From assembly GCA_021802825.1 (NCBI GenBank), contig JAJZRG010000008.1, forward strand, positions 16,715-80,714: a stretch of DNA of 64,000 nucleotides, read 5' to 3'. Origin of the DNA: Chloroflexota bacterium. GTDB taxonomy: Bacteria; Chloroflexota; Limnocylindria; Limnocylindrales; CSP1-4. The notes under the pieces are model-generated. The model was not told where the DNA came from and made no database searches. It saw nothing but the letters and a program-made list of their open reading frames with translations. Made by a program: the position numbers and the translations under genes. Every line of letters begins with the position of its first letter. Position 1 is the stretch's first letter. Shown here one piece after another: positions 1 through 64,000 of the stretch.

Positions 1-294
1 CTCGAGACGCGTCTCGGTGCGCGCGACCTCGAGGCCGCCGCACATCGTGTAGACGTCCCACTCGCGGTACTGGCGCGCCGACTCGAGCGTGAGCTCGGCC
101 ATCTCCTTGTTGTGGTCGACGAGGTAGATGAAGTTCGACGCGTGGCCGGTGGACCCGCCCGGGTTGGGGAGCGGGCCCTTGTCGATCTGGACGATGTCCT
201 TCCAGCCCAAGTTCGCCAGGTGGTAGGCGATGCTGTTGCCGACGATGCCGGCGCCGATGATGACGACCTTGGCGCTGGACGGGAACGTGGCCAT
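1..294 (-). CDS. FAD-dependent oxidoreductase, dimethylglycine oxidase / sarcosine dehydrogenase family (first 98 codons only; gene continues past window start)
   Basis: Own minus-strand translation from ATG at 294: MATFPSSAKVVIIGAGIVGNSIAYHL...GPLPNPGGSTGHASNF...GGLEVARTETRLE. It shows a GxGxxG Rossmann motif plus the GGST.HA and GGLEV..TE.RL blocks typical of DMGO-type flavoenzymes. Absent from the ORF track because it is open at the window edge. Confidence 0.7.
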   Translation of the reverse strand, partial: MATFPSSAKVVIIGAGIVGNSIAYHLANLGWKDIVQIDKGPLPNPGGSTGHASNFIYLVDHNKEMAELTLESARQYREWDVYTMCGGLEVARTETRLE

Positions 295-478
295 GTAGAG
301 CTTGCTCCTTGGGTGTGGACACGACGGCGACGTGGGACGCTAGATGAGGCGGCGGGCCTCCGGCCCAAGCGCTGGTCGGCGATCCGAGCCGCTGTTCAAA
401 GCCAAGGTCCGTTTGTCACGAGTCGCCGCCGAGACGAGGGGACGCAAGTCGCGCCCGACCGGCGATGTTGCGACGCTA

Positions 479-505
479 ACTGTTGACAATCGTCCTGTCA
501 ACAGT
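479..505. promoter_or_regulatory. Perfect 10-bp inverted repeat (ACTGTTGACA-N7-TGTCAACAGT), putative GntR operator overlapping divergent -35-like TTGACA hexamers
   Basis: Read directly: 479-488 is the exact reverse complement of 496-505. TTGACA occurs on the plus strand at 483-488 and on the minus strand at 501-496. The site lies in the 264-bp divergent intergenic region between the DMGO-like gene (start 294) and the GntR gene (start 559). Confidence 0.5.
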
Positions 506-558
506 CAATCTGGCCCGCAAGACGAGCGGCTCGTGACCGCTGCGAAGGCGGGGAGCCG

Positions 559-1266
559 ATGGCCACGATCGAGCACAAGCAACTTTGGCAGGCAGTTGCG
601 GACCAGCTGCGCGACGAGATCCTCGATGGGCGCCTGGCTGCTGGCGCGCGGCTGGTCGAGACCGAGCTCGCGGACCGATTCGGGGTCTCGCGTGGGCCTA
701 TTCGCGACGCCCTCACCGAGCTCGCCCGCACGGGCCTCGCGGTTGACCTCCCCCGACGCGGGACGTTCGTGAGCAGCCTGACCGAGGCTGATCTCAACGA
801 GGTGTACGTGATCCGCCGGGCGATCGAGGAGGTCGCGGTGCGGCTCGCGATCTCCCATGCCACCGCCCAGGAGCTCACCGAGCTCAGGGTGGCCCTCGAG
901 GCGGTCGAGGACGCCTACCGGGGCCCCGACCTCGCCGCAGCCTGGGAAGCCGACATGGAGTTCCACCGCAGCTACTGCCGACTGTCGGGCAACGGCCGCC
1001 TCCTTGCGGTCTTCGAACAACTCGCGTCGCAGACCGTCCTCCTCATGCGGACGGCGGTGGCAACGCGGGCGTCGCTCGCCTGGATCCCGCCGGTCGAGGT
1101 CCACCGCCACATCGCCGACGCGATCGGGGCTCGCGATGCGCAGCGCGCGACTGACGCAGTTGCAGCCCATTACCGGTACACGGAGGAGCGCCTCTCGGCG
1201 GCCGACCGGGGCAGGGAAACGGGTCCAGCTCCCAGCGCCCCGATCCGCCGGTCCCTCGCGGGTTGA
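559..1266 (+). CDS. GntR-family transcriptional regulator (FadR/FCD subfamily)
   Basis: 235-aa ORF. N-terminal winged-HTH (LVETELADRFGVSRGPIRDAL) and a C-terminal all-helical FCD-like domain. GGGGAG Shine-Dalgarno upstream of the ATG. Confidence 0.85.
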   Translation: MATIEHKQLWQAVADQLRDEILDGRLAAGARLVETELADRFGVSRGPIRDALTELARTGLAVDLPRRGTFVSSLTEADLNEVYVIRRAIEEVAVRLAISHATAQELTELRVALEAVEDAYRGPDLAAAWEADMEFHRSYCRLSGNGRLLAVFEQLASQTVLLMRTAVATRASLAWIPPVEVHRHIADAIGARDAQRATDAVAAHYRYTEERLSAADRGRETGPAPSAPIRRSLAG

Positions 1267-1560
1267 GTCGCGTCAGGGTCGGGAGCGCCCCCCGCGTGCA
1301 CGGGCCACACCGCGGGCCCCCGGCTCGGGCCGGGACCCGCGCACGCCGCTGCGCGCGGCGACCCCGGCACGACTCGGCCGCCGGCGCGCGGCTGGGGTCC
1401 CGGGCGGCAGCCGGCGGGCGGCTCCAGGGACGGGACGCCAGCCCGGCCAGGGACGGCACGCCAGACCCCGGCCTGCTGGAGCGGGCCCCGGGGCACGTGG
1501 CCCGGTCGATGCGCCCCGCTCAGCCCCTGGTCGGCGGAAGGCCGGGCCTACCGCGCGCAA

Positions 1561-1625
1561 TCGTCTAGACAGCGCCGCGGCTCTCGTCTATTGTCGGTTG
1601 CGCAATCCGCAACTCGTTGCGCCAT
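1561..1625. promoter_or_regulatory. Repeat- and palindrome-rich, locally AT-richer promoter/operator region upstream of the corrinoid operon
   Basis: Palindromes GTCTAGAC (1563-1570) and TTGCGCAA (1598-1605). Direct repeats TCGTCTA (1561-1567, 1584-1590) and GTTGCGC (1597-1603, 1616-1622). GCAAC-TC-GTTGC at 1609-1620. All lie 30-95 nt upstream of the ATG at 1655. Confidence 0.4.
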
Positions 1626-1654
1626 CCGCTACTAAGTGCTATCGGCAGGAGCCA

Positions 1655-2332
1655 ATGGGAACCGACGGGCCGGAACTGGACCTCGCCTCGCTGAGCGACG
1701 AGGAGCTGGTCAGCCAGATGCACGACGACCTGTACGACGGCCTCGCGCCCGAGACGGTCGAGGGAACAAAGATCCTCCTCGCTCGCGGCTGGGGCGCCGA
1801 CAGGGTCCTCGCCGAGGCGCTCGTCGAGGGCATGCGGATCGTTGGGGTGGACTTCCGGGACGGCATCCTGTTTGTCCCCGAGGTGCTGCTCGCCGCCAAC
1901 GCGATGAAGGCCGGCATGGCCGTGCTGCGCCCACTGCTCGCCGAGACGGGCGCCAAGCCGGTCGGTAAGGTCGTCATCGGCACCGTGAAGGGCGACATCC
2001 ACGACATCGGCAAGAACCTGGTCGGGATGATGCTCGAGGGCGCCGGCTTCGAGGTCGTGGACCTGGGCGTCAACACCGACGCCGACAAGTTCCTCGCCGC
2101 GCTCGAGGAGCACAAGCCCAACATCCTCGGCATGTCGGCGCTGCTCACCACGACGATGCCGTACATGAAGGTCGTGATCCAAGCACTCAAGGACCGGGGC
2201 ATCCGCGAGAAGTACGTGGTCCTCGTCGGCGGCGCGCCGCTCAACGAGGAGTTCGCGATGGCCGTAGGCGCCGACGCGTACTGCCGCGACGCCGCCATCG
2301 CTGCCGAGACGGCCCGCAAGTTCGTCGCATGA
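1655..2332 (+). CDS. Cobalamin-binding corrinoid protein (methyltransferase cognate, MtgC/MttC-like)
   Basis: Real start is the internal ATG at 1655 of ORF 857..2332, with a GGAG Shine-Dalgarno. Carries the B12-binding DxHxxG motif (GDIHDIGKN), a Rossmann-like GMSALLTTTMP segment and an N-terminal helical cap. Confidence 0.9.
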   Translation: MGTDGPELDLASLSDEELVSQMHDDLYDGLAPETVEGTKILLARGWGADRVLAEALVEGMRIVGVDFRDGILFVPEVLLAANAMKAGMAVLRPLLAETGAKPVGKVVIGTVKGDIHDIGKNLVGMMLEGAGFEVVDLGVNTDADKFLAALEEHKPNILGMSALLTTTMPYMKVVIQALKDRGIREKYVVLVGGAPLNEEFAMAVGADAYCRDAAIAAETARKFVA

Positions 2333-3003
2333 GCGAGCGCGGGCCGCGGCCCCCGGCGTCCTCCCAAGCCCTCACCCGCACGCTCGTGCTGGGCTGCGGC
2401 GCGCTGGCGCGCGAGCTGCTCGAGCTCGTCGAGCGCAACGGCCTGGCCGGTGCCGTCGATGTCCGCTGCCTGCCCGCCCAGCTCCACAACCGGCCCGAGG
2501 AGATCGCGCCCGCCGTCGACGCGAAGCTCGCGGAGCTCGCGGCCGGCTACGATCGGGTCTTCGTCGCGTACGCCGACTGCGGGACCGGCGGGGCTCTCGA
2601 CACGGTCGTGGCCAGGCACAACGCCGAGCGGCTGCCGGGCGCCCACTGCTACGCGGCGTACGCGGGCCTCGCAGGGTTCGCGGCCCTCGCGGAGGAGGAG
2701 CCGGGCACCTTCTACCTGACCGACTTCCTAGCCCGCAGCTTCGACGCGCTCGTCGTCCGCGGCCTGGGGCTCGACCGCCACCCCGAGCTGCTGCCCGTGT
2801 ACTTCGCGAGCTACCGGCGAGTGGTCTACCTCTCGCAGCACGAGGACCCCGTGGTCCTCGAGATGGCGCGCCGGGCCGCGGCGCGACTCGGCTTGGCGTT
2901 CGAGCACCGGCCCACGGGCTACGGCGAGCTCGGGACCGCGATGGCGCGGCTGACCGCCAGCCCCGCGCCAACAGGCACGACGCCGACAGGGGCGGCCGCG
3001 TGA
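2329..3003 (+). CDS. DUF1638-family protein (function unknown; recurrently linked to corrinoid methyltransferase loci)
   Basis: 224-aa ORF whose ATGA overlaps the upstream stop. Family assignment comes from sequence recollection (LVLGCGAL...FVAYADCGTGG...FYLTDFL pattern), not from a search. Confidence 0.7.
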   Translation: MSERGPRPPASSQALTRTLVLGCGALARELLELVERNGLAGAVDVRCLPAQLHNRPEEIAPAVDAKLAELAAGYDRVFVAYADCGTGGALDTVVARHNAERLPGAHCYAAYAGLAGFAALAEEEPGTFYLTDFLARSFDALVVRGLGLDRHPELLPVYFASYRRVVYLSQHEDPVVLEMARRAAARLGLAFEHRPTGYGELGTAMARLTASPAPTGTTPTGAAA

Positions 3004-3353
3004 TGGCCACGCTCACGCTGATCCTGTGGCGCGACATCCCCGCCCAGGTCACCGCCAGGGAGGGCCGGCGGACGGCGAAGGCCATGCTGCCGCTGCGGTT
3101 CCAGATGGCGATCGACAAGGCGGCCACCAAGGCCGGCAAGAAGGACATGGACGAGTACCTGGCCGAGTGGCGCCGCACCGAGCGGCCCTGCGGTGAGGAC
3201 CTCGACGCGGAGGTGGCTGCCGAGGTCGCCCGGATCGAAGCCGACTACCCCCGGGCGCGCCTCGCCGCGCTCACCGCCAACCGCGGCCTCGAGGCCGCGC
3301 CACCCGTACCGCTGAGCGCGTCCCCGGCGCCACGCCCCACGGAGGCCCCATGA
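3000..3353 (+). CDS. Small conserved hypothetical protein of the corrinoid operon
   Basis: 117-aa ORF with 4-nt overlaps at both ends (3000/3003 and 3350/3353). Coding-like composition and no recognisable catalytic motif. The start could be GTG 3000 or ATG 3003. Confidence 0.6.
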   Translation: MMATLTLILWRDIPAQVTAREGRRTAKAMLPLRFQMAIDKAATKAGKKDMDEYLAEWRRTERPCGEDLDAEVAAEVARIEADYPRARLAALTANRGLEAAPPVPLSASPAPRPTEAP

Positions 3354-4261
3354 CCCGCACCGTCATCAGCTCGGCGACCCGCGAGGTGGTCATCAGCGGT
3401 GATCTCCCGTTCGTGGTCATCGGCGAGCGGATCAACCCCACGGGCCGCAAGCTCCTCGCCGAGGAGATGCGCAACGGTGACTTCAGCCGCGTCGAGACCG
3501 ACGTCATCGCCCAGGTCGCCGCCGGCGCCCACATGCTCGACGTCAACGCCGGCATCCCGCTCGCCGACGAGCCCGGGATTCTGGCTCGCACGGTCAGGCT
3601 GGTCCAGTCGCTGACGGACCTGCCGCTCTCGATCGACTCGTCGGTGATGGACGCGCTCGAGGCCGGTCTCTCGGTCTACCAGGGCAAGGCGCTCGTGAAC
3701 TCCGTCACCGGTGAGGAGGAGCGCATGGAACGCGTCCTGCCGCTGGTCCGCAAGTACGGCGCCGCGGTCGTCGCCATCTCCAACGACGACACGGGCATCT
3801 CGACGGACCCCGACGTGCGGTTCGCGGTCGCCAAGCGGATCGTGGAGCGCGCGGCCGACCACGGCATCCCGCGCGAGGACGTGGTCGTGGACCCGCTGGT
3901 GATGCCCATCGGCGCGATGCGCACCGCTGGCCGCCAGGTGTTCGCCCTGCTCAACCGGCTGCGCGACGAGCTCAAGGTCAACACCACCTGCGGCGCCTCG
4001 AACGTCAGCTTCGGCCTGCCGGCCCGCGAGGGGATCAACTCCGCGTTCCTGGCCATGGCGATCAGCAACGGCCTGACCTCGGCGATCACCAACCCGCTGC
4101 TCCCCGACGTCCGCAGGGCGATCATGGCCGCTGACGTCCTGCTGGGCAACGACGCCGACGCCGCCGCCTGGATCCGCGCCAACCGCGACCCGAACGCCGA
4201 GGCGGCCGACGGGCGCGAGCGCCGCGTGAACCGGCGCCGGTCCGCCGTCGCCGCCGGCTGA
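3350..4261 (+). CDS. Pterin-binding methyltetrahydrofolate:corrinoid methyltransferase (MtgA/MtrH/AcsE-like)
   Basis: 303-aa ORF with a TIM-barrel pterin-binding pattern: VIGERINPTG, MLDVNAG, SIDS, ALVNSV, CGASNVSFGLP. Confidence 0.88.
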   Translation: MTRTVISSATREVVISGDLPFVVIGERINPTGRKLLAEEMRNGDFSRVETDVIAQVAAGAHMLDVNAGIPLADEPGILARTVRLVQSLTDLPLSIDSSVMDALEAGLSVYQGKALVNSVTGEEERMERVLPLVRKYGAAVVAISNDDTGISTDPDVRFAVAKRIVERAADHGIPREDVVVDPLVMPIGAMRTAGRQVFALLNRLRDELKVNTTCGASNVSFGLPAREGINSAFLAMAISNGLTSAITNPLLPDVRRAIMAADVLLGNDADAAAWIRANRDPNAEAADGRERRVNRRRSAVAAG

Positions 4262-4275
4262 CGCCGAGACCTGAC

Positions 4276-6315
4276 GTGGGATCGCCCGATCCCCTGCTGA
4301 TCTTCACGCCGTCGGGCCGCCGGGGGCACTTCCCCGCAGGCACGACCGTGCTCGACGCGGCCCGCAAGCTGGGCGTGGACATCGATTCGGTGTGCGGGGG
4401 CCGGGGCATCTGCGGCCGCTGCCAAGTGGAGCAGAGCGTCGGCGCGTTCCCCAAGCACGGCATCACCTCGGATCCGGCCCACATCTCGCCTCCCGACACC
4501 GTGGAGGCCAACTACGCCGCGCACAAGGGCCTCGCTCCCAGACGCCGGCTCGCGTGCACGGCGGAGCTGCTGGGCGACGCCGTCGTCGACGTGCCGGCGA
4601 GCTCGCAGGTCCACCGCCAGGTGGTGCGCAAGGAGCTTGAGGTCCGCCCGTTCGACCTCGACCCGGTCACCCGGCTCCACTACGTCGAGGCCGCGCTGCC
4701 GGACCTCGCGTCGCCGGCCTCGGATCTGGTGCGGGTACAGGAGGCGCTGGCGCGGGAGTGGGGCCTGCGCAACCTGGACGCGGACCTTGCGGCGACGCGC
4801 GCGCTCCAGCACGCCGTCGTCGCCGGGCAGGGCAAGGTGACGGTCGCGGTCCACGACGGCCACGCGCTGATCGCCGCCTGGCCCGGCTTCCGCGACCGCG
4901 CCTACGGCGTGGCGGTGGACATCGGCTCCACGACCATCGCGGCGCACCTCGCCAGCCTGCTCGACGGGTCGGTGCTGGCCTCGGCCGGCGTGATGAACCC
5001 CCAGATCCGGTTCGGCGAGGACCTGATGAGCCGCGTCTCGTACGCGATGCTCCACGACCGCGGCGCGGCCGAGATGACCGCCGCCGTCCGCACGGCGCTG
5101 CGGGAGCTGATCGGCACCCTGGCGACGGCGGCGGGCGTGGGGCGCGAGGAGATCCTCGAGATCGCGCTCGTGGGCAACCCGATCATGCACCACCTCGTGC
5201 TCGGCCTCGACCCCACGCCGCTCGGCCAGGCGCCGTTCACGCTCGCGACCGAGCGCGCGGTGCACACGAGCGCGGCCGAGCTCAAGCTCGGCGTCCACCC
5301 CGGGGCGCGCGTCTACGTGCTCCCCTGCATCGCTGGCCACGTGGGCGCCGACACGGCCGGCGTGATCCTCTCCGAGCAGCCGCAGCTGGCCGATGCCGTC
5401 ACGCTCATCGTGGACGTGGGGACGAACGCGGAGCTCGTGCTGGGCAACCGGCACCGCCTGCTCGCCGCGTCGAGCCCCACGGGCCCTGCCTTCGAGGGCG
5501 CCCAGATCTCGTCTGGCCAGCGCGCCGCGCCCGGCGCCATCGAGCGCGTCCGCATCGACCGCGACACGCTCGAGCCGCGGTTCCGCGTCATCGGGTCTGC
5601 GCTGTGGTCGGACGAGCCGGGCTTCGCCGAGGCCACGACGGACACCGGGATCACGGGCATCTGCGGCTCGGGGATCATCGAGGTGATCGCGGAGCTGTTC
5701 CTCGCGGGCGTCATCACCGCCGACGGCATCATCGACGGCTCGCTGGCGGGTCGCACGCCCCGTGTGGTCGCGGACGGGCGCACCTTCGGCTACGTCCTCC
5801 ACGAGGGCGAGCCCCGGGTCGTCGTCACCCAGAACGACGTCCGGGCCATCCAGCTCGCCAAGGCGGCGCTGTACGCGGGCGCGCGGCTGCTGATGGACGC
5901 CTACGGCGTGGACGCGGTGGACGAGGTGCGCCTGGCGGGCGCCTTCGGCAGCCACATCGACACGACCCGCGCCATGGTGCTTGGCCTCGTGCCCGACTGC
6001 GACGTCTCACGCGTCCGTTCCGTCGGCAACGCCGCGGGCGCCGGTGCCCTGATCGCGCTGCTGTCCAGGGAGGCGCGTCGCGAGATCGAGGCGGCCGTCC
6101 GCGCCGTCAACAAGGTCGAGACCGCGATCGAGCCGCGGTTCCAGGAGCACTTCGTCGACGCGCTGGCGATCCCTCACCGGACCGCCGACTACCCCAACCT
6201 CGGCCGTGTCGTGGAGCTGCCGGCACGGCCGGCGGCGGGGCGCGCGGGCCGAGACGAACGAACCGAGCGACGCCAGCGGCGCCAGCCCGTCGCCGCCCCC
6301 GAGGAGGAACGATGA
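4276..6315 (+). CDS. Corrinoid reductive activation protein (RamA/RACo-like: N-terminal 2Fe-2S ferredoxin plus ASKHA ATPase domain)
   Basis: 679-aa ORF with a GTG start. Plant-type 2Fe-2S cluster motif CGGRGICGRCQV. ASKHA phosphate motifs VAVDIGSTT and IVDVGTNAE. Confidence 0.85.
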   Translation: MGSPDPLLIFTPSGRRGHFPAGTTVLDAARKLGVDIDSVCGGRGICGRCQVEQSVGAFPKHGITSDPAHISPPDTVEANYAAHKGLAPRRRLACTAELLGDAVVDVPASSQVHRQVVRKELEVRPFDLDPVTRLHYVEAALPDLASPASDLVRVQEALAREWGLRNLDADLAATRALQHAVVAGQGKVTVAVHDGHALIAAWPGFRDRAYGVAVDIGSTTIAAHLASLLDGSVLASAGVMNPQIRFGEDLMSRVSYAMLHDRGAAEMTAAVRTALRELIGTLATAAGVGREEILEIALVGNPIMHHLVLGLDPTPLGQAPFTLATERAVHTSAAELKLGVHPGARVYVLPCIAGHVGADTAGVILSEQPQLADAVTLIVDVGTNAELVLGNRHRLLAASSPTGPAFEGAQISSGQRAAPGAIERVRIDRDTLEPRFRVIGSALWSDEPGFAEATTDTGITGICGSGIIEVIAELFLAGVITADGIIDGSLAGRTPRVVADGRTFGYVLHEGEPRVVVTQNDVRAIQLAKAALYAGARLLMDAYGVDAVDEVRLAGAFGSHIDTTRAMVLGLVPDCDVSRVRSVGNAAGAGALIALLSREARREIEAAVRAVNKVETAIEPRFQEHFVDALAIPHRTADYPNLGRVVELPARPAAGRAGRDERTERRQRRQPVAAPEEER

Positions 6316-7853
6316 CCGACGATCTCCACAACCGCCGCACCGGGGGTCGTGCCGGGCGCCAGGCGGCCCGCGCGCACTCGGCCGTGGCGCGCGCCCCGTT
6401 CCTCACCCGGACCATGGCCCCCTTCGAGGTGCTCTCCGAGGAGGGCCTCTCGCTCATCGAGCACAACGCCGACGTCATCCTCCAGGAGGTCGGCCTGGAG
6501 TTCCGCGGCGACCCCGAGGCGCTCCGGCTGCTGCGCGACGCAGGCGCCGATGTGCAGGGCGAGCGCGTGCGCTTCCCCGCGGGCCTGTGTCGCTCCATCG
6601 TCCAGGCGAGCGCCCCGCGCACCTACGTCCAGCACGCCCGGAACCCCGAGCGCAGCGTCACGATCGGCGGGATGAACACGGTGTTCGCGCCCAACTACGG
6701 GTCGCCGTTCGTGCGCGACCTGGAGGGCGGCCGACGCTATGCGACGCTCGAGGACTTCCAAAACTTCGTCAAGCTCTCGTACGCCTCGCCCAACCTGCAC
6801 CACTCGGGCGGGACCGTGTGCGAGCCCACCGACGTGGCCGTCAACAAGCGCCACCTCGACATGGTCTACGCCCACATCCGGTACTCGGACAAGCCGTTCA
6901 TGGGCTCGGTCACTGCCCCAGAGCGGGCGGCCGACACGGTCGAGATGGCGAAGATCGTGTTCGGCGCCGATTTCGTCGACCAGAACGCCGTCGTCACCAG
7001 CCTGATCAACGCAAACTCGCCACTGGTGTGGGACGCCACGATGCTCGGCGCGCTGCGCACCTACGCCGCGGCGAACCAGGCGTGCATCGTCACGCCGTTC
7101 ATCCTGGCGGGCGCGATGGCGCCGGTGACCTCGGCCGGGGTCGCCGCGCAGACGCTCGCGGAGGCGCTCGGCGGCATGACGCTCGCCCAGCTGGTCCGCC
7201 CCGGCGCGCCGGTGATCCTGGGCTCCTTCGCAAGCTCGATGTCGATGCAGTCGGGAGCACCCACGTTCGGCACCCCGGAGCCCGCCCTGGTCCTGTACAC
7301 GATGGCCGCGCTTGCGCGCCGGCTGGGCGTCCCCTTCCGCTCCGGCGGCAGCCTGACGGCGTCGAAGATCGAGGACGCGCAGGCGGCGTACGAGTCGGCG
7401 GCCACCCTCCAGCCCACGGTCCTCGCCGGGACCAACTTCGTGCTCCACGCAGCGGGCTGGCTCGAGGGCGGCCTCACGATCGGCTACGAGAAGTTCGTGA
7501 TGGACGCGGACCAGCTCGGGATGATGAGCGTGTTCGCCAAGGGCGTGGACCTGTCCGAGAACGGCCAGGCGCTCGACGCCATCCGCGAGAACGGCCCGGG
7601 CCAGCACTTCCTGGGCACCGCGCACACGCTGGCCAACTTTGAGACCGCGTTCTACCGCTCCGAGATCGCCGACAACAACAGCTACGAGCAGTGGCTCGAG
7701 GGCGGTGAGCTCGACGCGCGGGCACGCGCCCACCGCCTGTGGAAGAAGATGCTCGCCGAGTACGAGGCGCCGGTCATCGACCCCGCGGTGGACGAGGCGC
7801 TGCGGGACTTCGTGGCGCGCCGCAAGGCCTCGATGCCGGACGCGGCGGAATGA
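6312..7853 (+). CDS. MttB-superfamily (trimethylamine methyltransferase family) quaternary-amine:corrinoid methyltransferase, non-pyrrolysine type
   Basis: Real start is ATG 6312 (GAGGAGGA Shine-Dalgarno), within ORF 4758..7853, overlapping the upstream stop by 4 nt. 513 aa with no in-frame UAG. The sequence reads as MttB-family along its whole length (e.g. LINANSPLVWD, ILAGAMAPVT, GAPTFGTPE). Confidence 0.88.
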   Translation: MTDDLHNRRTGGRAGRQAARAHSAVARAPFLTRTMAPFEVLSEEGLSLIEHNADVILQEVGLEFRGDPEALRLLRDAGADVQGERVRFPAGLCRSIVQASAPRTYVQHARNPERSVTIGGMNTVFAPNYGSPFVRDLEGGRRYATLEDFQNFVKLSYASPNLHHSGGTVCEPTDVAVNKRHLDMVYAHIRYSDKPFMGSVTAPERAADTVEMAKIVFGADFVDQNAVVTSLINANSPLVWDATMLGALRTYAAANQACIVTPFILAGAMAPVTSAGVAAQTLAEALGGMTLAQLVRPGAPVILGSFASSMSMQSGAPTFGTPEPALVLYTMAALARRLGVPFRSGGSLTASKIEDAQAAYESAATLQPTVLAGTNFVLHAAGWLEGGLTIGYEKFVMDADQLGMMSVFAKGVDLSENGQALDAIRENGPGQHFLGTAHTLANFETAFYRSEIADNNSYEQWLEGGELDARARAHRLWKKMLAEYEAPVIDPAVDEALRDFVARRKASMPDAAE

Positions 7854-8374
7854 CGATGCCCAACGGCGTGCCCGGCCCCGAGGCCGAAGTCGCAGCCCTC
7901 CTGCCTGCGCTGCGGGAGGCCGCCGAGCGGGCAGGCGGCATGCTGCACCAGCTGGGCGACGCGGCGACCGTGCCGGGGCCTGACGGCGGCTGGACGCCGG
8001 TTCGGACGGTCGTCCACCTGGCCGCGGTCGATGCGCAGGTCTGGACGCCGCGCCTTCGACAGCTCGCGGCGCACGAGCACCCGACCTGGGCCTGGACCGA
8101 GCCCGCGCTTGGCGAGGGGCCCGATCCGCGCCCCGACGCGGCCGCCGACGCCTTCCTGACAGCCCGCGCAACCGTCCTCGAGACGGTGGCCGCCATGGAC
8201 GGGGCCGCGCTGTGCAGCACCGGCATTCACGCCACGTTCGGCGAGCTGGACGTCGTGAGGCTGCTGGGCGAGGTCCTGCGCCACGACGCCGAGCACCTCG
8301 CGTCGCTGGCCGAGACCGTCGCCGCTCGCCCGTCCGGTCCGGCCCGGGGTGGAGGAGGTGCGGCGCATGGTTGA
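7850..8374 (+). CDS. DinB-family protein
   Basis: ATG 7850 overlaps the mttB-family stop (ATGA). A four-helix DinB-like pattern with conserved His residues (VVHLAAVD ... LRHDAEHL). Confidence 0.6.
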   Translation: MTMPNGVPGPEAEVAALLPALREAAERAGGMLHQLGDAATVPGPDGGWTPVRTVVHLAAVDAQVWTPRLRQLAAHEHPTWAWTEPALGEGPDPRPDAAADAFLTARATVLETVAAMDGAALCSTGIHATFGELDVVRLLGEVLRHDAEHLASLAETVAARPSGPARGGGGAAHG

Positions 8375-9158
8375 GGGCCGCATCGAGGTGCCCGTCGCCA
8401 TCCAGTCAGTCGGCCGCGCCATCGACGTCCTCGAGTACCTCGCGGAGCGCGACGAAGGCGCCGTGACCGACCTCGCCGCTGCGCTCGGCGTCCACAAGAG
8501 CACCGCGCACCGGCTGCTGGCGGTCCTCGAGGCCCGAGGTCTTGTTGAGCAGGTCAGCCAGCGCGGCCGGTACCGCCTCGGCTTCGGGCTCGTCAGGCTC
8601 GCGGGCGCCACGGCGGCACGCCTGGACCTCGTGGAGCAGAGCCGCCCCGTGTCCCGGCGCCTCGCGGCCGAGGTGGGGGAGACCGTCAACGTGGCCCGGC
8701 TGGAGGGCGATGCCGCGGTCAACGTGGACCAGGTGCTCGGGAGTGCCACCGTGGCGACCCAGAACTGGGTGGGCCAGCGCACGCCGCTCCACGCCACGTC
8801 GAGCGGCAAGGTGCTCCTCGCCACCATCGACCCCGCCGAGCGAGCCCGGCTCCTCGCCGGGCCGCTCGAGCGATTCACGCCCTCAACGATCACCGACCGC
8901 GCGGTCCTCGAGCGCGAGCTGGCACGGGCGGCGGCGTCAGGCTGGGCGTTCACGCGCGAGGAGTTGGAGGTGGGGCTCAACGCGATCGCCGCGCCCATCC
9001 GGGGCCGCGACGGCAGCGTGGTGGCGGCGATCAGCGCGTCGGGACCCTCGTATCGGCTCGGGCCGGAGCGCTTCGAGGCCGTCGCGGCGGCTGTCGTGGC
9101 GGCGGGCGATGAGATCGGGCGCCGGCTCGGATGGCGCGAACGGCGAGGTGCGGCGTGA
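8367..9158 (+). CDS. IclR-family transcriptional regulator
   Basis: N-terminal HTH (VTDLAAALGVHKSTAHRLL) and a C-terminal IclR effector domain. ATG 8367 sits 8 nt after a GGAGGAGG Shine-Dalgarno. GTG 8349 is an alternative start. Confidence 0.85.
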   Translation: MVEGRIEVPVAIQSVGRAIDVLEYLAERDEGAVTDLAAALGVHKSTAHRLLAVLEARGLVEQVSQRGRYRLGFGLVRLAGATAARLDLVEQSRPVSRRLAAEVGETVNVARLEGDAAVNVDQVLGSATVATQNWVGQRTPLHATSSGKVLLATIDPAERARLLAGPLERFTPSTITDRAVLERELARAAASGWAFTREELEVGLNAIAAPIRGRDGSVVAAISASGPSYRLGPERFEAVAAAVVAAGDEIGRRLGWRERRGAA

Positions 9159-9311
9159 CCAGAACAGTCTGCACAACCGGTCTCACGCCACTCGCCGACC
9201 TCGCCTACGCTGTGCGCTTCGTCGCTCTGGACCCGGGCGACGCCTTCCATGGAGGCCTCACCTCGTGCGCCACGCTCGTCCTTCGCTCGTGATCTGTCGG
9301 GGCCGTCGGGC

Positions 9312-10409
9312 ATGACCGCCACCTTCCCCGCCCCTGGGCCGCTCGCCCAGGCTCGCCTGGCCGCCGCGCAGGAGCCTGTCGAGGAGACCGCGATCTCGGT
9401 CAGGGGACTGTGGAAGATCTTCGGGCCCGGCGAGCACAAGATCATCGGCACGCGCCTGGCGGACCTCTCGCGTGACGAGCTACGGCTCGCGAGCGGCTCC
9501 AACGTGGCAGTCCGGGACGTCAGCTTCGACGTCCGCCCGGGCGAGGTTTTCGTGGTGATGGGCCTGTCCGGCTCGGGCAAGTCCACCCTCATCCGCTGTC
9601 TGACACGCCTGATCGAGCCCACCGCGGGCGAGGTGCTCCTCGACAAGGAGGACATCGGCAAGGCGTCCCAGGCTCGCCTGCGCGAACTGCGGCGCCACCG
9701 CTTGTCCATGGTGTTCCAGCACTTCGGCCTGCTGCCCCACCGGCGCGTCATCGACAACGTGGCGTTCGGCCTCGAGATCCGTGGCGAGCCCAAGAAGGCG
9801 CGCCGCGACAAGGCGGCGCACATGCTGTCCCTGGTCGGTCTCGAGGGCCAGGAGATGCGCTACCCGGACCAGCTCTCGGGCGGCATGCAGCAGCGGGTCG
9901 GCCTCGCCCGGGCGCTCGCCGTGGACCCCGAGGTCATGCTGTTCGACGAGCCGTTCAGCGCGCTCGACCCGCTCATCCGGCGCGACATGCAGAACGAGGT
10001 CATCCGGCTCCACCACGAGGTGGGCAAGACGATGATCTTCATCACCCACGACCTCGCTGAGGCGCTCAAGCTGGGCGACCACGTCGCGATCATGCGGGCG
10101 GGCGAGATCGTCCAGATCGGCCGGCCCGAGGAGATCGTCGGCGCCCCCGCGGACGACTACGTGGAGGACTTCGTCCAGGACGTGCCCAAGTCGTACGTCC
10201 TGACGCTGGGCTGGATCATGCGCGAGGTCCGCCCCGAGGATCGCCTCGACGGTCCGGAGTTCCCGTCCGCGACCGTCATCCGCTCCGCGGTCCACGCTGC
10301 GGCCACGGCGGACGGGCCGATCAAGGTGGTCGATGACGGGAAGCTGGTCGGCATGGTCGACCGGCGGCTGATCCTGTCCGCGATCGCCGGCACCGAGCCT
10401 GAGGCGTGA
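9312..10409 (+). CDS. Glycine betaine/proline betaine ABC transporter ATP-binding protein (ProV/OpuAA-type with C-terminal CBS pair)
   Basis: Walker [10 protein letters not shown], signature LSGGMQQR, Walker B MLFDEP, and a CBS-like tail. ATG 9249 is an alternative start. Confidence 0.9.
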
Positions 10410-12367
10410 CAGCAGCGGCGACGGCGGTCCGGCCGCGCGCCGGGGTCCGCCTGACCAAGTCTCGGCAGGTCCTGCTCCTGCTCGTGACCGCGGCCGTGGT
10501 GTACGTGCTCGCCCAACTCTTCTTCCCGACGAGGTTCACTCGCCCCTACGACCCGGATGCGGGCCTGTTCGACTGGCTCAACGGCGTGCGCGACTGGATC
10601 GAGGGCCAGACGAAGGGGCCGTTCTTCGAGTACTTCATCACCCCGGTCCGGACCGTCCTGACGTGGGTCGTGGACCTGGTGACGGGCTGGCTCAACGCGA
10701 TCGGCTGGACGGGGGTCGCGGCCATCACGGCAGCGCTCGGGCTGGTGTTCGTGACGTGGCGGACCGCCCTCGCGCTCACGGCCGCGTTCGTCCTCATCGG
10801 GCTCATGGGCCTCTGGAGCGGGACGATCATCACGCTCGGCCAGGTCGTGGTCGCGGTGGTCGTCGCGCTCGCGCTCGGCGTCCCCTTGGGGATCCTGGCC
10901 GGCAAGAGCGACCGCTTCCTCGCGGTCGTGACGCCGATCCTCGACTTCATGCAGATCATGCCCACGTTCGCATACCTGCTGCCGCTGGCGCTGTTCTTCC
11001 AGATCGGCGCGGCGACCGCGGTCGTCGCGACCCTGATCTACGCGATGCCGCCGGCCATTCGCCTCACGGCGTTGGGGATCCGGGGCGTGGCGTCCGAGAC
11101 CGTCGAGGCCGCGAGCTCCCTGGGTTCCACGGGCTGGCAGATCCTGCGCAAGGTGCAGCTGCCGATGGCTCGCACGACGCTGGGCCTGGCGGTCAACCAG
11201 ACCATCATGATGGCGCTCTCTATGGTCGTCATCGCGGTCTTCGTCGGCGCGGGCGGGCTGGGCGACTCGATCATCAAGGCCCTCCGGACGCTGGACGTCG
11301 GCAGGGCGTTCGATGCCGGCCTCGCCATCGTGCTGCTGGCCATGATCCTCGACCGGCTGTCGGCCTCGGCAAGCCAGGTCTCGGACCGCCGCCTGACCGG
11401 CAAGGTCCCGTGGTCAACGCGCCACGCGCGCCACCTCATGGTCGTCGGCGCCGTGCTCGTCGTCATCGGGATCGCGCTCGGGCTCACGCAGACGTGGGCC
11501 GACACCTTCCCCTCGGCGTGGCACTTCTCGTTCGCCACGCCGATCAACCAGTTCGTCGTCTGGATCTCGCACAACCTGGTGCTCATCACCGATGGCCTCA
11601 AGAACGTCGTCTCGGCCTGGCTGCTCGACCCGATCCAGACTGTCCTCACGCAGTCGCCGTGGTGGCTCGTGCTGTATGTGGTGGTCGGTCTGGCGCTGAT
11701 CATGACGGGCCGCCGGGCCGCCGTGTGGGCGGCGGCCGCGACGCTCGGCGTCCTCGTGCTGCAGGTGTGGCAGCCCTCGATGGAGACCCTGGCGCAGGTC
11801 CTGGTTGCCGTCGCGATGACCATGCTGATTGGCGTGGTTATGGGCACGTGGGCCGCGCGCTCGTCACGGGTGTCGGCGATCCTGCGCCCCATCAACGACG
11901 CCGCCCAGACGATGCCGTCCTTCGTCTACCTGATCCCGGCCGTCGCGCTGTTCCAGCCGACCCGGTTCACGGCCATCGTCGCCGCGTTCATCTATGCCAT
12001 CCCGGCGGTCATCCGCCTGACCGAGGACGGTGTGCGGGGCGTGTCGCCGACGGCGATCGAGGCCGCGGTGTCGGCGGGCTCGACCCCGTTCCAGGTCATC
12101 CGCAAGGTCCAGCTGCCGATGGCCCGCCGCTCGCTGCTCGCCGCGACGAATCAGGGCGTCGTCCTGGTCCTGGCGATGGTGGTGATCGGCGGCCTCGTCG
12201 GCGGGGGCGCCCTGGGCTATCAGGTCGTCGCTGGCTTCTCTCAGCGCAGCAACTTCGGCAGCGGCATGGCGGCGGCGCTCGCCATCGTGCTGCTCGGCAT
12301 CATGCTCGATCGCATCACGCAGGGTGCCGGCGCGCGCCGCGAGATCAGGCGGGTCGAGGAAGAGTAG
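10406..12367 (+). CDS. Betaine ABC transporter permease, tandem-fused (two ProW/OpuAB-like transmembrane domains in one 653-aa protein)
   Basis: GTGA overlap with the ATPase stop. Two internally similar halves, each with an EAA-like loop ([23 protein letters not shown] and [23 protein letters not shown]). Confidence 0.9.
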
Positions 12368-12555
12368 AGGGCCATAGCGTCGGCAGGTGTCCCCCGGACT
12401 GCCCGCCGCCAAGCAGGAGGAGCCACGGTCACCCAGATCGATCAGCCCGGGGAACGGGCATGGGGGAGTCGCAGCGCAACAGGGCGCAACGCGGCATCAT
12501 GCGTCGACCGGCCGAAGGAGGAGCTTGGGCCGGACCGGAAGGAAGGGGTATTGGC

Positions 12556-13659
12556 TTGAATCTCGGAGACAGCACCGTGCGACGGCTGGCCGCTGGCGCG
12601 GCGGTCGTGGCAATCCTCGTGTCGGCGTGCACTGGCACCGCCGCCTCCCCGTCCGCGGCAGCGACTGCTGCTCCCACGACGGCCGCCTCTGGGGCGCCGT
12701 CCACGCCCGCGTCCCAGGCCGCCTCGACGGCCCCCAGCCAGGCAGCCGCCTCGATGGCACCCTGCGGGACCGTGAACATCGCCGACAACGCGTGGGTTGG
12801 CTACGAGGCGGACGTCGCCGTCGTGGCCTACCTGCTCAAGAACCAGCTGGGCTGCACGGTCAACATCAAGAACATCAGCGAGCAGGTCAGCTGGCAGGGT
12901 TTCCCGACCGGCGAAGTGGATGTGATCCTCGAGAACTGGGGCCACGAGGACCTGGCCGCGAAGTACATCACCACCGACAAGACCGCCGTTGACCTGGGCT
13001 CCCAGGGCAATGTCGGCATCATCGGCCTGTTCATGCCCAAGTACTACCTCGACACGCATCCCGACCTCGTCGCAGCGCAGGGCAAGGACCCGAAGACGGT
13101 CGCGGCCGCGCTCAACGCCGTGGCGGCCGACTTCAAGACCTCCGAGTCGGGCGACAAGGGCCAGATCCTCGACGGCGACCCGTCCTACGTCACCAATGAC
13201 GAGGGCCTGGTGGCCGGCCTGGGGCTCAACTACAAGGTCGTCTACTCCGGCTCCGAGGCTGCCTCTGACACAGCCATCAAGGCCGCGGTCGATGCCCAGA
13301 AGCCGATCTTCGCCTATTACTGGGAGCCGAACTGGTTCGACAGCCAGATCAACAACGCCATGGTCCAGTTCAAGCTCACGCCCTACACCCCGGGCTGCGA
13401 CAAGAACCCCAAGAATCTGACCTGTGACTACCCGCCGTACAACCTGAACAAGGTCGCCTCGACCAAGTTCGTCAACAGCGGCAGCCCGGCGGTCACGCTG
13501 ATCAAGAACTTCAAGTGGACCAACGACGACCAGAACGCGGTCGCGACCGACATCTCACTCAACAAGATGAGCGACGACGACGCGGCCAAGAAGTGGCTGG
13601 ACGCCCACCCGGACGTCTGGAAGGCGTGGCTGGCCGGCACCGGCTGGACCGGCAGCTGA
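12556..13659 (+). CDS. Glycine betaine ABC transporter substrate-binding lipoprotein (OpuAC family)
   Basis: Lies in the frame of ORF 10663..13659. TTG 12556 is preceded by a GGAAGGGG Shine-Dalgarno; GTG 12577 and ATG 12499 are alternative starts. Signal peptide with lipobox LVSAC, an Ala/Pro/Ser/Thr-rich linker (sequence AASPSAAATAAPTTA), then an OpuAC-type domain. Confidence 0.85.
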   Translation: MNLGDSTVRRLAAGAAVVAILVSACTGTAASPSAAATAAPTTAASGAPSTPASQAASTAPSQAAASMAPCGTVNIADNAWVGYEADVAVVAYLLKNQLGCTVNIKNISEQVSWQGFPTGEVDVILENWGHEDLAAKYITTDKTAVDLGSQGNVGIIGLFMPKYYLDTHPDLVAAQGKDPKTVAAALNAVAADFKTSESGDKGQILDGDPSYVTNDEGLVAGLGLNYKVVYSGSEAASDTAIKAAVDAQKPIFAYYWEPNWFDSQINNAMVQFKLTPYTPGCDKNPKNLTCDYPPYNLNKVASTKFVNSGSPAVTLIKNFKWTNDDQNAVATDISLNKMSDDDAAKKWLDAHPDVWKAWLAGTGWTGS

Positions 13660-13676
13660 TCTCCTGACCCAATCGG

Positions 13677-13709
13677 ACGGCCCCGGGCTCCTCGCGGAAC
13701 CGGGGCCGT
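13677..13709 (+). terminator. GC-rich stem-loop downstream of the betaine transporter operon (intrinsic-terminator-like, no U tract)
   Basis: ACGGCCCCGG (13677-13686) pairs perfectly with CCGGGGCCGT (13700-13709) around a 13-nt loop. It starts 18 nt after the stop at 13659. Confidence 0.5.
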
Positions 13710-13754
13710 TCCGCGTTCCGGCGCCTGTTCCGCGGCCGGATGGCGAGGCTGCAA

Positions 13755-13793
13755 TGCGCGGGAAAATGCGCGGGACAAGGTCCCTGCGCGGGA
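13755..13793 (+). promoter_or_regulatory. Three direct copies of TGCGCGGGA upstream of the M23 peptidase gene
   Basis: Exact 9-mers at 13755-13763, 13767-13775 and 13785-13793. A TAGACT -10-like hexamer follows at 13808-13813. Confidence 0.35.
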
Positions 13794-13955
13794 GTTGATC
13801 TGGCTGCTAGACTGCCAAGAGCGCCGGTTCACTGTCGTCTCGGGCGTGCCCTTCCGAGGCGGCGCCGTATCTGGCGAGTCGTAGCTGAGCATCCAGACGC
13901 CGAGGGGCGTGGACGATGACGGAGACAGCTCGCACGAGATGAGGACGCCTCTTCG

Positions 13956-15311
13956 TTGACCCGCACCGTCGCCCAGCACTTTCCCCGAGCCCGCCGTGGT
14001 ATCGGTCGCCGCACCATCACCGCCTTGCTCATCGTGCCGATGCTGATGGGCCTGTTCGCCGGTCATGTCGCGGCGCCGTCGCCCGCCTACGCTGATCAGC
14101 TGTCCGATGCGCAGGCGCAGAAGAAGGCGATCGAGGCCAGGATCGCGGCCGAGAAGTCGCAGATCGCCTCCCTCAACGCGTCCCAGGCCGCGCTGTCCAC
14201 CCAGATCGACCAGACCAAGACGCGGCTCGCCGGCATCGCGCAGAACCTCGCTGACACCCGCAAGCAGGTCGCCGCCCTGTCGGCCGACCTGGCCAGTGTC
14301 AAGGCGCAGTACAACGCGCTCGTGGCGAGCCTCGCGGACCTCGACACCCAGCTGGCGACCATCGAGGCGCAGGAGGCGGCCAAGCGGGTCGAGCTGGGTC
14401 AGCACCAGGCCGAGCTGGCTGAGCGCATCCGCGTGGCGTACGAGGACCAGCGCACCTCGATGCTCGAGACGCTGCTCTCGGGGGCGTCCTTCACCGACAT
14501 GCTCGCCGCGATGTCCACCCAGCTCGACGCCGCGGCCCAGGACCAGCAGCTCGCGCAGCAGGTGGCGTCCGACCAGGCGACCCTGCTCTCGCTCCACCAG
14601 ACGGTCTCCGAGACCCGTGACCAGACCAACCTCCTGGGCCAGCAGGCGGCCGTCCAGAAGCAGGCGCTGGACCGCAAGATCGCCGCGCTCGCGGCAGCGA
14701 CGAAGCGCCTCCAGGCGCTCGAGAAGGCCGCCAAGGCGGCGCTCGCGGCGCAGAAGGCCGCGTGGGCCCAGGTGTCGGCCAACAAGGCGGCCCTGCGCGC
14801 GTCCCTCGCCAAGGCCAGCTCTGCCCGCGCGCAGCTCCAGAAGAAGATCAACTCGATCATCGCGGCCCAGGCGAGCCACGGGAACATCCCGAGCCAGTAC
14901 AACGGCACGCTGGGCTGGCCCATGGGCGGGACGATCACGCAGCCCTTTGGCTGCACCGGGTTCTCCTGGGAGCCGCCCTACGGCAGCTGCGCCCACTACC
15001 ACAACGGGATCGACATCGTCGCGCCCTACGGGGCGCCGGTCCGCTCGGCTGGCGCCGGCACGGTGGTCTACGTCGGCTGGAACTATGCCGATGGAGCGGA
15101 CCCGGCGTGGATCGTCATCATCGCGCACAGCTCCTCGCTCGTGACCTGGTACGCGCACATGCAGCCCACGTACCCCGTCCGTGCCGGTGACCACGTCAGC
15201 CGGGGGCAGACGATCGGCTACGAGGGCAGCACCGGCCACTCGACCGGGGCGCACCTCCACTGGATGGTGGAGTTCAACGGGGTGTTCGTTAATCCGCTTC
15301 TGTTCACCTAG
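13956..15311 (+). CDS. M23-family peptidoglycan metalloendopeptidase with long N-terminal coiled coil (EnvC-like architecture)
   Basis: 451-aa ORF with a TTG start. Signal/TM segment, about 300 aa of Ala/Gln/Leu-rich heptad-like sequence, and a C-terminal LytM domain with HYHNGIDI and [10 protein letters not shown] zinc motifs. Confidence 0.85.
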
Positions 15312-15394
15312 CGGCAGCCTCGGGAGTCACGTGCCCAAGGCGGGCGGTGCTAGGATCGGGGCCTGGTCCCCGCAGGTCCGGAGGAACGACGTTG

Positions 15395-16690
15395 GTGAAG
15401 CCAGTCATGGCGGTCATCCTCGCTGGCGGCGAAGGCGAGCGGCTCTCGATCCTGTCCTCCGTCCGGGCCAAGCCGGCGGTGCCGTTCGGGGGCAAGTACC
15501 GGATCATCGACTTCACTCTGTCCAACTGCGTCAACTCGGGCATCACCGACGTGATGGTCCTCACGCAGTACAACCCGCGCTCGCTCAACGACCACATCGG
15601 CCTCGGCCGGCCGTGGGACTTGGACCGCAACACCGGCGGCGTGAAGATGCTCCAGCCCTACGTGCGGCGGGGGCGCGTGGCCGAGTGGTACCGCGGCACC
15701 GCGGACGCCGTGCTCCAGAACTTCAACGTCATCGAGCACGACGCGGGCGACACCGTGCTGGTCCTGGCGGGCGACCACATCTACAAGATGGACTACACGC
15801 CGTTCATCGCGGCCCACCGGCGGCGCCGTGCCGACGTGACGATCGCCGTCCGCCGCGTGCCGCTGTCCGAGGCGAGCCGGATGGGCATCCTGGCCCTGGA
15901 TGACCAAGAGCGCGTCATCGAGTGGCAGGAGAAGCCCAAGCAGCCCAAGAGCGACCTCGCCTCGATGGGCGTGTACGTGTTCTCGAAGCGCGCGCTGCGG
16001 CGGTTCCTGTCCGAGGAGCGGACCGATTTCGGCGGCCACGTCGTGCCGGCCATGCTCGAGTCCGGCGCCCGCGTGTTCGGCTACCGCTTCGACGGCTACT
16101 GGCAGGACGTGGGGACGATCCAGACGTTCTGGGAGGCCAACATGGCGCTTCTGGACGACACCCCGGAGCTCGACCTCTACGACCGCGAGTGGCTCATCCA
16201 CACCCGTTCCGAGGAGCGCGCGCCGGCCAAGGTGGGTCCCACAGCGCAGGTGCACCGCAGCCTCATCTCGCACGGATGCGTGATCAACGGCACGGTGGTC
16301 AACAGCGTTCTCTCGCCGGGCGTGCGCGTGGACGTGGGCGCCGTGGTCCGCGATTCGATCCTCATGTTCGACACCGTGGTGCGCAGCGGGGCCGTCGTGG
16401 ACCGGGCGATCCTCGACAAGGAGGTCACCGTCGGCCAGGGTGCGATCGTGGGCGACGGGCCCGACTTCGACACGCCCAACAAGGTCGAGCCGGGCCGCCT
16501 CAACACGGGCATCACCGTGGTGGGCAAGCAGTCGATCATCCCGCGCGGGGCGCGCTTGGGGCGGAACGTCAAGGTGGGCGGCCAGGTCCGCTCGTCGGAC
16601 TTCTCCACGCGCATCGTCCGCTCCGGTGGGACGGTCGAGCGGCGACCGGACCGCGGGATCGACGACGAGGAGCAGGCCGTCGGCCGGTAG
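15395..16690 (+). CDS. glgC: Glucose-1-phosphate adenylyltransferase
   Basis: [12 protein letters not shown] nucleotide-binding loop, [10 protein letters not shown], and a left-handed beta-helix C-terminus. GTG 15395 or TTG 15392 follows a GGAGGA Shine-Dalgarno. The ORF track extends upstream to 15347. Confidence 0.9.
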
Positions 16691-16938
16691 CCGATCCGGC
16701 GCTGGGCGCCGACTGGGCGCCTCGCCCGCCCGGCAGGTCCTTGTGCGCCCTCGGGCAGGCCGTCTCGCGCCCGACCACGCGAGTCGGGTCGAACTCATGT
16801 CGCGGTCGCGTGGGCGTGGCCGCCGGCACGGGCCCGGGCCGAGCCGCAGGCCGTGTGGCGCGTGGCCCGGCCTGAGCCGGACGCGACTCAACCGCTCGCG
16901 CCTCTGGCCGGATCGGACGGCCGTCGGGCGTGAGCGGG

Positions 16939-16944
16939 TAGACT
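16939..16944 (+). promoter_or_regulatory. -10-like TAGACT hexamer 7 nt upstream of ATG 16952 (would give a leaderless mRNA)
   Basis: GGGTAGACT read directly. There is no Shine-Dalgarno between it and the ATG. The same GGTAGACT/CTAGACT element occurs at 48611-48616 (upstream of bioY) and 13808-13813. Confidence 0.3.
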
Positions 16945-16951
16945 GCGGCCC

Positions 16952-17497
16952 ATGTCGATCGCTCCCCGGGCGGAGACCTGCCGTCCCGCCGACGTCGAGA
17001 CCTGGCTCGGCGAGCTCGGTGTCACCCCAGTCGAGCGCAGCCACCGTGATGGCGTCACCTCCTGGGACATCCTGCTGGACGGGCGCCGACGGGCAGCGCT
17101 GCGGATCACGCTGATCCTGGACCCGGGCCTGGCGCTCATCTGCTGGTGCCACTTCGCCCCACCGGTGAACGACAACTTCCGCAAGTCCTACCGCAAGCTG
17201 CTGCGCTGGAATGACGAGCTGCCGTTCGTGAAGTTCAGCGTGGGCGAGGACGAGCGGCCCCTGCTCCTGGCCGAGCTGCCGGCCGCGACGGTGGGGCGCG
17301 ACGATCTGGGGCTCGCGCTCGCGCGCCAGGTGGCGGTGGCGGACCGCCTCCACGCCGACACCGTCGAGTGGCTAAAGGCGGGCGGCTGGCGCACGGCGCC
17401 CCCGGCCGACCCCGACGGGCCTGGCCTGCGCCTTGTGGCGCGCTACTCGGCCTCCCTCGCGGAGCTGTTGGCCGAGCCGGGCGGGGCTGGCGCGTGA
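16952..17497 (+). CDS. YbjN-like (putative chaperone/sensory-transduction-regulator fold) cytoplasmic protein
   Basis: 181-aa ORF with no signal peptide. The YbjN-family assignment rests on sequence resemblance recalled from memory. Its stop overlaps the next start (GTGA). Confidence 0.55.
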   Translation: MSIAPRAETCRPADVETWLGELGVTPVERSHRDGVTSWDILLDGRRRAALRITLILDPGLALICWCHFAPPVNDNFRKSYRKLLRWNDELPFVKFSVGEDERPLLLAELPAATVGRDDLGLALARQVAVADRLHADTVEWLKAGGWRTAPPADPDGPGLRLVARYSASLAELLAEPGGAGA

Positions 17498-19539
17498 TCG
17501 GGCTGAGGAGGGCGCCGCACCGGCCCGGCACCCGCCCGCAGCGCCTCGTGTTGCTCGCACTCGCGATCGGCGTGCTGGGCCTGCTGCTCGCGCCCATCGG
17601 CCTCATTCCCGTCCCGACTGCACGCGGCGCCAGCACCGACCTGACCGTCGTGACCGCCGCCAGCTACACGGTCGAGCCGAGCCAGCGCCGAGTGCGCGTG
17701 GTGGTGGACGCGACGCTCGCCAATCACCGCGCGGACACCCAGGTCAAGCGCTACTTCTTTGACCACGCGTTCCTGAACGTGCAGCCCGGCGCGGCCAGCC
17801 CGACGGTCATCAAGGGCCCGAGCGGCGCGGCGGTGCGGATCACGTCCAGGAGCGCCAACGCGACCACCCTTCGTCTGGACTTCGGGCAGCTGTTCGGCGG
17901 CCACACGGCGTCACTCCGCTTCGCCTTCGACCTCAAGGACACGGGCAGCACCGCCGGTCGCCTGGTCCGCATCGGCACCAGCCTCGTGACGTTCCCCGTC
18001 TGGGCGTACGCGTCCGATGGAGCCTCGGGCAGCCGCGTCACGGTTCGCTTCCCCAAGGGCTACGACGTCAATGTCGAGGCCGGCTCGTTCGCGGCGCAGA
18101 CGCAGGCATCGGACGGCAGCACCGTCCTGGCCACCAATGCGCTGGCGAACCCGCTCGCGTTCTTCGCCTACGTCTCAGGCCAGCAGGCGCCGACGTATCG
18201 GGCGACAAACCTGTCCGTGAGGGCCGGGGACGAGACGATCCCGCTCACGATGCAGGCGTGGAAGGACGACCGGGCCTGGGCCGGCCGCGTGGGCCCGCTG
18301 CTCACTGGGGCGCTGCCGCTGCTGCGCGCGGACATCGGCCTGGCCTGGCCCCACGACGGCCCCGTCATCGTGCAGGAGTCGGGCAGCCGGAGCGCAGCTG
18401 GCATCGCGGGCGTGTACGACGCCCGGTCGTCCACGATTCAGCTGGCGTACTGGGCCAGCGCCGTGACCGTGGTCAACGAGGCCGCCCACGGCTGGTTCAA
18501 CGGCGCCCTCCTCGCGGACCGCTGGTCGGTGGAGGGGTTCACCGGCTACTACGCGCAGCGGGCGCTCGCGGCGCTCAAGATCAAGGCGGCCCCGCCCAAG
18601 CTCACCGCGGATCCCCAGGCGGCCGCGTTCCCGCTCAACGACTGGCCGGCCACGCCGGCTCCCGAATCGGCCGCGGAGTCATACGGCTATGCCGCGTCCT
18701 ATGCGCTCGCCACGCTCATCGCCAAGCAGGCGGGCCCGGACGCCCTCGCCCGGGTCTGGTCGGACGCCGCGACGCGGACCGGGGCGTACCAGCCGCCGCC
18801 AGGGCAGGGCTCGACGCCGGAGCGGGTTGACGGGGCGCCCGACTGGCGCGGCCTCCTCGATCTGCTCGAAACCGAGACCGGGAGCGACTTCACCACGCTG
18901 TGGCGGACCTGGGTGGTGCGCCCGGGCGAGTCCGGCCTGCTTGACCAGCGGGCGTCGGCCAGGGCCGCCTACCGGGACGTCCTGGAGGCGGCGAACGGCT
19001 GGGCTTTGCCGCGGGTCATCCGCGACGCTCTCCGCGCCTGGCAGTTCGGCACCGCGACGTCGCTCACCAGCCACGCCCGGACCGCGCTGGCCGAGCGTGC
19101 GAGGCTGGAGGCCAAGGTGTCGGCGGCCGGCCTGGCCCTGCCGCCGTCCATGCGCCGCCTGTTCGAGGCGGGTGACTTCGGTGGGGCGGTGGCCGAGGCG
19201 CAGCAGGAAGAGGCCGCGATCGCGGCGATCGAGACGGCGGGCGAGGGGCGTGCCCAGGGTGTCCGCGACACGCTGACGACGGTGGGGATGATGGGCGAGG
19301 ACCCCGACCGCGACCTCACGACGGCGACGGCAGCCTTCGCCGCAGGCGACAGCGCCGCGGCGATCAGCGCGGCCCAGGCGGCCTCGCATCTGTGGGCCGA
19401 TGCCCGCGGCGAGGGACAGCGGCGCGTGTTGATGGCCGCCGCCGTGGCGGTGGCGCTCGGGGTCCTGGTGGTCTCGCTCGCCAGCCGGCTGCGGCGCGTC
19501 CGGCGCGCCCGGCCCGAGAGCTCGGCGCTCGTGCGGTGA
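17494..19539 (+). CDS. Membrane-anchored (N- and C-terminal TM) gluzincin-like protein with degenerate zinc site (NEAAH in place of HExxH)
   Basis: GTG 17494 lies within ORF 17368..19539. TM helices LVLLALAIGVLGLLLAPIGLI and VLMAAAVAVALGVLVVSLA. Motif NEAAHGWFN...WSVEGFTGYY at 18475-18489. Paralogous along its length to the next gene. Confidence 0.7.
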   Translation: MIGLRRAPHRPGTRPQRLVLLALAIGVLGLLLAPIGLIPVPTARGASTDLTVVTAASYTVEPSQRRVRVVVDATLANHRADTQVKRYFFDHAFLNVQPGAASPTVIKGPSGAAVRITSRSANATTLRLDFGQLFGGHTASLRFAFDLKDTGSTAGRLVRIGTSLVTFPVWAYASDGASGSRVTVRFPKGYDVNVEAGSFAAQTQASDGSTVLATNALANPLAFFAYVSGQQAPTYRATNLSVRAGDETIPLTMQAWKDDRAWAGRVGPLLTGALPLLRADIGLAWPHDGPVIVQESGSRSAAGIAGVYDARSSTIQLAYWASAVTVVNEAAHGWFNGALLADRWSVEGFTGYYAQRALAALKIKAAPPKLTADPQAAAFPLNDWPATPAPESAAESYGYAASYALATLIAKQAGPDALARVWSDAATRTGAYQPPPGQGSTPERVDGAPDWRGLLDLLETETGSDFTTLWRTWVVRPGESGLLDQRASARAAYRDVLEAANGWALPRVIRDALRAWQFGTATSLTSHARTALAERARLEAKVSAAGLALPPSMRRLFEAGDFGGAVAEAQQEEAAIAAIETAGEGRAQGVRDTLTTVGMMGEDPDRDLTTATAAFAAGDSAAAISAAQAASHLWADARGEGQRRVLMAAAVAVALGVLVVSLASRLRRVRRARPESSALVR

Positions 19540-21857
19540 GTGCCGCTGGGGGGCAGCGCGCTCGGCTGGTCGCCCTTCTGGGCGTTGGAGCGCTCATCGC
19601 GGGGACGCTGTTGCCCGGGGCGGGTGGCGGCCTGGCGCGGGACCGAGGTGAGGTACGGGCCCTCCCGCTGGCCGCCGACACGGGGCAGGGGAGCGGGCCC
19701 GCGGTCGCCAGCGCGCCACTGGGCGCAGCAGCCAGCCTGTTCGCGCACGCGGCGCCGCCTGGCCGGAGGCCGCCCCAGGCGCCCGTGCCGGGCGGGACCC
19801 TCGTGCCCGCGCCCGTCCCGCTGCACCCCGTCCTCGCGGCCGCTGACTTCCTCGACGTGTCAACGGCCACGACGTACCTGGTTGACCCGGTCGCCCGCGA
19901 GGTCCGGGTCGTGGTGGACGTCACCGCCGTCAACCGGCTGCCGGTGGCCCCCGGCGCCCGCGACTACTACCCCACGGTCGGGCTGGCGGTCCAGCGCGAG
20001 GCCCGCCAGTTCGCGGCTGAGGAAGGCGGGACCCGCGATGCGATCACCACCATGCCAAGGGTCCAGGATCGCCTGCTGACGATCCAGCTGGCGGAGCGGC
20101 TGTACGTCGGCCAGACGGCGCACGTCCGCGTCTCGTACGCGCTGCCCACCGGCGCCCCGCGCTCGCCGAGCCCTGTCCGCGTCGGCGCCGCCTATGCGAG
20201 CTTCGTCGCCTGGGCCATCGGCGACCGAGGGACGGTCAGCGTGGTCGTGCCGGCGCAGTTCACGGCTGGCATCTCGGGCAGCGCCATGGACGAGGGCACC
20301 AACGCGAGCGGCCAGCAGGTGCTGAGGGCGACCGTCGCCGACCCCAGCACCTGGTACGCCTGGGTTGACGCCCGCAACGACAGCGCGCTCACCAGCCGCT
20401 CGCTGAGGCTCGCCAACGGCGAGCGGGTGGTGGTCCACGCCTGGCCGGAGGACCCAACCTGGGAGAAGGCGGTGTCGAAGACGCTCACCACCGCGATCCC
20501 CGCCCTGGAGAAGCGGATCGGCCTGCGGTGGCCGGTCAGCGGCCAGCTCTCGGTGCTCGAGGTCTCGAGTGCGCGACTCGAGGGGTACGCGGGCTTCTAC
20601 TCGGCCGGCACCAAGCAGATCACGATCAGCGAGGCCCTCGATCCGATCGCGGTAGTCCACGAGGCCTCCCACGCGTGGTTCAACGCCTCCCTGTTCACGG
20701 ACCGCTGGATCACCGAGGGATTGGCGGACGAGTACGCCTCTCGCACGCTGGCCGGCCTCGGTGTGGCGGCTGAGGGGCCCGGCAAGGTGCGCGCGAACGC
20801 CGCGGAGGCCTTCGCGCTCGACACCTGGGGGACGCCCGCCCCCATCAGGACCCCGACCCAGAACGCCCGCGAGCAGTGGGCCTACGACGCCTCCTGGACC
20901 GTCATCCGCAAGGTGGTCGGCAAGCTGGGCGAGGCGAGGATGGCGGTGGTGCTCGCCGCCGCGGACGCCGGGACCAGCGCGTACTCGGTGGCGGGGCAGC
21001 CGATGAGGAGCGCGGCGCGCTCCGACTGGCGACGGTTCGTGGACCTGGCCGAAGAGGTGGGCGGCGGGCGCGCGGTCGCCGAGCTGATCTCCCCTTGGGT
21101 GCTGACGCCCGCGGAGCGCGCGCTGCTGGCGCCTCGGGCCGCGGCACGGAGCGCCTACCACGACCTCCTGGCGCAGGGAGGAGGCTGGGCGCCGCCGGTC
21201 GTGGTGCGCGCGGAGCTCGACGCCTGGGACTTCGCCGGCGCATCGGCCGCCACGGCCGCCGCCGCCGCCCTGCTCGCTGTGCGTGACGGGCTCCGAACGG
21301 CGGCAGCGGCCGAGGGACTCGCCGTCCCGGCGGTGCTGGAGGGCGCTTACGAGAGCGCCTCGACCGTGGAGGCCCTTGCGAAGTCGGCCGATGACGAGCA
21401 GGCGCTGCGCCGATCGCTGGACGCGGTCGCGGCAGCTGGTGCTGCCTTGCAGTCGCCGCGGGACTGGCTCGTCAGCCTGGGGCTGATCGGGCAGGACCCG
21501 TCGGGCGCCCTGGTCGCCGCGCGTGCGGCGTGGGCCTCGGGCGACGCGACGGCCGCCGCTGATCAGGCGACCGACGCTTATCGTGCCCTCGCCGTGGCGG
21601 CCGACGCCGGCAGGCTCCGGCTCGCCGCGATCGGCGCCGGGACCGTTGCCCTCGCCCTCCTGGTGATCCTCGCCTTCACGATCGCCCGCCGCCGGCCGGG
21701 GCCACGCCGCGGGACAGCGGGCGTGGTGGCCGGGGCTCCGCCGGCGCAGCCCGGGGCGCCAGCCGTGCCCGGGCCGTGCCCTATACTCCCGGCCAGTGCG
21801 CCGATCGGGCCCACGCCCCAGTCGCATGCCGACCGGAAGGACGAAGGAGCGCAGTGA
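19536..21857 (+). CDS. Membrane-anchored (N- and C-terminal TM) MA-clan zinc metallopeptidase (HEASH...E intact)
   Basis: GTG 19536 overlaps the upstream stop (GTGA). HEASHAWFN...WITEGLADEY at 20658 onward. N- and C-terminal TM helices and a Pro-rich cytoplasmic tail. Confidence 0.7.
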   Translation: MSAAGGQRARLVALLGVGALIAGTLLPGAGGGLARDRGEVRALPLAADTGQGSGPAVASAPLGAAASLFAHAAPPGRRPPQAPVPGGTLVPAPVPLHPVLAAADFLDVSTATTYLVDPVAREVRVVVDVTAVNRLPVAPGARDYYPTVGLAVQREARQFAAEEGGTRDAITTMPRVQDRLLTIQLAERLYVGQTAHVRVSYALPTGAPRSPSPVRVGAAYASFVAWAIGDRGTVSVVVPAQFTAGISGSAMDEGTNASGQQVLRATVADPSTWYAWVDARNDSALTSRSLRLANGERVVVHAWPEDPTWEKAVSKTLTTAIPALEKRIGLRWPVSGQLSVLEVSSARLEGYAGFYSAGTKQITISEALDPIAVVHEASHAWFNASLFTDRWITEGLADEYASRTLAGLGVAAEGPGKVRANAAEAFALDTWGTPAPIRTPTQNAREQWAYDASWTVIRKVVGKLGEARMAVVLAAADAGTSAYSVAGQPMRSAARSDWRRFVDLAEEVGGGRAVAELISPWVLTPAERALLAPRAAARSAYHDLLAQGGGWAPPVVVRAELDAWDFAGASAATAAAAALLAVRDGLRTAAAAEGLAVPAVLEGAYESASTVEALAKSADDEQALRRSLDAVAAAGAALQSPRDWLVSLGLIGQDPSGALVAARAAWASGDATAAADQATDAYRALAVAADAGRLRLAAIGAGTVALALLVILAFTIARRRPGPRRGTAGVVAGAPPAQPGAPAVPGPCPILPASAPIGPTPQSHADRKDEGAQ

Positions 21858-21894
21858 ACGCCATGGCCAGCGCCCGGGACGCGGTGTGCGCTTG

Positions 21895-22914
21895 ATGGGT
21901 CTGCAGCGCATCCGGCCGTCGGTCGAGATCCTGTCTGGCGCCACCGCCGACGTCTACTTCGCCCGGGCCAACAGCATCCTCGACCGCGAGGGCATGGACC
22001 CCGTCGTGACAATGGAGGTCTTCTGTCGGGAGGACGCGGTCCTGTGCGGCATGGGTGAGGCGACCAACCTCATCGGCCATGTGCTCGCGGACGAGCCCGG
22101 TGCCGTGGTCGAGGCGATGCAGGACGGGGACCTCGTCACGCCCAAGGAGGTCGTCCTCCGCATCCATGCCCGATACCGCGCCTTCGCCCTGTACGAGACG
22201 GCGATGCTGGGCATGCTCTCCCAGTCCACCGGGTGGGCCACCGCGGCCCGCCAGTGCGTCGAGGCCGCCGCCCCGCAGCCCGTGATCTCGTTCGGCGCCC
22301 GCCACGTGCACCCCGACATCACCGACGTGCTCGACTACGCTGCGATCGTCGGCGGGTGCGTCGGCGCGTCCACGCCCGCCGGCGCGCGGCTCGCCAAGCT
22401 CAACCCCACCGGGACGATGCCCCACTCGCTGGTCTTGATCTTCGGCGACACGGTCCGCGCCGCCGAGGCGTTCGACCGGGACATGCCCCCCGAGGTGCCG
22501 CGCATCGTACTCGTCGATACGTTCAAGGACGAGGCCGAGGAGGCGCTCCGCGTCGCCAAGGCCCTCGGCGACCGGCTGTACGGCGTCCGCCTCGACACCC
22601 CCTCCGAGCGCGGCCGGGTCACCGCCGACCTCGTGACCGAGGTCAGGGCCCGTCTCGACCGCGAGGGCTACGGCCACGTCCGCATCGTGGTGTCCGGCGG
22701 GCTGACGCCCCAGCGGATCCAGTACTTCAAGGAGAAGGCGGCGCCGGTGGACTCGTTCGCCGTGGGCAGCTACATCTCGGGCGCCACGCCGATCGACTTC
22801 ACGGGCGACATCAAGGAGATCGACGGCCAGCCAATCGCGAAGCGCGGGCGGATCCCTGGCGTGACCGAGAGCCCGCGGCTCAAGACGCTCGACCTGGCCG
22901 CCTGGCGGGACTGA
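21895..22914 (+). CDS. Nicotinate phosphoribosyltransferase (short, archaeal/actinobacterial-type)
   Basis: ATG 21895 lies within ORF 21796..22914. Type II PRTase barrel pattern (FGARHVHP, TMPHS, LVDTF, GVRLDTPS, VSGGL). Confidence 0.8.
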   Translation: MGLQRIRPSVEILSGATADVYFARANSILDREGMDPVVTMEVFCREDAVLCGMGEATNLIGHVLADEPGAVVEAMQDGDLVTPKEVVLRIHARYRAFALYETAMLGMLSQSTGWATAARQCVEAAAPQPVISFGARHVHPDITDVLDYAAIVGGCVGASTPAGARLAKLNPTGTMPHSLVLIFGDTVRAAEAFDRDMPPEVPRIVLVDTFKDEAEEALRVAKALGDRLYGVRLDTPSERGRVTADLVTEVRARLDREGYGHVRIVVSGGLTPQRIQYFKEKAAPVDSFAVGSYISGATPIDFTGDIKEIDGQPIAKRGRIPGVTESPRLKTLDLAAWRD

Positions 22915-22958
22915 GGGCGATCGCGACGCGCTCGGCGCGCCCGTGAGAGCATCCGCGC

Positions 22959-23384
22959 ATGCAGGACGATGGGCGCCGTCCCGAGGGCGAGCCCCAGCCC
23001 GGCGACCGCGAGTCCGCGTACGAGCTCCTCCAGCGAGGCCGCGCCCTGATGCAGGGCCGACACAACGCCCAGGCTGCGATCGTGCTCGAGCGCGCCGCGC
23101 GGATCGAGCCGGGACGTGGGTCGATCCTCGAGGCGCTTGGTCGCGCGCAGTTCAATGCCGGCCACCACCACCGGGCGCGCGAGGTGTTCGAGGCGCTCCT
23201 CGAGGTGGATCCGTCATCACACTACGGCCACTACGCGCTGGCGCAGAGCCTGCGCAAGCTGGGCCGCCTGCCCGAGGCCGTGACCCACTTGCGTCTCGCG
23301 TGCGCGATGGAGCCCGGGTCGGCGCTCTACCGCGGGGCGCTCGAGCGGGCCGAGGCCAGTCGCCGGCGCCGGCCCACGGACTGA
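22959..23384 (+). CDS. Tetratricopeptide-repeat protein
   Basis: 141-aa ORF with three TPR-like helical hairpins (A..LERAARIEP, A.EVFEALLEVDP, A...L..A...EP). Confidence 0.65.
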   Translation: MQDDGRRPEGEPQPGDRESAYELLQRGRALMQGRHNAQAAIVLERAARIEPGRGSILEALGRAQFNAGHHHRAREVFEALLEVDPSSHYGHYALAQSLRKLGRLPEAVTHLRLACAMEPGSALYRGALERAEASRRRRPTD

Positions 23385-23393
23385 GGCGTCGCT

Positions 23394-24335
23394 TCAGTCG
23401 CGCCGAGCCGACGTCGCTGCGATCGTCCAGTGCGGCCACTCGGCCGCGAAGCGGAACCCCATGTCCGTGTACAGGCGCTGCGCGGCCGTGTTCTCGCCCT
23501 CGACGGCGAGGACCACCGCCTCGGCCCCTCGACGGCGCAGCTCGGCGATGCCCCACGAGGTCACGGCGCGGCCGAGGCCCTTGCGGCGCCACGCCCGGTC
23601 CACGCCCAGCAGCCGGATCTCGCCCGCCGCTGATCCGTCCCGACCGCTGTAGCGGACCACCCGGCAGAACCCTACCATCTCGCGCGACGAGAGGTCTTCG
23701 ACCACGAGGATCGAGGTCGGGTCGAAGCCCGGTGTCGCGTGCGCCCGACGCACCTCATCCTCGGTCAGGCTGACCGGCGAGGGGTGGTCAATGAAGATGC
23801 GATTGACGAGCGTGGCGAACGGCGCCGGGTCGTTGACAGGGCTGAAGGTGCGCGCGGCCGTGCCCGTCGGGAAGGCCGGGCCGGGCAGGGCAGCGAGGTC
23901 GCGGCCGGCGACGCGCATCTGCCACAGCGATGCGGCCGGGCGCAGGCCGCTGGCGCTCGCGAACGCCTCGGACGCCGGTTGCCGGCGGACCCAAAGCCGC
24001 AGCAGCTCACGCCCCTCGGCGGCGGCGATCGCCTGGCCGGCCGCCAGCAGCTGCCGCCCGATGCCCCGCCGTCGGTACGCGGGCAGGACCATGAGGTCGC
24101 CTTCGCTGGGCGCGACCCACCCGGCGAGGTGGCCGGCCACCTCAGCCACCGCGCACGACCCAGGATTGTCCGCGATGCGCTCCGCGGCACGCTCCAGCTG
24201 ATATGGCTCGAGGCTGTCGCCCTCGTCCGGTCCGTGCGATGCCAGCATGGCCGCGAGGATCGCCGCGACATCCCCGGCGCGGCAGGCGCGCACGGTGGCG
24301 GTGCCACACCCACCCGGGCTGGTCTCGGTTGTCAT
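23394..24335 (-). CDS. Two-domain GNAT N-acetyltransferase (MshD/mycothiol synthase-like architecture)
   Basis: Start is the internal ATG at 24335 (MTTETS...) of ORF 23394..24659. Two acetyl-CoA motifs: PAYRRRGIGRQLL and DRAWRRKGLGRAV. Confidence 0.75.
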   Translation of the reverse strand: MTTETSPGGCGTATVRACRAGDVAAILAAMLASHGPDEGDSLEPYQLERAAERIADNPGSCAVAEVAGHLAGWVAPSEGDLMVLPAYRRRGIGRQLLAAGQAIAAAEGRELLRLWVRRQPASEAFASASGLRPAASLWQMRVAGRDLAALPGPAFPTGTAARTFSPVNDPAPFATLVNRIFIDHPSPVSLTEDEVRRAHATPGFDPTSILVVEDLSSREMVGFCRVVRYSGRDGSAAGEIRLLGVDRAWRRKGLGRAVTSWGIAELRRRGAEAVVLAVEGENTAAQRLYTDMGFRFAAEWPHWTIAATSARRD

Positions 24336-24351
24336 GGTCCCCCCAGCTGCA

Positions 24352-24972
24352 TCACACCCGCAGGCGTTCCTGGCGCCGCAATCGGTCGAGCCACAGGATG
24401 GCGAGGATCGACTTGGCGTCCGCGATGTGCCCAGTTTCCACCAATGCGAGCGCTTCGTCCATGGACAGGTGTCGTAGTTCGAGTGCTTCGTCCTCGTCGG
24501 GCAAGAGGCGATCGCTGTCGGCGGCGGGGGAGAGCCCCTCTGCCAGGTACAGGTGCATCTCCTCGGACGCGAATCCGGGCGCGGTCCAGAACGAGGCCAG
24601 CTTGCGCCACGAGCGGGCGCGGTGCCCAGTCTCCTCCTCCAGTTCGCGGCGTGCGGCATCGTCGGGGTCCTCGGTGACGCCGTCGTGCACGTCGAGGGTG
24701 CCGGCAGGGATCTCGAGCAGGCCGCGCCCCGCGGCCACGCGCCACTGGCGCACGAACAGCACGCGCCCGAGGTCGTCCACGGCGAGCATCGCGACCGCGC
24801 CCGGGTGGCCCACGATGTCGCGCGTGTGGCGGCTGCCGTCGGACCGCTCGACGGTGTCCACGCGGAACTCCAGGTAGCGCCCGCGGTGCACCACCTCGGA
24901 CGCCACGACGCGCTCGGCCAGCGGGTCGTCGACGGGGAGCGGATCGGGATCGCGGGTCACGGGCGCCTCCAT
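24352..24972 (-). CDS. NUDIX hydrolase (ADP-ribose pyrophosphatase-like)
   Basis: Nudix box G...(x)...RRELEEETGH in the 206-aa ORF. Confidence 0.85.
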   Translation of the reverse strand: MEAPVTRDPDPLPVDDPLAERVVASEVVHRGRYLEFRVDTVERSDGSRHTRDIVGHPGAVAMLAVDDLGRVLFVRQWRVAAGRGLLEIPAGTLDVHDGVTEDPDDAARRELEEETGHRARSWRKLASFWTAPGFASEEMHLYLAEGLSPAADSDRLLPDEDEALELRHLSMDEALALVETGHIADAKSILAILWLDRLRRQERLRV

Positions 24973-24981
24973 CAGCAGGAA

Positions 24982-25011
24982 CGGCCGGCCCGCCGATGGG
25001 CGGACCGGCCG
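24982..25011 (-). terminator. GC-rich hairpin downstream of the sugar ABC ATPase gene
   Basis: CGGCCGGCCCGCC / GGCGGACCGGCCG form a 13-bp stem with one mismatch and a 4-nt loop, 29 nt beyond the minus-strand stop at 25040. No U tract. Confidence 0.35.
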
Positions 25012-25039
25012 CTGCCGTCGTTGCGGGTCCGGGCCAGAG

Positions 25040-26146
25040 CTAGCTGGCCGCGCTCGCGAACTCGCCCGCCTTGATGATCGCGTCGCCGGTCTCGACGTTG
25101 AACAGGTGGAGCTTCTCGAGCGGCACGCGCAGGCTGAGCGTGTCGCCCGGGCGGACGCGATGCGAGGAGTCGACGATCGCGACGATCTCCTGGTCGCCGA
25201 CGCTGACGTGCAGGAGCTCCTCGTTGCCGAGGTACTCGACGACGTCGGCCTTGCCCTGCACCGTCCCGGCGGGCCCGGTGACCTGGTCGAGCTCGAGGTG
25301 CTCGGGGCGGAAGCCGACGGTGACCGTGCGGCCGGCGGCCTTGATGCTGTCGACGTAGCGAGCGGGGACGGGGAAGTTGAAGCCGCCCACCGCGAGGTCG
25401 CCGGAGCCGACCGGGATGTCGATGAAGTTCATGGCCGGGCTGCCGATGAAGCCCGCGACGAACTTGTTCTTCGGGTGGTCGTAGAGGTCCTGCGGCGTGC
25501 CGACCTGCTGGAGCAGGCCCATCGACATCACCGAGATCCGCTCGCCCATCGTCATCGCCTCGACCTGGTCGTGGGTGACGTAGACCATCGTGGTGCCGAG
25601 GCGCTGGTGGAGGCGTGCGATCTCAGCCCGGGTCTGGACGCGCAGCTTGGCGTCGAGGTTGGACAGTGGCTCGTCCATGAGGAACACCGCGGGCTCGCGC
25701 ACGATGGCCCGGCCGAGCGCCACGCGCTGGCGCTGGCCACCCGAGAGCTCCTTGGGCTTGCGGTCGAGCAGCTTCTCGAGCTGGAGGATCCCGGCGGCCT
25801 CGTTGATGCGCTTCTCGATATCGGCCTTGGCCACCTTGCGCAGCTTGAGGCCGAAGGCGAGGTTGTCGCGCACGGTCATGTGCGGGTAGAGCGCATAGCT
25901 CTGGAACACCATCGCGATGTCCCGATCCTTGGGCGCGACGTCGTTGACGATCTTCTCGCCGATCTTGAGGTTGCCCTCGCTGATCTCCTCGAGGCCTGCG
26001 ATCATCCGCAGGCTGGTCGTCTTGCCGCAACCCGAGGGGCCGACGAGCACCATGAACTCGCCGTCCTTGATCTCGAGGTTGAGGTCCGACACGGCGGTCA
26101 CGTCGCCGTATCGCTTGTACACGTGATCGAACGTCACGGTCGCCAT
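25040..26146 (-). CDS. Sugar ABC transporter ATP-binding protein (MalK/UgpC/MsiK-type), orphan
   Basis: Start MATVTFDHVYKRYG at 26146. Walker A GPSGCGKTT, signature LSGGQRQR, Walker B FLMDEP, and a C-terminal MalK-type regulatory domain. No adjacent permease genes. Confidence 0.9.
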   Translation of the reverse strand: MATVTFDHVYKRYGDVTAVSDLNLEIKDGEFMVLVGPSGCGKTTSLRMIAGLEEISEGNLKIGEKIVNDVAPKDRDIAMVFQSYALYPHMTVRDNLAFGLKLRKVAKADIEKRINEAAGILQLEKLLDRKPKELSGGQRQRVALGRAIVREPAVFLMDEPLSNLDAKLRVQTRAEIARLHQRLGTTMVYVTHDQVEAMTMGERISVMSMGLLQQVGTPQDLYDHPKNKFVAGFIGSPAMNFIDIPVGSGDLAVGGFNFPVPARYVDSIKAAGRTVTVGFRPEHLELDQVTGPAGTVQGKADVVEYLGNEELLHVSVGDQEIVAIVDSSHRVRPGDTLSLRVPLEKLHLFNVETGDAIIKAGEFASAAS

Positions 26147-26340
26147 GCGAAGACCTCCATCCCGCCCAGGGCATCGCGGGCTCATGCATCCTGCCGCCGG
26201 AACAGGCTGGCGGACTAGGACGAGCCCCGTACGAGGAGCTGGTTCGGGTTAGGCGCATCCTACGCTCCTCGCGGCGTCCCGCACAAAGGGGCGATGGGAG
26301 CGGTGGCAGGCCCCTGGGATATGGCCCTGGCCGATGTTTC

Positions 26341-26650
26341 CTCCCGCTGCCACCCGCTATCTGTTCCGGCCATCCCCCCGCAATGTGCTCCCGCTCTGTC
26401 TCCTCCCCCGCTATCTGCTCCTGAGGGCGCTTATGTCGGTCGCGCAGGTGAAGCCACGCTCGTGGCCCCGCCGCCTGTCACCCTTGTCTTCCCCGGGTGG
26501 AGATGCGGTGGATTCCGCCGTGGCAAGCCCCTTCGGGGCGAGATAGCGGGGACGACGGGCCGTGGTAAGCGCCTCCGGGAGGAGATGCGGCGGATTCGGC
26601 CGCGGCAAGCCCTCAGCGGAGATGGCCGGGACGACGGGTTGCGGGTGCCC
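26341..26650. repeat. Three diverged copies of an ~82-95-bp intergenic element (one inverted, two tandem direct)
   Basis: The tandem units start at 26499 and 26581 (GGAGATGCGGnGGATTCnGCCGnGGCAAGCCC ... GAGATnGCnGGGACGACGGG). The reverse complement of 26341-26433 aligns with 26566-26650 (TAAGCGCC..GGAG.AGAT.GCGG.. / GGAGATGGCCGG.AC). Confidence 0.6.
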
Positions 26651-26974
26651 ACCTCCGAACCGCAACCTGGGGGCTACCCCGCCGTCCATTGCGCTCGCCG
26701 CCGCCGCGCCGCTATGGTCCGCGACGTGAACCCGCTCGCCCGCCCCATGTGTATGCGCTGGCGGCCCCGCCGTACGGAGGATGGGGTCCGCGGGTTCGGC
26801 GCTGCGACGAGGTAGCGAGAGCCCAGCGGATCGGTCCCGGGGCCGCGGATCCCAGACGAGGGTTCGCGGCTTGTTGTTCTCCGAGACGCGCGGCGGGTGC
26901 CGCCGACCAGACCGGCTCCCCAGCCGAACCGGGCCGTCCCACCCGATCCGCGCTCTTGCGAGAGGAACAGCCCC

Positions 26975-27505
26975 ATGACCGCAACTCCGCCTGACACCTT
27001 GCCCAATGGCGTCGATGCCGAGGCCGTCGTCGCCTACGCCGGCCGCCTTGCGCAGGCCGCTCCCCCCGACGGGACCCCTTTCCGCGCCGACGTTCACTGG
27101 CAGGGCGGCTTCCGCAACGAGATCCGGGTCCGCGATCTCGCTCCCACCTACGCTGACGAGCCGGCCGCCCTGGGCGGGACCGACACAGCAGCCAACCCCG
27201 TCGAGCAGGTACTGGGCGCCCTCGGCTCGTGCCTGGCCATCGGCTACACAGCCGGTGCCACCGCGCGAGGCATCCGGATCGAGGACCTGCGCATCGAGCT
27301 CGCCGGAAACATCGACTTGCCAGTGTTCTTCGGGCTCAAGGAGGGCCACGCCGGCTACGAGGGGATCGACGTGAGGGTCCACCTCCGCACCGACGCCGAC
27401 AAGGCCGCCATCGCCGAGCTGCACCAGGCCGTGCTCCGGACGTCCCCCGTCGGGCACACGCTCGAGCGGCCGGCAGCGATCCGGGTGGAGCTCGTGGGCG
27501 CCTGA
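26975..27505 (+). CDS. OsmC/Ohr-family peroxiredoxin-like protein
   Basis: ATG 26975 (GAGAGGA Shine-Dalgarno) lies within ORF 26897..27505. OsmC pattern ([20 protein letters not shown] ... SPVGHTL). Confidence 0.8.
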
Positions 27506-27575
27506 CGCCTCGGGTCGCGGCGGGGAGCGCTATCGTGCACACGACCATCTCCGCCGCGACCGCACCGAGGCCCCG

Positions 27576-29228
27576 ATGAGCCAGCATCCCCGCGCCGGCC
27601 AGCCCGCCGCCGCGTCCGACCTCGTGGACATCCCGGCCCTGCTGCGGGCTTTCGAAGAGCTGCGTCCCGACCCCTCCGAACCCGCCCAGCGCGTGGCGTT
27701 CGGCACCTCGGGCCACCGCGGGTCCGCGTTCCGGCGGGCGTTCAACGAGCTCCACATCCTGGCCACCACTGAGGCGATCTGCCGCTACCGCGCGACGCGG
27801 GGCTACACCGGGCCGCTGTTTATCGGCCGCGACACCCACGCCCTCTCGGAGCCCGCGTGGCGGACCGCGCTCGAGGTGCTGGTCGCCAACGGCGTGGACG
27901 TGCGGGTCGATGCCGAGGACGGCTACACGCCCACCCCGGCCGTCTCGCACGCGATCCTCGTGGCGAACCGCGACCGCGGCGCCGGGCCGGCGGGCCTTGC
28001 CGACGGCATCGTCGTCACCCCGTCGCACAACCCGCCCGACGACGGTGGCTTCAAGTACAACCCGCCCAACGGCGGCCCGGCCGACACCGACGTGACCCGC
28101 TGGATCCAGGACGAGGCGAACCGGATCCTGGCGGCCTCGGGCTCGGACGGGCTCGACGGCGTGCGGCGCCTCCCCTTCGAGCGGGCGCGGGCGCAGGCGG
28201 TCGGCTACGACTTCCGCGGCACGTACGTGGAGGACCTGGCCAACGTCATCGACATGGCGGCGATCGCCGCGTCGGGCCTGCGGCTGGGCGTGGACCCGCT
28301 GGGTGGCGCCTCGGTGGCCTACTGGGGCCTGGTCGGCGAGCACTACGGCCTCGACCTCACGGTGACGAACGAGCGCGTCGATCCCGCGTTCGGCTTCATG
28401 ACCCTCGACTGGGACGGCAAGATCCGCATGGACCCGTCGTCGCCGTTCGCGATGGCGGGCCTGGTGGGGCTGCGCGACCGCTTCGACATGGCGATGGGCA
28501 ACGACGCGGACGCCGACCGCCACGGGATCGTGGTGCCCGGTGCCGGGCTGATGAACCCGAACCACGTGCTCGCGGCCGCGATCTCATACCTGTTCGGCGG
28601 CGGCCGGGACTGGGACGCCCGGGTGGCGGTCGGCAAGACGCTCGTCTCGTCCTCGATCATCGACCGGGTGGTGTCCTCGCTGGGCCGCCAGCTGGTCGAG
28701 GTCCCGGTGGGCTTCAAGTGGTTCGTCGACGGCCTCGGGGACGGGTCGATCGGGTTTGGCGGCGAGGAGAGCGCCGGCGCATCGTTCTTGCGTCGCGACG
28801 GCACGGTGTGGACCACCGACAAGGACGGGCTGATCGCGGACCTGCTGGCGGCCGAGCTGACCGCGAAGCTGGGCAAGAACCCGGCCGAGGTGTACGCGGA
28901 GCTCACAACGATGTTCGGGGCGCCCGCCTACCGCCGGGTTGACGCGCCCGCCACCCCCGAGGCCAAGGCCGCGCTTTCGCGCCTCTCGCCGTCGTCGATC
29001 ACCGCCGAGAAGCTCGCCGGCGACCCCATCACGGCCAAACTCACCCGCGCTCCGGGCAACGGCGCCCCGATCGGCGGCCTCAAGGTGACCACCGACTTCG
29101 GCTGGTTCGCGGCCCGGCCGTCGGGCACGGAGAACGTGACCAAGCTGTACGCCGAGTCCTTCATGGGCGAGGACCACCTGGCGCGCATCCTCGACGAGGC
29201 CCAGGCGATCATCGCGGCGGCCTCGTAG
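27576..29228 (+). CDS. pgm: Phosphoglucomutase, alpha-D-glucose phosphate-specific
   Basis: 550 aa. Active-site loop [15 protein letters not shown], metal loop [10 protein letters not shown] and sugar-binding GGEESAG. Confidence 0.92.
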
Positions 29229-29264
29229 GGCCAGTCGCGGGTCGGCGCCTCGGGTCGCGCCTGG

Positions 29265-30584
29265 CTAGACGGACCCCTGCGCCGCGGCATTCGTTGGATT
29301 GGGCGCGGCCTCGGGCAGGCCGCGCAGGCCCGGGATCGGCGAGCGCACCAGCCACAGCACGCCCAGCGATCCCCCGATGGTCACGACGAACAGCGTCTCG
29401 CGGACGCCGATGACGCCCCCCAGCAGCCCGCCGAGGATCGCGCCCACCGGCCGGATCCCGTAGTTGACGAAGCGGAACGCGCCCATCGCCCGGGATCGGA
29501 TGGCGCCCGGCGTCCGGGCGGCGAGGACCGCCCCGACGTTGATGTCGAGGATCTGCACGCCGAGCCCGGCCAGGAACTCGACCGCGAACAGCATCGCGAT
29601 GACGGCCTCGGACGGACCGCTGACCAGCGGCACCAGGATGATCGGGACCGGGAACAGCACGCAGCCCAGCGTGAATGCCCCGCCCAGGCCGAGCCGCACG
29701 CCGACCCGGGAGGCGATGACCGCCCCGGCGACGCCGCCAATCGCCCCGGCGCCGAGGGCCGCCCCGAGCACGCCCGGGCTCACCCCCAAGATCGTCGTGA
29801 CGTACAGGATGAAGAGTGCCTGGAAGCAGAAGTTGAACAGGTTGATCGTCGCGACCGACAGCAGGATCGGGCGCATGATCGGGTCGCGGAAGATGAACAG
29901 CAGCCCGGTCGACAGCCGTGAGCGCAGCGACTCCTCGACGATCTCAACCGCCGGCTCGTCGGCGCGGATGCGCCCGAGGAACAGCGCTGACCCGACAAAG
30001 GACAGGGCGTCCGCGAGCAGCGCGATCGGCGCGCTCAGCAGCTGGACGAGGACACCCGCCAGGGCGGGGCCGCCCACGTGTGCGAGCGCGCGGCTCCCGG
30101 AGAACAGCGAGTTTGCCTGGACGAGCGCCTCGCGCCGGACCACTGCCACGAGCAGCGTGTTCCACGAGATGTCGAACACGACGGCCATCGAGCCGGTCAG
30201 GAATCCGACGACGTAGAGCTGGGGCATCGACAGGGCGTGCGCCAGGTAGGCGAGCGGGATGCTGGCGATCAGCGCCGCGCGGGCGATGTCCGCAGCGATC
30301 ATCAGGCGCCGGCGATGGCGAACCCGGTCCAGCCACACGCCGGCCGGCAGCGAGAACAGCAGGTGCGGCAGCAGGCCCACCGCGAGCAGCGTGCCCATCT
30401 GCGTCGCGTCGGCGCCGAGCACGAGCACCGCGACGAGCGGGAGCCCGAGCTGGGTGACTTGGTCGCCGAAGACCGAGATCGTCTGGCCGAGCCAGAAGCG
30501 CCTGAAGTCAAGCTCGTGGAGCAGGGGAGACACCATCCGCCCGGCGAGGCGGCGGACGAGGCCCGGGCGCGGCCGGCCGCTCAT
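29265..30584 (-). CDS. MFS transporter
   Basis: 439 aa, about 12 predicted hydrophobic helices, MFS-like loop motifs. Its ATGA overlaps the stop of the upstream regulator gene. Confidence 0.85.
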   Translation of the reverse strand: MSGRPRPGLVRRLAGRMVSPLLHELDFRRFWLGQTISVFGDQVTQLGLPLVAVLVLGADATQMGTLLAVGLLPHLLFSLPAGVWLDRVRHRRRLMIAADIARAALIASIPLAYLAHALSMPQLYVVGFLTGSMAVVFDISWNTLLVAVVRREALVQANSLFSGSRALAHVGGPALAGVLVQLLSAPIALLADALSFVGSALFLGRIRADEPAVEIVEESLRSRLSTGLLFIFRDPIMRPILLSVATINLFNFCFQALFILYVTTILGVSPGVLGAALGAGAIGGVAGAVIASRVGVRLGLGGAFTLGCVLFPVPIILVPLVSGPSEAVIAMLFAVEFLAGLGVQILDINVGAVLAARTPGAIRSRAMGAFRFVNYGIRPVGAILGGLLGGVIGVRETLFVVTIGGSLGVLWLVRSPIPGLRGLPEAAPNPTNAAAQGSV

Positions 30585-31171
30585 TGGAGGACCGGCAGCG
30601 GGAAGCCGTGCCAGATGATCACGACGGTTCGAGAGTCGGGGTCGGGGTCACCCTGGGCCGCTCCCGCGCGCTGCTGGTAGCGGGTGACGACGGCATTCAC
30701 CTCGGCCAGCGCGGCCTTGAGGTCCTCCGGGCTGGCGCGGAACGCGAGGTCGCCGAACCCGGCGGCCGCCCGCCACGACGCCGGCTCCTCGGCCTCGCCG
30801 CGGAGGTACGCCTCGAGCCTCTGGTCGTATGCATCGAAGATCCGGCGGCGGAGGAGGTCAGCGGCAGCGCTCGACGGGGGCGAATCGCCGAAACCCGAGG
30901 GCTCCCACGAGGTCACGTCGTGGCTGGCCTTCCAGGCGTGCTCGCGGCGGTCGCGGCCGGCCGCCTCGGCCGGCTCGATGAACCCCGCCCTGGCGAGCTG
31001 CCGGAGGTGGTAGCTGACCGCGTTCGGCCCTGCGCCCACCTGCTCGCCGAGCGCCGTCGCCGTCGCGGGGCCGCCGACGCGCAGCAAGCCGAGGAGCCGA
31101 AGTCGGAGTGGGTGGCCGAGCGCCCGGAGCCCGGCCAGATCCGTGACCTGCTTGACGCCTGCTTCGTGCAT
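30581..31171 (-). CDS. ArsR-family (winged HTH) transcriptional regulator
   Basis: LRALGHPLRLRLLGLL...ATALGEQVGAGPNAVSYHLRQLARAGFI. Start taken at MHEAG (31171); ATG 31192 is an alternative. Confidence 0.75.
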   Translation of the reverse strand: MHEAGVKQVTDLAGLRALGHPLRLRLLGLLRVGGPATATALGEQVGAGPNAVSYHLRQLARAGFIEPAEAAGRDRREHAWKASHDVTSWEPSGFGDSPPSSAAADLLRRRIFDAYDQRLEAYLRGEAEEPASWRAAAGFGDLAFRASPEDLKAALAEVNAVVTRYQQRAGAAQGDPDPDSRTVVIIWHGFPLPVLQ

Positions 31172-31234
31172 GGCGCGACAGTAGACCCGCAAGGAACATT
31201 GCGCAAGTGTTGTTGCGCATATGCCCGCTGCGCC

Positions 31235-33310
31235 CTACCTTTCGCCAGCCCCGCCGATCGCCCAGTCGAGGAACGCGAGGACGTCGGCGCGCTCGGCGAT
31301 GAGCTTGCTGACCGGCTTGCCGGCGCCGTGGCCGGCGTCTGTGTCCACCCGGATCAGCACGGGAGCGTCGCCCGCCTGGGCTGTCTGGAGCGCAGCGGCG
31401 AACTTGAGCGAGTGGCCTGGCACCACGCGGTCGTCGTGGTCGGCGGTGGTGACCAAGGTCGGCGGGTAGGCGGTGCCGGGGCGGATGGCGTGGAGCGGCG
31501 AGTACGCCCGCACCCAGCGGAACTGCTCGGGGTCGTCGGGGTCGCCGTAGTCGCTCGTCCAGCCCCAACCGATCGTGAACCGGTGGAAGCGGAGCATGTC
31601 CATCACGCCCACCTCGGGGACCGCCGCGCCCAGCAGCTCGGGGTGCTGGGTCAGCGTCGCCCCAACGAGGAGCCCGCCGTTCGAGCGGCCGGTGATCCCG
31701 GTCCGGGCCGGCCGCGTCCAGCCGCTGGTGGCGAGCCAGCGGAGGGCCGCCGCGAAGTCGTCGAACACGTTCTGCTTGTTGGCGAGGCGCCCTGCATCGT
31801 GCCAGGCCGTGCCGTACTCGGAGCCGCCGCGCAGCGACGCGACCGCGAGCAGGCCGCCCCGCTCCATCCAGGCCAGCCACTCGGGCTTGAACCGGGGTCC
31901 GACCGCGATGCTGAACCCGCCATAACCGTACAGCAGCGTCGGCACCTCGCCGTTGGGCTCGATGTCGCGCCGGTGGGCGAGGAACAGCGGGAAGCGGGTC
32001 CCGTCGGCCGAGACCGGGAACACCTCCTCGGTGACGAAGTCGTCGGGGTCCCACGGCAGGCCGGAATCGGGCAGGGCCTCGACGCTGCCGTCGGCGACCC
32101 GGACGGCCAGCACTCGCTTGGGCGCTGTGAACTGGTCCAGGGCGAGGTAGAGCGTCGCGTCCTCGCGTCGGCCGGCCATAGCGTCTGCGGTGCCGGCGCC
32201 CGGGAGCTCGACCTGCCCCACGGGCGTGCCGTCCAGCTCGAACAGGGCCAGGCGGCTGTGGGCGTCGTGGAGGGTGACGGCGGCGAACCGCCCGCCCACG
32301 AGCGTGACGCGCTCGAGAGCATCCGGGCCCTCGGCGATGACCTCGCGAAGCGTCACGGTCGGGTCGTCCGCGTCGATCGCGACGAGGCGTCGGTTGGGCG
32401 CGCCGAGGTTCGTTCGCAGGTACAGCGTTCGGCCGACGGTCGCCACCAGCTCGTACTCGGCGTCTGCGTCGCCAAGGAGCGGGCGCACGACGAGCGGGCC
32501 GCCGGCGAACTCGCGGAGGTCCGCCACGTGGATCCGGGTCTCGGGGTCGGTCCCGCGCCAGACCGTGATCACCAGCAGGTCGCCGTCCGCGGAGACCTCC
32601 GGCTCGAAGCCCCAGTCGTCGTGGTCGGGCCGCTCGTAGACGATGGGGTCGTCGGCGGGGTCCGACCCCAGGCGGTGGTAGCGCAGCTGCATCCCCAGGT
32701 TCGGGGCGTCGAAGGCGGCACCGGGCGCGGGCTCCGGGAAGCGGCCGTAGATGAACCCGGCCTCGTCGTGCGTCCAGGCCGCCCCGGAGAACTTGCTCCA
32801 CGGGATCCGATCGGGCAGCTCGGTCCCGTCGTCGGTGCGGATCACGCGCCAGGTCTGCCAGTCGGAGCCCGCCTCGGAGGTCGCGATCGCCACGAGTCGC
32901 CCGCTCTCCGAGACGGAGATCAAGTTGAGCGTCGTGGTGCCGGCGGTGTTAAGGGCGTTGGGGTCGAGCAGCACCCTGCCCTCGGCATCGGGCGCGTCGG
33001 CCGTCCAGAGCACGTCCTGGTTCTGGAGGCCCGTGTTCCGCAGCTGGAACCAGCGCTCCCCGCGACGCCAGGGGACGCCGCGGCGTGGGATGTCCCAAAG
33101 CTGCCCGAGCCGGGCCCGGATGGGGTCCCGGGTGGGGATCGCCGCCAGCAGCGACTCGGTCAGCAGGTTCTGGGCCTCGATCCAGCCGCGCGTCGCCGGC
33201 GCGTCGGTGTCCTCGAGCGGTCGGTACGGGTCCCGGATCAGCGCGCCGTGGTAGTCGTCAACCTGGTCGGAGGTCGGCGGCACGGGGTACGAGATCGGCA
33301 TGGTGGGCAT
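31235..33310 (-). CDS. Prolyl oligopeptidase (S9A family serine peptidase)
   Basis: 691 aa. N-terminal beta-propeller region and a C-terminal alpha/beta hydrolase domain with the GRSNGGLL nucleophile elbow plus downstream catalytic D/H segments (TADHDDRV, GHGAGKP). Confidence 0.9.
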   Translation of the reverse strand: MPTMPISYPVPPTSDQVDDYHGALIRDPYRPLEDTDAPATRGWIEAQNLLTESLLAAIPTRDPIRARLGQLWDIPRRGVPWRRGERWFQLRNTGLQNQDVLWTADAPDAEGRVLLDPNALNTAGTTTLNLISVSESGRLVAIATSEAGSDWQTWRVIRTDDGTELPDRIPWSKFSGAAWTHDEAGFIYGRFPEPAPGAAFDAPNLGMQLRYHRLGSDPADDPIVYERPDHDDWGFEPEVSADGDLLVITVWRGTDPETRIHVADLREFAGGPLVVRPLLGDADAEYELVATVGRTLYLRTNLGAPNRRLVAIDADDPTVTLREVIAEGPDALERVTLVGGRFAAVTLHDAHSRLALFELDGTPVGQVELPGAGTADAMAGRREDATLYLALDQFTAPKRVLAVRVADGSVEALPDSGLPWDPDDFVTEEVFPVSADGTRFPLFLAHRRDIEPNGEVPTLLYGYGGFSIAVGPRFKPEWLAWMERGGLLAVASLRGGSEYGTAWHDAGRLANKQNVFDDFAAALRWLATSGWTRPARTGITGRSNGGLLVGATLTQHPELLGAAVPEVGVMDMLRFHRFTIGWGWTSDYGDPDDPEQFRWVRAYSPLHAIRPGTAYPPTLVTTADHDDRVVPGHSLKFAAALQTAQAGDAPVLIRVDTDAGHGAGKPVSKLIAERADVLAFLDWAIGGAGER

Positions 33311-33418
33311 GCCAGCATGGTATCGGGCGGGGTCTGGCCGGGGCTCGGGACCGCCTGTGCCCGGCCCTCGGCTGCGGCCCGCGCCGGTTCGGCCCTCGGC
33401 TCCCTTCCCGTCGGCCGT

Positions 33419-34420
33419 CTATGCCCCGTCGGACGGAGCCGAGGTCTCGATCGTCGCGGGCGCTCCGTGGACCGCGGGGATCGTCCCGATCCGGCCGGCC
33501 TGATAGTCGCGGAAGGCCGTGACGACCTCCTCGCGCGTGTTCATCACGAACGGGCCCATCCAGGCGATGGGCTCGCGAATCGGCCGCCCGCCGAGGATCA
33601 AGACGTCGAACGTGGGCGCGCGCGACTCCTGGACCGCGTCGGCCGAGAAGGTCAGCGTGTTGCCGGGCCCGAAGACCGCGAGCTGGCCCATCCGCACCGG
33701 CCGACGCGCGGCGCCCACGGTGCCGTAACCCGCGAGGGCGTACCCGAGCGCGTTGAAATCGCTCCGCCAGGGCAGCACGAGCTCCGCGCCGGGCGACAGC
33801 GTGGCGTGGACGAGCGTGATGGGCGTGTAGGTAGAGCCGGGCCCCCTGTGGCCGGCGACCTCGCCCGCGATGACGCGCACGAGCGCGCCACCGTCGGGCG
33901 ATGACGCGAGCGCCACCTCGCCGGCGCGGATGTCCTGGTAGCGCGGCGCGGCGAGCTTCTGGTCGCGCGGCAGGTTGACCCACAGCTGGAAGCCGTGGAA
34001 CAGGCCGCCCTGCGCGACGAGCCACTCCGGGGGCTTCTCGATGTGCAGGATCCCCGCGCCCGCGGTCATCCACTGGGTGTCGCCATTGGTGATCACGCCG
34101 CCGCCGCCGTTGGAATCGGCGTGCTCGAACACGCCATCGAGCATGTAGGTCACGGTCTCGAAGCCGCGGTGGGGGTGCCACGGCGTGCCCTTCGCCTCGC
34201 CGGGCGCGTACTCGACCTCGCCCATCTGGTCGAGGTGGATGAACGGGTCGAGGCTCTCAAGCAGGGCGCCGGCGAAGGCGCGACGGACGGGGAAGCCCTC
34301 GCCCTCGAAGCTCGACGGGGCCGTGCTCAGGTCCACGACGGCGCGGTGCCTCGCGGCCATGGGATCGGGCGCGGGGATGCGCGGGAGGACGGTGATGTCG
34401 TCAACGCTGACGGCCGGCAT
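33419..34420 (-). CDS. Pirin-family bicupin protein
   Basis: 333 aa with the metal-binding cupin motif (PWHPHRGFETVTY ... WMTAGAGILHIE). Confidence 0.88.
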   Translation of the reverse strand: MPAVSVDDITVLPRIPAPDPMAARHRAVVDLSTAPSSFEGEGFPVRRAFAGALLESLDPFIHLDQMGEVEYAPGEAKGTPWHPHRGFETVTYMLDGVFEHADSNGGGGVITNGDTQWMTAGAGILHIEKPPEWLVAQGGLFHGFQLWVNLPRDQKLAAPRYQDIRAGEVALASSPDGGALVRVIAGEVAGHRGPGSTYTPITLVHATLSPGAELVLPWRSDFNALGYALAGYGTVGAARRPVRMGQLAVFGPGNTLTFSADAVQESRAPTFDVLILGGRPIREPIAWMGPFVMNTREEVVTAFRDYQAGRIGTIPAVHGAPATIETSAPSDGA

Positions 34421-34714
34421 GGCGGGGCGCTCCTGAGAGTTGTTGCTCGCGCAACTATCTCACCACGGACGCCGGTCGTCAAGGAGCGAAGTCGCCTGCG
34501 AGGCGACGGTTTCTCACCCCAGAGGCCGGTCCGTCGCCTGCCAGGCCACGGTTCGACGCGATGCGCCGACTGGCGGGCACGTTCGATGCCGAATGGTCGA
34601 CCGGGCGGCGACGAACCAACCCGAGCGGGCCGAATTCGTCGACTCCCGGGCGATTGACGGACCGGGAGGCGAAGGGCGAAGTCGGTGTGCAGGACCAGCC
34701 GGACGAGCCGGCGA

Positions 34715-35323
34715 CTACGGCCCGTACGTCGGCGTCTGCACCAGGCCGAGGTTCGAGATCGGCCAGTAGCGGAGCACGGCGCGGCCGATGACCGACGAGA
34801 CGGGGATGACCCCGAACACGCGGCTGTCCACGGAGACCTGCCGGTGGTCGCCCATGACGAACAGCTGGCCGTCGGGCACCACCCAGTGGCTCACGCCACC
34901 GGTGGCGTCGGTGGGCTCGATGTTCCCCGCGTCATTGCGGTAGAGGTAGGGCTCGTTGAGTTGCTTGCCGTTGACGAGCACCTGCCCGTCCCGGAGGTCC
35001 ACGGTGTCGCCCGCCACGCCGATCACGCGCTTGATGAACGGATCGCCCTGCTCGCCCGCGCCCTCGGGCGGCCGGAACACGATGACCTGGCCGCGCTGGT
35101 AGGGGCTCCACAGGTGCGAGAGCCGGTCGATCAGGACGTACTGGTCGGGCTCGAAGGTGCGCTCCATCGAGGACATCTGGACCCGGAACGGCTGGGCGAC
35201 GAAGTTCTGGATGACGAAGAAGATGACGAGGGTGAGGACGAGCGTCTCGAGGATCTCGAGCGCGCAGCCGACGGCTGTCCGCCCGCGGTCGGGCGCGTGC
35301 TGTTCGTCATCCGGCGCCGTCAT
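34715..35323 (-). CDS. lepB: Signal peptidase I
   Basis: Only the last 202 codons of the 1214-aa track ORF 34715..38359 are real. Start at MTAPDDEQ (35323). Catalytic Ser box SSMERTF, Lys box KRVIGVAGD, and GDHRQVSVDSR. Confidence 0.85.
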   Translation of the reverse strand: MTAPDDEQHAPDRGRTAVGCALEILETLVLTLVIFFVIQNFVAQPFRVQMSSMERTFEPDQYVLIDRLSHLWSPYQRGQVIVFRPPEGAGEQGDPFIKRVIGVAGDTVDLRDGQVLVNGKQLNEPYLYRNDAGNIEPTDATGGVSHWVVPDGQLFVMGDHRQVSVDSRVFGVIPVSSVIGRAVLRYWPISNLGLVQTPTYGP

Positions 35324-35539
35324 GAGTCCCCTTGCTGGCTTCGAGGGCGCCGTCCGCGCTGCCGAAATGGTCAGCGGGATCGCGCCAGCGGTCAAGCGCG
35401 GGCCCCGCCGGGGTGCCTGGGCCTGCAGGGCTGCCTGGGCCCGCTGGACTCCCGAGAGTCGGTACGCTTGTCCCCCGAGCCGAAGGAGGACCCGCCGATC
35501 ACCGCCACGCTGCCGGGGCGCGCCGCCGACGCGGCTGAC

Positions 35540-38404
35540 ATGGCCGCCTTCACGGCTCGCCTCCGCCGGGCGATCGGCGGTGAGGTGCGCGACGACCGCG
35601 AGATCCGCGCGCTGTACAGCTCGGACGCCTCGAACTACCGGGTGCTCCCGGCCGTGGTGGCGGCGCCGGCGACGGTGGACGAGCTTGCTACGACTGTCGC
35701 GTTGGCTGTCGAGGCGGGCGTGCCGCTCACGATGCGCGGTGCCGGGACGAGCATCGCGGGCAACGCGATCGGTCCCGGGCTGGTCGTGGACGTCCGTCGG
35801 CACCTGGGCGGGATCCTGGACCTCGACCCCGTCGCGATGTCCGCGACGGTCCTGCCCGGGACGGTGCTCGACGAGGTCAACGCGGCCGCCGCCCCGCACG
35901 GCCTGCGCGTGGGCCCAGACCCGTCCACCCACGACCGGGCGACCGTGGGCGGCATGGTGGGCAACAACGCCTGCGGCTCGCACTCCGTGCGGTGGGGGAC
36001 GACGGCCGAGAACCTGATCGGGCTCGAGGTGGTCACGGCCGGGGGCGCGCGGCGACGGCTGGGCGCGCTGGGGCCGACGGCGCCGGGGGCGAGGGAAGGG
36101 CCCGGCTCGGCCATCGAGGCGCGCATCCGTGACGTGTACGCCTGCCACGGGGAGCGGATCCGGCGCGAGCTCCCGCCCTGGCCCCGGCGCGTGAGCGGTT
36201 ACGCGCTCGACTGGCTCCTGCCCGAGCGCGGCGCGGACGTCGCACGAGCGCTCGTGGGCACGGAGGGCACCTGCGCGGTCGTGTCGGCGGTGACGCTGCG
36301 GCTGGTGCGCGTCCCGGCGGTCAAGGGGCTGCTGGTCCTGGCGTTCGCCGACGATGTGGCCGCTGCGGCAGCGGTGCCGGCCCTGCTCGCGCAGCGGCCG
36401 CTCACCGTCGAGAGCCTGACGCCCGAGGTGCTGGGCGCCAACGCGGCGACGCTCGCGCCCAGTCTGGGCCTGCCGACGGGAGGCGCCTGGCTGCTGGTCG
36501 AGAGTGCGGGCGATGACGCAGCAGCGATGCGCGACCACGCCACACGCCTGGCGGCGACGCTCGGCACGGCGCCCGGCCGGCAGGACGCCGCCCTGCTCGA
36601 GGGGCTCGGCCCCCAGCGGGCGCTGTGGCGGGTGCGGGAGGACGGCGCCGGACGATCCGCGCGGCTGCCCGGTGGCACGCCGGCGTGGCCGGGCTTCGAG
36701 GATTCGGCTGTCCCGCCCGACCGCCTCGCGGCGTACCTGCGCGAGCTCCGCGCGCTCCTTCGCGACCACGACCTGCGCGGCATCACGTACGGGCACTTCG
36801 GCGAGGGCTGTATCCACCTGCGGGTGGGCTTCGGGCTGGACCGGCCGGGCGGCACCGAGCGGCTCACGGCGTTCATGGAGGCGGCGTCCGACCTCGTCGT
36901 CGCCCACGGCGGCACGCTCTCCGGCGAGCACGGCGACGGGCGGGCGCGTGGCGCGCTGCTCGGGCGCCAGTACAGCGCGCCGATGCTGGCGGCGTTCCGC
37001 GACTGGAAGGCAGCCTGGGATCCCGCCGGCCTCCTGAACCCCGGGATCATCGTGGACCCCCTGCCGATCGATGCCGAACTGAGACGGCCGCGGCCCACGC
37101 TGCTCGCGCTCGATCCAGCGCAGGCGTTCGAGGCCGACGGCGGCGACCCGCGCAGCGCGATGGAGCGGTGCATCGGGGTGGGGAAGTGCGTGTCGGGGCT
37201 CGGGAGCGCCGCCATGTGTCCCTCCTATCGGGCGACGGGCGAGGAGCGCGAGTCCACGCGCGGCCGGGCGAGGCTGCTCCAGGAGATGGCCGCGGGGTCG
37301 CTCGCCGAGACAGGCTGGGGGAGCCCGGAGGTGCTGGCCGCGCTCGACCTGTGCCTGTCGTGCCGCGCCTGCCTCGCGGACTGCCCGACCGGCGTGGACA
37401 TGGCCACCCTCAAGGCCGAATTCCTCCACCATCACTACCTCGGCCGGCGCCGGCCGCGTGCCCACTACCTGCTGGGCCGCCTGCCGATGTGGCTGCGCCT
37501 CGCGCGCCGCGTCCCGGCCGGGCCGCGACTGGTCAACGCGCTCACGGGGTTCGCGCCCACGCGCCGGCTGGGGGCGCTCGTCGGCGGGCTGGCGGGCGAG
37601 CGGCGGATCCCCGAACTGGCACGGCGCACGTTCGTGCAGGCGTTCCGGGCGCGCGCCGGAACGGCGTCCGCGGCCGCATCGCCTGCCGCTCGCCCCCGCG
37701 TCGTGCTGTGGCCCGACACGTTCACGAACCACCTGGCGCCGGGCGTCGGCGATGCGGCGGTCCGTGTCCTCGAGGCGGCCGGGTTCGACGTGGCCATCCC
37801 GGAGGACGACGTGTGCTGCGGGCTCACCTGGCACACGACGGGCCAGATCGACGGTGCGCGGCGGGTGCTGACCAGGACGCTGGCGGCCCGCGGGCTCGAT
37901 GGCGAGGAGCCCGTCGTCGTCCTCGAGCCCTCCTGCGCGACGATGCTCCGCCGCGACCTCAAGGCCCTGCTGCCCGAGGACCCGCGCGTCCGCGCCCTCG
38001 CGACGCGCGTGACCACGCTCGCCGAGCTCCTCGACCGCGTCGGCTGGCAGCCCCCGCCCGGCCCGACCGTGCACGCCCTCGTGCAGCCGCACTGCCACCA
38101 GCAGGCCGTCCTCGGCGACGCGGCTGACCGGCGGCTGTTGGCCGCGGCGGGCATCGAGGCCGATGCCGTGCTGACGGGCTGCTGCGGCATGGCCGGCAAC
38201 TTCGGCGCGGAGGCTGGGCACGAGGCCATCACCCGCTCCGTCGCCGAGCTCGGGCTCCTCCCGGCGCTCCGCGCCGCCACCGAGGGCACCGAGATCCTCG
38301 CCGACGGGTTCTCGTGCCGCACGCAGGTGGCCTTCCTGGGCGGCCGGCAGGCCCGGCATCTCGCCGAGATCCTCGCTGAGCGCCTCGGCCCGGAGGAGCG
38401 CTAG
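35540..38404 (+). CDS. FAD-linked oxidase fused to a (Fe-S)/CCG-domain protein (GlcD-GlcF-type fusion; D-lactate/glycolate-type dehydrogenase)
   Basis: ATG 35540 lies within ORF 34685..38404. FAD-binding PCMH domain (RGAGTSIAGNAIG), ferredoxin-type motif CLSCRACLADCP, and CCG motifs (VCCGLTWH, GCCGMAGNFG). Confidence 0.85.
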   Translation: MAAFTARLRRAIGGEVRDDREIRALYSSDASNYRVLPAVVAAPATVDELATTVALAVEAGVPLTMRGAGTSIAGNAIGPGLVVDVRRHLGGILDLDPVAMSATVLPGTVLDEVNAAAAPHGLRVGPDPSTHDRATVGGMVGNNACGSHSVRWGTTAENLIGLEVVTAGGARRRLGALGPTAPGAREGPGSAIEARIRDVYACHGERIRRELPPWPRRVSGYALDWLLPERGADVARALVGTEGTCAVVSAVTLRLVRVPAVKGLLVLAFADDVAAAAAVPALLAQRPLTVESLTPEVLGANAATLAPSLGLPTGGAWLLVESAGDDAAAMRDHATRLAATLGTAPGRQDAALLEGLGPQRALWRVREDGAGRSARLPGGTPAWPGFEDSAVPPDRLAAYLRELRALLRDHDLRGITYGHFGEGCIHLRVGFGLDRPGGTERLTAFMEAASDLVVAHGGTLSGEHGDGRARGALLGRQYSAPMLAAFRDWKAAWDPAGLLNPGIIVDPLPIDAELRRPRPTLLALDPAQAFEADGGDPRSAMERCIGVGKCVSGLGSAAMCPSYRATGEERESTRGRARLLQEMAAGSLAETGWGSPEVLAALDLCLSCRACLADCPTGVDMATLKAEFLHHHYLGRRRPRAHYLLGRLPMWLRLARRVPAGPRLVNALTGFAPTRRLGALVGGLAGERRIPELARRTFVQAFRARAGTASAAASPAARPRVVLWPDTFTNHLAPGVGDAAVRVLEAAGFDVAIPEDDVCCGLTWHTTGQIDGARRVLTRTLAARGLDGEEPVVVLEPSCATMLRRDLKALLPEDPRVRALATRVTTLAELLDRVGWQPPPGPTVHALVQPHCHQQAVLGDAADRRLLAAAGIEADAVLTGCCGMAGNFGAEAGHEAITRSVAELGLLPALRAATEGTEILADGFSCRTQVAFLGGRQARHLAEILAERLGPEER

Positions 38405-38471
38405 AGCAGCGAGGCGGCGGGTGCCGCCTAGGCCGCGCCGGTCGCCTACTCGCGCGCGAATCGCGAGGGGG

Positions 38472-38517
38472 TTGGGGGTGCCCTACGGGCTCGAGCCGGT
38501 GACCTTCGGAGCCACAA
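38472..38517 (-). repeat. Degenerate copy of the 3' half of tRNA-His (distal att-type repeat of an integrated element)
   Basis: 38499-38517 is identical to 43828-43846 (19 nt, GTGACCTTCGGAGCCACAA). The adjoining ~29 nt match the tRNA T-arm and acceptor 3' strand with 3 substitutions and 2 indels by my manual alignment. Confidence 0.75.
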
Positions 38518-38636
38518 CAGCTGGCTCCGTCTGCTCACAGCCAACGTGAGTGTCTGCCGCCTGCCGAACTAGCCGAGGCAGCGAAGCTCCAAGCGGCCCG
38601 GCTTCGACCCGCTCTGCCAGATGTCGTACAGCCGCG

Positions 38637-38888
38637 TCATCCCGTCGATCGCGCCTGGACTGGGAAGCCGAAGTAGTGGCCGCAGGCTGCGAAGCCCATC
38701 GTCGACTCGCAGTGCTCGTGCGTCGCGACCTGGCACTGGCGGACGAAGTGCTCCTCGTCGTGGTGGTGCAGCGCCCGTTGGTAGTCCGGGGTCCGGTGTC
38801 TCAGCTCGAAGGCGTACTCGGCACGCACGAGCTCGTGGGCCGGAAAGGCCCTCCACCGCTCGAAGACGTCGAGCTCTGAGCGGCCCAA
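38637..38888 (-). CDS. Hypothetical His/Cys-rich small protein (possibly truncated)
   Basis: 83-aa ORF with ordinary protein-like composition (…ALHHHDEEHFVRQCQVATHEHCES…ACGHYFGF). No family recognised. The adjacent reading frame continues protein-like to 38569, so a frameshift is possible. Confidence 0.35.
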   Translation of the reverse strand: MGRSELDVFERWRAFPAHELVRAEYAFELRHRTPDYQRALHHHDEEHFVRQCQVATHEHCESTMGFAACGHYFGFPVQARSTG

Positions 38889-38928
38889 ATGCCTGTAACG
38901 TCAAGCCGATGCCATCCGTATTGACAGT

Positions 38929-39507
38929 GTGCAGAGCGAATTGGCGATGGTTAGTGACCGAGATTGCGTCATCGATGCGGCATTTCGCGCTCATGCCGCG
39001 GAGGTATATCGGCTGGCGTTCGCGGTTGTGAGGGAGCAGCAGGCCGCCGAGGATGTGACGCAGGAGACCTTCGCCCGCGCATACGAGCGCTTCGCGACGT
39101 ACGATCCCGGCCGGCCGATCATGGGGTGGCTCCACGCGATCGCAACCCACCTGGCGATTGACCGCGTCCGACACGACAGGGTCCGTCGCTGGGTCGGCCT
39201 CGGCGAGCCGCGTCTGATCATGCCCAGAGATGCCACGGCGGCTGACGGCTTCGCCGGCATCGCGGAGCGTGACGCGGTCGCTCGCCTCCTGGGAGTGTTG
39301 CCAGCGAGGACGTGCGCGATGCTCGTGCTGCGCCACGCCTACGGCTATGACGACCGCTCGATCGCCGATCTCGTCGGGACCTCGCCGGGGAATGTCCGGA
39401 CCCAGGTCTCGCGCGCCCAGCAGCGGCTGCGGTCAGTCCTCGCTCAGCCGCGCGAGCCAGGGGGAACGGCCATTGCAGATCGGAGAGGCCACGATGGCGA
39501 ACGGTGA
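38929..39507 (+). CDS. ECF (group 4) sigma-70 family RNA polymerase sigma factor
   Basis: Region 2 (AEDVTQETFARAYERF...WLHAIATHLAIDRVR) and region 4 HTH (DDRSIADLVGTSPGNVRTQVSRAQQRL). ATG 38947 is an alternative start. Confidence 0.85.
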   Translation: MQSELAMVSDRDCVIDAAFRAHAAEVYRLAFAVVREQQAAEDVTQETFARAYERFATYDPGRPIMGWLHAIATHLAIDRVRHDRVRRWVGLGEPRLIMPRDATAADGFAGIAERDAVARLLGVLPARTCAMLVLRHAYGYDDRSIADLVGTSPGNVRTQVSRAQQRLRSVLAQPREPGGTAIADRRGHDGER

Positions 39508-41026
39508 GCCCGGCGGGCGTGTGGCGGTCACCCCCGGTCAGGAACCTGACGACGGGCAGGTCGGCCGCGCCGTCGCTGCGTATGTCGAGTCGGTCCGGGT
39601 CCCAGTCGGCCTCCTCGAGGCCGACTGGAGGTCGAGGCGCAGGCTGAGGCTCGCCTGGGCCGGAGCGAGTCCCGGCACGAGTCGCCGTGCTAGTGGACTC
39701 ACGGCTCTCGCCGCCGTGGCGGCGGTGTCCGTAATTGCGGTCGTGATCGGCCTCGCCGGTCGCCAGCCGCTGCCGGAGGCCGCGTCCGCGCCGGCGGGTG
39801 GCACCCTGCCGCCCTTCTCGGCCTCGATCCCGAGCGTGTTGCTGTCTTCCTTGTCGCCAGCACCCTCCTCAGTGTCGCCCAGCATCCAGGCGGCGCCAGC
39901 GCTGGGTGGGGCTGCCTGGTTCTCCATGGCCGGCTTCGGCGGCTGTCCCGCCAACTCGACTTCGGAGCCGCTCAGCGCCTGCTCCGGGACGACCAAGGCC
40001 GTGCCTGGGTCGCTGGAGCTGTTCGCGGGCACTCTCGACGGCAGGACTACCCTGCATGTCACGCGCTCGCTGCCGGTGTCAGCCCACCTGTGGGTCGGGC
40101 GCGGTTCTCAGCCCGACGCTGCCGGCCCCTTCGACGGCAAGGTGCTCTACAACCTGTTCGACGGCTCCCGCTCCGAGCTCCACGTAGTCGACGCCGCGAG
40201 CGGTAGCGACGAGACGGTGGTCACGACCGACAACGTCGTCTACAACGCTGTCCTGGACCCGTCGTCTGGCACGGTTTTCTTCGGCCAGCTCGATCCGTCA
40301 ACGCGCCACGACCTTGGGGTATGGCGGGTCCGCCTCGGCGGCTCCGCGCAGCCCGAGCTGTTCGTCCGGGCCGCCGCCCACAACTACGGCGGTTCGTGGC
40401 AGTGGAGCCGCACGTTGCTGATCACCCCCAGCGGCAGCCGCCTCTTGATCCGCGATTGCCAGGACGCCTCGTGCGATGTGAGCGTCTTCGCGACGGGGGA
40501 CTCGCATCTCATCTCCTCGGCCAATGGGCTGCGCGACGATGCGGTGTTCGGGGTGACTGACGCCTCCCTCGTCGGCATCCTGGCCTGCGCCGGGTCACCG
40601 TGCGGGGTGAGCTCTCTTGACCTGGCTTCCGGGCAGGTCCGCACCTTGACGGATGACCCCTGCGCGCTCAGTGGAACCGGTGTCCTCGCGGCCCGCACCG
40701 ATGGCACTCCCGTCCTGCTCGTCTCATCGCCAAACCGGGCAGGTTGCCCGTCCGCCGGAAGCGTCCTCGCGCTCGAGCTCACCGGCTCCTTGCCAGAGGT
40801 GGTCTGGGGGCCAGGCGCCGAAGACCCCAACACTGGGGGATCGCTGTCGCTCGCCCTCAAGGAGCACGGCTCCCAGGGATACGAGGTGCCCGATGGCTGG
40901 CTCCTGGTGGCGCCGAACCAGGAGTTGGCGCTTACCAACCACACTGGCTCTCTCGTGCCCCAGCTCATCAGCCTGTCTGGCGGAGGGTCCGTCTCATTGT
41001 CGGTCCAGCCGACCTTCGCGCACTGA
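39494..41026 (+). CDS. Single-pass membrane protein with large extracytoplasmic domain; putative anti-sigma/sensor partner of the ECF sigma factor
   Basis: ATG 39494 overlaps the sigma-factor gene by 14 nt. TM helix ALAAVAAVSVIAVVIGLAG, then a ~400-aa C-terminal beta-rich domain. No HxxxCxxC zinc anti-sigma motif. Confidence 0.55.
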   Translation: MANGEPGGRVAVTPGQEPDDGQVGRAVAAYVESVRVPVGLLEADWRSRRRLRLAWAGASPGTSRRASGLTALAAVAAVSVIAVVIGLAGRQPLPEAASAPAGGTLPPFSASIPSVLLSSLSPAPSSVSPSIQAAPALGGAAWFSMAGFGGCPANSTSEPLSACSGTTKAVPGSLELFAGTLDGRTTLHVTRSLPVSAHLWVGRGSQPDAAGPFDGKVLYNLFDGSRSELHVVDAASGSDETVVTTDNVVYNAVLDPSSGTVFFGQLDPSTRHDLGVWRVRLGGSAQPELFVRAAAHNYGGSWQWSRTLLITPSGSRLLIRDCQDASCDVSVFATGDSHLISSANGLRDDAVFGVTDASLVGILACAGSPCGVSSLDLASGQVRTLTDDPCALSGTGVLAARTDGTPVLLVSSPNRAGCPSAGSVLALELTGSLPEVVWGPGAEDPNTGGSLSLALKEHGSQGYEVPDGWLLVAPNQELALTNHTGSLVPQLISLSGGGSVSLSVQPTFAH

Positions 41027-41315
41027 TGCGCGAGCAGCAACCTGTCCGGCTTTCGGACGGGGCGCGTGAACCATCGCATGTTAGCGGCGTGACTGTATGG
41101 GCACGAACCCGCTGAACACGGCGGCGCTGAATGGAGACGTCGACGGCAAGGACGACCAGTTGGCGGATTCTGGTCTCGCAGTATGGACCCACGCTGCACT
41201 GACGTCTCGACGCAGTGGGGGTCATCTGCCCGGCCCTGGGGCTGGCGCTGCGCACTGGACGGGCTCGTCGAGGGCCCTCGGTGCTGGTGGTTGACAATCC
41301 CAGAGCACTCTCCCT

Positions 41316-41810
41316 GTGCTCTCAGGCCCTGTCGCACCTCCCCCGCCGCCCACCATCCCGGTGTCACGGACGTATCTGAACGCGATCAGCGTTCACTGGG
41401 CTGGGACATACAGCGCTCATCGGCCCGTTCCGCAGGCGGAGGGGCTCCACCAAGGCGGCGCCTGCTTGCTCCCGCCACGCCTCGGGCCGGGCTATAGGGG
41501 ATGGCCGCGGGCTGTTGGCACCGCGGACCTAGGGCCCAAGCTTGCCGCATCGCTTGTTTCCAACGGCATGAACTACTGCTACCCGCAAATGCTCTATCTC
41601 AACGACTACCACCGCGCCAACTACCCGGACCAGGCACGCAAAGAGGCACTGGTCTGCCACGAGCTTGGCCACACGATGGGCCTCGCCCACAGGTCCACGA
41701 CACCGATCGGCTGCATGCGCAACCCACCGATCGTGAGCTCAAGCACCTACTACAGCAGGCCTCAGGCGCACGACATCATGCACCTCGAGTATTTCTATTG
41801 GCCGCAATAG
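41316..41810 (+). CDS. Small metzincin-type zinc metalloprotease (HELGHTMGLAH), probably N-terminally damaged
   Basis: HExxHxxGxxH motif at about 41659-41691. No signal peptide. The same frame is open back to 41097 except for a single TGA at 41292. Confidence 0.5.
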   Translation: MLSGPVAPPPPPTIPVSRTYLNAISVHWAGTYSAHRPVPQAEGLHQGGACLLPPRLGPGYRGWPRAVGTADLGPKLAASLVSNGMNYCYPQMLYLNDYHRANYPDQARKEALVCHELGHTMGLAHRSTTPIGCMRNPPIVSSSTYYSRPQAHDIMHLEYFYWPQ

Positions 41811-41822
41811 GGGGAATGACCG

Positions 41823-42443
41823 ATGAGAGTCCGACGCCTTGCCAGACGCGCGGCGATGTCGTGGCCAGTTATCGCAGCCACCGTGCTCCTGGCCGGCGGC
41901 GTGTTGATCTTTGGAATCCTGGGACGTCCCTCACCTGGCACGACATCAGACACTTTTTGGAACAGCCTCTGGGTGAACGGAACATTCCAGACTTACCCTG
42001 ATGCGGGTCTGGCAGTGGACGCATCTGACGTGGTGGTCGTCGGCCGCTTCGCGTCGGTGGACAAGGGTAGGACGGCCAATGCCGCGCCCGAGTTGGGCCC
42101 GGATGGCCTGCTGTCGTTCGCCAAGGTCCGCGTCAAGGTCGAGGTCGTATTGGCTGGCAGCTACACGCCTAATGCCGATGGCACCCTCGGTCTTGAGCTC
42201 TTTCTGCCCGAGGCTTCGGCGCTGGAGGTCATGGTGGCGAACACGCCCGGCGAGAGGACGCTCCTATTCCTAAGGGCGTCTCCATCAGGGGGCAATGATG
42301 CGTACGCGCTCCTGAACCCCGAGGCTCTTGTACGCGACCTGCCAGGGAGTCAGACCGTCTCATGGGCTGAAGAGCCATGGCTGCTCGCCCTGGGCCGCCT
42401 GCCATTCGACTCAGTTGTTGACTCGGTCCGTGCCGAATCGTAG
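41823..42443 (+). CDS. Hypothetical membrane-anchored/secreted protein
   Basis: 206-aa ORF preceded by a GGGGG Shine-Dalgarno-like run. N-terminal signal-anchor WPVIAATVLLAGGVLIFGIL. No recognised domain. Confidence 0.5.
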   Translation: MRVRRLARRAAMSWPVIAATVLLAGGVLIFGILGRPSPGTTSDTFWNSLWVNGTFQTYPDAGLAVDASDVVVVGRFASVDKGRTANAAPELGPDGLLSFAKVRVKVEVVLAGSYTPNADGTLGLELFLPEASALEVMVANTPGERTLLFLRASPSGGNDAYALLNPEALVRDLPGSQTVSWAEEPWLLALGRLPFDSVVDSVRAES

Positions 42444-42681
42444 TGGAGCAGCCTTCCGCTCCGCGAGAGGTCTCGCACCGAGCCATTTCATGGGACTTCC
42501 AAGCCGAGACGGTAGGACGAATACGCATCTCGCGCCCTCATGCTGGATGCGCTGCCTCGCTCGCGTCGCGCTCCCACGCGTGTAAGGCCAAGGCCACGTC
42601 GAGCCGCACACCAGCAAGGCGATGTCGAGGTTGGTCAGGCCGGCCAGTGCCCGGCACCAGGCCGGCTCCCCTCGTCGGTGC

Positions 42682-43544
42682 TCAGATCCGGTCCCCCGGG
42701 CTCCGTTTGCGGTAGGCCTCCCGGGCCCGCTCGTCGGCCGCCGAGGCGCCGTAGCGGCTGAGCATCTGGCGGCTCTTCCAGCCGGCGAGGCGGATGAGGT
42801 CGCCCTCCGTGCCGCCGTCGGCGAGCCGCATGTGGGCGTAGGTGTGGCGGAACTGGTGGGGTGGAGGCCGGGCAGCCCGGCCACGGCGCCGCGGCGCCGG
42901 AGCACCTGGAGGACGCCGCTGTCGGTGAGGACGCCCCGCGCTCCCAGCCAGAGCTCCTCGCGCCCGGCCTGCGGGTGCGACGCACGCGCCCTCAGGTAGC
43001 GCGACCGCCTGGGCGGTCCTGCTGCCGAATGGGCAGGTCCTCCGTCCCGGCGCAGGCGTCGAGGATCGCCCTGATCTGCTCCGGCCGCAGGATCGGCAGC
43101 GGCTCCTCGGGGACGACGGGCGGGATCACTCCGAGGCCAGGCGGGACACCGCCCTGGTCCGGTGCTCCTCGACACTGCAGGCAGCGGTAGCCGAGCGAGA
43201 GCGTCACCGGGCGCGATCCGGCGTTCTGCAGGGCGACCAGGGACGCGTCGACGGGCTCCCGCGGGATCCCCCGCGAGCGAGCCCGGCATGCCGCGCCGGG
43301 CTGCGAACGCCTGGGACCGCGTCGCCGCGTCGAGGCAGGTCTTGATGGCGGCCGGGCTGCGATTCGCGGCACGGAGGCTGAGGCGCCAGCTGTCGATCGC
43401 CGCCCGGAGCCGGAGTAGCTCAGTTGGCAGGGCGGGAGCCTTCCACACCCTGTCCGAGGTGCGCAAGAAGTGCGCCGGCGGACGCTCTGTCGCGGGGCTG
43501 GCTGCGGCGCGCGGAGGAGCCGAAGCCGGGCTCGTCGCGCCCAC
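42682..43544 (-). pseudogene. Tyrosine recombinase/integrase, disrupted (frameshifts plus internal deletion)
   Basis: Own translation shows the pieces in three different minus-strand frames. The N-terminal SAM-like segment is ELLRLRAAIDSWRLSLRAANRSPAAIKTCLDAA. The middle segment is VPEEPLPILRPEQIRAILDACAG. The C-terminus is HQFRHTYAHMRLADGGTEGDLIRLAGWKSRQMLSRYGASAADERAREAY...*, with its stop at 42682-42684. Confidence 0.8.
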
Positions 43545-43801
43545 CGCCGGGCGCGGGGCAGCCTCAGGACGCGCGCTCGCAGACCATCGCGGCGAGCATC
43601 GCCCGGCTCGCGTCGCCGGCGCTGATCTCGCCGCGCGCCGCCTGCCCGGGCTGCCGACCCCCGGCAGACAGGCCTCGCGGGCATCACTTCGCCAAGGACG
43701 GTCAGCAGAGCCAATGGGTCAGTGACACTTTCCCCGGCGACATCGGGCGACGCCCTGCGACACGCCGCGGTCTTGGATCGCGCGTGGGATCAGGGGGGAG
43801 T

Positions 43802-43878
43802 TGGGGTGGCCTACGGGGCTCGAACCCGTGACCTTCGGAGCCACAATCCGATGCTCTGCCAATTGAGCTAAGGCCACC
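43802..43878 (-). tRNA. tRNA-His (anticodon GTG)
   Basis: Manual fold of the reverse complement: G-1 + GTGGCCT acceptor, GCTC/GAGC D-stem, TCGGA/TCCGA anticodon stem with loop TTGTGGC (GTG), ACGGG/CCCGT T-stem with TTCGAGC loop, discriminator C and encoded CCA. Confidence 0.9.
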
Positions 43879-44114
43879 ACGCCACGGACCGGCGCCTCGC
43901 CGGTCGTGGGACACCGGGTCACTGGCTTGCCGGGGAAGGGCCGACGCAGTATACGCGAGGACGGCCGAGGCAGACGAGGGCAGCGAACAGGCGGTCGGAC
44001 GGTGGTACCCCGGTCCTGTGCGACCGGGACCTGTGGGTCGGTGAACGCGGCGTCTCCGCGGTCCACGATACGTAGCGCCGGACCCCGACCGGCCTGTTGG
44101 AGAGTTGCCTCGGC

Positions 44115-45122
44115 ATGACCGCCCTGCTCGGCCGCCACGAGAGCCGCCGCCGGCTCGCCCCACGACGGCTGATCGCACTCCTCGCCCTCGTGTTCGCGGC
44201 CAGCGCCGTGGAACTCGCGGCCGCCCCCGCGGCGATGGGCTGGGACGCGAACACGTTCAGTTCCACCTCCGAGGCGCAGCTGATCTCGCTCCAGAACCAG
44301 GCGCGGGTGTCGGGGGGCCTCCGATCGCTTCGACTCGACACGGCGCTGCGAACGATTGCGCGCTGGCGCAGCAAGGACATGATCGACCGGGACTACTTCT
44401 CGCACACGATCCTGGGCACGAGCCACAACGTGTTCTGGTACATGCAGTACAAGTACGGCTACTGCTTCAAGCTCGCGGGCGAGAACATCGGGACGGTCAC
44501 CTGGCCCGGGGCGTCGGAGGCTGACGCCACCAGCTGGATCTTCAACCAGTTCATGAACTCGGCGGGCCACCGCGCGAACATCATGGGCAAGGCCTGGGAC
44601 GTCGTGGCCGTCGGGGCCTACAAGGGAACCGGCGACACGTTCATGTGGACCGCCCTGTTCGTCCAGTCGTGCTCGGCCGCGCCCGCGCCCACGCCGAAGC
44701 CCACGCCGAAGCCCACGCCGAAACCGACCCCGAAGCCGACCCCGAAGCCCGTGGTGACGCCCCGGCCAACCGCGCAGCCCACTGCGCACCCGACCGTCCG
44801 CCCCACGACTCGCCCGACGACCAGGCCGACGACGACCCCGACCGCGGCCCCCACCCCCACGCCCAGCCCGTTGCCCACGCCCAGCCCGTTGCCCACCCCC
44901 GGCGCGTCGCCGTCGCTCAGCCCCACCACGGGTCCGGACGACGGTTTGCTCGCGACTCCCGGTCCCGCCGCCTCCGAGACGGCCCCGCCGAGCGAGGTGC
45001 CGAGCGCGAGCGCGCCGCCGTTCATGCCGCCGGGAGGTCTGCAGATCAAGGACGCGCCGCCCGAGGGCGGTCTGATCGAGTCGATCCTCCAGGTGATCAC
45101 CGCCAGATTCTTCGGCGGATGA
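44115..45122 (+). CDS. Secreted CAP/SCP (YkwD-like) domain protein with long Pro/Thr-rich linker
   Basis: Signal peptide [24 protein letters not shown] motifs ([19 protein letters not shown]). Then (PKPT)5, (RPTT)3 and (PSPLPT)2 repeats. TTG 44097 is an alternative start. Confidence 0.8.
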
Positions 45123-45165
45123 CGTCCGCGGCCCCCCGGAGCCTCGTTCTCGGGCTACCGTATCG

Positions 45166-46005
45166 ATGACATCCCGTCCAGCCCGGGAGGCGCCGACTCG
45201 CATGACGTTCCAGCCGACCATCGCTGACGAGGCCAACGCGCCGCGTCGGACCGTCCTGCCGATCCTCGAGGCGCGCTCGCTGACCAAGCAGTACCGCATG
45301 CCCGGCGAGATCGTCGAGGCGGTCCGCGGCGTGAGCCTCTCGGTCATGCCCGGCGAGTTCGTGGCGCTCATGGGCCCGTCGGGGTCGGGCAAGAGCACCC
45401 TGCTCCAACTCCTGGGCGGTCTTGATCAACCGTCGAGCGGCGAGGTGTTGCTCGAGGGCGAGCCGATCGGTCGGCTGTCGGACTCGGACGCGACCCGGCT
45501 GCGCCGCGAGCGGACGGGCTTCGTGTTCCAGTCGTTCAACCTCGTGCCGCTGATGAACGTCGTCGAGAACGTCGGGCTGCCGTTCACGATCGCCGGACAG
45601 GACCCGCGGTCGCACGAGCTGGCGGCACGCATCCGGGAGGCGATCGCACTGGTGGACCTGACCGGCAAGGAGCGCCACCGGCCGGACCAGCTGTCCGCGG
45701 GCGAGCAGCAGCGCGTTGCCGTGGCCCGGGCGATCGTGACCCGGCCGGCCCTGCTGTTCGCCGACGAGCCGACCGGCAACCTCGACTTCCGCACCGGACT
45801 CGACATCCTGGGCGCGCTATGGCGGACGTGCATGGAGCGCGGCCAGACGATCGTGCTGGTCACCCACGACGCCAAGGCGGCCGCCTACGCCGACCGCGTG
45901 TTCGTGGTGGGGGACGGGCAGATCCAGGACGAGATCGTGCTCGGGCGGCGCTCCGACCACGCCGCCGCGCCGCTGATCGCCCGGCTCGCCCTGCTGGGGC
46001 TGTAG
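45166..46005 (+). CDS. ABC transporter ATP-binding protein (MacB/LolD/FtsE-like)
   Basis: Walker A GPSGSGKST, signature LSAGEQQR, Walker B LFADEPTGNLD. ATG 45202 is an alternative start. Confidence 0.9.
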   Translation: MTSRPAREAPTRMTFQPTIADEANAPRRTVLPILEARSLTKQYRMPGEIVEAVRGVSLSVMPGEFVALMGPSGSGKSTLLQLLGGLDQPSSGEVLLEGEPIGRLSDSDATRLRRERTGFVFQSFNLVPLMNVVENVGLPFTIAGQDPRSHELAARIREAIALVDLTGKERHRPDQLSAGEQQRVAVARAIVTRPALLFADEPTGNLDFRTGLDILGALWRTCMERGQTIVLVTHDAKAAAYADRVFVVGDGQIQDEIVLGRRSDHAAAPLIARLALLGL

Positions 46006-46009
46006 CCCG

Positions 46010-48556
46010 GTGCGCGGCCTCGTCCGCTACGCCTGGCGCGCGCTGGCGGCTCGGCGCGCGCGCACGCTGCTCACGATCGTGGGGATCTCGCTCGGCGTGG
46101 GGGTGCTCGTGGCTGCGCTGGGCGTGGACGCCGGGCTGGACGCCTCGATCGACCGAACGGTGGCCTCGATGGTGGGGCGGGCGGACCTGCGGGTGACGGC
46201 GTTCGAGGAGACGGGGCTGTCGGCGGGGACCCTCGAGCAGTTGGGCGCTGTACCGGGCGTGGCGCTCACGGCGCCGGCAATCGAGCGCAAGACGTTCCTC
46301 GCGTCGCAGGCGGGCAGGCCGGTCGAGACGGCGCCCGTGACGATCCTCGGCATCGACGCCTCTGCTGAGCCGCGCGTCCGCGACCTGGCACTCGCACGCG
46401 GGGTCGCGCTCGCGCCCTCCGACGACGCGTCCGCCCTGGTCACCGAGACGCTCGCCGCGTCCGATGGGCTCGAACTGGGCGACGACCTGCAGATCCTCGG
46501 CGCCGGCGCGCCGTTGACGGTCAAGATCACGGGCGTGCTCCGGGGCGACGGACCGGAGCTCGGCTCGGGCGGCCGCACGGTGGTCGTGCCCATCCGCACC
46601 GCGCAACTGCTGGGCGTCGCGGACGGCGACACCGCCCCGACGCAGGTGGGCGGCGTCACGCGCGTTGACGTCGTGCTCGCGGCCGGGGCGCCCGTGGACC
46701 AGGTCGCGGCGTCGATCGGGCAGGCGCTCACGCTCCAGCCGTACGTGCTCTCGCGGCCGCAGGACGTCGCCTCCAGCTTGCGTGCCTCCACGCTCGACAT
46801 CCGGGCCACGATGGCGCTGCTCGCCGCCATCACGCTGTTCGCGGCTGCCATCCTGATCCTCAACACGATGGCGATGACCGTCGTCGAGCGGATCCGCGAG
46901 CTCGGGCTGCTGCGGGCCGCGGGTGCCCAGCGCTCGCAGATCGTCCGCGTCGTCGTCACCCAGGCGCTGGTCCTGGGGGTCGCGGGCTCAGGGCTCGGCA
47001 TCGTGGTCGGCACGCTACTCGCGTATCTCGCCGCCGCGTGGCTGCGGGCGAGCGGCCAGCTCGCTATCGAGGGGCCCGTGATCGGGCCGTGGGCCGTGTT
47101 CGCGGGGATCGCGTCGGGCGTGGGCATCACGCTGGTCGCGGCGGTCGAACCGGCGCGTCGTGCGGCGGCGGTCAGCCCGGTCGCGGTCCTGCGCGTGCGG
47201 TCCGACACGTCGCGGCTCGTCCGCGCCCACACCGGCTGGCTCGTGGTCGTGGTGGCGGTGATCGGGACGACGGCCGTGCTCCTGCTGCCCGGCGGCGCGA
47301 CTGACCTCGCGATCCCGGCTCGCGCGGTCGGCGTGTACGTCCTGCTGCTGGTCGCCGTCCTGCTCATGCCCGCGCTCCTGGCCCCGCTCGCGCGACTGGC
47401 TGGGCTGCCGTTCGCCGTCTTGCTGCGGCTCGAGGAGCGGCTGGCGCGGGCGGCGATCCGACGCGACCCGGGCCGCACCACGCTCACTGTCGGTGCGCTC
47501 GTCATCGGTCTCGCGATGGTCGTGGCGCTCGCGTCGGTGGCCGGCAGCGCGCGGGTGTCGGCAACCGCATGGCTCGCCGACGTCGTGCCGGGTGACGAGA
47601 TCCTCACGGCCATCGCCCCGGCGCCGGTTGGCCCGGGCGGGATCGACACGCAGCTCTCGTCGATCGACGGGGTCGCGCTGGCGACGCCGATCGCGTCGTT
47701 CGACCTGGCATACGCGAGCACGCGGCTCGAGGCTGTCGCGATCCGGGGCGCGGACTTCCTGGCCGACGGGCGACTGGACTTCACGGCAGGCGATCGCACC
47801 GCCGCGCTCAACGCGCTCGATGGCACGGGCGCGATCGTGCTCCCCGCCTCGCGAGCGGCCCGGCTCGGCGTGGGCGTCGGCGATACGATGGCCGTCGCCA
47901 CGTCGCAGGGCCTGGTCAACCTCAAGGTGGTCGGCCTCGTCGCGCGCAGCTTCCCGGGCCGCACCGGCGACGCGGTGCTGGTGGGCTGGGGGGATGCGAC
48001 GGCGAAGCTTGGTGTGGTGGGCGCAGATGCGTTCGCGGTGCGGTATGCCCCCGGCCGCCGGGCCGATGCGCAGCCGCAGGTCGAGGCACTGGCGCGGCAG
48101 CTCGCGCTCACGGCTTCGCCCGTCTCGGCCGTGTCCGGGGCCGTTGGCGATGCGCTCGACCGGCTGTTCGGGCTGCTGGACCTGCTCGCGCTCGCGGCGG
48201 TGGTGATCGCGGCGCTGGGCATCGTCAACACGCTCTCGATGGACACGCTCGAGCGGGTGCGTGAGATCGGCATGCTGCGGGCGGCTGGCATGAGCCGCAT
48301 CCAGGTCTGGCGCAGCGTGCTCGTTGAGGCGGGGATCCTGGGTGCGATGGGCGGACTGGTGGGGAGTGTCACGGGTGTGCTCGTCGGCGTGCTGCTCTCG
48401 GGTGGCGGGGGAGCGGCCGGGCCGATGAGCGTCGTGCCCTGGCCGACAGTGGCCCTCGCCATCGTGCTCGGCATCGCCCTCGCGATGCTGGCCGCGGCGC
48501 AGCCGGCGCGGCTGGCCGGTCGCGTGCCGATCCCGATGGCGGTCCGCGGGGAGTAG
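46010..48556 (+). CDS. ABC transporter permease with two FtsX-like domains (MacB-type, 848 aa)
   Basis: GTG start 5 nt after the ATPase stop. Two repeats of a 4-TM FtsX module, each preceded by a large periplasmic domain. Confidence 0.85.
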   Translation: MRGLVRYAWRALAARRARTLLTIVGISLGVGVLVAALGVDAGLDASIDRTVASMVGRADLRVTAFEETGLSAGTLEQLGAVPGVALTAPAIERKTFLASQAGRPVETAPVTILGIDASAEPRVRDLALARGVALAPSDDASALVTETLAASDGLELGDDLQILGAGAPLTVKITGVLRGDGPELGSGGRTVVVPIRTAQLLGVADGDTAPTQVGGVTRVDVVLAAGAPVDQVAASIGQALTLQPYVLSRPQDVASSLRASTLDIRATMALLAAITLFAAAILILNTMAMTVVERIRELGLLRAAGAQRSQIVRVVVTQALVLGVAGSGLGIVVGTLLAYLAAAWLRASGQLAIEGPVIGPWAVFAGIASGVGITLVAAVEPARRAAAVSPVAVLRVRSDTSRLVRAHTGWLVVVVAVIGTTAVLLLPGGATDLAIPARAVGVYVLLLVAVLLMPALLAPLARLAGLPFAVLLRLEERLARAAIRRDPGRTTLTVGALVIGLAMVVALASVAGSARVSATAWLADVVPGDEILTAIAPAPVGPGGIDTQLSSIDGVALATPIASFDLAYASTRLEAVAIRGADFLADGRLDFTAGDRTAALNALDGTGAIVLPASRAARLGVGVGDTMAVATSQGLVNLKVVGLVARSFPGRTGDAVLVGWGDATAKLGVVGADAFAVRYAPGRRADAQPQVEALARQLALTASPVSAVSGAVGDALDRLFGLLDLLALAAVVIAALGIVNTLSMDTLERVREIGMLRAAGMSRIQVWRSVLVEAGILGAMGGLVGSVTGVLVGVLLSGGGGAAGPMSVVPWPTVALAIVLGIALAMLAAAQPARLAGRVPIPMAVRGE

Positions 48557-48654
48557 TGCCCGAACCCGATCCGCAGGCCGCATGGCACGGGACCCGTTTC
48601 GCGGTTCGGGTAGACTCCGGGCAACGCGGGTTCCACACCCGCCCTGAGGAGCCG

Positions 48655-49299
48655 ATGTCGTACGCGATTCCCTCCCTGACCCGCGTCTCCGCCGCTGAGC
48701 GTGGCCTCACGATCGCCGACTTCCTGGTGCCGGTGCGCGTGGGAGAGCGCGTCTCGCCGCGCAGCCGCGACCTCGGCCTCGTGCTGGCAGGCGTGGCGCT
48801 GATGATCCTGGGATCCCGCATCTCCGTGTCGCTGTCGGGAACCCCCGTGCCCTTCACGCTCCAGACGCTGGCGGTGCTGATCGTCGGCGGCTCGCTCGGT
48901 CTCCGCCGCGGGGCGATCTCGGTGGGGCTGTTCGTGGCACTCGGCGTCGTGGGCCTGCCCGTCTTCGCCGAGTCGCGCGGCGGATTCCAGGTGATCCTCG
49001 GCACGAACGGTGGCTACCTCGTCGGGTTCATCGTCGCGGGGGCGCTGGTCGGCCGCCTGGCGGAGCTGGGTTGGGACCGCCACATCGGCGGGTCGGTCGG
49101 GATGAACCTGCTGGGCTCGGTCACGATCTACCTCGTCGGCGTGCCGTGGCTCGCTGTGGTCCTCGGGGTGTCGCCGCTGAAGGCGGTCGAGCTTGGCGTC
49201 GTGCCGTTCCTCGTGGGCGACGCCGTGAAGCTGCTCGTGGCGGCTGGTGCCTTCCCGGCGGCGTGGTGGGTGGTCGGGCGACGCCCGAGCGACCGCTAG
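48655..49299 (+). CDS. bioY: Biotin transporter BioY (ECF S-component)
   Basis: ATG 48655 (GAGGAG Shine-Dalgarno) lies within ORF 48556..49299. BioY-like pattern (TPVPFTLQTLAVLI, GGYLVGF, VPFLVGDAVK). Confidence 0.8.
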   Translation: MSYAIPSLTRVSAAERGLTIADFLVPVRVGERVSPRSRDLGLVLAGVALMILGSRISVSLSGTPVPFTLQTLAVLIVGGSLGLRRGAISVGLFVALGVVGLPVFAESRGGFQVILGTNGGYLVGFIVAGALVGRLAELGWDRHIGGSVGMNLLGSVTIYLVGVPWLAVVLGVSPLKAVELGVVPFLVGDAVKLLVAAGAFPAAWWVVGRRPSDR

Positions 49300-50330
49300 C
49301 CGGCGTTTCGGGCGGGGGGATCCGGCGCGGAGAGCGCGACGGCTCGCGCGAGCCGGGCGGGCTCTACGGTCCTGACTCGGAGGCCTGGCGCCTGAACCGC
49401 GAGGCGGCGCTCCTCCTGGGCGCGGGCCCCCTCGCCATCCTGCTCCAGATCGCGCACCCGATCGTCGCCGAGGGCGTCGCCCAGCACTCCACCTTCCGCG
49501 AGGACCCCTGGGCCCGGCTCGACGGCACGCTGCGCTCGTACCTGCGGATCGTCTACGCCTCCGCCGCCACGGCCCGGGCCGAGATCCGGCGCCTCAACAC
49601 GCTCCACCGGACGGTGACGGGGCCGGTCAGCGACCCCGAGGCGGTCTCCCGGTTCGGCCGGGCGTACGCCGCGCGCGACCCGGAGCTCTCGCTGTGGGTC
49701 CATGCCACGCTGGTGTGGGCGACGCTGACCACGGTTGACCGCTGGCTGGTGCCCGTGCCGCACGAGCGCAGGGCGCGCTTCTACGCGGAGACGCTGGTGA
49801 TCGGCCGCGGCTTCGGTGTCCCAGATGCGATGCTCCCGGCCGACCTCGACGCGTTCGAGGCCTACGTCACCGGCATGCTGGGTCCCGGCGGGCCGGTCCG
49901 CCCCTCGCCGGTCTCCCGCGACCTGGCCCACGCGATCCTGCACCCGCCGCTCGCCCCGCTGGTGGAGCGTGGCGCGGTGGCACGGCGACTGGGCGCGGCG
50001 GCACCACGCCTCGCTGGTCTGCTTCGCCACGTCCCGCGCTCGGCGTTGACGCCGCTGCTCGTGCCCGCGGTCGGGCTCATGCCCGCCGCGACGCGGGCGG
50101 AGCTGGGCCTGCCGTGGGGCCCGGCCGAACGGGCGCTCGACGCCTGGCTCACGACGATGTGGCGCGCGTGGCGGCCGCTGTTCCCGCCCTCCGTCCGATG
50201 GTTCCCGCAGGCGCTCGCGGCGGACCGTCGCGTGGCGGCGGACGGGGGCGCGGACGGGGGCGCGGACGGGGGCGCGGACGGGGGCGCGGACGGGGGCGCG
50301 GACAAGCGCCCGGGCGCGAGGAGCGGCTGA
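49266..50330 (+). CDS. MpaB/DUF2236-family oxygenase-like protein with C-terminal (ADGG)n repeat
   Basis: GPDSEAWRLNREAALLLGAGPLAILLQIAHP is typical of DUF2236. There is no start codon after the bioY stop, so the start is placed at GTG 49266 or 49263, overlapping the bioY end. Start uncertain. Confidence 0.65.
   Translation: MGGRATPERPLAGVSGGGIRRGERDGSREPGGLYGPDSEAWRLNREAALLLGAGPLAILLQIAHPIVAEGVAQHSTFREDPWARLDGTLRSYLRIVYASAATARAEIRRLNTLHRTVTGPVSDPEAVSRFGRAYAARDPELSLWVHATLVWATLTTVDRWLVPVPHERRARFYAETLVIGRGFGVPDAMLPADLDAFEAYVTGMLGPGGPVRPSPVSRDLAHAILHPPLAPLVERGAVARRLGAAAPRLAGLLRHVPRSALTPLLVPAVGLMPAATRAELGLPWGPAERALDAWLTTMWRAWRPLFPPSVRWFPQALAADRRVAADGGADGGADGGADGGADGGADKRPGARSG
50238..50303 (+). 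repeat. Perfect 12-bp tandem repeat (GCGGACGGGGGC x5.5) encoding (ADGG)n
   Basis: Read directly: five identical units at 50238-50297 plus a partial unit. It lies in-frame inside the C-terminus of the MpaB-like gene. Confidence 0.9.
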
Positions 50331-50340
50331 GGCCCGACCG

Positions 50341-50928
50341 TCAGCCCGAGATCGCCGCCGCCAGCTCGGGCGTGCCCAGCAGGTCGGGGAGCGGCCGGAT
50401 CGGCACCGGCCGGGGCCCGTCCGCACGCGGGAACAGCTCCAGCTCGAAGAATGAGACGCCGTGCCAGCGCCCGGCCTTCCAGCCGACGCCGTCGAACGTG
50501 CCCACGGGCTGGAACCCGAGCGCCCGGTGGAGCCCTTCCGAGCCCGGGTTGGGCAGCGTGACGCCCGCGATGACCAGCCGGAACCCCTGGAGTCGCAGCA
50601 CCCGCAGGACCGAGGCCATCGTCGCCCGCCCCAGCCCCGAGCGGTGCAGCGAGCGGTCCACGTACACCGTGGATTCCGCTGTCCAGTCGTAGGCCGCGCG
50701 GTCTCGGAACCGGCCCGCGTAGGCGTACGCCCGAACCGCCCCGTCCACCTCGGCCACCACCCACGGCGTCCGTGCGAGCGTCCGCTCGATCCGCCCGGCC
50801 ATCTGCTCGGCGGTCGGAGGCTGGAGCTCGAAGGAGATCGGGGTCTCGTTGACGTACGGCGCGTAGATGGTGGCGATGGCGCCGGCGTCGGCGGGCGTCG
50901 CCAGACGGAGCAGGGGAGCGGCAGTCAT
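50341..50928 (-). CDS. GNAT N-acetyltransferase (phosphinothricin/amino-acid acetyltransferase-like)
   Basis: 195 aa. IYAPYVNETPISFE start typical of PAT-like GNATs. Acetyl-CoA motif HRSGLGRATM. Confidence 0.8.
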   Translation of the reverse strand: MTAAPLLRLATPADAGAIATIYAPYVNETPISFELQPPTAEQMAGRIERTLARTPWVVAEVDGAVRAYAYAGRFRDRAAYDWTAESTVYVDRSLHRSGLGRATMASVLRVLRLQGFRLVIAGVTLPNPGSEGLHRALGFQPVGTFDGVGWKAGRWHGVSFFELELFPRADGPRPVPIRPLPDLLGTPELAAAISG

Positions 50929-50938
50929 GGCGGAAACC

Positions 50939-52357
50939 CTAGTACAGCGACGGGAAGCGCGAGTGCCACCGGGAGGCGAAGTCGATGGGGCTCGCGGCGT
51001 CGATCGCGTCGAGCAGCTGGCGCGTGTGGGCCAGGCCGAGGCGGTGGGCCGCGAGGTAGCCGCGGATCGCCCGCCAGAAGGCCGTCGAGCCCATCAGCCG
51101 GCGCGCGTCGTCGATCAGGTTGCCGCCCTGGATGTAGATGTCCTCGTAGTAGCAGGCGGAGGAGTAGCGGTAAATCGGGAGGTCCAGCCGGGCGGCGGAG
51201 CACTGCGACGCCCGGCGCATGCCCAGCGCGTTGCGGGTGGCCATGTCGGTCATCGCCTCGTCCGCGAACGGCTCGCGCGCCTGGTCGTTGCCGACGAGGC
51301 CGAAGAACCACTGGTGCGCGATCTCGTGGGTCACCAGGTACGCGAGGTTCGACGAGGCCACGCGGGGAGGGATCCACACGGTCATCGGTCCCTCCATGCC
51401 GTACCCGCCCGCGGACTCGGAGACGGTCAGCAGGCTGTACGGGTACGGGCCGAGCCGCGCCTCGAGCCGGGTGAGGGCGGTCACGGCGGCGGACAGGACG
51501 GCGGCCGACGGGAAGCCCGAGCGCGAGACGACCCTGACCCTCGTGCCGTTGACGGTTGCCTGGCGGGTCGTGGCGTCACGGCTGGCGGTGACGACGAAGT
51601 CGCGGACGTTGGCGGCGTCGAACTTGGCGGTCAGGCCATCGGCCGAGAGGGCCGTGCGCGTGCCGGTCGTCGCCCAGCGCAGCGGGATGTCCGAGTGGAG
51701 GATCACGCGCACCGAGGGGCTCGACGGCGTGACGAAGGGGTCGCCGTAGTTCGGCCGGGCGAACGGCGTCGCCCGTGAGACCCAGGGGATCCAGCGGTAG
51801 AGGTCAGCTATGCCGTTCGCGCGGGCGAAGAGCCAGCTCGAGCCCGTGGTCGTCGTCCGCAGCGTGGCGCTGAAGCGAACGACAACGCCGACCGAGGCGC
51901 CGCTGGGCAGCACGCCGCCCAGTGGGACGCTGATCGTCTGGTCGCTCACGGTAGGGGTGACGGTGCGGCCGTCCACAGTGGTGCTGCCCAGGCGCAGCCC
52001 GCCCAGCCGTGCCATGACGGTGTTGAGCTCGATCCGGTCGATGCCGGAGGCCGACTCGTTCGTGGCTGCGATGGCCACCTGGCCCCAGAGGCGCCCCGAT
52101 CCCCATGCGAGCGACGCTCCCACACTGTAGGCCGCGCGGAGATGCATGGAGGAGCGGTTGACCGAGCCCGGGACGATCTGCGTCGTGCCGGCGGCACCGG
52201 CGCCCGATGACGGCAAGCGGAGGGGCGCCGAGACCCGCGTGTCCGCCGACGCCGACGCCGGCAGGCTCGCCGCAGAGGCCGGAGCCGGGACGCCGATGCC
52301 CGTGCCCACGAGCCCCACCGCGAGCGCAGCCGCCAGCACACCCCCACGGGTTCGCAT
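50939..52357 (-). CDS. Secreted M1-like zinc metallopeptidase (HEIAH-X18-E)
   Basis: Start MRTRGGVLAAALAVGLVG (signal peptide) at 52357 within ORF 50939..52516. HEIAHQWFFGLVGNDQAREPFADEA gluzincin motif. Confidence 0.8.
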   Translation of the reverse strand: MRTRGGVLAAALAVGLVGTGIGVPAPASAASLPASASADTRVSAPLRLPSSGAGAAGTTQIVPGSVNRSSMHLRAAYSVGASLAWGSGRLWGQVAIAATNESASGIDRIELNTVMARLGGLRLGSTTVDGRTVTPTVSDQTISVPLGGVLPSGASVGVVVRFSATLRTTTTGSSWLFARANGIADLYRWIPWVSRATPFARPNYGDPFVTPSSPSVRVILHSDIPLRWATTGTRTALSADGLTAKFDAANVRDFVVTASRDATTRQATVNGTRVRVVSRSGFPSAAVLSAAVTALTRLEARLGPYPYSLLTVSESAGGYGMEGPMTVWIPPRVASSNLAYLVTHEIAHQWFFGLVGNDQAREPFADEAMTDMATRNALGMRRASQCSAARLDLPIYRYSSACYYEDIYIQGGNLIDDARRLMGSTAFWRAIRGYLAAHRLGLAHTRQLLDAIDAASPIDFASRWHSRFPSLY

Positions 52358-52412
52358 GTCGCCCGAATCGTACGCCCGGCAGGGCGCGCGCCGGGTTGCG
52401 ATACTTCCGCGC

Positions 52413-53840
52413 ATGGCATCGGATGCGGTCGCGACTCCCAGCGCCCCGGTTCGCGGCAACGGGCCCGCGCTCCTGCGCGCGATCGAGGCGCGCCTGCCCG
52501 GCCTGCGCCTCCTCACCGACGCCGTGGACCGCGAGTCGTACCGGCGAGACGAGACGGCCTACCTCCCCACGGGCCTGCCGCTCGCCGTCACGCTGCCGGA
52601 GACGACGGAGCAGGTGGTCGAGCTGGTCCGCCTGTGCGGCGAGCACGACGTGCCCATCGTTCCCCGCGGGGCCGGCACCGGGCTCTCCGGCGGCGCGGCG
52701 GGCATCGAGGGCGCGCTGACCATCGCGTTCACGCGCATGAACCGGGTGCTCGAGATCGACCGCGCGAACCTGGTCGTGGTCACGCAGCCGGGCGTCGTCA
52801 ATGCCGACCTCAAGAAGGCCGTGGCGGCCGAGGGGCTGTTCTACGCGCCCGATCCCGCGTCGTACGAGACGTGCACGATCGGGGGCAACCTGGGCACGAA
52901 CGCCGGCGGGCTGTGCTGCGTGAAGTACGGCGTGACGCGCGACGCGGTGCTCGGCCTCGAGGTGGTCATGGCCGACGCCTCCGTGCTGCGGTTGGGCGGC
53001 CGGAACGTCAAGGACGTGGCCGGCTACGGCCTGATCCCGCTGCTCGTCGGCAGCCAGGGGACGCTCGGCCTGGTCACCGAGGCCACGCTCCGGCTCCGGG
53101 CCGCCCCGCCGCCGCGCGCCACCCTGCTGGCGTTCTTCGCCACCCTCGACGCCGCCGGGGACGCCGTCGCCATGATCACCGGGGCGGGGATCGTGCCGGT
53201 GACGCTCGAGCTGATGGACCGCACGACCATCCGCGCCGTGGACGACGTCCACCACCTGGGGCTCGATCGTGATGCGGCCGCCATGCTGCTCGTCGAATCG
53301 GACCTGCCGGGGACCGCCGCCGTGGTGGAGGTGGACAGTGCCGAGAGGGCGTGCGCGGCCGCAGGGGCGAGCCTCGTGGTGCGGGCACAGGATGCGACCG
53401 AGGCCGAGTGGCTGCGCGAGGGGCGACGCCTCGCCTACCGCGCACTCGAGGCGCAGGGCGTGGCGCGGATGGAGGACGTGGGCGTGCCGCGGAGCCGGGT
53501 GCCGGAGCTGCTCCGGGCCATCGAGGCGATCGGCGCGCGCCACGAGATTGCCATCGGGACCTTCGGCCACGCCGGTGACGGGAACCTCCACCCGACGTTC
53601 GTCCTGCGTCGCGACGAGCCTGAGGCGACCGCGGCTGCCCGCCTCCACGCGGCTCGGATCGACCTGTTCGAGGCGGCGCTCGCGCTCGGCGGGACGGTGA
53701 CGGGCGAGCACGGGATCGGCGTCGTCCGACGCGACTGGCTCGTGCGCCAGCGGGGCGAGCCGGCGGTCGCGGCGATGCGCGCCATCAAGTGCGCCCTCGA
53801 CCCCCAGGGTCTCCTGAATCCCGGCCGCGTCCTCGCCTAG
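52413..53840 (+). CDS. FAD-linked oxidase (glycolate oxidase subunit GlcD / D-lactate dehydrogenase-like)
   Basis: ATG 52413 lies within ORF 52146..53840. FAD-binding PCMH domain (PRGAGTGLSGGA) and a C-terminal GEHGIG motif. Confidence 0.88.
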   Translation: MASDAVATPSAPVRGNGPALLRAIEARLPGLRLLTDAVDRESYRRDETAYLPTGLPLAVTLPETTEQVVELVRLCGEHDVPIVPRGAGTGLSGGAAGIEGALTIAFTRMNRVLEIDRANLVVVTQPGVVNADLKKAVAAEGLFYAPDPASYETCTIGGNLGTNAGGLCCVKYGVTRDAVLGLEVVMADASVLRLGGRNVKDVAGYGLIPLLVGSQGTLGLVTEATLRLRAAPPPRATLLAFFATLDAAGDAVAMITGAGIVPVTLELMDRTTIRAVDDVHHLGLDRDAAAMLLVESDLPGTAAVVEVDSAERACAAAGASLVVRAQDATEAEWLREGRRLAYRALEAQGVARMEDVGVPRSRVPELLRAIEAIGARHEIAIGTFGHAGDGNLHPTFVLRRDEPEATAAARLHAARIDLFEAALALGGTVTGEHGIGVVRRDWLVRQRGEPAVAAMRAIKCALDPQGLLNPGRVLA

Positions 53841-53948
53841 GGCCGGCGGGCATCGCCGCGCGTTCGACGTCGAAGCGGTCGGCCCACCGGTTGGCATGCT
53901 GCTGCCGACCGTGCGTCCTGTCGGCACCGAGCCGTCCGGTTCGTGACC

Positions 53949-53978
53949 GATGGCCCGGTCCCATGGGCACGGGCCATC
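53949..53978. promoter_or_regulatory. Near-perfect 30-bp palindrome upstream of the flavodoxin-like gene
   Basis: GATGGCCCG (53949-57) is the reverse complement of CGGGCCATC (53970-78), with a central CCCATGGG. 26 of 30 positions are self-complementary by manual check. Confidence 0.4.
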
Positions 53979-54076
53979 GCCGGCAGAGAGCCCGGGAAGG
54001 TGGGTGCCGACGGCTCTCCCGACGGCTCCCCGTGGAGCCGACCATTCACGCACACTCAGGGAGCCGCGCCACCCGC

Positions 54077-54110
54077 ATGACCCCGACTCGCGTATGACCC
54101 CGACTCGCGT
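54077..54110 (+). repeat. Perfect 17-bp tandem duplication of the start of the flavodoxin-like gene (ATGACCCCGACTCGCGT x2)
   Basis: 54077-54093 is identical to 54094-54110. The first copy forms a 6-codon out-of-frame mini-ORF (MTPTRV*) whose TGA overlaps the second ATG. Confidence 0.9.
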
Positions 54111-54633
54111 CCTCGTCGCCTTCTCCAGCCGCTCGGGGTCCACGGCGGGCACCGCGGAGGCGATCGCCTCCGTCCTGCGCTCGGCTGGCTTCCTCGTGGA
54201 CTGCCGCGCGAAGGAGGAGGTCGATGACGTGTCGCCCTACGGCGCGGTCGTCCTCGGCAGCGGCGTCTACGTGCCCAGCCGTGTCTCGGACGGCGGGGGC
54301 TTCCTCGAGCGTCATGGGGCCGGGCTTCGCGGTCGCGACCTGTGGCTGTACAGCACCGGGCCCATCGGCGGGCGCGCCGGTCGTGGGACGGGCAGCGCGA
54401 CCGAGGACGAGCTCGCCGCCGTCACGGTGGGCCGTGCGATCGGCGCCCGGGGCGTCGCGATGTTCGGGACGGTCGGGATGCCCGTGGGCGACGACCCGGT
54501 GGCCGCGCTGCTGCCGGCAGACCTCCGCGAGGTCCGTTCCTGGGCCGCGGACATCGCGGCGACGCTCGGCGCTCCCCGCGCCGCGGCCTCCTACCGGCCG
54601 CGCCACCGCCACCACATCGCGACTGCGCGCTGA
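54094..54633 (+). CDS. Flavodoxin-like fold protein (HemG/flavodoxin-domain family)
   Basis: VLVAFSSRSGSTAGTAEAIA is an FMN phosphate-binding loop-like N-terminus. 179 aa. Start at the second ATG of the duplication, in frame with ORF 53950..54633. Confidence 0.65.
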   Translation: MTPTRVLVAFSSRSGSTAGTAEAIASVLRSAGFLVDCRAKEEVDDVSPYGAVVLGSGVYVPSRVSDGGGFLERHGAGLRGRDLWLYSTGPIGGRAGRGTGSATEDELAAVTVGRAIGARGVAMFGTVGMPVGDDPVAALLPADLREVRSWAADIAATLGAPRAAASYRPRHRHHIATAR

Positions 54634-54801
54634 GGGCTGACGCCGGCACGACCTCGCGGTGACTCCCGGGGCAGGACCGGTGCTGCCGACGCGACCGTAC
54701 GGTTGGGGGGATGGCGGGCTGACCGCGAATGGTCGACCCTAGGAGCAGAGCATTCGGCCGAGAGCGGATGCCGTCATGCCCGGGGATTGAACAGGGATCT
54801 C

Positions 54802-57099
54802 ATGCGACGCCTTCTCGCGATCCTGCTCGCGGTCCTCGCCGTGGCCCCGGTCAGCACGGTGCTCGGCGCGGGGACGGCGCTGGCAGCCGCGACCGGCCCA
54901 GCCCTCGTCCCGGACGCGGTGGACGGCAGCGCGCCGGTGCGGGCCGGGAGTCTCGACGCCTCCGATCGCTGGATCGTGGTCCTGCGCTCCGGAAGCCGCC
55001 TCGATGTCGCGGGCGCCAGGGCCCGAGGCCTCGGCGTTCGGCAGGACCGCGTGTTCAACGGGGCGTTCCGCGGCTACGCTGCGCGGCTCGCCAACGCGCA
55101 GCTGGCGCTGCTGCGGGCCGACCCCAATGTCGAGGACGTCGTCCCGGACGACATCCTCGCGGTGCAGGGGCAGGCGATCCCCACCGGCGTCTCGCGCGTC
55201 TTCGGCGCCGCCAGCGGCATCGCCCTGATCAACGGGAAGGATGAGCGCGTCGATGCCGACGTCGCGATCGTGGACACCGGCATCGATCCCCAGCATCTTG
55301 ACCTCAACGTCGCGGGCGGCATCAACTGCGCCAGCCCGGATGCGGCGGCCTGGGCCGACGTGAACGGCCACGGCACGCACGTGGCGGGTATCGTCGGAGC
55401 GCTCGACAACGGGTACGGCGTCGTGGGCGTGGCCCCCGGCGTCCGACTGTGGTCCGTCCGCGTGCTCGATTGGATGGGCAACGGCCTGCTCTCCTGGTAC
55501 GTCTGCGGGCTCGACTGGATCACGGCGCAGAAGGACCCGACCGACGCGACGCGACCCCTGTTCGAGTCAGTCAACATGTCGGTCGCCAAGCCCGGCCACG
55601 ACGACGGCAACTGCGGCTACACCACGACCGACGTGATGCACCGCGCGGTGTGTCGGGTGGTGGCGGCCGGGATCACGGTGGCCGCGGCCGCGGGGAACTA
55701 CTCGGGCTCGGCGGCGGCCTGGATCCCGGCTGCGTACAACGAGGTGATCACGGTCTCCGCCCTCGCCGACACGGACGGCAAGCCGGGTGGGCGGGGCGGG
55801 TCGACGTGCTCCTCCTGGAACGGCTATGACAAGGACGACACGTTCGCGGACTTCTCGAACCACGGGTCGGACGTGGACCTCATTGCGCCCGGCAAGTGCA
55901 TCCTGTCCACGCTGCCCGGTAACCGCTACGGCCTGATGTCGGGGACGTCCATGGCGACACCGCTCGTCGCCGGCGCCGCCGCGCTCTACAAGTCCACCCG
56001 GCCGCTGGCCACGCCCTACCAGGTCAAGCGCGCGCTCCAGCTGATGGGCAATCTGAACTGGAACACCGCGACCGACCCCGACCCGTACCACGAGCCGCTG
56101 CTCGACGTCTCGTGGATCGTCAACATCGGCGACTTCGCCCTCCGCTACGTCAACGGCCCGGTGACCAGCAGCGCCGCGGGCGGGACGTTCACCGTTCCGC
56201 TGAGCGCGGTGCGCGCCGAGGACTTCACGCTGCCGCTCAACTTCTCGGCGGGACCGACAGCGCCCCTGACCGCGACGCTCTCGACAACGCACCTCGAGCC
56301 CACGGGCGACAGGAGCATGACGGCGGCGATCGCGGTTCCCGCGGGCACGCCCACCGGGATCTACCCCGTCACCGTCACGGCCACGGACGGCAGCCGCGAG
56401 CGCTCGACGACGATCGAGGTCGTGGTGGACGCTACGCCGCCGGTCGCGAGGCCGCCCGCGCTCGGCATCGCAGGGAACAGCACCCTGGGGTCGCTCTCGG
56501 CATCGGGCTTCGGGCGCTGGGTGGCGGCCACCGACGCCTATGGGAGCGTTCAGTCGTACCAGACGCAGTGGAGCGTGGACGGGGGCGCCTGGGGAAGCAC
56601 GGCCAGCCTCGCCCTGAGCTCGCGCCAGGTGACGCGGTCATACGCCTTCGGCCACCGCTACTCGCTTCGGCTCCGTGCGCGAGACGTGGCCGGCAACTGG
56701 AGCGCCTGGGCCGCCTCGGTGGCTGTGAGGCCCGTGGTCGTCCAGGACACCAGCCGTTACCTCGTGTGGTCGGGTCGGTGGTACCGCGCGACGAGCACGA
56801 GCGCCTCCGGGGGGACGACGCGCTACACAACGTGGCGCGGCGCGACGGTGACCATCGCGTTTCAGGGAACTGGGTCCGCGATCGTGACCCCGCGCTCGCC
56901 CACCCGCGGGCGTTTCCAGGTCTGGCTTGACGGCGTCCTCAAGGGCACCGTGGACGAGCGCGCCAGAGCCACGCAGGTCCGGCGCGTCGTGTTCGCGCTG
57001 GCCGGGCTGGCCCCGCGGCGGCACACCCTCCGCTTGGTCTGCCTTGGGACGTCGGGGCGGCCGCGCATCGATATCGACGCGATCGTCCTGCTCCAGTAG
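54802..57099 (+). CDS. Secreted S8 (subtilisin-family) serine protease with I9-like propeptide and ~350-aa C-terminal extension
   Basis: Signal peptide MRRLLAILLAVLAVAP. Catalytic triad motifs VAIVDTGID, HGTHVAG and GTSMATP. Confidence 0.9.
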   Translation: MRRLLAILLAVLAVAPVSTVLGAGTALAAATGPALVPDAVDGSAPVRAGSLDASDRWIVVLRSGSRLDVAGARARGLGVRQDRVFNGAFRGYAARLANAQLALLRADPNVEDVVPDDILAVQGQAIPTGVSRVFGAASGIALINGKDERVDADVAIVDTGIDPQHLDLNVAGGINCASPDAAAWADVNGHGTHVAGIVGALDNGYGVVGVAPGVRLWSVRVLDWMGNGLLSWYVCGLDWITAQKDPTDATRPLFESVNMSVAKPGHDDGNCGYTTTDVMHRAVCRVVAAGITVAAAAGNYSGSAAAWIPAAYNEVITVSALADTDGKPGGRGGSTCSSWNGYDKDDTFADFSNHGSDVDLIAPGKCILSTLPGNRYGLMSGTSMATPLVAGAAALYKSTRPLATPYQVKRALQLMGNLNWNTATDPDPYHEPLLDVSWIVNIGDFALRYVNGPVTSSAAGGTFTVPLSAVRAEDFTLPLNFSAGPTAPLTATLSTTHLEPTGDRSMTAAIAVPAGTPTGIYPVTVTATDGSRERSTTIEVVVDATPPVARPPALGIAGNSTLGSLSASGFGRWVAATDAYGSVQSYQTQWSVDGGAWGSTASLALSSRQVTRSYAFGHRYSLRLRARDVAGNWSAWAASVAVRPVVVQDTSRYLVWSGRWYRATSTSASGGTTRYTTWRGATVTIAFQGTGSAIVTPRSPTRGRFQVWLDGVLKGTVDERARATQVRRVVFALAGLAPRRHTLRLVCLGTSGRPRIDIDAIVLLQ

Positions 57100-57195
57100 G
57101 GTGCTGCGCCCAGGCCAGACGCTTCGGCCCGGGCGGCTCCGGACGGGGCCGACTGGCACGGGTGCCGCACGGGCGGATCGGGCAGGCTCTTCCCC

Positions 57196-57564
57196 ATGGA
57201 GCCCCTGGCCACCGGGAACAGCCTCGACGTTTCCGCGCCGCACGTCATCGCGGTGGTGCTGTTCGCGGTCGCCATCGCGCTCGTCGCCGTGGGCATCCGC
57301 CGGTTCCTCATGGCGTACGCCGACGAGCTCGCCGAGCTGTGGCGCCAGTACGGGCCGCTCGCCCTGCGGCGCATGCTCGAGCATCGGCGGGGCATGCCCC
57401 AGACGCCGTGGTTCTGCGAGCGCTGCCGCTCCGGCAACGGCCGGGCGACGACGCGCTGCTACTCGTGCGGCGCCCGCCGGTCCGAGGCGGAGGCGCCCGT
57501 GCCCGACGCCGACACGCCCGCGGGGCCGAGTGCCGGGCGCTCGCAGCGGACGAGGCGCGGCTGA
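57196..57564 (+). CDS. Small membrane protein with C-terminal RanBP2-type zinc-ribbon motif
   Basis: TM helix VIAVVLFAVAIALVAVGI. WFCERCRSGNGRATTRCYSC fits W-x-C-x2-C-x3-N-x6-C-x2-C exactly. Confidence 0.55.
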   Translation: MEPLATGNSLDVSAPHVIAVVLFAVAIALVAVGIRRFLMAYADELAELWRQYGPLALRRMLEHRRGMPQTPWFCERCRSGNGRATTRCYSCGARRSEAEAPVPDADTPAGPSAGRSQRTRRG

Positions 57565-57596
57565 GGGGTCCCGATGAGCGGCCACGCTCTTGGTCT

Positions 57597-58695
57597 GAGT
57601 CGCGTCAGACTCGAATTCGGATCGCACGAGCACAAGCCGTGGGATGAGGCCGAGGTTCTCGCCGTCGGCCATGTATCGAGCGTGCCGGATTGAGTCCGTC
57701 GCGACTCAAGGCGGGGCGGCGCCTTCGATGTCCGAACCGCGCTACCGCGCGCCGCCCCCAGGCGGAGGTTCGACGGAGGGCGTCGCGGACCCCGCGTCGT
57801 GGTTCGTGATCATCCTCGCCTCTTCGAACTTCGGCTTCGTCGGATCACCCATCCGCCCACGCCTCGCCTACGCCGGACCGCCGCAAGCGTCCAGCCAGGC
57901 CCGGGCCCAGGCCGGAGACCGCGTCATGACCAGCCTCGCCCTCCCCGAGGACCACCGCAAGCGTCCAGCCGAGCCCGGGCCCAACGGTCAGCACGGCGTC
58001 GGCCGCGTCGTCGGGCCGAGGACGAGCGGCAGCGGGCACGCGCCACCGAGCGCGACATCGTGTTGCGCATCCGGGACGAGAACGACGCCTAGCTTGCCGG
58101 GCCCTCGCCGTCGGTCACGACGAACCGGTGCTCGGGCACCTCGACGAACCGGGTCCGGCCGGGCTTGCCGGCCAACTCGCCCGCGACCGTGGCGGGATGC
58201 TCGAAGACGATGCGCGGCTCGATGACGACCGCGGGCATTTCGATCCCCTCCCGCTGGCTCCGGCAGGGTGGCGCCTCCCGGCTCGCGCCAGACCCGCAAG
58301 TCGGGATGGTGGGAGCTCGTGGCGTGTGAGCTGGGCTGTCGGGGTGGCACGTCCGGACCCGGCGAGCGTGAGTCCGTGAAGGCCGGGGCGATGTCCTCGA
58401 GGAAGTTGCTGGGCGGCAGGTGCGGATCCCGCGCCGGTGAGTCGCGTGGGACTCGCTTTGCGCCGATCGCTGCACAGGCGCCTGCGCGGTGGCGCCATCG
58501 CAGCGGGCGCGCCTACGTGGGCAGCGGGCAGGCGAGTCTGCCATGACTCGACGAGGGCCGACTCCGACGAGGGGCCGACTCCGACGAGGGGCCGACTCCG
58601 ACGAGGGGCCGACTCCGACGAGGGGCCGACTCCGACGAGGGTCGACTCCGACGAGGGCCGACTCCGGCGGCGGGCCGGCGAGTCTGCCATGACTG
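57597..58695. repeat. Dispersed family of GAGTC-N6-GACTC palindromes
   Basis: Exact copies at 57597-57612, 57692-57707 (TTGAGTC-N6-GACTCAA), 58439-58454 and 58534-58549, plus an imperfect copy at 58680-58695. Confidence 0.7.
58089..58238 (-). pseudogene. 49-codon remnant resembling the N-terminus of a GyrI-like small-molecule-binding protein
   Basis: MPAVVIEPRIVFEHPATVAGELAGKPGRTRFVEVPEHRFVVTDGEGPAS*, preceded by a GGGAGGGG Shine-Dalgarno. The EVP..RF...DG.G pattern is typical of the family, but only about a quarter of a normal domain is present. Confidence 0.35.
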
Positions 58696-58724
58696 ACGAC
58701 GAGGGCCGACTCCGACGAGGGGCC
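58545..58724 (+). repeat. Tandem array of a 17-nt unit (GACTCCGACGAGGGGCC, ~10 copies)
   Basis: Four perfect 17-mers at 58560-58627, flanked by 15-17-nt variants. A 29-31-nt block GGCGAGTCTGCCATGACT(C/G)ACGACGAGGGCC occurs twice (58531-58559 and 58677-58707). Confidence 0.9.
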
Positions 58725-58744
58725 GTCAGGCGATGAGGTCCCGC

Positions 58745-59539
58745 TCAGCGCCAGGCGTCCACCGGTGCATTCGGAGGGCAGGGCCCCCGAAAGAAGCCGA
58801 GCAGCGGCTCGCCGGTGGTCTGGCGGAGGGTCACGCGCTCAGCCTGGGGCCGGGGCCCGTGCCGGTTGTCGGGGGCGATCGTGAGCTCGAGCTCTACGTC
58901 GTCGTCGCCCGCGTGGTTCGGGTCGTAGACGCGGAGGCGGATCGCGCCGCCCTGGGCCTCGAGCTCGGCCGGTTCGCCGCAACACGCCTCGTCGGCCGTG
59001 TAGGCCCAGACGAGGACCTGGTGGTTGCGGATGAGCGCGGCCGGCCAGAAACCGCCGACGCGGATCAGCTCCAGCATGCAGGGGCGGCCGGCATCCAGTT
59101 CCGCACGCACGCGCGGCCACTCACGCCGGATCGTGGGCACCCGAACAGGCCCGCGGCGAAGCCCGAGCCTGAGGCCGGCGACCAGATGGTGCCCAACTGC
59201 CAGCCCAGAAGGCGCCTCCGCGTGGAGCAGCGCCAGCACCGCGTACCGCAGCGGCACTCGGAGCCAGTCGAGTGACATGACCTGGGCCCGGACCAGCGCC
59301 CGGAACCGCCTGCTGCCGTTCGCCGGCGGCTCGCGGTCCTCGGGAGCCGCAACCCCCGCCGCCCACAGGTCCCGCGCGGTCAGCGCCATCCCGCCGCACA
59401 GGCCCGAGGACGCGTCGCCGATCCCCACGGCCCGCGGGTCGAGGCGCCCGAGCCGCACCGTGGGCCCCGGGGCAAACGCGTTGACGAAGTGGAGCCCGTG
59501 GATGCTGGGGAGAAACCCGGGCACGACGCGCTCGATCAT
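58745..59539 (-). CDS. Hypothetical protein, possible papain-like Cys/His hydrolase
   Basis: 264-aa ORF with coding-like composition and no signal peptide. Candidate nucleophile in SSGLCGGMA and candidate His in [11 protein letters not shown]. No family recognised. Confidence 0.6.
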
Positions 59540-59598
59540 CGCGCCAGCCTACCTCGACGGCACGCGGCTGCCCCGGCGGGCGGCGCTACTATCGAGTC

Positions 59599-61698
59599 AT
59601 GGCCAACGCGGACGAGACCCCCACGCGCGCGAACCGTTTGGCCGGGGAGACCAGCCCGTATCTGCTCATGCACGCGCACAACCCGGTGGACTGGTACCCG
59701 TGGGGTCCCGAGGCACTCGCCCGCGCGTCCGAACTCGACCGGCCGATCTTCCTCTCGATCGGCTACGCCGCGTGCCACTGGTGCCACGTGATGGAGCGCG
59801 AGTCGTTCGAGGACGAGGCGCTCGCCGCCTACCTCAATGCGCACTTCGTCCCGGTCAAGGTGGATCGCGAGGAGCGCCCGGACGTTGACAGCGTGTACAT
59901 GGCGGCCGTCCAGGCGATGACCGGCCAGGGCGGCTGGCCGCTGTCGGTGTTCCTCGCGCCCGACGGGCGGCCCTTCTTCGGCGGCACCTACTTCCCGCCG
60001 GAGCCACGCCAGGGGATGCCGGGCTTCGGGCAGGTGCTCGCGGGCGTGCGGGAGGCCTGGACCCAGCGACGGGGCGCGGTCGAGGAGACGGGCAAGGCCG
60101 TGGTGGCCTCGCTGGCGGAGATGCGCGGGATGGGCGATGCGGCCGGATCGCTCCCGTCCGTCGAGGTGCTGTCGGAGGCGGCGGCCGCGCTTGGGGCCTC
60201 ATTCGACGAGGCGAACGGCGGCTGGGGCCGGGCGCCCAAGTTCCCGCAGCCGATGACCATCGAGTTCACGTTGCGCCGCCACCTGGCGACGGGCGACCCT
60301 CGGCCGCTGGCCATCGCGCGCCGGACGCTGGACCGCATGGCCGATGGCGGCGTCCGTGACCAGCTCGGCGGGGGCTTCCACCGCTACTCGACCGACGCCC
60401 GCTGGCTCGTGCCCCACTTCGAGCAGATGCTCTACGACAACGCCCAGCTGGCCCGTGTCTATCTCCACGCCTGGCAGCTGACCCGCGACCCGCGCTACCG
60501 CGACGTCGCGATGGGCGCGCTCGACTTCCTGCTTCGCGACCTCCGGACGCCGGGCGGCGGCTTCGCTGCCAGTCTCGACGCCGACACGAACGGGGTCGAG
60601 GGGGCGACGTTCACGTGGCTGCCCGGCGAGGTGCGCGAGGTCCTCGGCGACGCCGCTCCGCTGTTCGAGGCCGAGTACGGCGTGACGCCGACGGGCAACT
60701 GGGAGGGCGTCACGATCCTGTCGCGCGTACGCAGCGATGCCGAGCTGGCCGACCACTTCGGGCTGACGCCTGCCGACGTCGCCGAACGACTGGCGGCCGC
60801 ACGGGGCGCCTTGTTCGCAGCCCGACGCGCGCGACCCCAGCCGGCCCGTGACGACAAGGTGCTCGCCGCCTGGAATGGGCTCGCGATCGCGGCCCTCGCC
60901 GACGCCGCCCGGGCGCTCGATGCCGGGGCGCCCGAGTTCGCCGAGCGCGCCGCCGCATACCTGGCCGCGGCTGTCGCGGCGGCGGAGGACGTGGTGTCTG
61001 GGCTGCGCGTCGCGCCGGGGCGGGTGCACCGCTCGTGGAAGGATGGCCGGGCGACGGCGGACGGCGTCCTGGAGGACCACGCGGACCTCGCCGAGGGGCT
61101 CCTCGCCCTGTACGAGGCCACCGCCGACGAGCGGTGGCATGCCGAGGCAGTCGCCCTGGCCGAAGGCATCCTCGCGAGGTTCGCGGACCCGGGAGGCGGC
61201 TTCCACGACACCGCCGACGATGCGGAAGGGCTGGTCATCCGGCCGCGCGACCTCCAGGACAACGCGGTCCCGTCGGGCGGCTCGATGGCCACCAGCGTCC
61301 TGCTTCGCCTCGGCGCGCTCACTGGCGAGCCGCGGTATCGGGCTGCCGCCGAACGGGCGCTGGCTCGTGTCGGGCCGTACCTTGGCCGCTACCCGACCTC
61401 GTTTGCGCAGTGGCTGTGCGCGCTCGAGGTGGCCCACCAGGGCATCGTGGAGGTCGCGATCGTGAGCGACGCTGCCGGTGCTGCCGGCACCGAGTCGCTC
61501 GTCCGGGCCGCGTCGCGCACGTACGGGGCGTTCCGGGTCCTCGCCGTCACGGCGGATGCGTCGGCTTCGGCGGTCCCGCTGCTTCGCGACAAGTTCGCGC
61601 TCCGCGGCCGTCCCACGGCCTTCGTCTGCCGCAACTTCGCCTGTCGCCAGCCCGTCCACGAGCCTGAGGCGCTCGAGGCCCTGCTGGTGGGTACTTGA
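59599..61698 (+). CDS. Thioredoxin-domain protein of the DUF255/YyaL (SPATA20-like) family with (alpha/alpha)6 barrel
   Basis: 699 aa. [18 protein letters not shown]...[13 protein letters not shown] thioredoxin-like N-terminus followed by a long helical domain. Confidence 0.88.
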
Positions 61699-61961
61699 GC
61701 CCAGGCGTGTCCGGAGTTGGCCCGGGCGGAGGGTCGTCAGGCGGTGATCGTCTGCACGGAGCTCGGCATGCGCGTGGCGCAGTGCCTGTCCGCGCGGCTC
61801 GGCTTCCGCCGCATCCCGGACCGCAACTTCGACTCCGTGCCCGGGGTGCCTCATCGCCCACCGGCTCGCGCTGTTGACGCGGGACGCGTCGTTGTGGCCG
61901 GAGGGACCCAACTCCAAGCCGGCGGTCCGTGCCGCCAGCGGGCCGACGAGGTCGGGCGCGG

Positions 61962-62171
61962 TCAGGCGGGCTTGGTGCCGCCGTCGGGCTTGGTGCCGCC
62001 GTCGCCGGACTTCTTGTCGATGTCCGACTTGATCTCGTTGATCTCGCGCCGGGCCTCCTTGACGCCCTGTCCGAACGCACGGCCGATGAGAGGCAGCGTC
62101 TTGGGGCCGCGCCAGATGATCACGATGATCAGGATGACGATGAGGATGAGCAGGAGGTGTGCAGGGCTCAT
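61962..62171 (-). CDS. tatA: Twin-arginine translocase subunit TatA/E
   Basis: Start MSPAHLLLILIVILIIVIIW at 62171 within ORF 61962..62240. TM helix followed by an amphipathic helix (PLIGRAFGQGVKEARREINEIK). C-terminal GGTKP duplication. Confidence 0.8.
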   Translation of the reverse strand: MSPAHLLLILIVILIIVIIWRGPKTLPLIGRAFGQGVKEARREINEIKSDIDKKSGDGGTKPDGGTKPA

Positions 62172-62678
62172 GGCGGTGGATCGTAGCAGCGCGCCGGGGC
62201 CGCGTCGCCCCTTCGGCTGAATCTTCGCGGGCAGGACCATCGGTCCCGAATCTGGGGGCCGCAGGCCCCGGGACCTTCGGCCGATGACAACAGGGCCGAA
62301 GGGCCCGCAGCGTCATCCGCTGTCAGGCCCTTGGGCACGCGCCGCGGGGAGGCTCCCGGCGGGAGACTTGCCGTGGCTCGAACGGACGGGCCAGGCACAC
62401 AGGACAGGTCCCACACACAGCACAGCGTCCCACGCGTCCCATCCAGCCAGGTCGGGGCCCTGCTCTCTCCCACCGGGGCCCCGACCTGCCTCTCCGCAAC
62501 GTCGCGTCAATCGAATCGGCCGGCCGCCTGTCGCATCTCCCCCGCGGGCGGACCGACCCAGTCCCCTGGGACTTCGAATCGGCGGGCCACCTCCCCGGCC
62601 CGCCGATTCGGATTCAGCCGGCCATTGCAGGCGGCGCTGATTCCCGTCACGTCAGCGCCGCTCTATCTCAACGTCGAC

Positions 62679-62915
62679 GTGCCGACCCTCCAGCGGGTCC
62701 CGGGCGTGCTCAGCTTCTTCCGCGACCACCGTGGCCAGCCGATCGCCAGCTCGGCCCTCATGGCCCCGATCAGCGCCGCGTTCGTGGCGGCGATCAAGGG
62801 GTTCAGGCTCCATCGGGAGTGGATCGCCAACCGCCGACGCGCGGAGCAGCTCCTCGCGAAACTCGAGCAGCTCTCGACCGAGGCGGCTGCGCTCATGCTG
62901 ACCGAACCGGCCTGA
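62679..62915 (+). CDS. Hypothetical small protein (weak call)
   Basis: GTG 62679 lies within ORF 62331..62915. Only the last ~78 codons look protein-like (…APISAAFVAAIKGFRLHREWIANRRRAEQLLAKLEQL…). No Shine-Dalgarno seen. Confidence 0.25.
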   Translation: MPTLQRVPGVLSFFRDHRGQPIASSALMAPISAAFVAAIKGFRLHREWIANRRRAEQLLAKLEQLSTEAAALMLTEPA

Positions 62916-63161
62916 TGTTGGCGGCCGCCGACTATTTCCGGGGCAAGTAGCTACCTAGCTACCGCCCCGGCATCGCCGTCGGCTCCGATGATCCGCGTTG
63001 ACGAGCCGAAGGGCCAGACATATGCCGAATGGACTCTCGGCAGCGATTCTGGGACGATCCGGTAACTCCTCGCCGCCCCAGCCGCAGGACCCGCCGCGGT
63101 CTCCTGTGGGTGTCGCCCAGATCAGGTCGTCCCGGGTTGTTCAACCGCCAGGGAGGGTGAC

Positions 63162-63744
63162 GTGAAGCAGACCTATCAGGGCCGGTCGCGCCAAGCAATT
63201 GGGCTGGTGGCAGGCATCGCCATGGGCTGCGCCATGCTTCTCGGAGCGCAGGTCCCGAGAGCCCAGTGCCGGCGGCCCGCCGGGCGCGACGACCGGCACC
63301 GGCATTTCCATCGACCCCAACGGGCCCAGAACCCCGGCCGCGCTCGGCTACACACAAGCGTACGCCGATGCGAAGGGCGCTCAGCTCGCACAGGCGATCA
63401 ACGACACCTCGCTGAGCGGCTACGAGACACGAATCGTCTACGAGATCGACAGCTTTCCGGAGCCGCTCTACACACGCGTCGACGTCTCCAGCCCCTACTA
63501 CGTGTGGCACCAGAGCAACTACGCCCTCCACGCGACCTTGAGCGTCGGCTACTGGTCTTCGGGCGCCCAGGTGACGATCGGCGATCCCTACACCGCCTCG
63601 ACCAGCGGCTGTCCGGAGGGGATCGGGTACCCCGGGTACAGCGCGACGCCCGATCAGGGATGCATTTACTTCGGGTACTCGGCGTCTAGCTACTATCGCG
63701 CGAAGAGCGGGGTGGTGCAATCTGAGCTGCCCGAGCAGTACTAG
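63162..63744 (+). pseudogene. Secreted protein gene split by a frameshift (signal peptide in one frame, Tyr/Ser/Gly-rich mature domain in the +1 frame)
   Basis: GTG 63162 follows a GGGAGGG Shine-Dalgarno and gives MKQTYQGRSRQAIGLVAGIAMGCAMLLGAQ. From about 63260 the protein-like frame is that of ORF 63199..63744 (GPPGATTGTGISIDPNGP...YYVWHQSNY...). This could be a sequencing error. Confidence 0.4.
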
Positions 63745-63751
63745 GCAGACC

Positions 63752-64000
63752 GTGGGCCAGTCGAGGGCAACGGGCAAGCTCCCACTCCTGAGGGCAGCCA
63801 TCGCGACGCTCGCCGTCGTGACGGCCGGGTGCGGCACGCCGCCGCCGGCGCCCACGCCACACGGCACGCTCGCCGCTCCCACACCTGCCTCGCCACCAGT
63901 GACAGCCCCTCACGCGTCAGCCATGCCGTCCGCCTCGGCGACCCCGTCCGCCTTTGCGAGTGGCAGCCCGGTGAGGGTCGTGTCGCTCCCGGACTCCTAC
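63752..64000 (+). CDS. Putative lipoprotein (first 83 codons; runs off window end)
   Basis: Own translation from GTG 63752: VGQSRATGKLPLLRAAIATLAVVTAGCGTPPPAPTP... It has the lipobox VTAGC and no stop before 64000. Confidence 0.45.
   Translation, partial: MGQSRATGKLPLLRAAIATLAVVTAGCGTPPPAPTPHGTLAAPTPASPPVTAPHASAMPSASATPSAFASGSPVRVVSLPDSY

Follow-up and report, generated by a model that had tools for sequence, protein, structure and literature searches.

Islands that lie in tRNA genes have been collected in Islander, and the present comparison is with these tDNA islands, in particular with those of the anticodon-loop 'A' sublocation (Williams, 2002; Hudson et al., 2015; PMC4383910). Of the 3919 islands in that collection 159 carry 5' tDNA fragments, and 125 tandem arrays and 148 damaged islands are also recorded (PMC4383910). 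The stretch of DNA analysed here, called the window below, comprises 64,000 nt and corresponds to positions 16,715 to 80,714 of the forward strand of contig JAJZRG010000008.1 (Chloroflexota bacterium, GCA_021802825.1). The host is an uncultured, high-GC, Limnocylindrales-like member of the Chloroflexota, a poorly studied lineage. As in the Islander set, the locus has an intact tRNA gene at one end, a 3' fragment displaced downstream in the same orientation and a deviant composition; an integrase cognate to the bounding att site is not found. With a probability that we put at roughly 60%, the segment 38408–43794 is a fossil integrative island that entered at the anticodon loop of tRNA-His and that is composite, with an integrase remnant originating from a tRNA-Gly lineage. 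The core of a preliminary description of this DNA, namely an old and now immobile insertion on the 3' side of tRNA-His that is bounded by a decayed tRNA 3' half, stands.

The tRNA-His(GTG) gene on the minus strand is called at 43802–43877 by both ARAGORN and Rfam (68.1 bits). Inspection of the sequence extends it to 43802–43878, with G-1 (43878) and CCA (43802–43804) both encoded, and the gene is intact, as had been described. A repeat search identifies its 3' part plus trailer (43789–43846, minus strand) as the tRNA-proximal member of a pair of direct repeats. The distal member (38460–38517, minus strand), delineated by the same search and by alignment, is a displaced and decayed tRNA-His copy with about 12 nt of trailer; it lies in direct orientation 5.3 kb downstream from the tRNA-His 3' end. 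The two are 79% identical over 58 nt in the ungapped comparison of the repeat search. The start of the repeat coincides with tRNA position 32, where the anticodon loop begins, and its end lies about 12 nt beyond the tRNA 3' end, so that the tRNA portion of the distal copy, from position 32 to the CCA end, is 38472–38517. A gapped alignment of this portion with 43802–43846 has 41 of 47 columns identical, with three substitutions together with indels in the T arm and the acceptor stem and an exact core of 19 nt, which agrees with the earlier account of this repeat. The distal copy is unchanged in the same-species contigs L095 and L100–L104. The tRNA-His 3' half is identical to its counterparts in the sister species L097 and L098, and in L097 this holds for the entire tRNA; the similarity of the trailers among the copies is ambiguous as to which copy is native.

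The high GC content of the genome is the one point that could speak for a chance similarity. The exact match of 19 nt is nevertheless embedded in the 58 nt repeat, and a search of the window with the 19-mer GTGACCTTCGGAGCCACAA gives exactly two occurrences, also with up to three mismatches, against an expected count of 0.01; none of 100 shuffles reached two matches. The left repeat is also recovered by blastn-short with E = 2e-8. A chance origin of the left repeat is effectively refuted by these figures.

A perfect 7 bp dyad, CGGAGCC-N9-GGCTCCG, is read directly across the junction between the distal repeat and the island (38506–38529). As DNA it folds with −10.1 kcal/mol (z = −2.57), and three of 200 shuffles fold equally well. 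Judged from its sequence, this dyad is a candidate recombinase core-type site of which one half belongs to the tRNA and the other to an island arm. In an excised circular form of the island, the expected junction is GGAGCCACAA joined to CAGCTGGCTCC.

The limits of the island, which measures about 5.4 kb, follow from the flanks. To the left lies an FAD-binding/Fe-S/CCG oxidase gene (35540–38404, plus strand; Pfam FAD_binding_4, FAD-oxidase_C, Fer4_8 and CCG), a conserved chromosomal gene with 86–87% amino-acid identity to the orthologues in L096, L097 and L098 and conserved synteny upstream. The synteny with relatives stops at its stop codon, and blastn homology to L097 ends at 38407 and restarts at 43795. 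In L097 and L098 (oxidase 86% identical) the oxidase gene is followed after 1.25–1.33 kb by tRNA-His, CAP, ABC, FtsX and BioY. These two sister species thus share the flanks, and contain none of the four cargo genes of the island, no tRNA-His repeat and no called integrase in the slot, so the island genes are not common to all relatives. The slot holds one different gene in each, DUF1638 in L097 and an α/β-hydrolase in L098. The empty site that had been predicted, with the oxidase gene directly followed by tRNA-His, did not turn up: a pattern scan of metagenomes gave no match. In L096 and L001–L007 tRNA-His is absent up to a distance of 10 kb from the oxidase gene, and the four cargo proteins have no match in L001–L013. 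Six same-species contigs from different samples or assemblies are 98.98–100% identical in nucleotides to the window wherever they overlap it; four extend from the left junction into the island, L100 spans the island past tRNA-His and L095 (98.98%) reaches the left junction only.

The GC content of the island is 0.671, compared with 0.722 for the window and 0.74–0.78 for the flanks. Windowed GC is 0.60–0.70 from 38.5 to 42.5 kb and 0.74–0.78 on either side; the drop noted earlier at 41.3–42.5 kb is real, and its span is wider than had been thought. GC3 is 0.71–0.84 in the island and above 0.9 in the flanking genes. The tetranucleotide deviation reaches z = 4.7 at 40.5–42.5 kb, the sole peak above 2 in the 64 kb window, and the windowed GC and tetranucleotide check that had been proposed thus reveals a clear shift. 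The anomaly of the cargo does not extend to the integrase region, the GC content of which is host-like (0.757), as is that of a spacer of about 340 nt (43447–43788; 0.75) that holds no recognisable gene and matches none of the loci fetched.

Within the clade, the slot on the 3' side of tRNA-His is variable. It could be imagined that the space between the oxidase gene and tRNA-His is hypervariable and was refilled by illegitimate or homologous recombination that is not site-specific, with a local duplication or rearrangement as the origin of the tRNA-His fragment and an integrase remnant that is unrelated debris. The content of the slot differs per relative (DUF1638, the hydrolase, 8.7 kb of ordinary genes in L008 and others in L096 and L001–L007), the relatives examined have neither repeats nor an integrase there, and in several of them synteny breaks at the oxidase stop codon. 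However, the repeat begins precisely at the anticodon loop, in the right orientation and on the right side, with the trailer included; dyad symmetry spans the junction, the end nearest the tRNA holds the integrase remnant, and the shift in composition does not reach beyond the repeats. Together these features form the standard signature by which tDNA islands are mapped (PMC4383910), and we consider such a refilling improbable. The repeat, the deviant composition, the absence from two sister species and the conservation within the species support the island reading.

A tyrosine-recombinase pseudogene, XerC/D-like and of a 315-amino-acid family, occupies 42684–43415 on the minus strand, 387 nt from the tRNA-His 3' end, the classical position of an integrase. 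It was delineated by six-frame reading and by tblastn and blastn against the P0001 gene (locus L089). The preliminary description correctly placed a tyrosine recombinase near the tRNA-proximal repeat, but a single reading frame does not exist: the pieces are spread from 43415 to 42684 over three minus-strand frames, none of which reaches Pfam significance on its own, while the reconstructed protein gives 3048 recombinase matches, the best with 68% amino-acid identity. At least three frameshifts are present, a 144 nt deletion covers the Arg-I box, a 49 nt piece is inverted at 43128–43175, and the first approximately 57 nt are absent together with the upstream spacer. Relative to P0001, nucleotide identity is 90% over 43040–42684 and 80% over 43415–43041, the latter with 17 gaps. 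The catalytic set R-K-H-R-(H/W)-Y is incomplete: the C-terminal HQFRHTYAH...SRY box is kept, the Arg-I segment (DTGMRRGE in P0001) is deleted, and no one frame holds the full set that an active PF00589 tyrosine recombinase would have.

The pseudogene is abutted by an orphan 5' half of tRNA-Gly(TCC) (43409–43446, plus strand), recognized by pattern match and comparison and consisting of the acceptor 5' strand, the D arm, the 5' strand of the anticodon stem and the loop as far as CTTCCA. A 22 nt tRNA-Gly pattern matches once where no match is expected, and the orphan half is 90–92% identical to the tRNA-Gly 5' halves found next to every intact homologue; the 64 kb window contains no tRNA-Gly 3' half. 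The closest intact relatives of the integrase are 56–68% identical in amino acids, the best one being 80–90% identical in nucleotides. In the loci examined, every tRNA that adjoins a related integrase is tRNA-Gly(TCC) or the orphan 5' half of this tRNA, and tRNA-His-like sequence is absent from these loci. The tRNA-Gly(TCC)-associated XerD-like integrase loci of Chloroflexota are L081, L083–L088 and L091. The intact homologues P0002, P0009 and P0018 lie 125–200 nt from the 5' end of tRNA-Gly(TCC) and are followed by AbiE, Fic or PRiA4 cargo; the contig of P0001 terminates in a partial tRNA 5' half that directly adjoins it. L091 contains a tandem array in which an ECF-sigma/Kelch cassette without an integrase is flanked by duplicates of the tRNA-Gly 5' half, the spacer and the start of the integrase gene. 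The intact relatives are labelled 'XerD' by JGI; since they adjoin tRNA genes and carry mobile-element cargo, they are not housekeeping Xer genes.

From these sequence relationships the remnant is not evidently the enzyme for the tRNA-His site, which corrects the preliminary description: its closest intact relatives adjoin tRNA-Gly(TCC) and it has its own orphan tRNA-Gly half. Consequently, either the island is composite or the integrase has changed its target. The second option would involve a single element whose own integrase was retargeted from the 5' half of tRNA-Gly to the tRNA-His 3' half, which lies on the other strand, leaving the tRNA-Gly half as the fossil of a former attP between the integrase gene and the new attP. 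Both duplicated segments run from the anticodon loop to the integrase-proximal end of the tRNA and in both cases the integrase gene points away from the tRNA, which would suit retargeting, as would the classical position of the pseudogene, the absence of a second integrase remnant from the island and the last three bases that the anticodon loops CTTCCAA and GCCACAA share on the same DNA strand. Against it stands the uniform link of the related loci to tRNA-Gly. Moreover, the surviving C-terminal third is 90% identical in nucleotides to the P0001 gene, on a contig that starts with a partial tRNA 5' half, and therefore there is little room for a change in specificity; nor is a mechanism documented here by which a new attP would be gained at a distance of 350 nt from the earlier site. 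Retargeting is thus possible but unlikely. A broader version, in which fossil att-site retargeting from the tRNA-Gly 5' half to the tRNA-His 3' half through a second attP is combined with ECF-sigma/propeller cassettes as a recurrent cargo in Limnocylindrales-like Chloroflexota, seems doubtful to us.

The cargo includes an apparently intact ECF (group IV) sigma factor (38929–39507, plus strand), which substantiates the earlier assignment. Sigma70_r2 (53 bits) and Sigma70_r4_2 (32.5 bits) both score above their Pfam cutoffs, and TIGR02937 gives 60.2 bits against a cutoff of 42.9. Only sigma-2 and sigma-4 regions are present in about 190 amino acids, as is characteristic of ECF factors, and the protein is 62% identical to those encoded by the sigma genes of L105–L107. 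The gene overlaps by 14 nt with that of its partner, a single-pass protein of 510 amino acids (39494–41026, plus strand; ORF, homologues and AlphaFold/Foldseek) that corresponds to the 'membrane partner' proposed before; L106 and the P0243 contig have the identical 14 nt overlap. The partner has 15 matches in 5.8 billion proteins, the closest beyond the species being 45–55% identical and 496–499 amino acids long, and relative to these homologues it is full length. It is laid out as a short cytoplasmic N-terminus, a helix 71–87 that is read as transmembrane and a Cys-rich extracytoplasmic domain predicted to be a β-propeller. The AlphaFold model has a pLDDT of 69 overall and mostly 75–95 in the propeller, with low confidence for the N-terminal 130 residues. 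Foldseek finds TolB and prolyl-oligopeptidase propellers as the best matches (E = 6e-10, TM-score 0.3–0.4). No Pfam or NCBIfam match and no recognized anti-sigma domain (ASD/ZAS) was obtained, and the term anti-sigma-like has as its sole basis the 14 nt overlap with the sigma gene and the predicted single helix 71–87. Both genes are intact and form a conserved two-gene unit elsewhere.

The other cargo is less complete. The self-contained signalling and protease module that had been envisaged does not hold together: next to the intact sigma and anti-sigma-like pair lies the remnant of a small secreted matrixin-like metzincin (41238–41810, plus strand; homologue alignment and tblastn). HELGHTMGLAH and the Met-turn are there as reported; the complete protein is not. 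Family homology is limited to 41490–41798 (tblastn starts at 41490), covering this motif, the Met-turn and the C-terminal helix. The 74 representative homologues, typically 180–240 amino acids long, align only to query residues ~58–161. Only the C-terminal ~105 residues are thus homologous, and the family's N-terminal ~125, including the signal peptide, are missing or scrambled; no coding signal is seen in 41026–41400. Of HExxHxxGxxH, Met-turn and N-terminal β-sheet subdomain, which together define a metzincin, the first two remain. The conserved GWTRC motif reads GWPRA here, with loss of its cysteine, and some homologues pass the Pfam Peptidase_M10 cutoff while the query itself stays below threshold. 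Two small ORFs complete the set. The His/Cys-rich ORF of 83 amino acids noted earlier is present divergently from the sigma gene (38637–38888, minus strand); it has a good coding signature, with GC by codon position of 0.69/0.45/0.88, is called as a gene in L100 and has no significant Pfam or PHROG match. The other encodes 206 amino acids with a hydrophobic N-terminal anchor (41823–42443, plus strand), is called as a gene in L100 and L102, has the lowest GC content of the island (0.63) and gives no Pfam, NCBIfam or PHROG match.

For the composite island we propose that site-specific recombination by a tyrosine recombinase put the island into the anticodon loop of the chromosomal tRNA-His gene. 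The incoming DNA would have supplied a new copy of the tRNA portion that starts at the anticodon loop and ends at the 3' terminus, the tRNA-His gene would thereby have remained functional, and the original 3' half would have been displaced by 5.3 kb to lie beside the oxidase gene, later drifting by about six changes in 47 aligned positions. A second element would be represented, at its int–attP end, by the integrase remnant together with the orphan tRNA-Gly half; this element would come from a Chloroflexota lineage with insertion at tRNA-Gly(TCC) and duplication of the 5' half of that gene. Its tRNA-Gly attP would not have been used for the tRNA-His insertion, and the recombinase active at tRNA-His may since have been deleted or may have acted in trans. 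The island would now be immobile, with integrase and metzincin decayed, and the ECF sigma factor, its membrane-anchored β-propeller partner and perhaps the two small genes were apparently kept by selection. Because an intact copy of the island or a tRNA-His-specific integrase was found nowhere searched, and no second integrase trace inside the island, we infer the composite scenario from the lineage association; the order of events and the function of the cargo are proposed with the same reserve. The lack of a strictly empty site, the host-like GC content of the integrase region and the ambiguous trailers also speak against this reading. The repeats, the boundaries and composition of the island, its absence from the sister species, the lesions of the pseudogene and the link of the integrase lineage to tRNA-Gly are shown by the sequences.

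The locus can be seen as a domesticated genomic-island remnant in an uncultured high-GC Chloroflexota and adds mostly housekeeping knowledge: an ECF sigma factor with a β-propeller sensor partner would have been gained horizontally and then kept, while the mobility and protease genes decayed. The lineage of the integrase points to the tRNA-Gly 5' half, the bounding repeats to the tRNA-His 3' half. This disagreement calls for caution, as an island-calling pipeline could go astray in such cases if it couples whatever integrase and tDNA fragment happen to lie nearby.

Compared with known systems, the sigma gene resembles those of ECF sigma/membrane anti-sigma pairs in overlapping a downstream gene for a predicted single-pass membrane protein with a large predicted extracytoplasmic domain, a pairing conserved in other genomes; it differs from them in that no ASD/ZAS domain is detected in the partner and in the very small size of the partner family. 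Islands that duplicate the 5' half of tRNA-Gly(TCC) share with this one a related integrase and a tRNA-Gly 5' half on the same side, and the integrase-less cassette of the L091 array likewise carries an ECF sigma factor with a β-propeller partner. In contrast to those islands, the window contains no intact tRNA-Gly, the bounding repeats are tRNA-His 3' halves, and the integrase gene has lost its 5' end together with the spacer. The likeness to Islander tDNA islands comprises the intact tRNA at one end and the displaced direct 3' tDNA fragment at the other, the anticodon-loop crossover, the tRNA-proximal position of the tyrosine-recombinase sequence, the atypical composition and the absence from the two sister species, the slot of which is nevertheless occupied. 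Unlike in those islands, the integrase here is a multiply damaged pseudogene, the island encloses a fragment of a second, different tDNA, the displaced fragment has diverged by about 13% and no excision-competent relative is known. The locus is an ordinary kind of feature, and its odd detail is the dead integrase of a tRNA-Gly-targeting lineage.

The block between the gene for an FAD-binding/Fe-S/CCG oxidase (35540-38404, plus strand) and tRNA-His stands out from the rest of the window in its composition. The GC content is 0.60-0.70 at 38.5-42.5 kb, compared with 0.74-0.78 outside and 72% for the window as a whole, and the tetranucleotide distance calculated in a 2 kb sliding window has one strong peak window-wide, with z = 3.5-4.7 at 40-42.5 kb. 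Windowed composition thus bears out the lower GC content that had been noted by eye. A weaker, secondary tetranucleotide deviation is seen at 10000-15000 (z up to 2.0 at 12.5-14.5 kb). The GC3 of the ORFs inside the block is 0.71-0.84; 33 ORFs of the window pass a filter for host-like coding (GC3 > 0.85), with values of 0.85-0.96, and none of these lies inside. In a blastn comparison with L097, a locus from one of two sister species, collinearity ends at 38407 and resumes at 43795, so that the window-specific block comprises 38408-43794. Scanning it for sigma-70 promoters and intrinsic terminators returned no sites.

The single tRNA found in the window by ARAGORN is tRNA-His(GTG) on the minus strand (43802-43877), a call that is backed by Rfam (68 bits). 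Reading of the sequence adds that G-1 (43878) and CCA (43802-43804) are encoded in the gene. A 58 nt direct repeat links this tRNA (43789-43846) to 38460-38517, with an ungapped identity of 79%. The repeat begins with the first anticodon-loop base, tRNA position 32, and extends past the CCA end for about 12 nt into the trailer; in a gapped alignment 41 of the 47 columns of its tRNA part are identical. Its exact 19 nt core occurs at two sites only in the window, even with up to three mismatches allowed, for an expected count of 0.01, which excludes a repeat by chance. The preliminary description was accurate both on the tRNA, including its strand and the encoded G-1 and CCA, and on the core, start and orientation of the repeat.

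A 7 bp dyad (CGGAGCC-N9-GGCTCCG, z = -2.57) spans the distal junction. The repeat has every feature of integration in an anticodon loop: start, orientation, side, trailer and junction dyad. On the strength of these features we accept the reading as an island, and site-specific integration at tRNA-His, taken over the two scenarios discussed below, is highly probable. In an excision circle 38518 would adjoin the 43847 side, giving a junction that reads GGAGCCACAA followed directly by CAGCTGGCTCC; such a junction is not to be expected of an immobile island.

A genome scan with the flanking oxidase identifies the host as a Limnocylindrales-like member of the Chloroflexota known only from metagenome-assembled genomes. 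A distant paralogue of this FAD-binding oxidase (about 30% amino-acid identity) is encoded 14 kb further downstream, at 52131-53840. In both sister species, L097 and L098 (oxidase 86% identical at the amino-acid level), the gene order is oxidase, tRNA-His (minus strand), CAP-domain protein, ABC ATPase, FtsX permease and BioY, and both flanks of the window are therefore conserved there. The gap between oxidase and tRNA is just 1.25-1.33 kb and holds one gene, encoding a DUF1638 protein in L097 (12818-14068, oxidase to tRNA-His 3' end) and an alpha/beta hydrolase in L098 (10233-11560). No repeats are detectable in these two slots; their contents have a host-like GC content (0.73 and 0.75).

Among 13 species-representative Chloroflexota loci with the oxidase, tRNA-His is found within 10 kb in L008 only, where the pair of tRNA-His and CAP gene lies 8.7 kb downstream with ordinary genes, and no integrase or repeat, in between. 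The oxidase is followed by other genes in L001-L007 and by unrelated pca-type genes in L096 (87%), and none of the 13 loci contains a match to the four cargo proteins of the island. The empty site proposed as a check, with the oxidase followed directly by tRNA-His, occurs in none of the genomes examined (L001-L008 and L096-L098). A gapped DNA pattern for it (oxidase GFSCRTQ codons, 167-197 nt, intact tRNA-His anticodon region) gave 0 matches over JGI metagenome contigs. In this clade the contents of the slot 3' of tRNA-His thus vary, which fits an integration hot spot and does not prove one. Because the slot is so variable, an origin of the block by a route other than site-specific integration keeps some weight, and we regard it as rather improbable.

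The same species is represented by six further contigs, which derive from different samples or assemblies and agree with the window throughout the overlap; their identity to it is 98.98-100%, and 99.4-100% for L100-L104 alone. The left junction is present in all six, four reach into the island and L100 crosses all of it to beyond tRNA-His. No within-species polymorphism was found in or around the island in these contigs, with 0 differences across the island in L100 and a handful in the others. The island is fixed in this population and younger than the split from the sister species. L100 has 3 differences from the window in the 16.8 kb up to 46765, while in its last 1 kb (46766-47772, inside the FtsX-like permease gene) about 10% of positions differ, owing either to a recombination patch or to a chimeric end of the metagenome contig. 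A divergence step at the tRNA in L100 was considered and rejected, as it corresponds to this patch at the contig end. In the gene for a CAP/YkwD-family protein directly upstream of tRNA-His, 12 nt and 18 nt tandem repeats encode a Gly-rich low-complexity stretch (44670-44894); the gene product is 81% identical to the L097 orthologue, and those of the next two genes are 95-97% identical.

The cargo includes an intact ECF sigma factor gene (38929-39507), overlapped by 14 nt by the gene for a 510-residue partner protein (39494-41026). The partner has one helix (residues 71-87), which we read as transmembrane. The structural model shows its Cys-rich C-terminal domain as a beta-propeller, mostly at pLDDT 75-95; the best PDB matches of this domain are TolB and prolyl-oligopeptidase propellers. 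Its family is very small (15 matches). Other high-GC genomes contain the pair with the same overlap, at 62% and 49% identity, in ordinary chromosomal surroundings; it is a transferable two-gene unit that is not specific to the element. In the contexts of the homologous sigma/anti-sigma pairs no integrase is called and neither the metzincin nor the membrane protein has a match, so that no donor element is identified; a metagenome scan with the anti-sigma alignment returned one locus.

The metzincin ORF retains HELGHTMGLAH and the Met-turn. Its secreted relatives are about 200-240 residues long, and some pass the Pfam matrixin cutoff; the alignment with them is confined to the last ~105 residues of the ORF, and the 400 nt upstream carry no coding signal. 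We regard the ORF as a truncated pseudogene, and the complete sigma/protease module described earlier was an over-reading, with the ECF sigma factor intact and the protease not. The remaining genes are one for a membrane-anchored protein of 206 residues (41823-42443) and, on the minus strand, a His/Cys-rich ORF of 83 residues with a good codon signature (38637-38888); neither has a significant Pfam or PHROG match.

The tyrosine recombinase pieces reported on the tRNA-proximal side are present but do not form a single reading frame. In a six-frame reading they are spread over three minus-strand frames, and no one frame has a significant Pfam score. The reconstructed 250-residue protein matches thousands of XerC/D-like recombinases of about 315 residues, the best at 68% identity. 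The lesions were listed by aligning this best match, P0001 (locus L089), to the window. The segment 43040-42684 is 90% identical to the P0001 gene at the nucleotide level and retains HxxR and the catalytic Tyr box, and 43415-43041 is 80% identical with 17 gaps. The gene lacks its first ~57 nt and the upstream spacer, and a deletion of 144 nt has removed the Arg-I box. Beside this deletion, a 49 nt piece from the deleted region (...EARRDTALVR) lies inverted at 43128-43175, which points to a small inversion-plus-deletion rearrangement instead of a simple deletion. With these lesions the enzyme is dead. No second integrase or excisionase was found in 38518-38928, 42443-42700 or 43447-43801 using Pfam (E up to 1) and PHROGs. 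Neither the closest integrase nor the reconstructed attP junction gave anything relevant when scanned against IMG/VR.

The relatives of this integrase are associated with another tRNA. In four of the five closest homologues with examinable context the integrase adjoins the 5' end of tRNA-Gly(TCC) or an orphaned 5' half of that gene. An intact, divergently transcribed tRNA-Gly lies 125-200 nt from the integrase start in P0002 and P0009, an orphan 5' half about 160 nt away in P0018 (locus L091), and a partial tRNA 5' half at the contig start, 125 nt away, in P0001. In L090 (3304-4411) the truncated 212-residue integrase P0038 is preceded by an orphan tRNA-Gly 5' half at a distance of about 430 nt and the locus contains no intact tRNA, and decayed copies of a tRNA-Gly-type element therefore recur. 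The genes annotated downstream of these integrases are AbiE, Fic or PRiA4-type cargo.

L091, from a Chloroflexota metagenome-assembled genome, contains a tandem array at tRNA-Gly(TCC) (7308-10951). It consists of an intact tRNA-Gly with the spacer and the first 38 nt of an integrase gene, a 2.45 kb ECF-sigma/Kelch propeller cassette without integrase, and an orphan tRNA-Gly 5' half, after which come the spacer and an intact integrase gene accompanied by AbiE and Fic cargo. The array shows that recombination by this lineage takes place in the anticodon loop, with duplication of the tRNA-Gly 5' half. It also suggests that ECF-sigma cassettes lacking an integrase are either mobilised in trans at tRNA-Gly sites or left there by deletion.

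Such a 5' half of tRNA-Gly, likewise orphaned, is present in the window at 43409-43446, immediately next to the integrase pseudogene. It shares 90-92% identity with the tRNA-Gly copies of the integrase loci, the identity ends at the anticodon loop, and a 22 nt tRNA-Gly pattern has one match in the window with 0 expected. Neither a tRNA-Gly 3' half nor a second copy is present anywhere in the window, and apart from the tRNA-Gly half the 355 nt spacer and the inner island ends match none of the integrase and relative loci compared. An 11 nt D-arm-like match (38609-38619), tried as a second tRNA-Gly relic, is a chance match (E = 0.8) in the wrong orientation. The tRNA-Gly half thus looks like the integrase's own unrecombined attP.

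We favour a composite island, with a probability of about 0.6. The integrase and the tRNA-Gly half would then be a fragment of a tRNA-Gly-type element that came along as a passenger, and the recombinase acting at tRNA-His would have been lost or have acted in trans; the integrase-less cassette of L091 demonstrates that this is possible. The main rival, that this same integrase was retargeted to tRNA-His, is unlikely. It would account for the classical tRNA-proximal position of the pseudogene and for an island in which Pfam and PHROGs reveal no trace of a second integrase, and viewed from the integrase gene a tRNA-Gly 5' half on one strand is equivalent in geometry to a tRNA-His 3' half on the other. 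However, no loci of the integrase clade were found at tRNA-His.

The preliminary description was largely right in recognising an island, but not in taking the integrase for the enzyme of this site, given a lineage that resides at tRNA-Gly 5' halves and the pseudogene's own abutting copy, nor in the completeness of the cargo. The feature is real and ordinary: a tDNA island, decayed and domesticated, in an uncultured member of the Chloroflexota. Its one point of interest lies in the comparison with the systems to which its integrase belongs: that lineage duplicates the 5' half of tRNA-Gly, 5' tDNA duplication being a minority configuration (159 of 3919 islands in Islander; PMC4383910), whereas the island in the window is bounded by 3' halves of tRNA-His.
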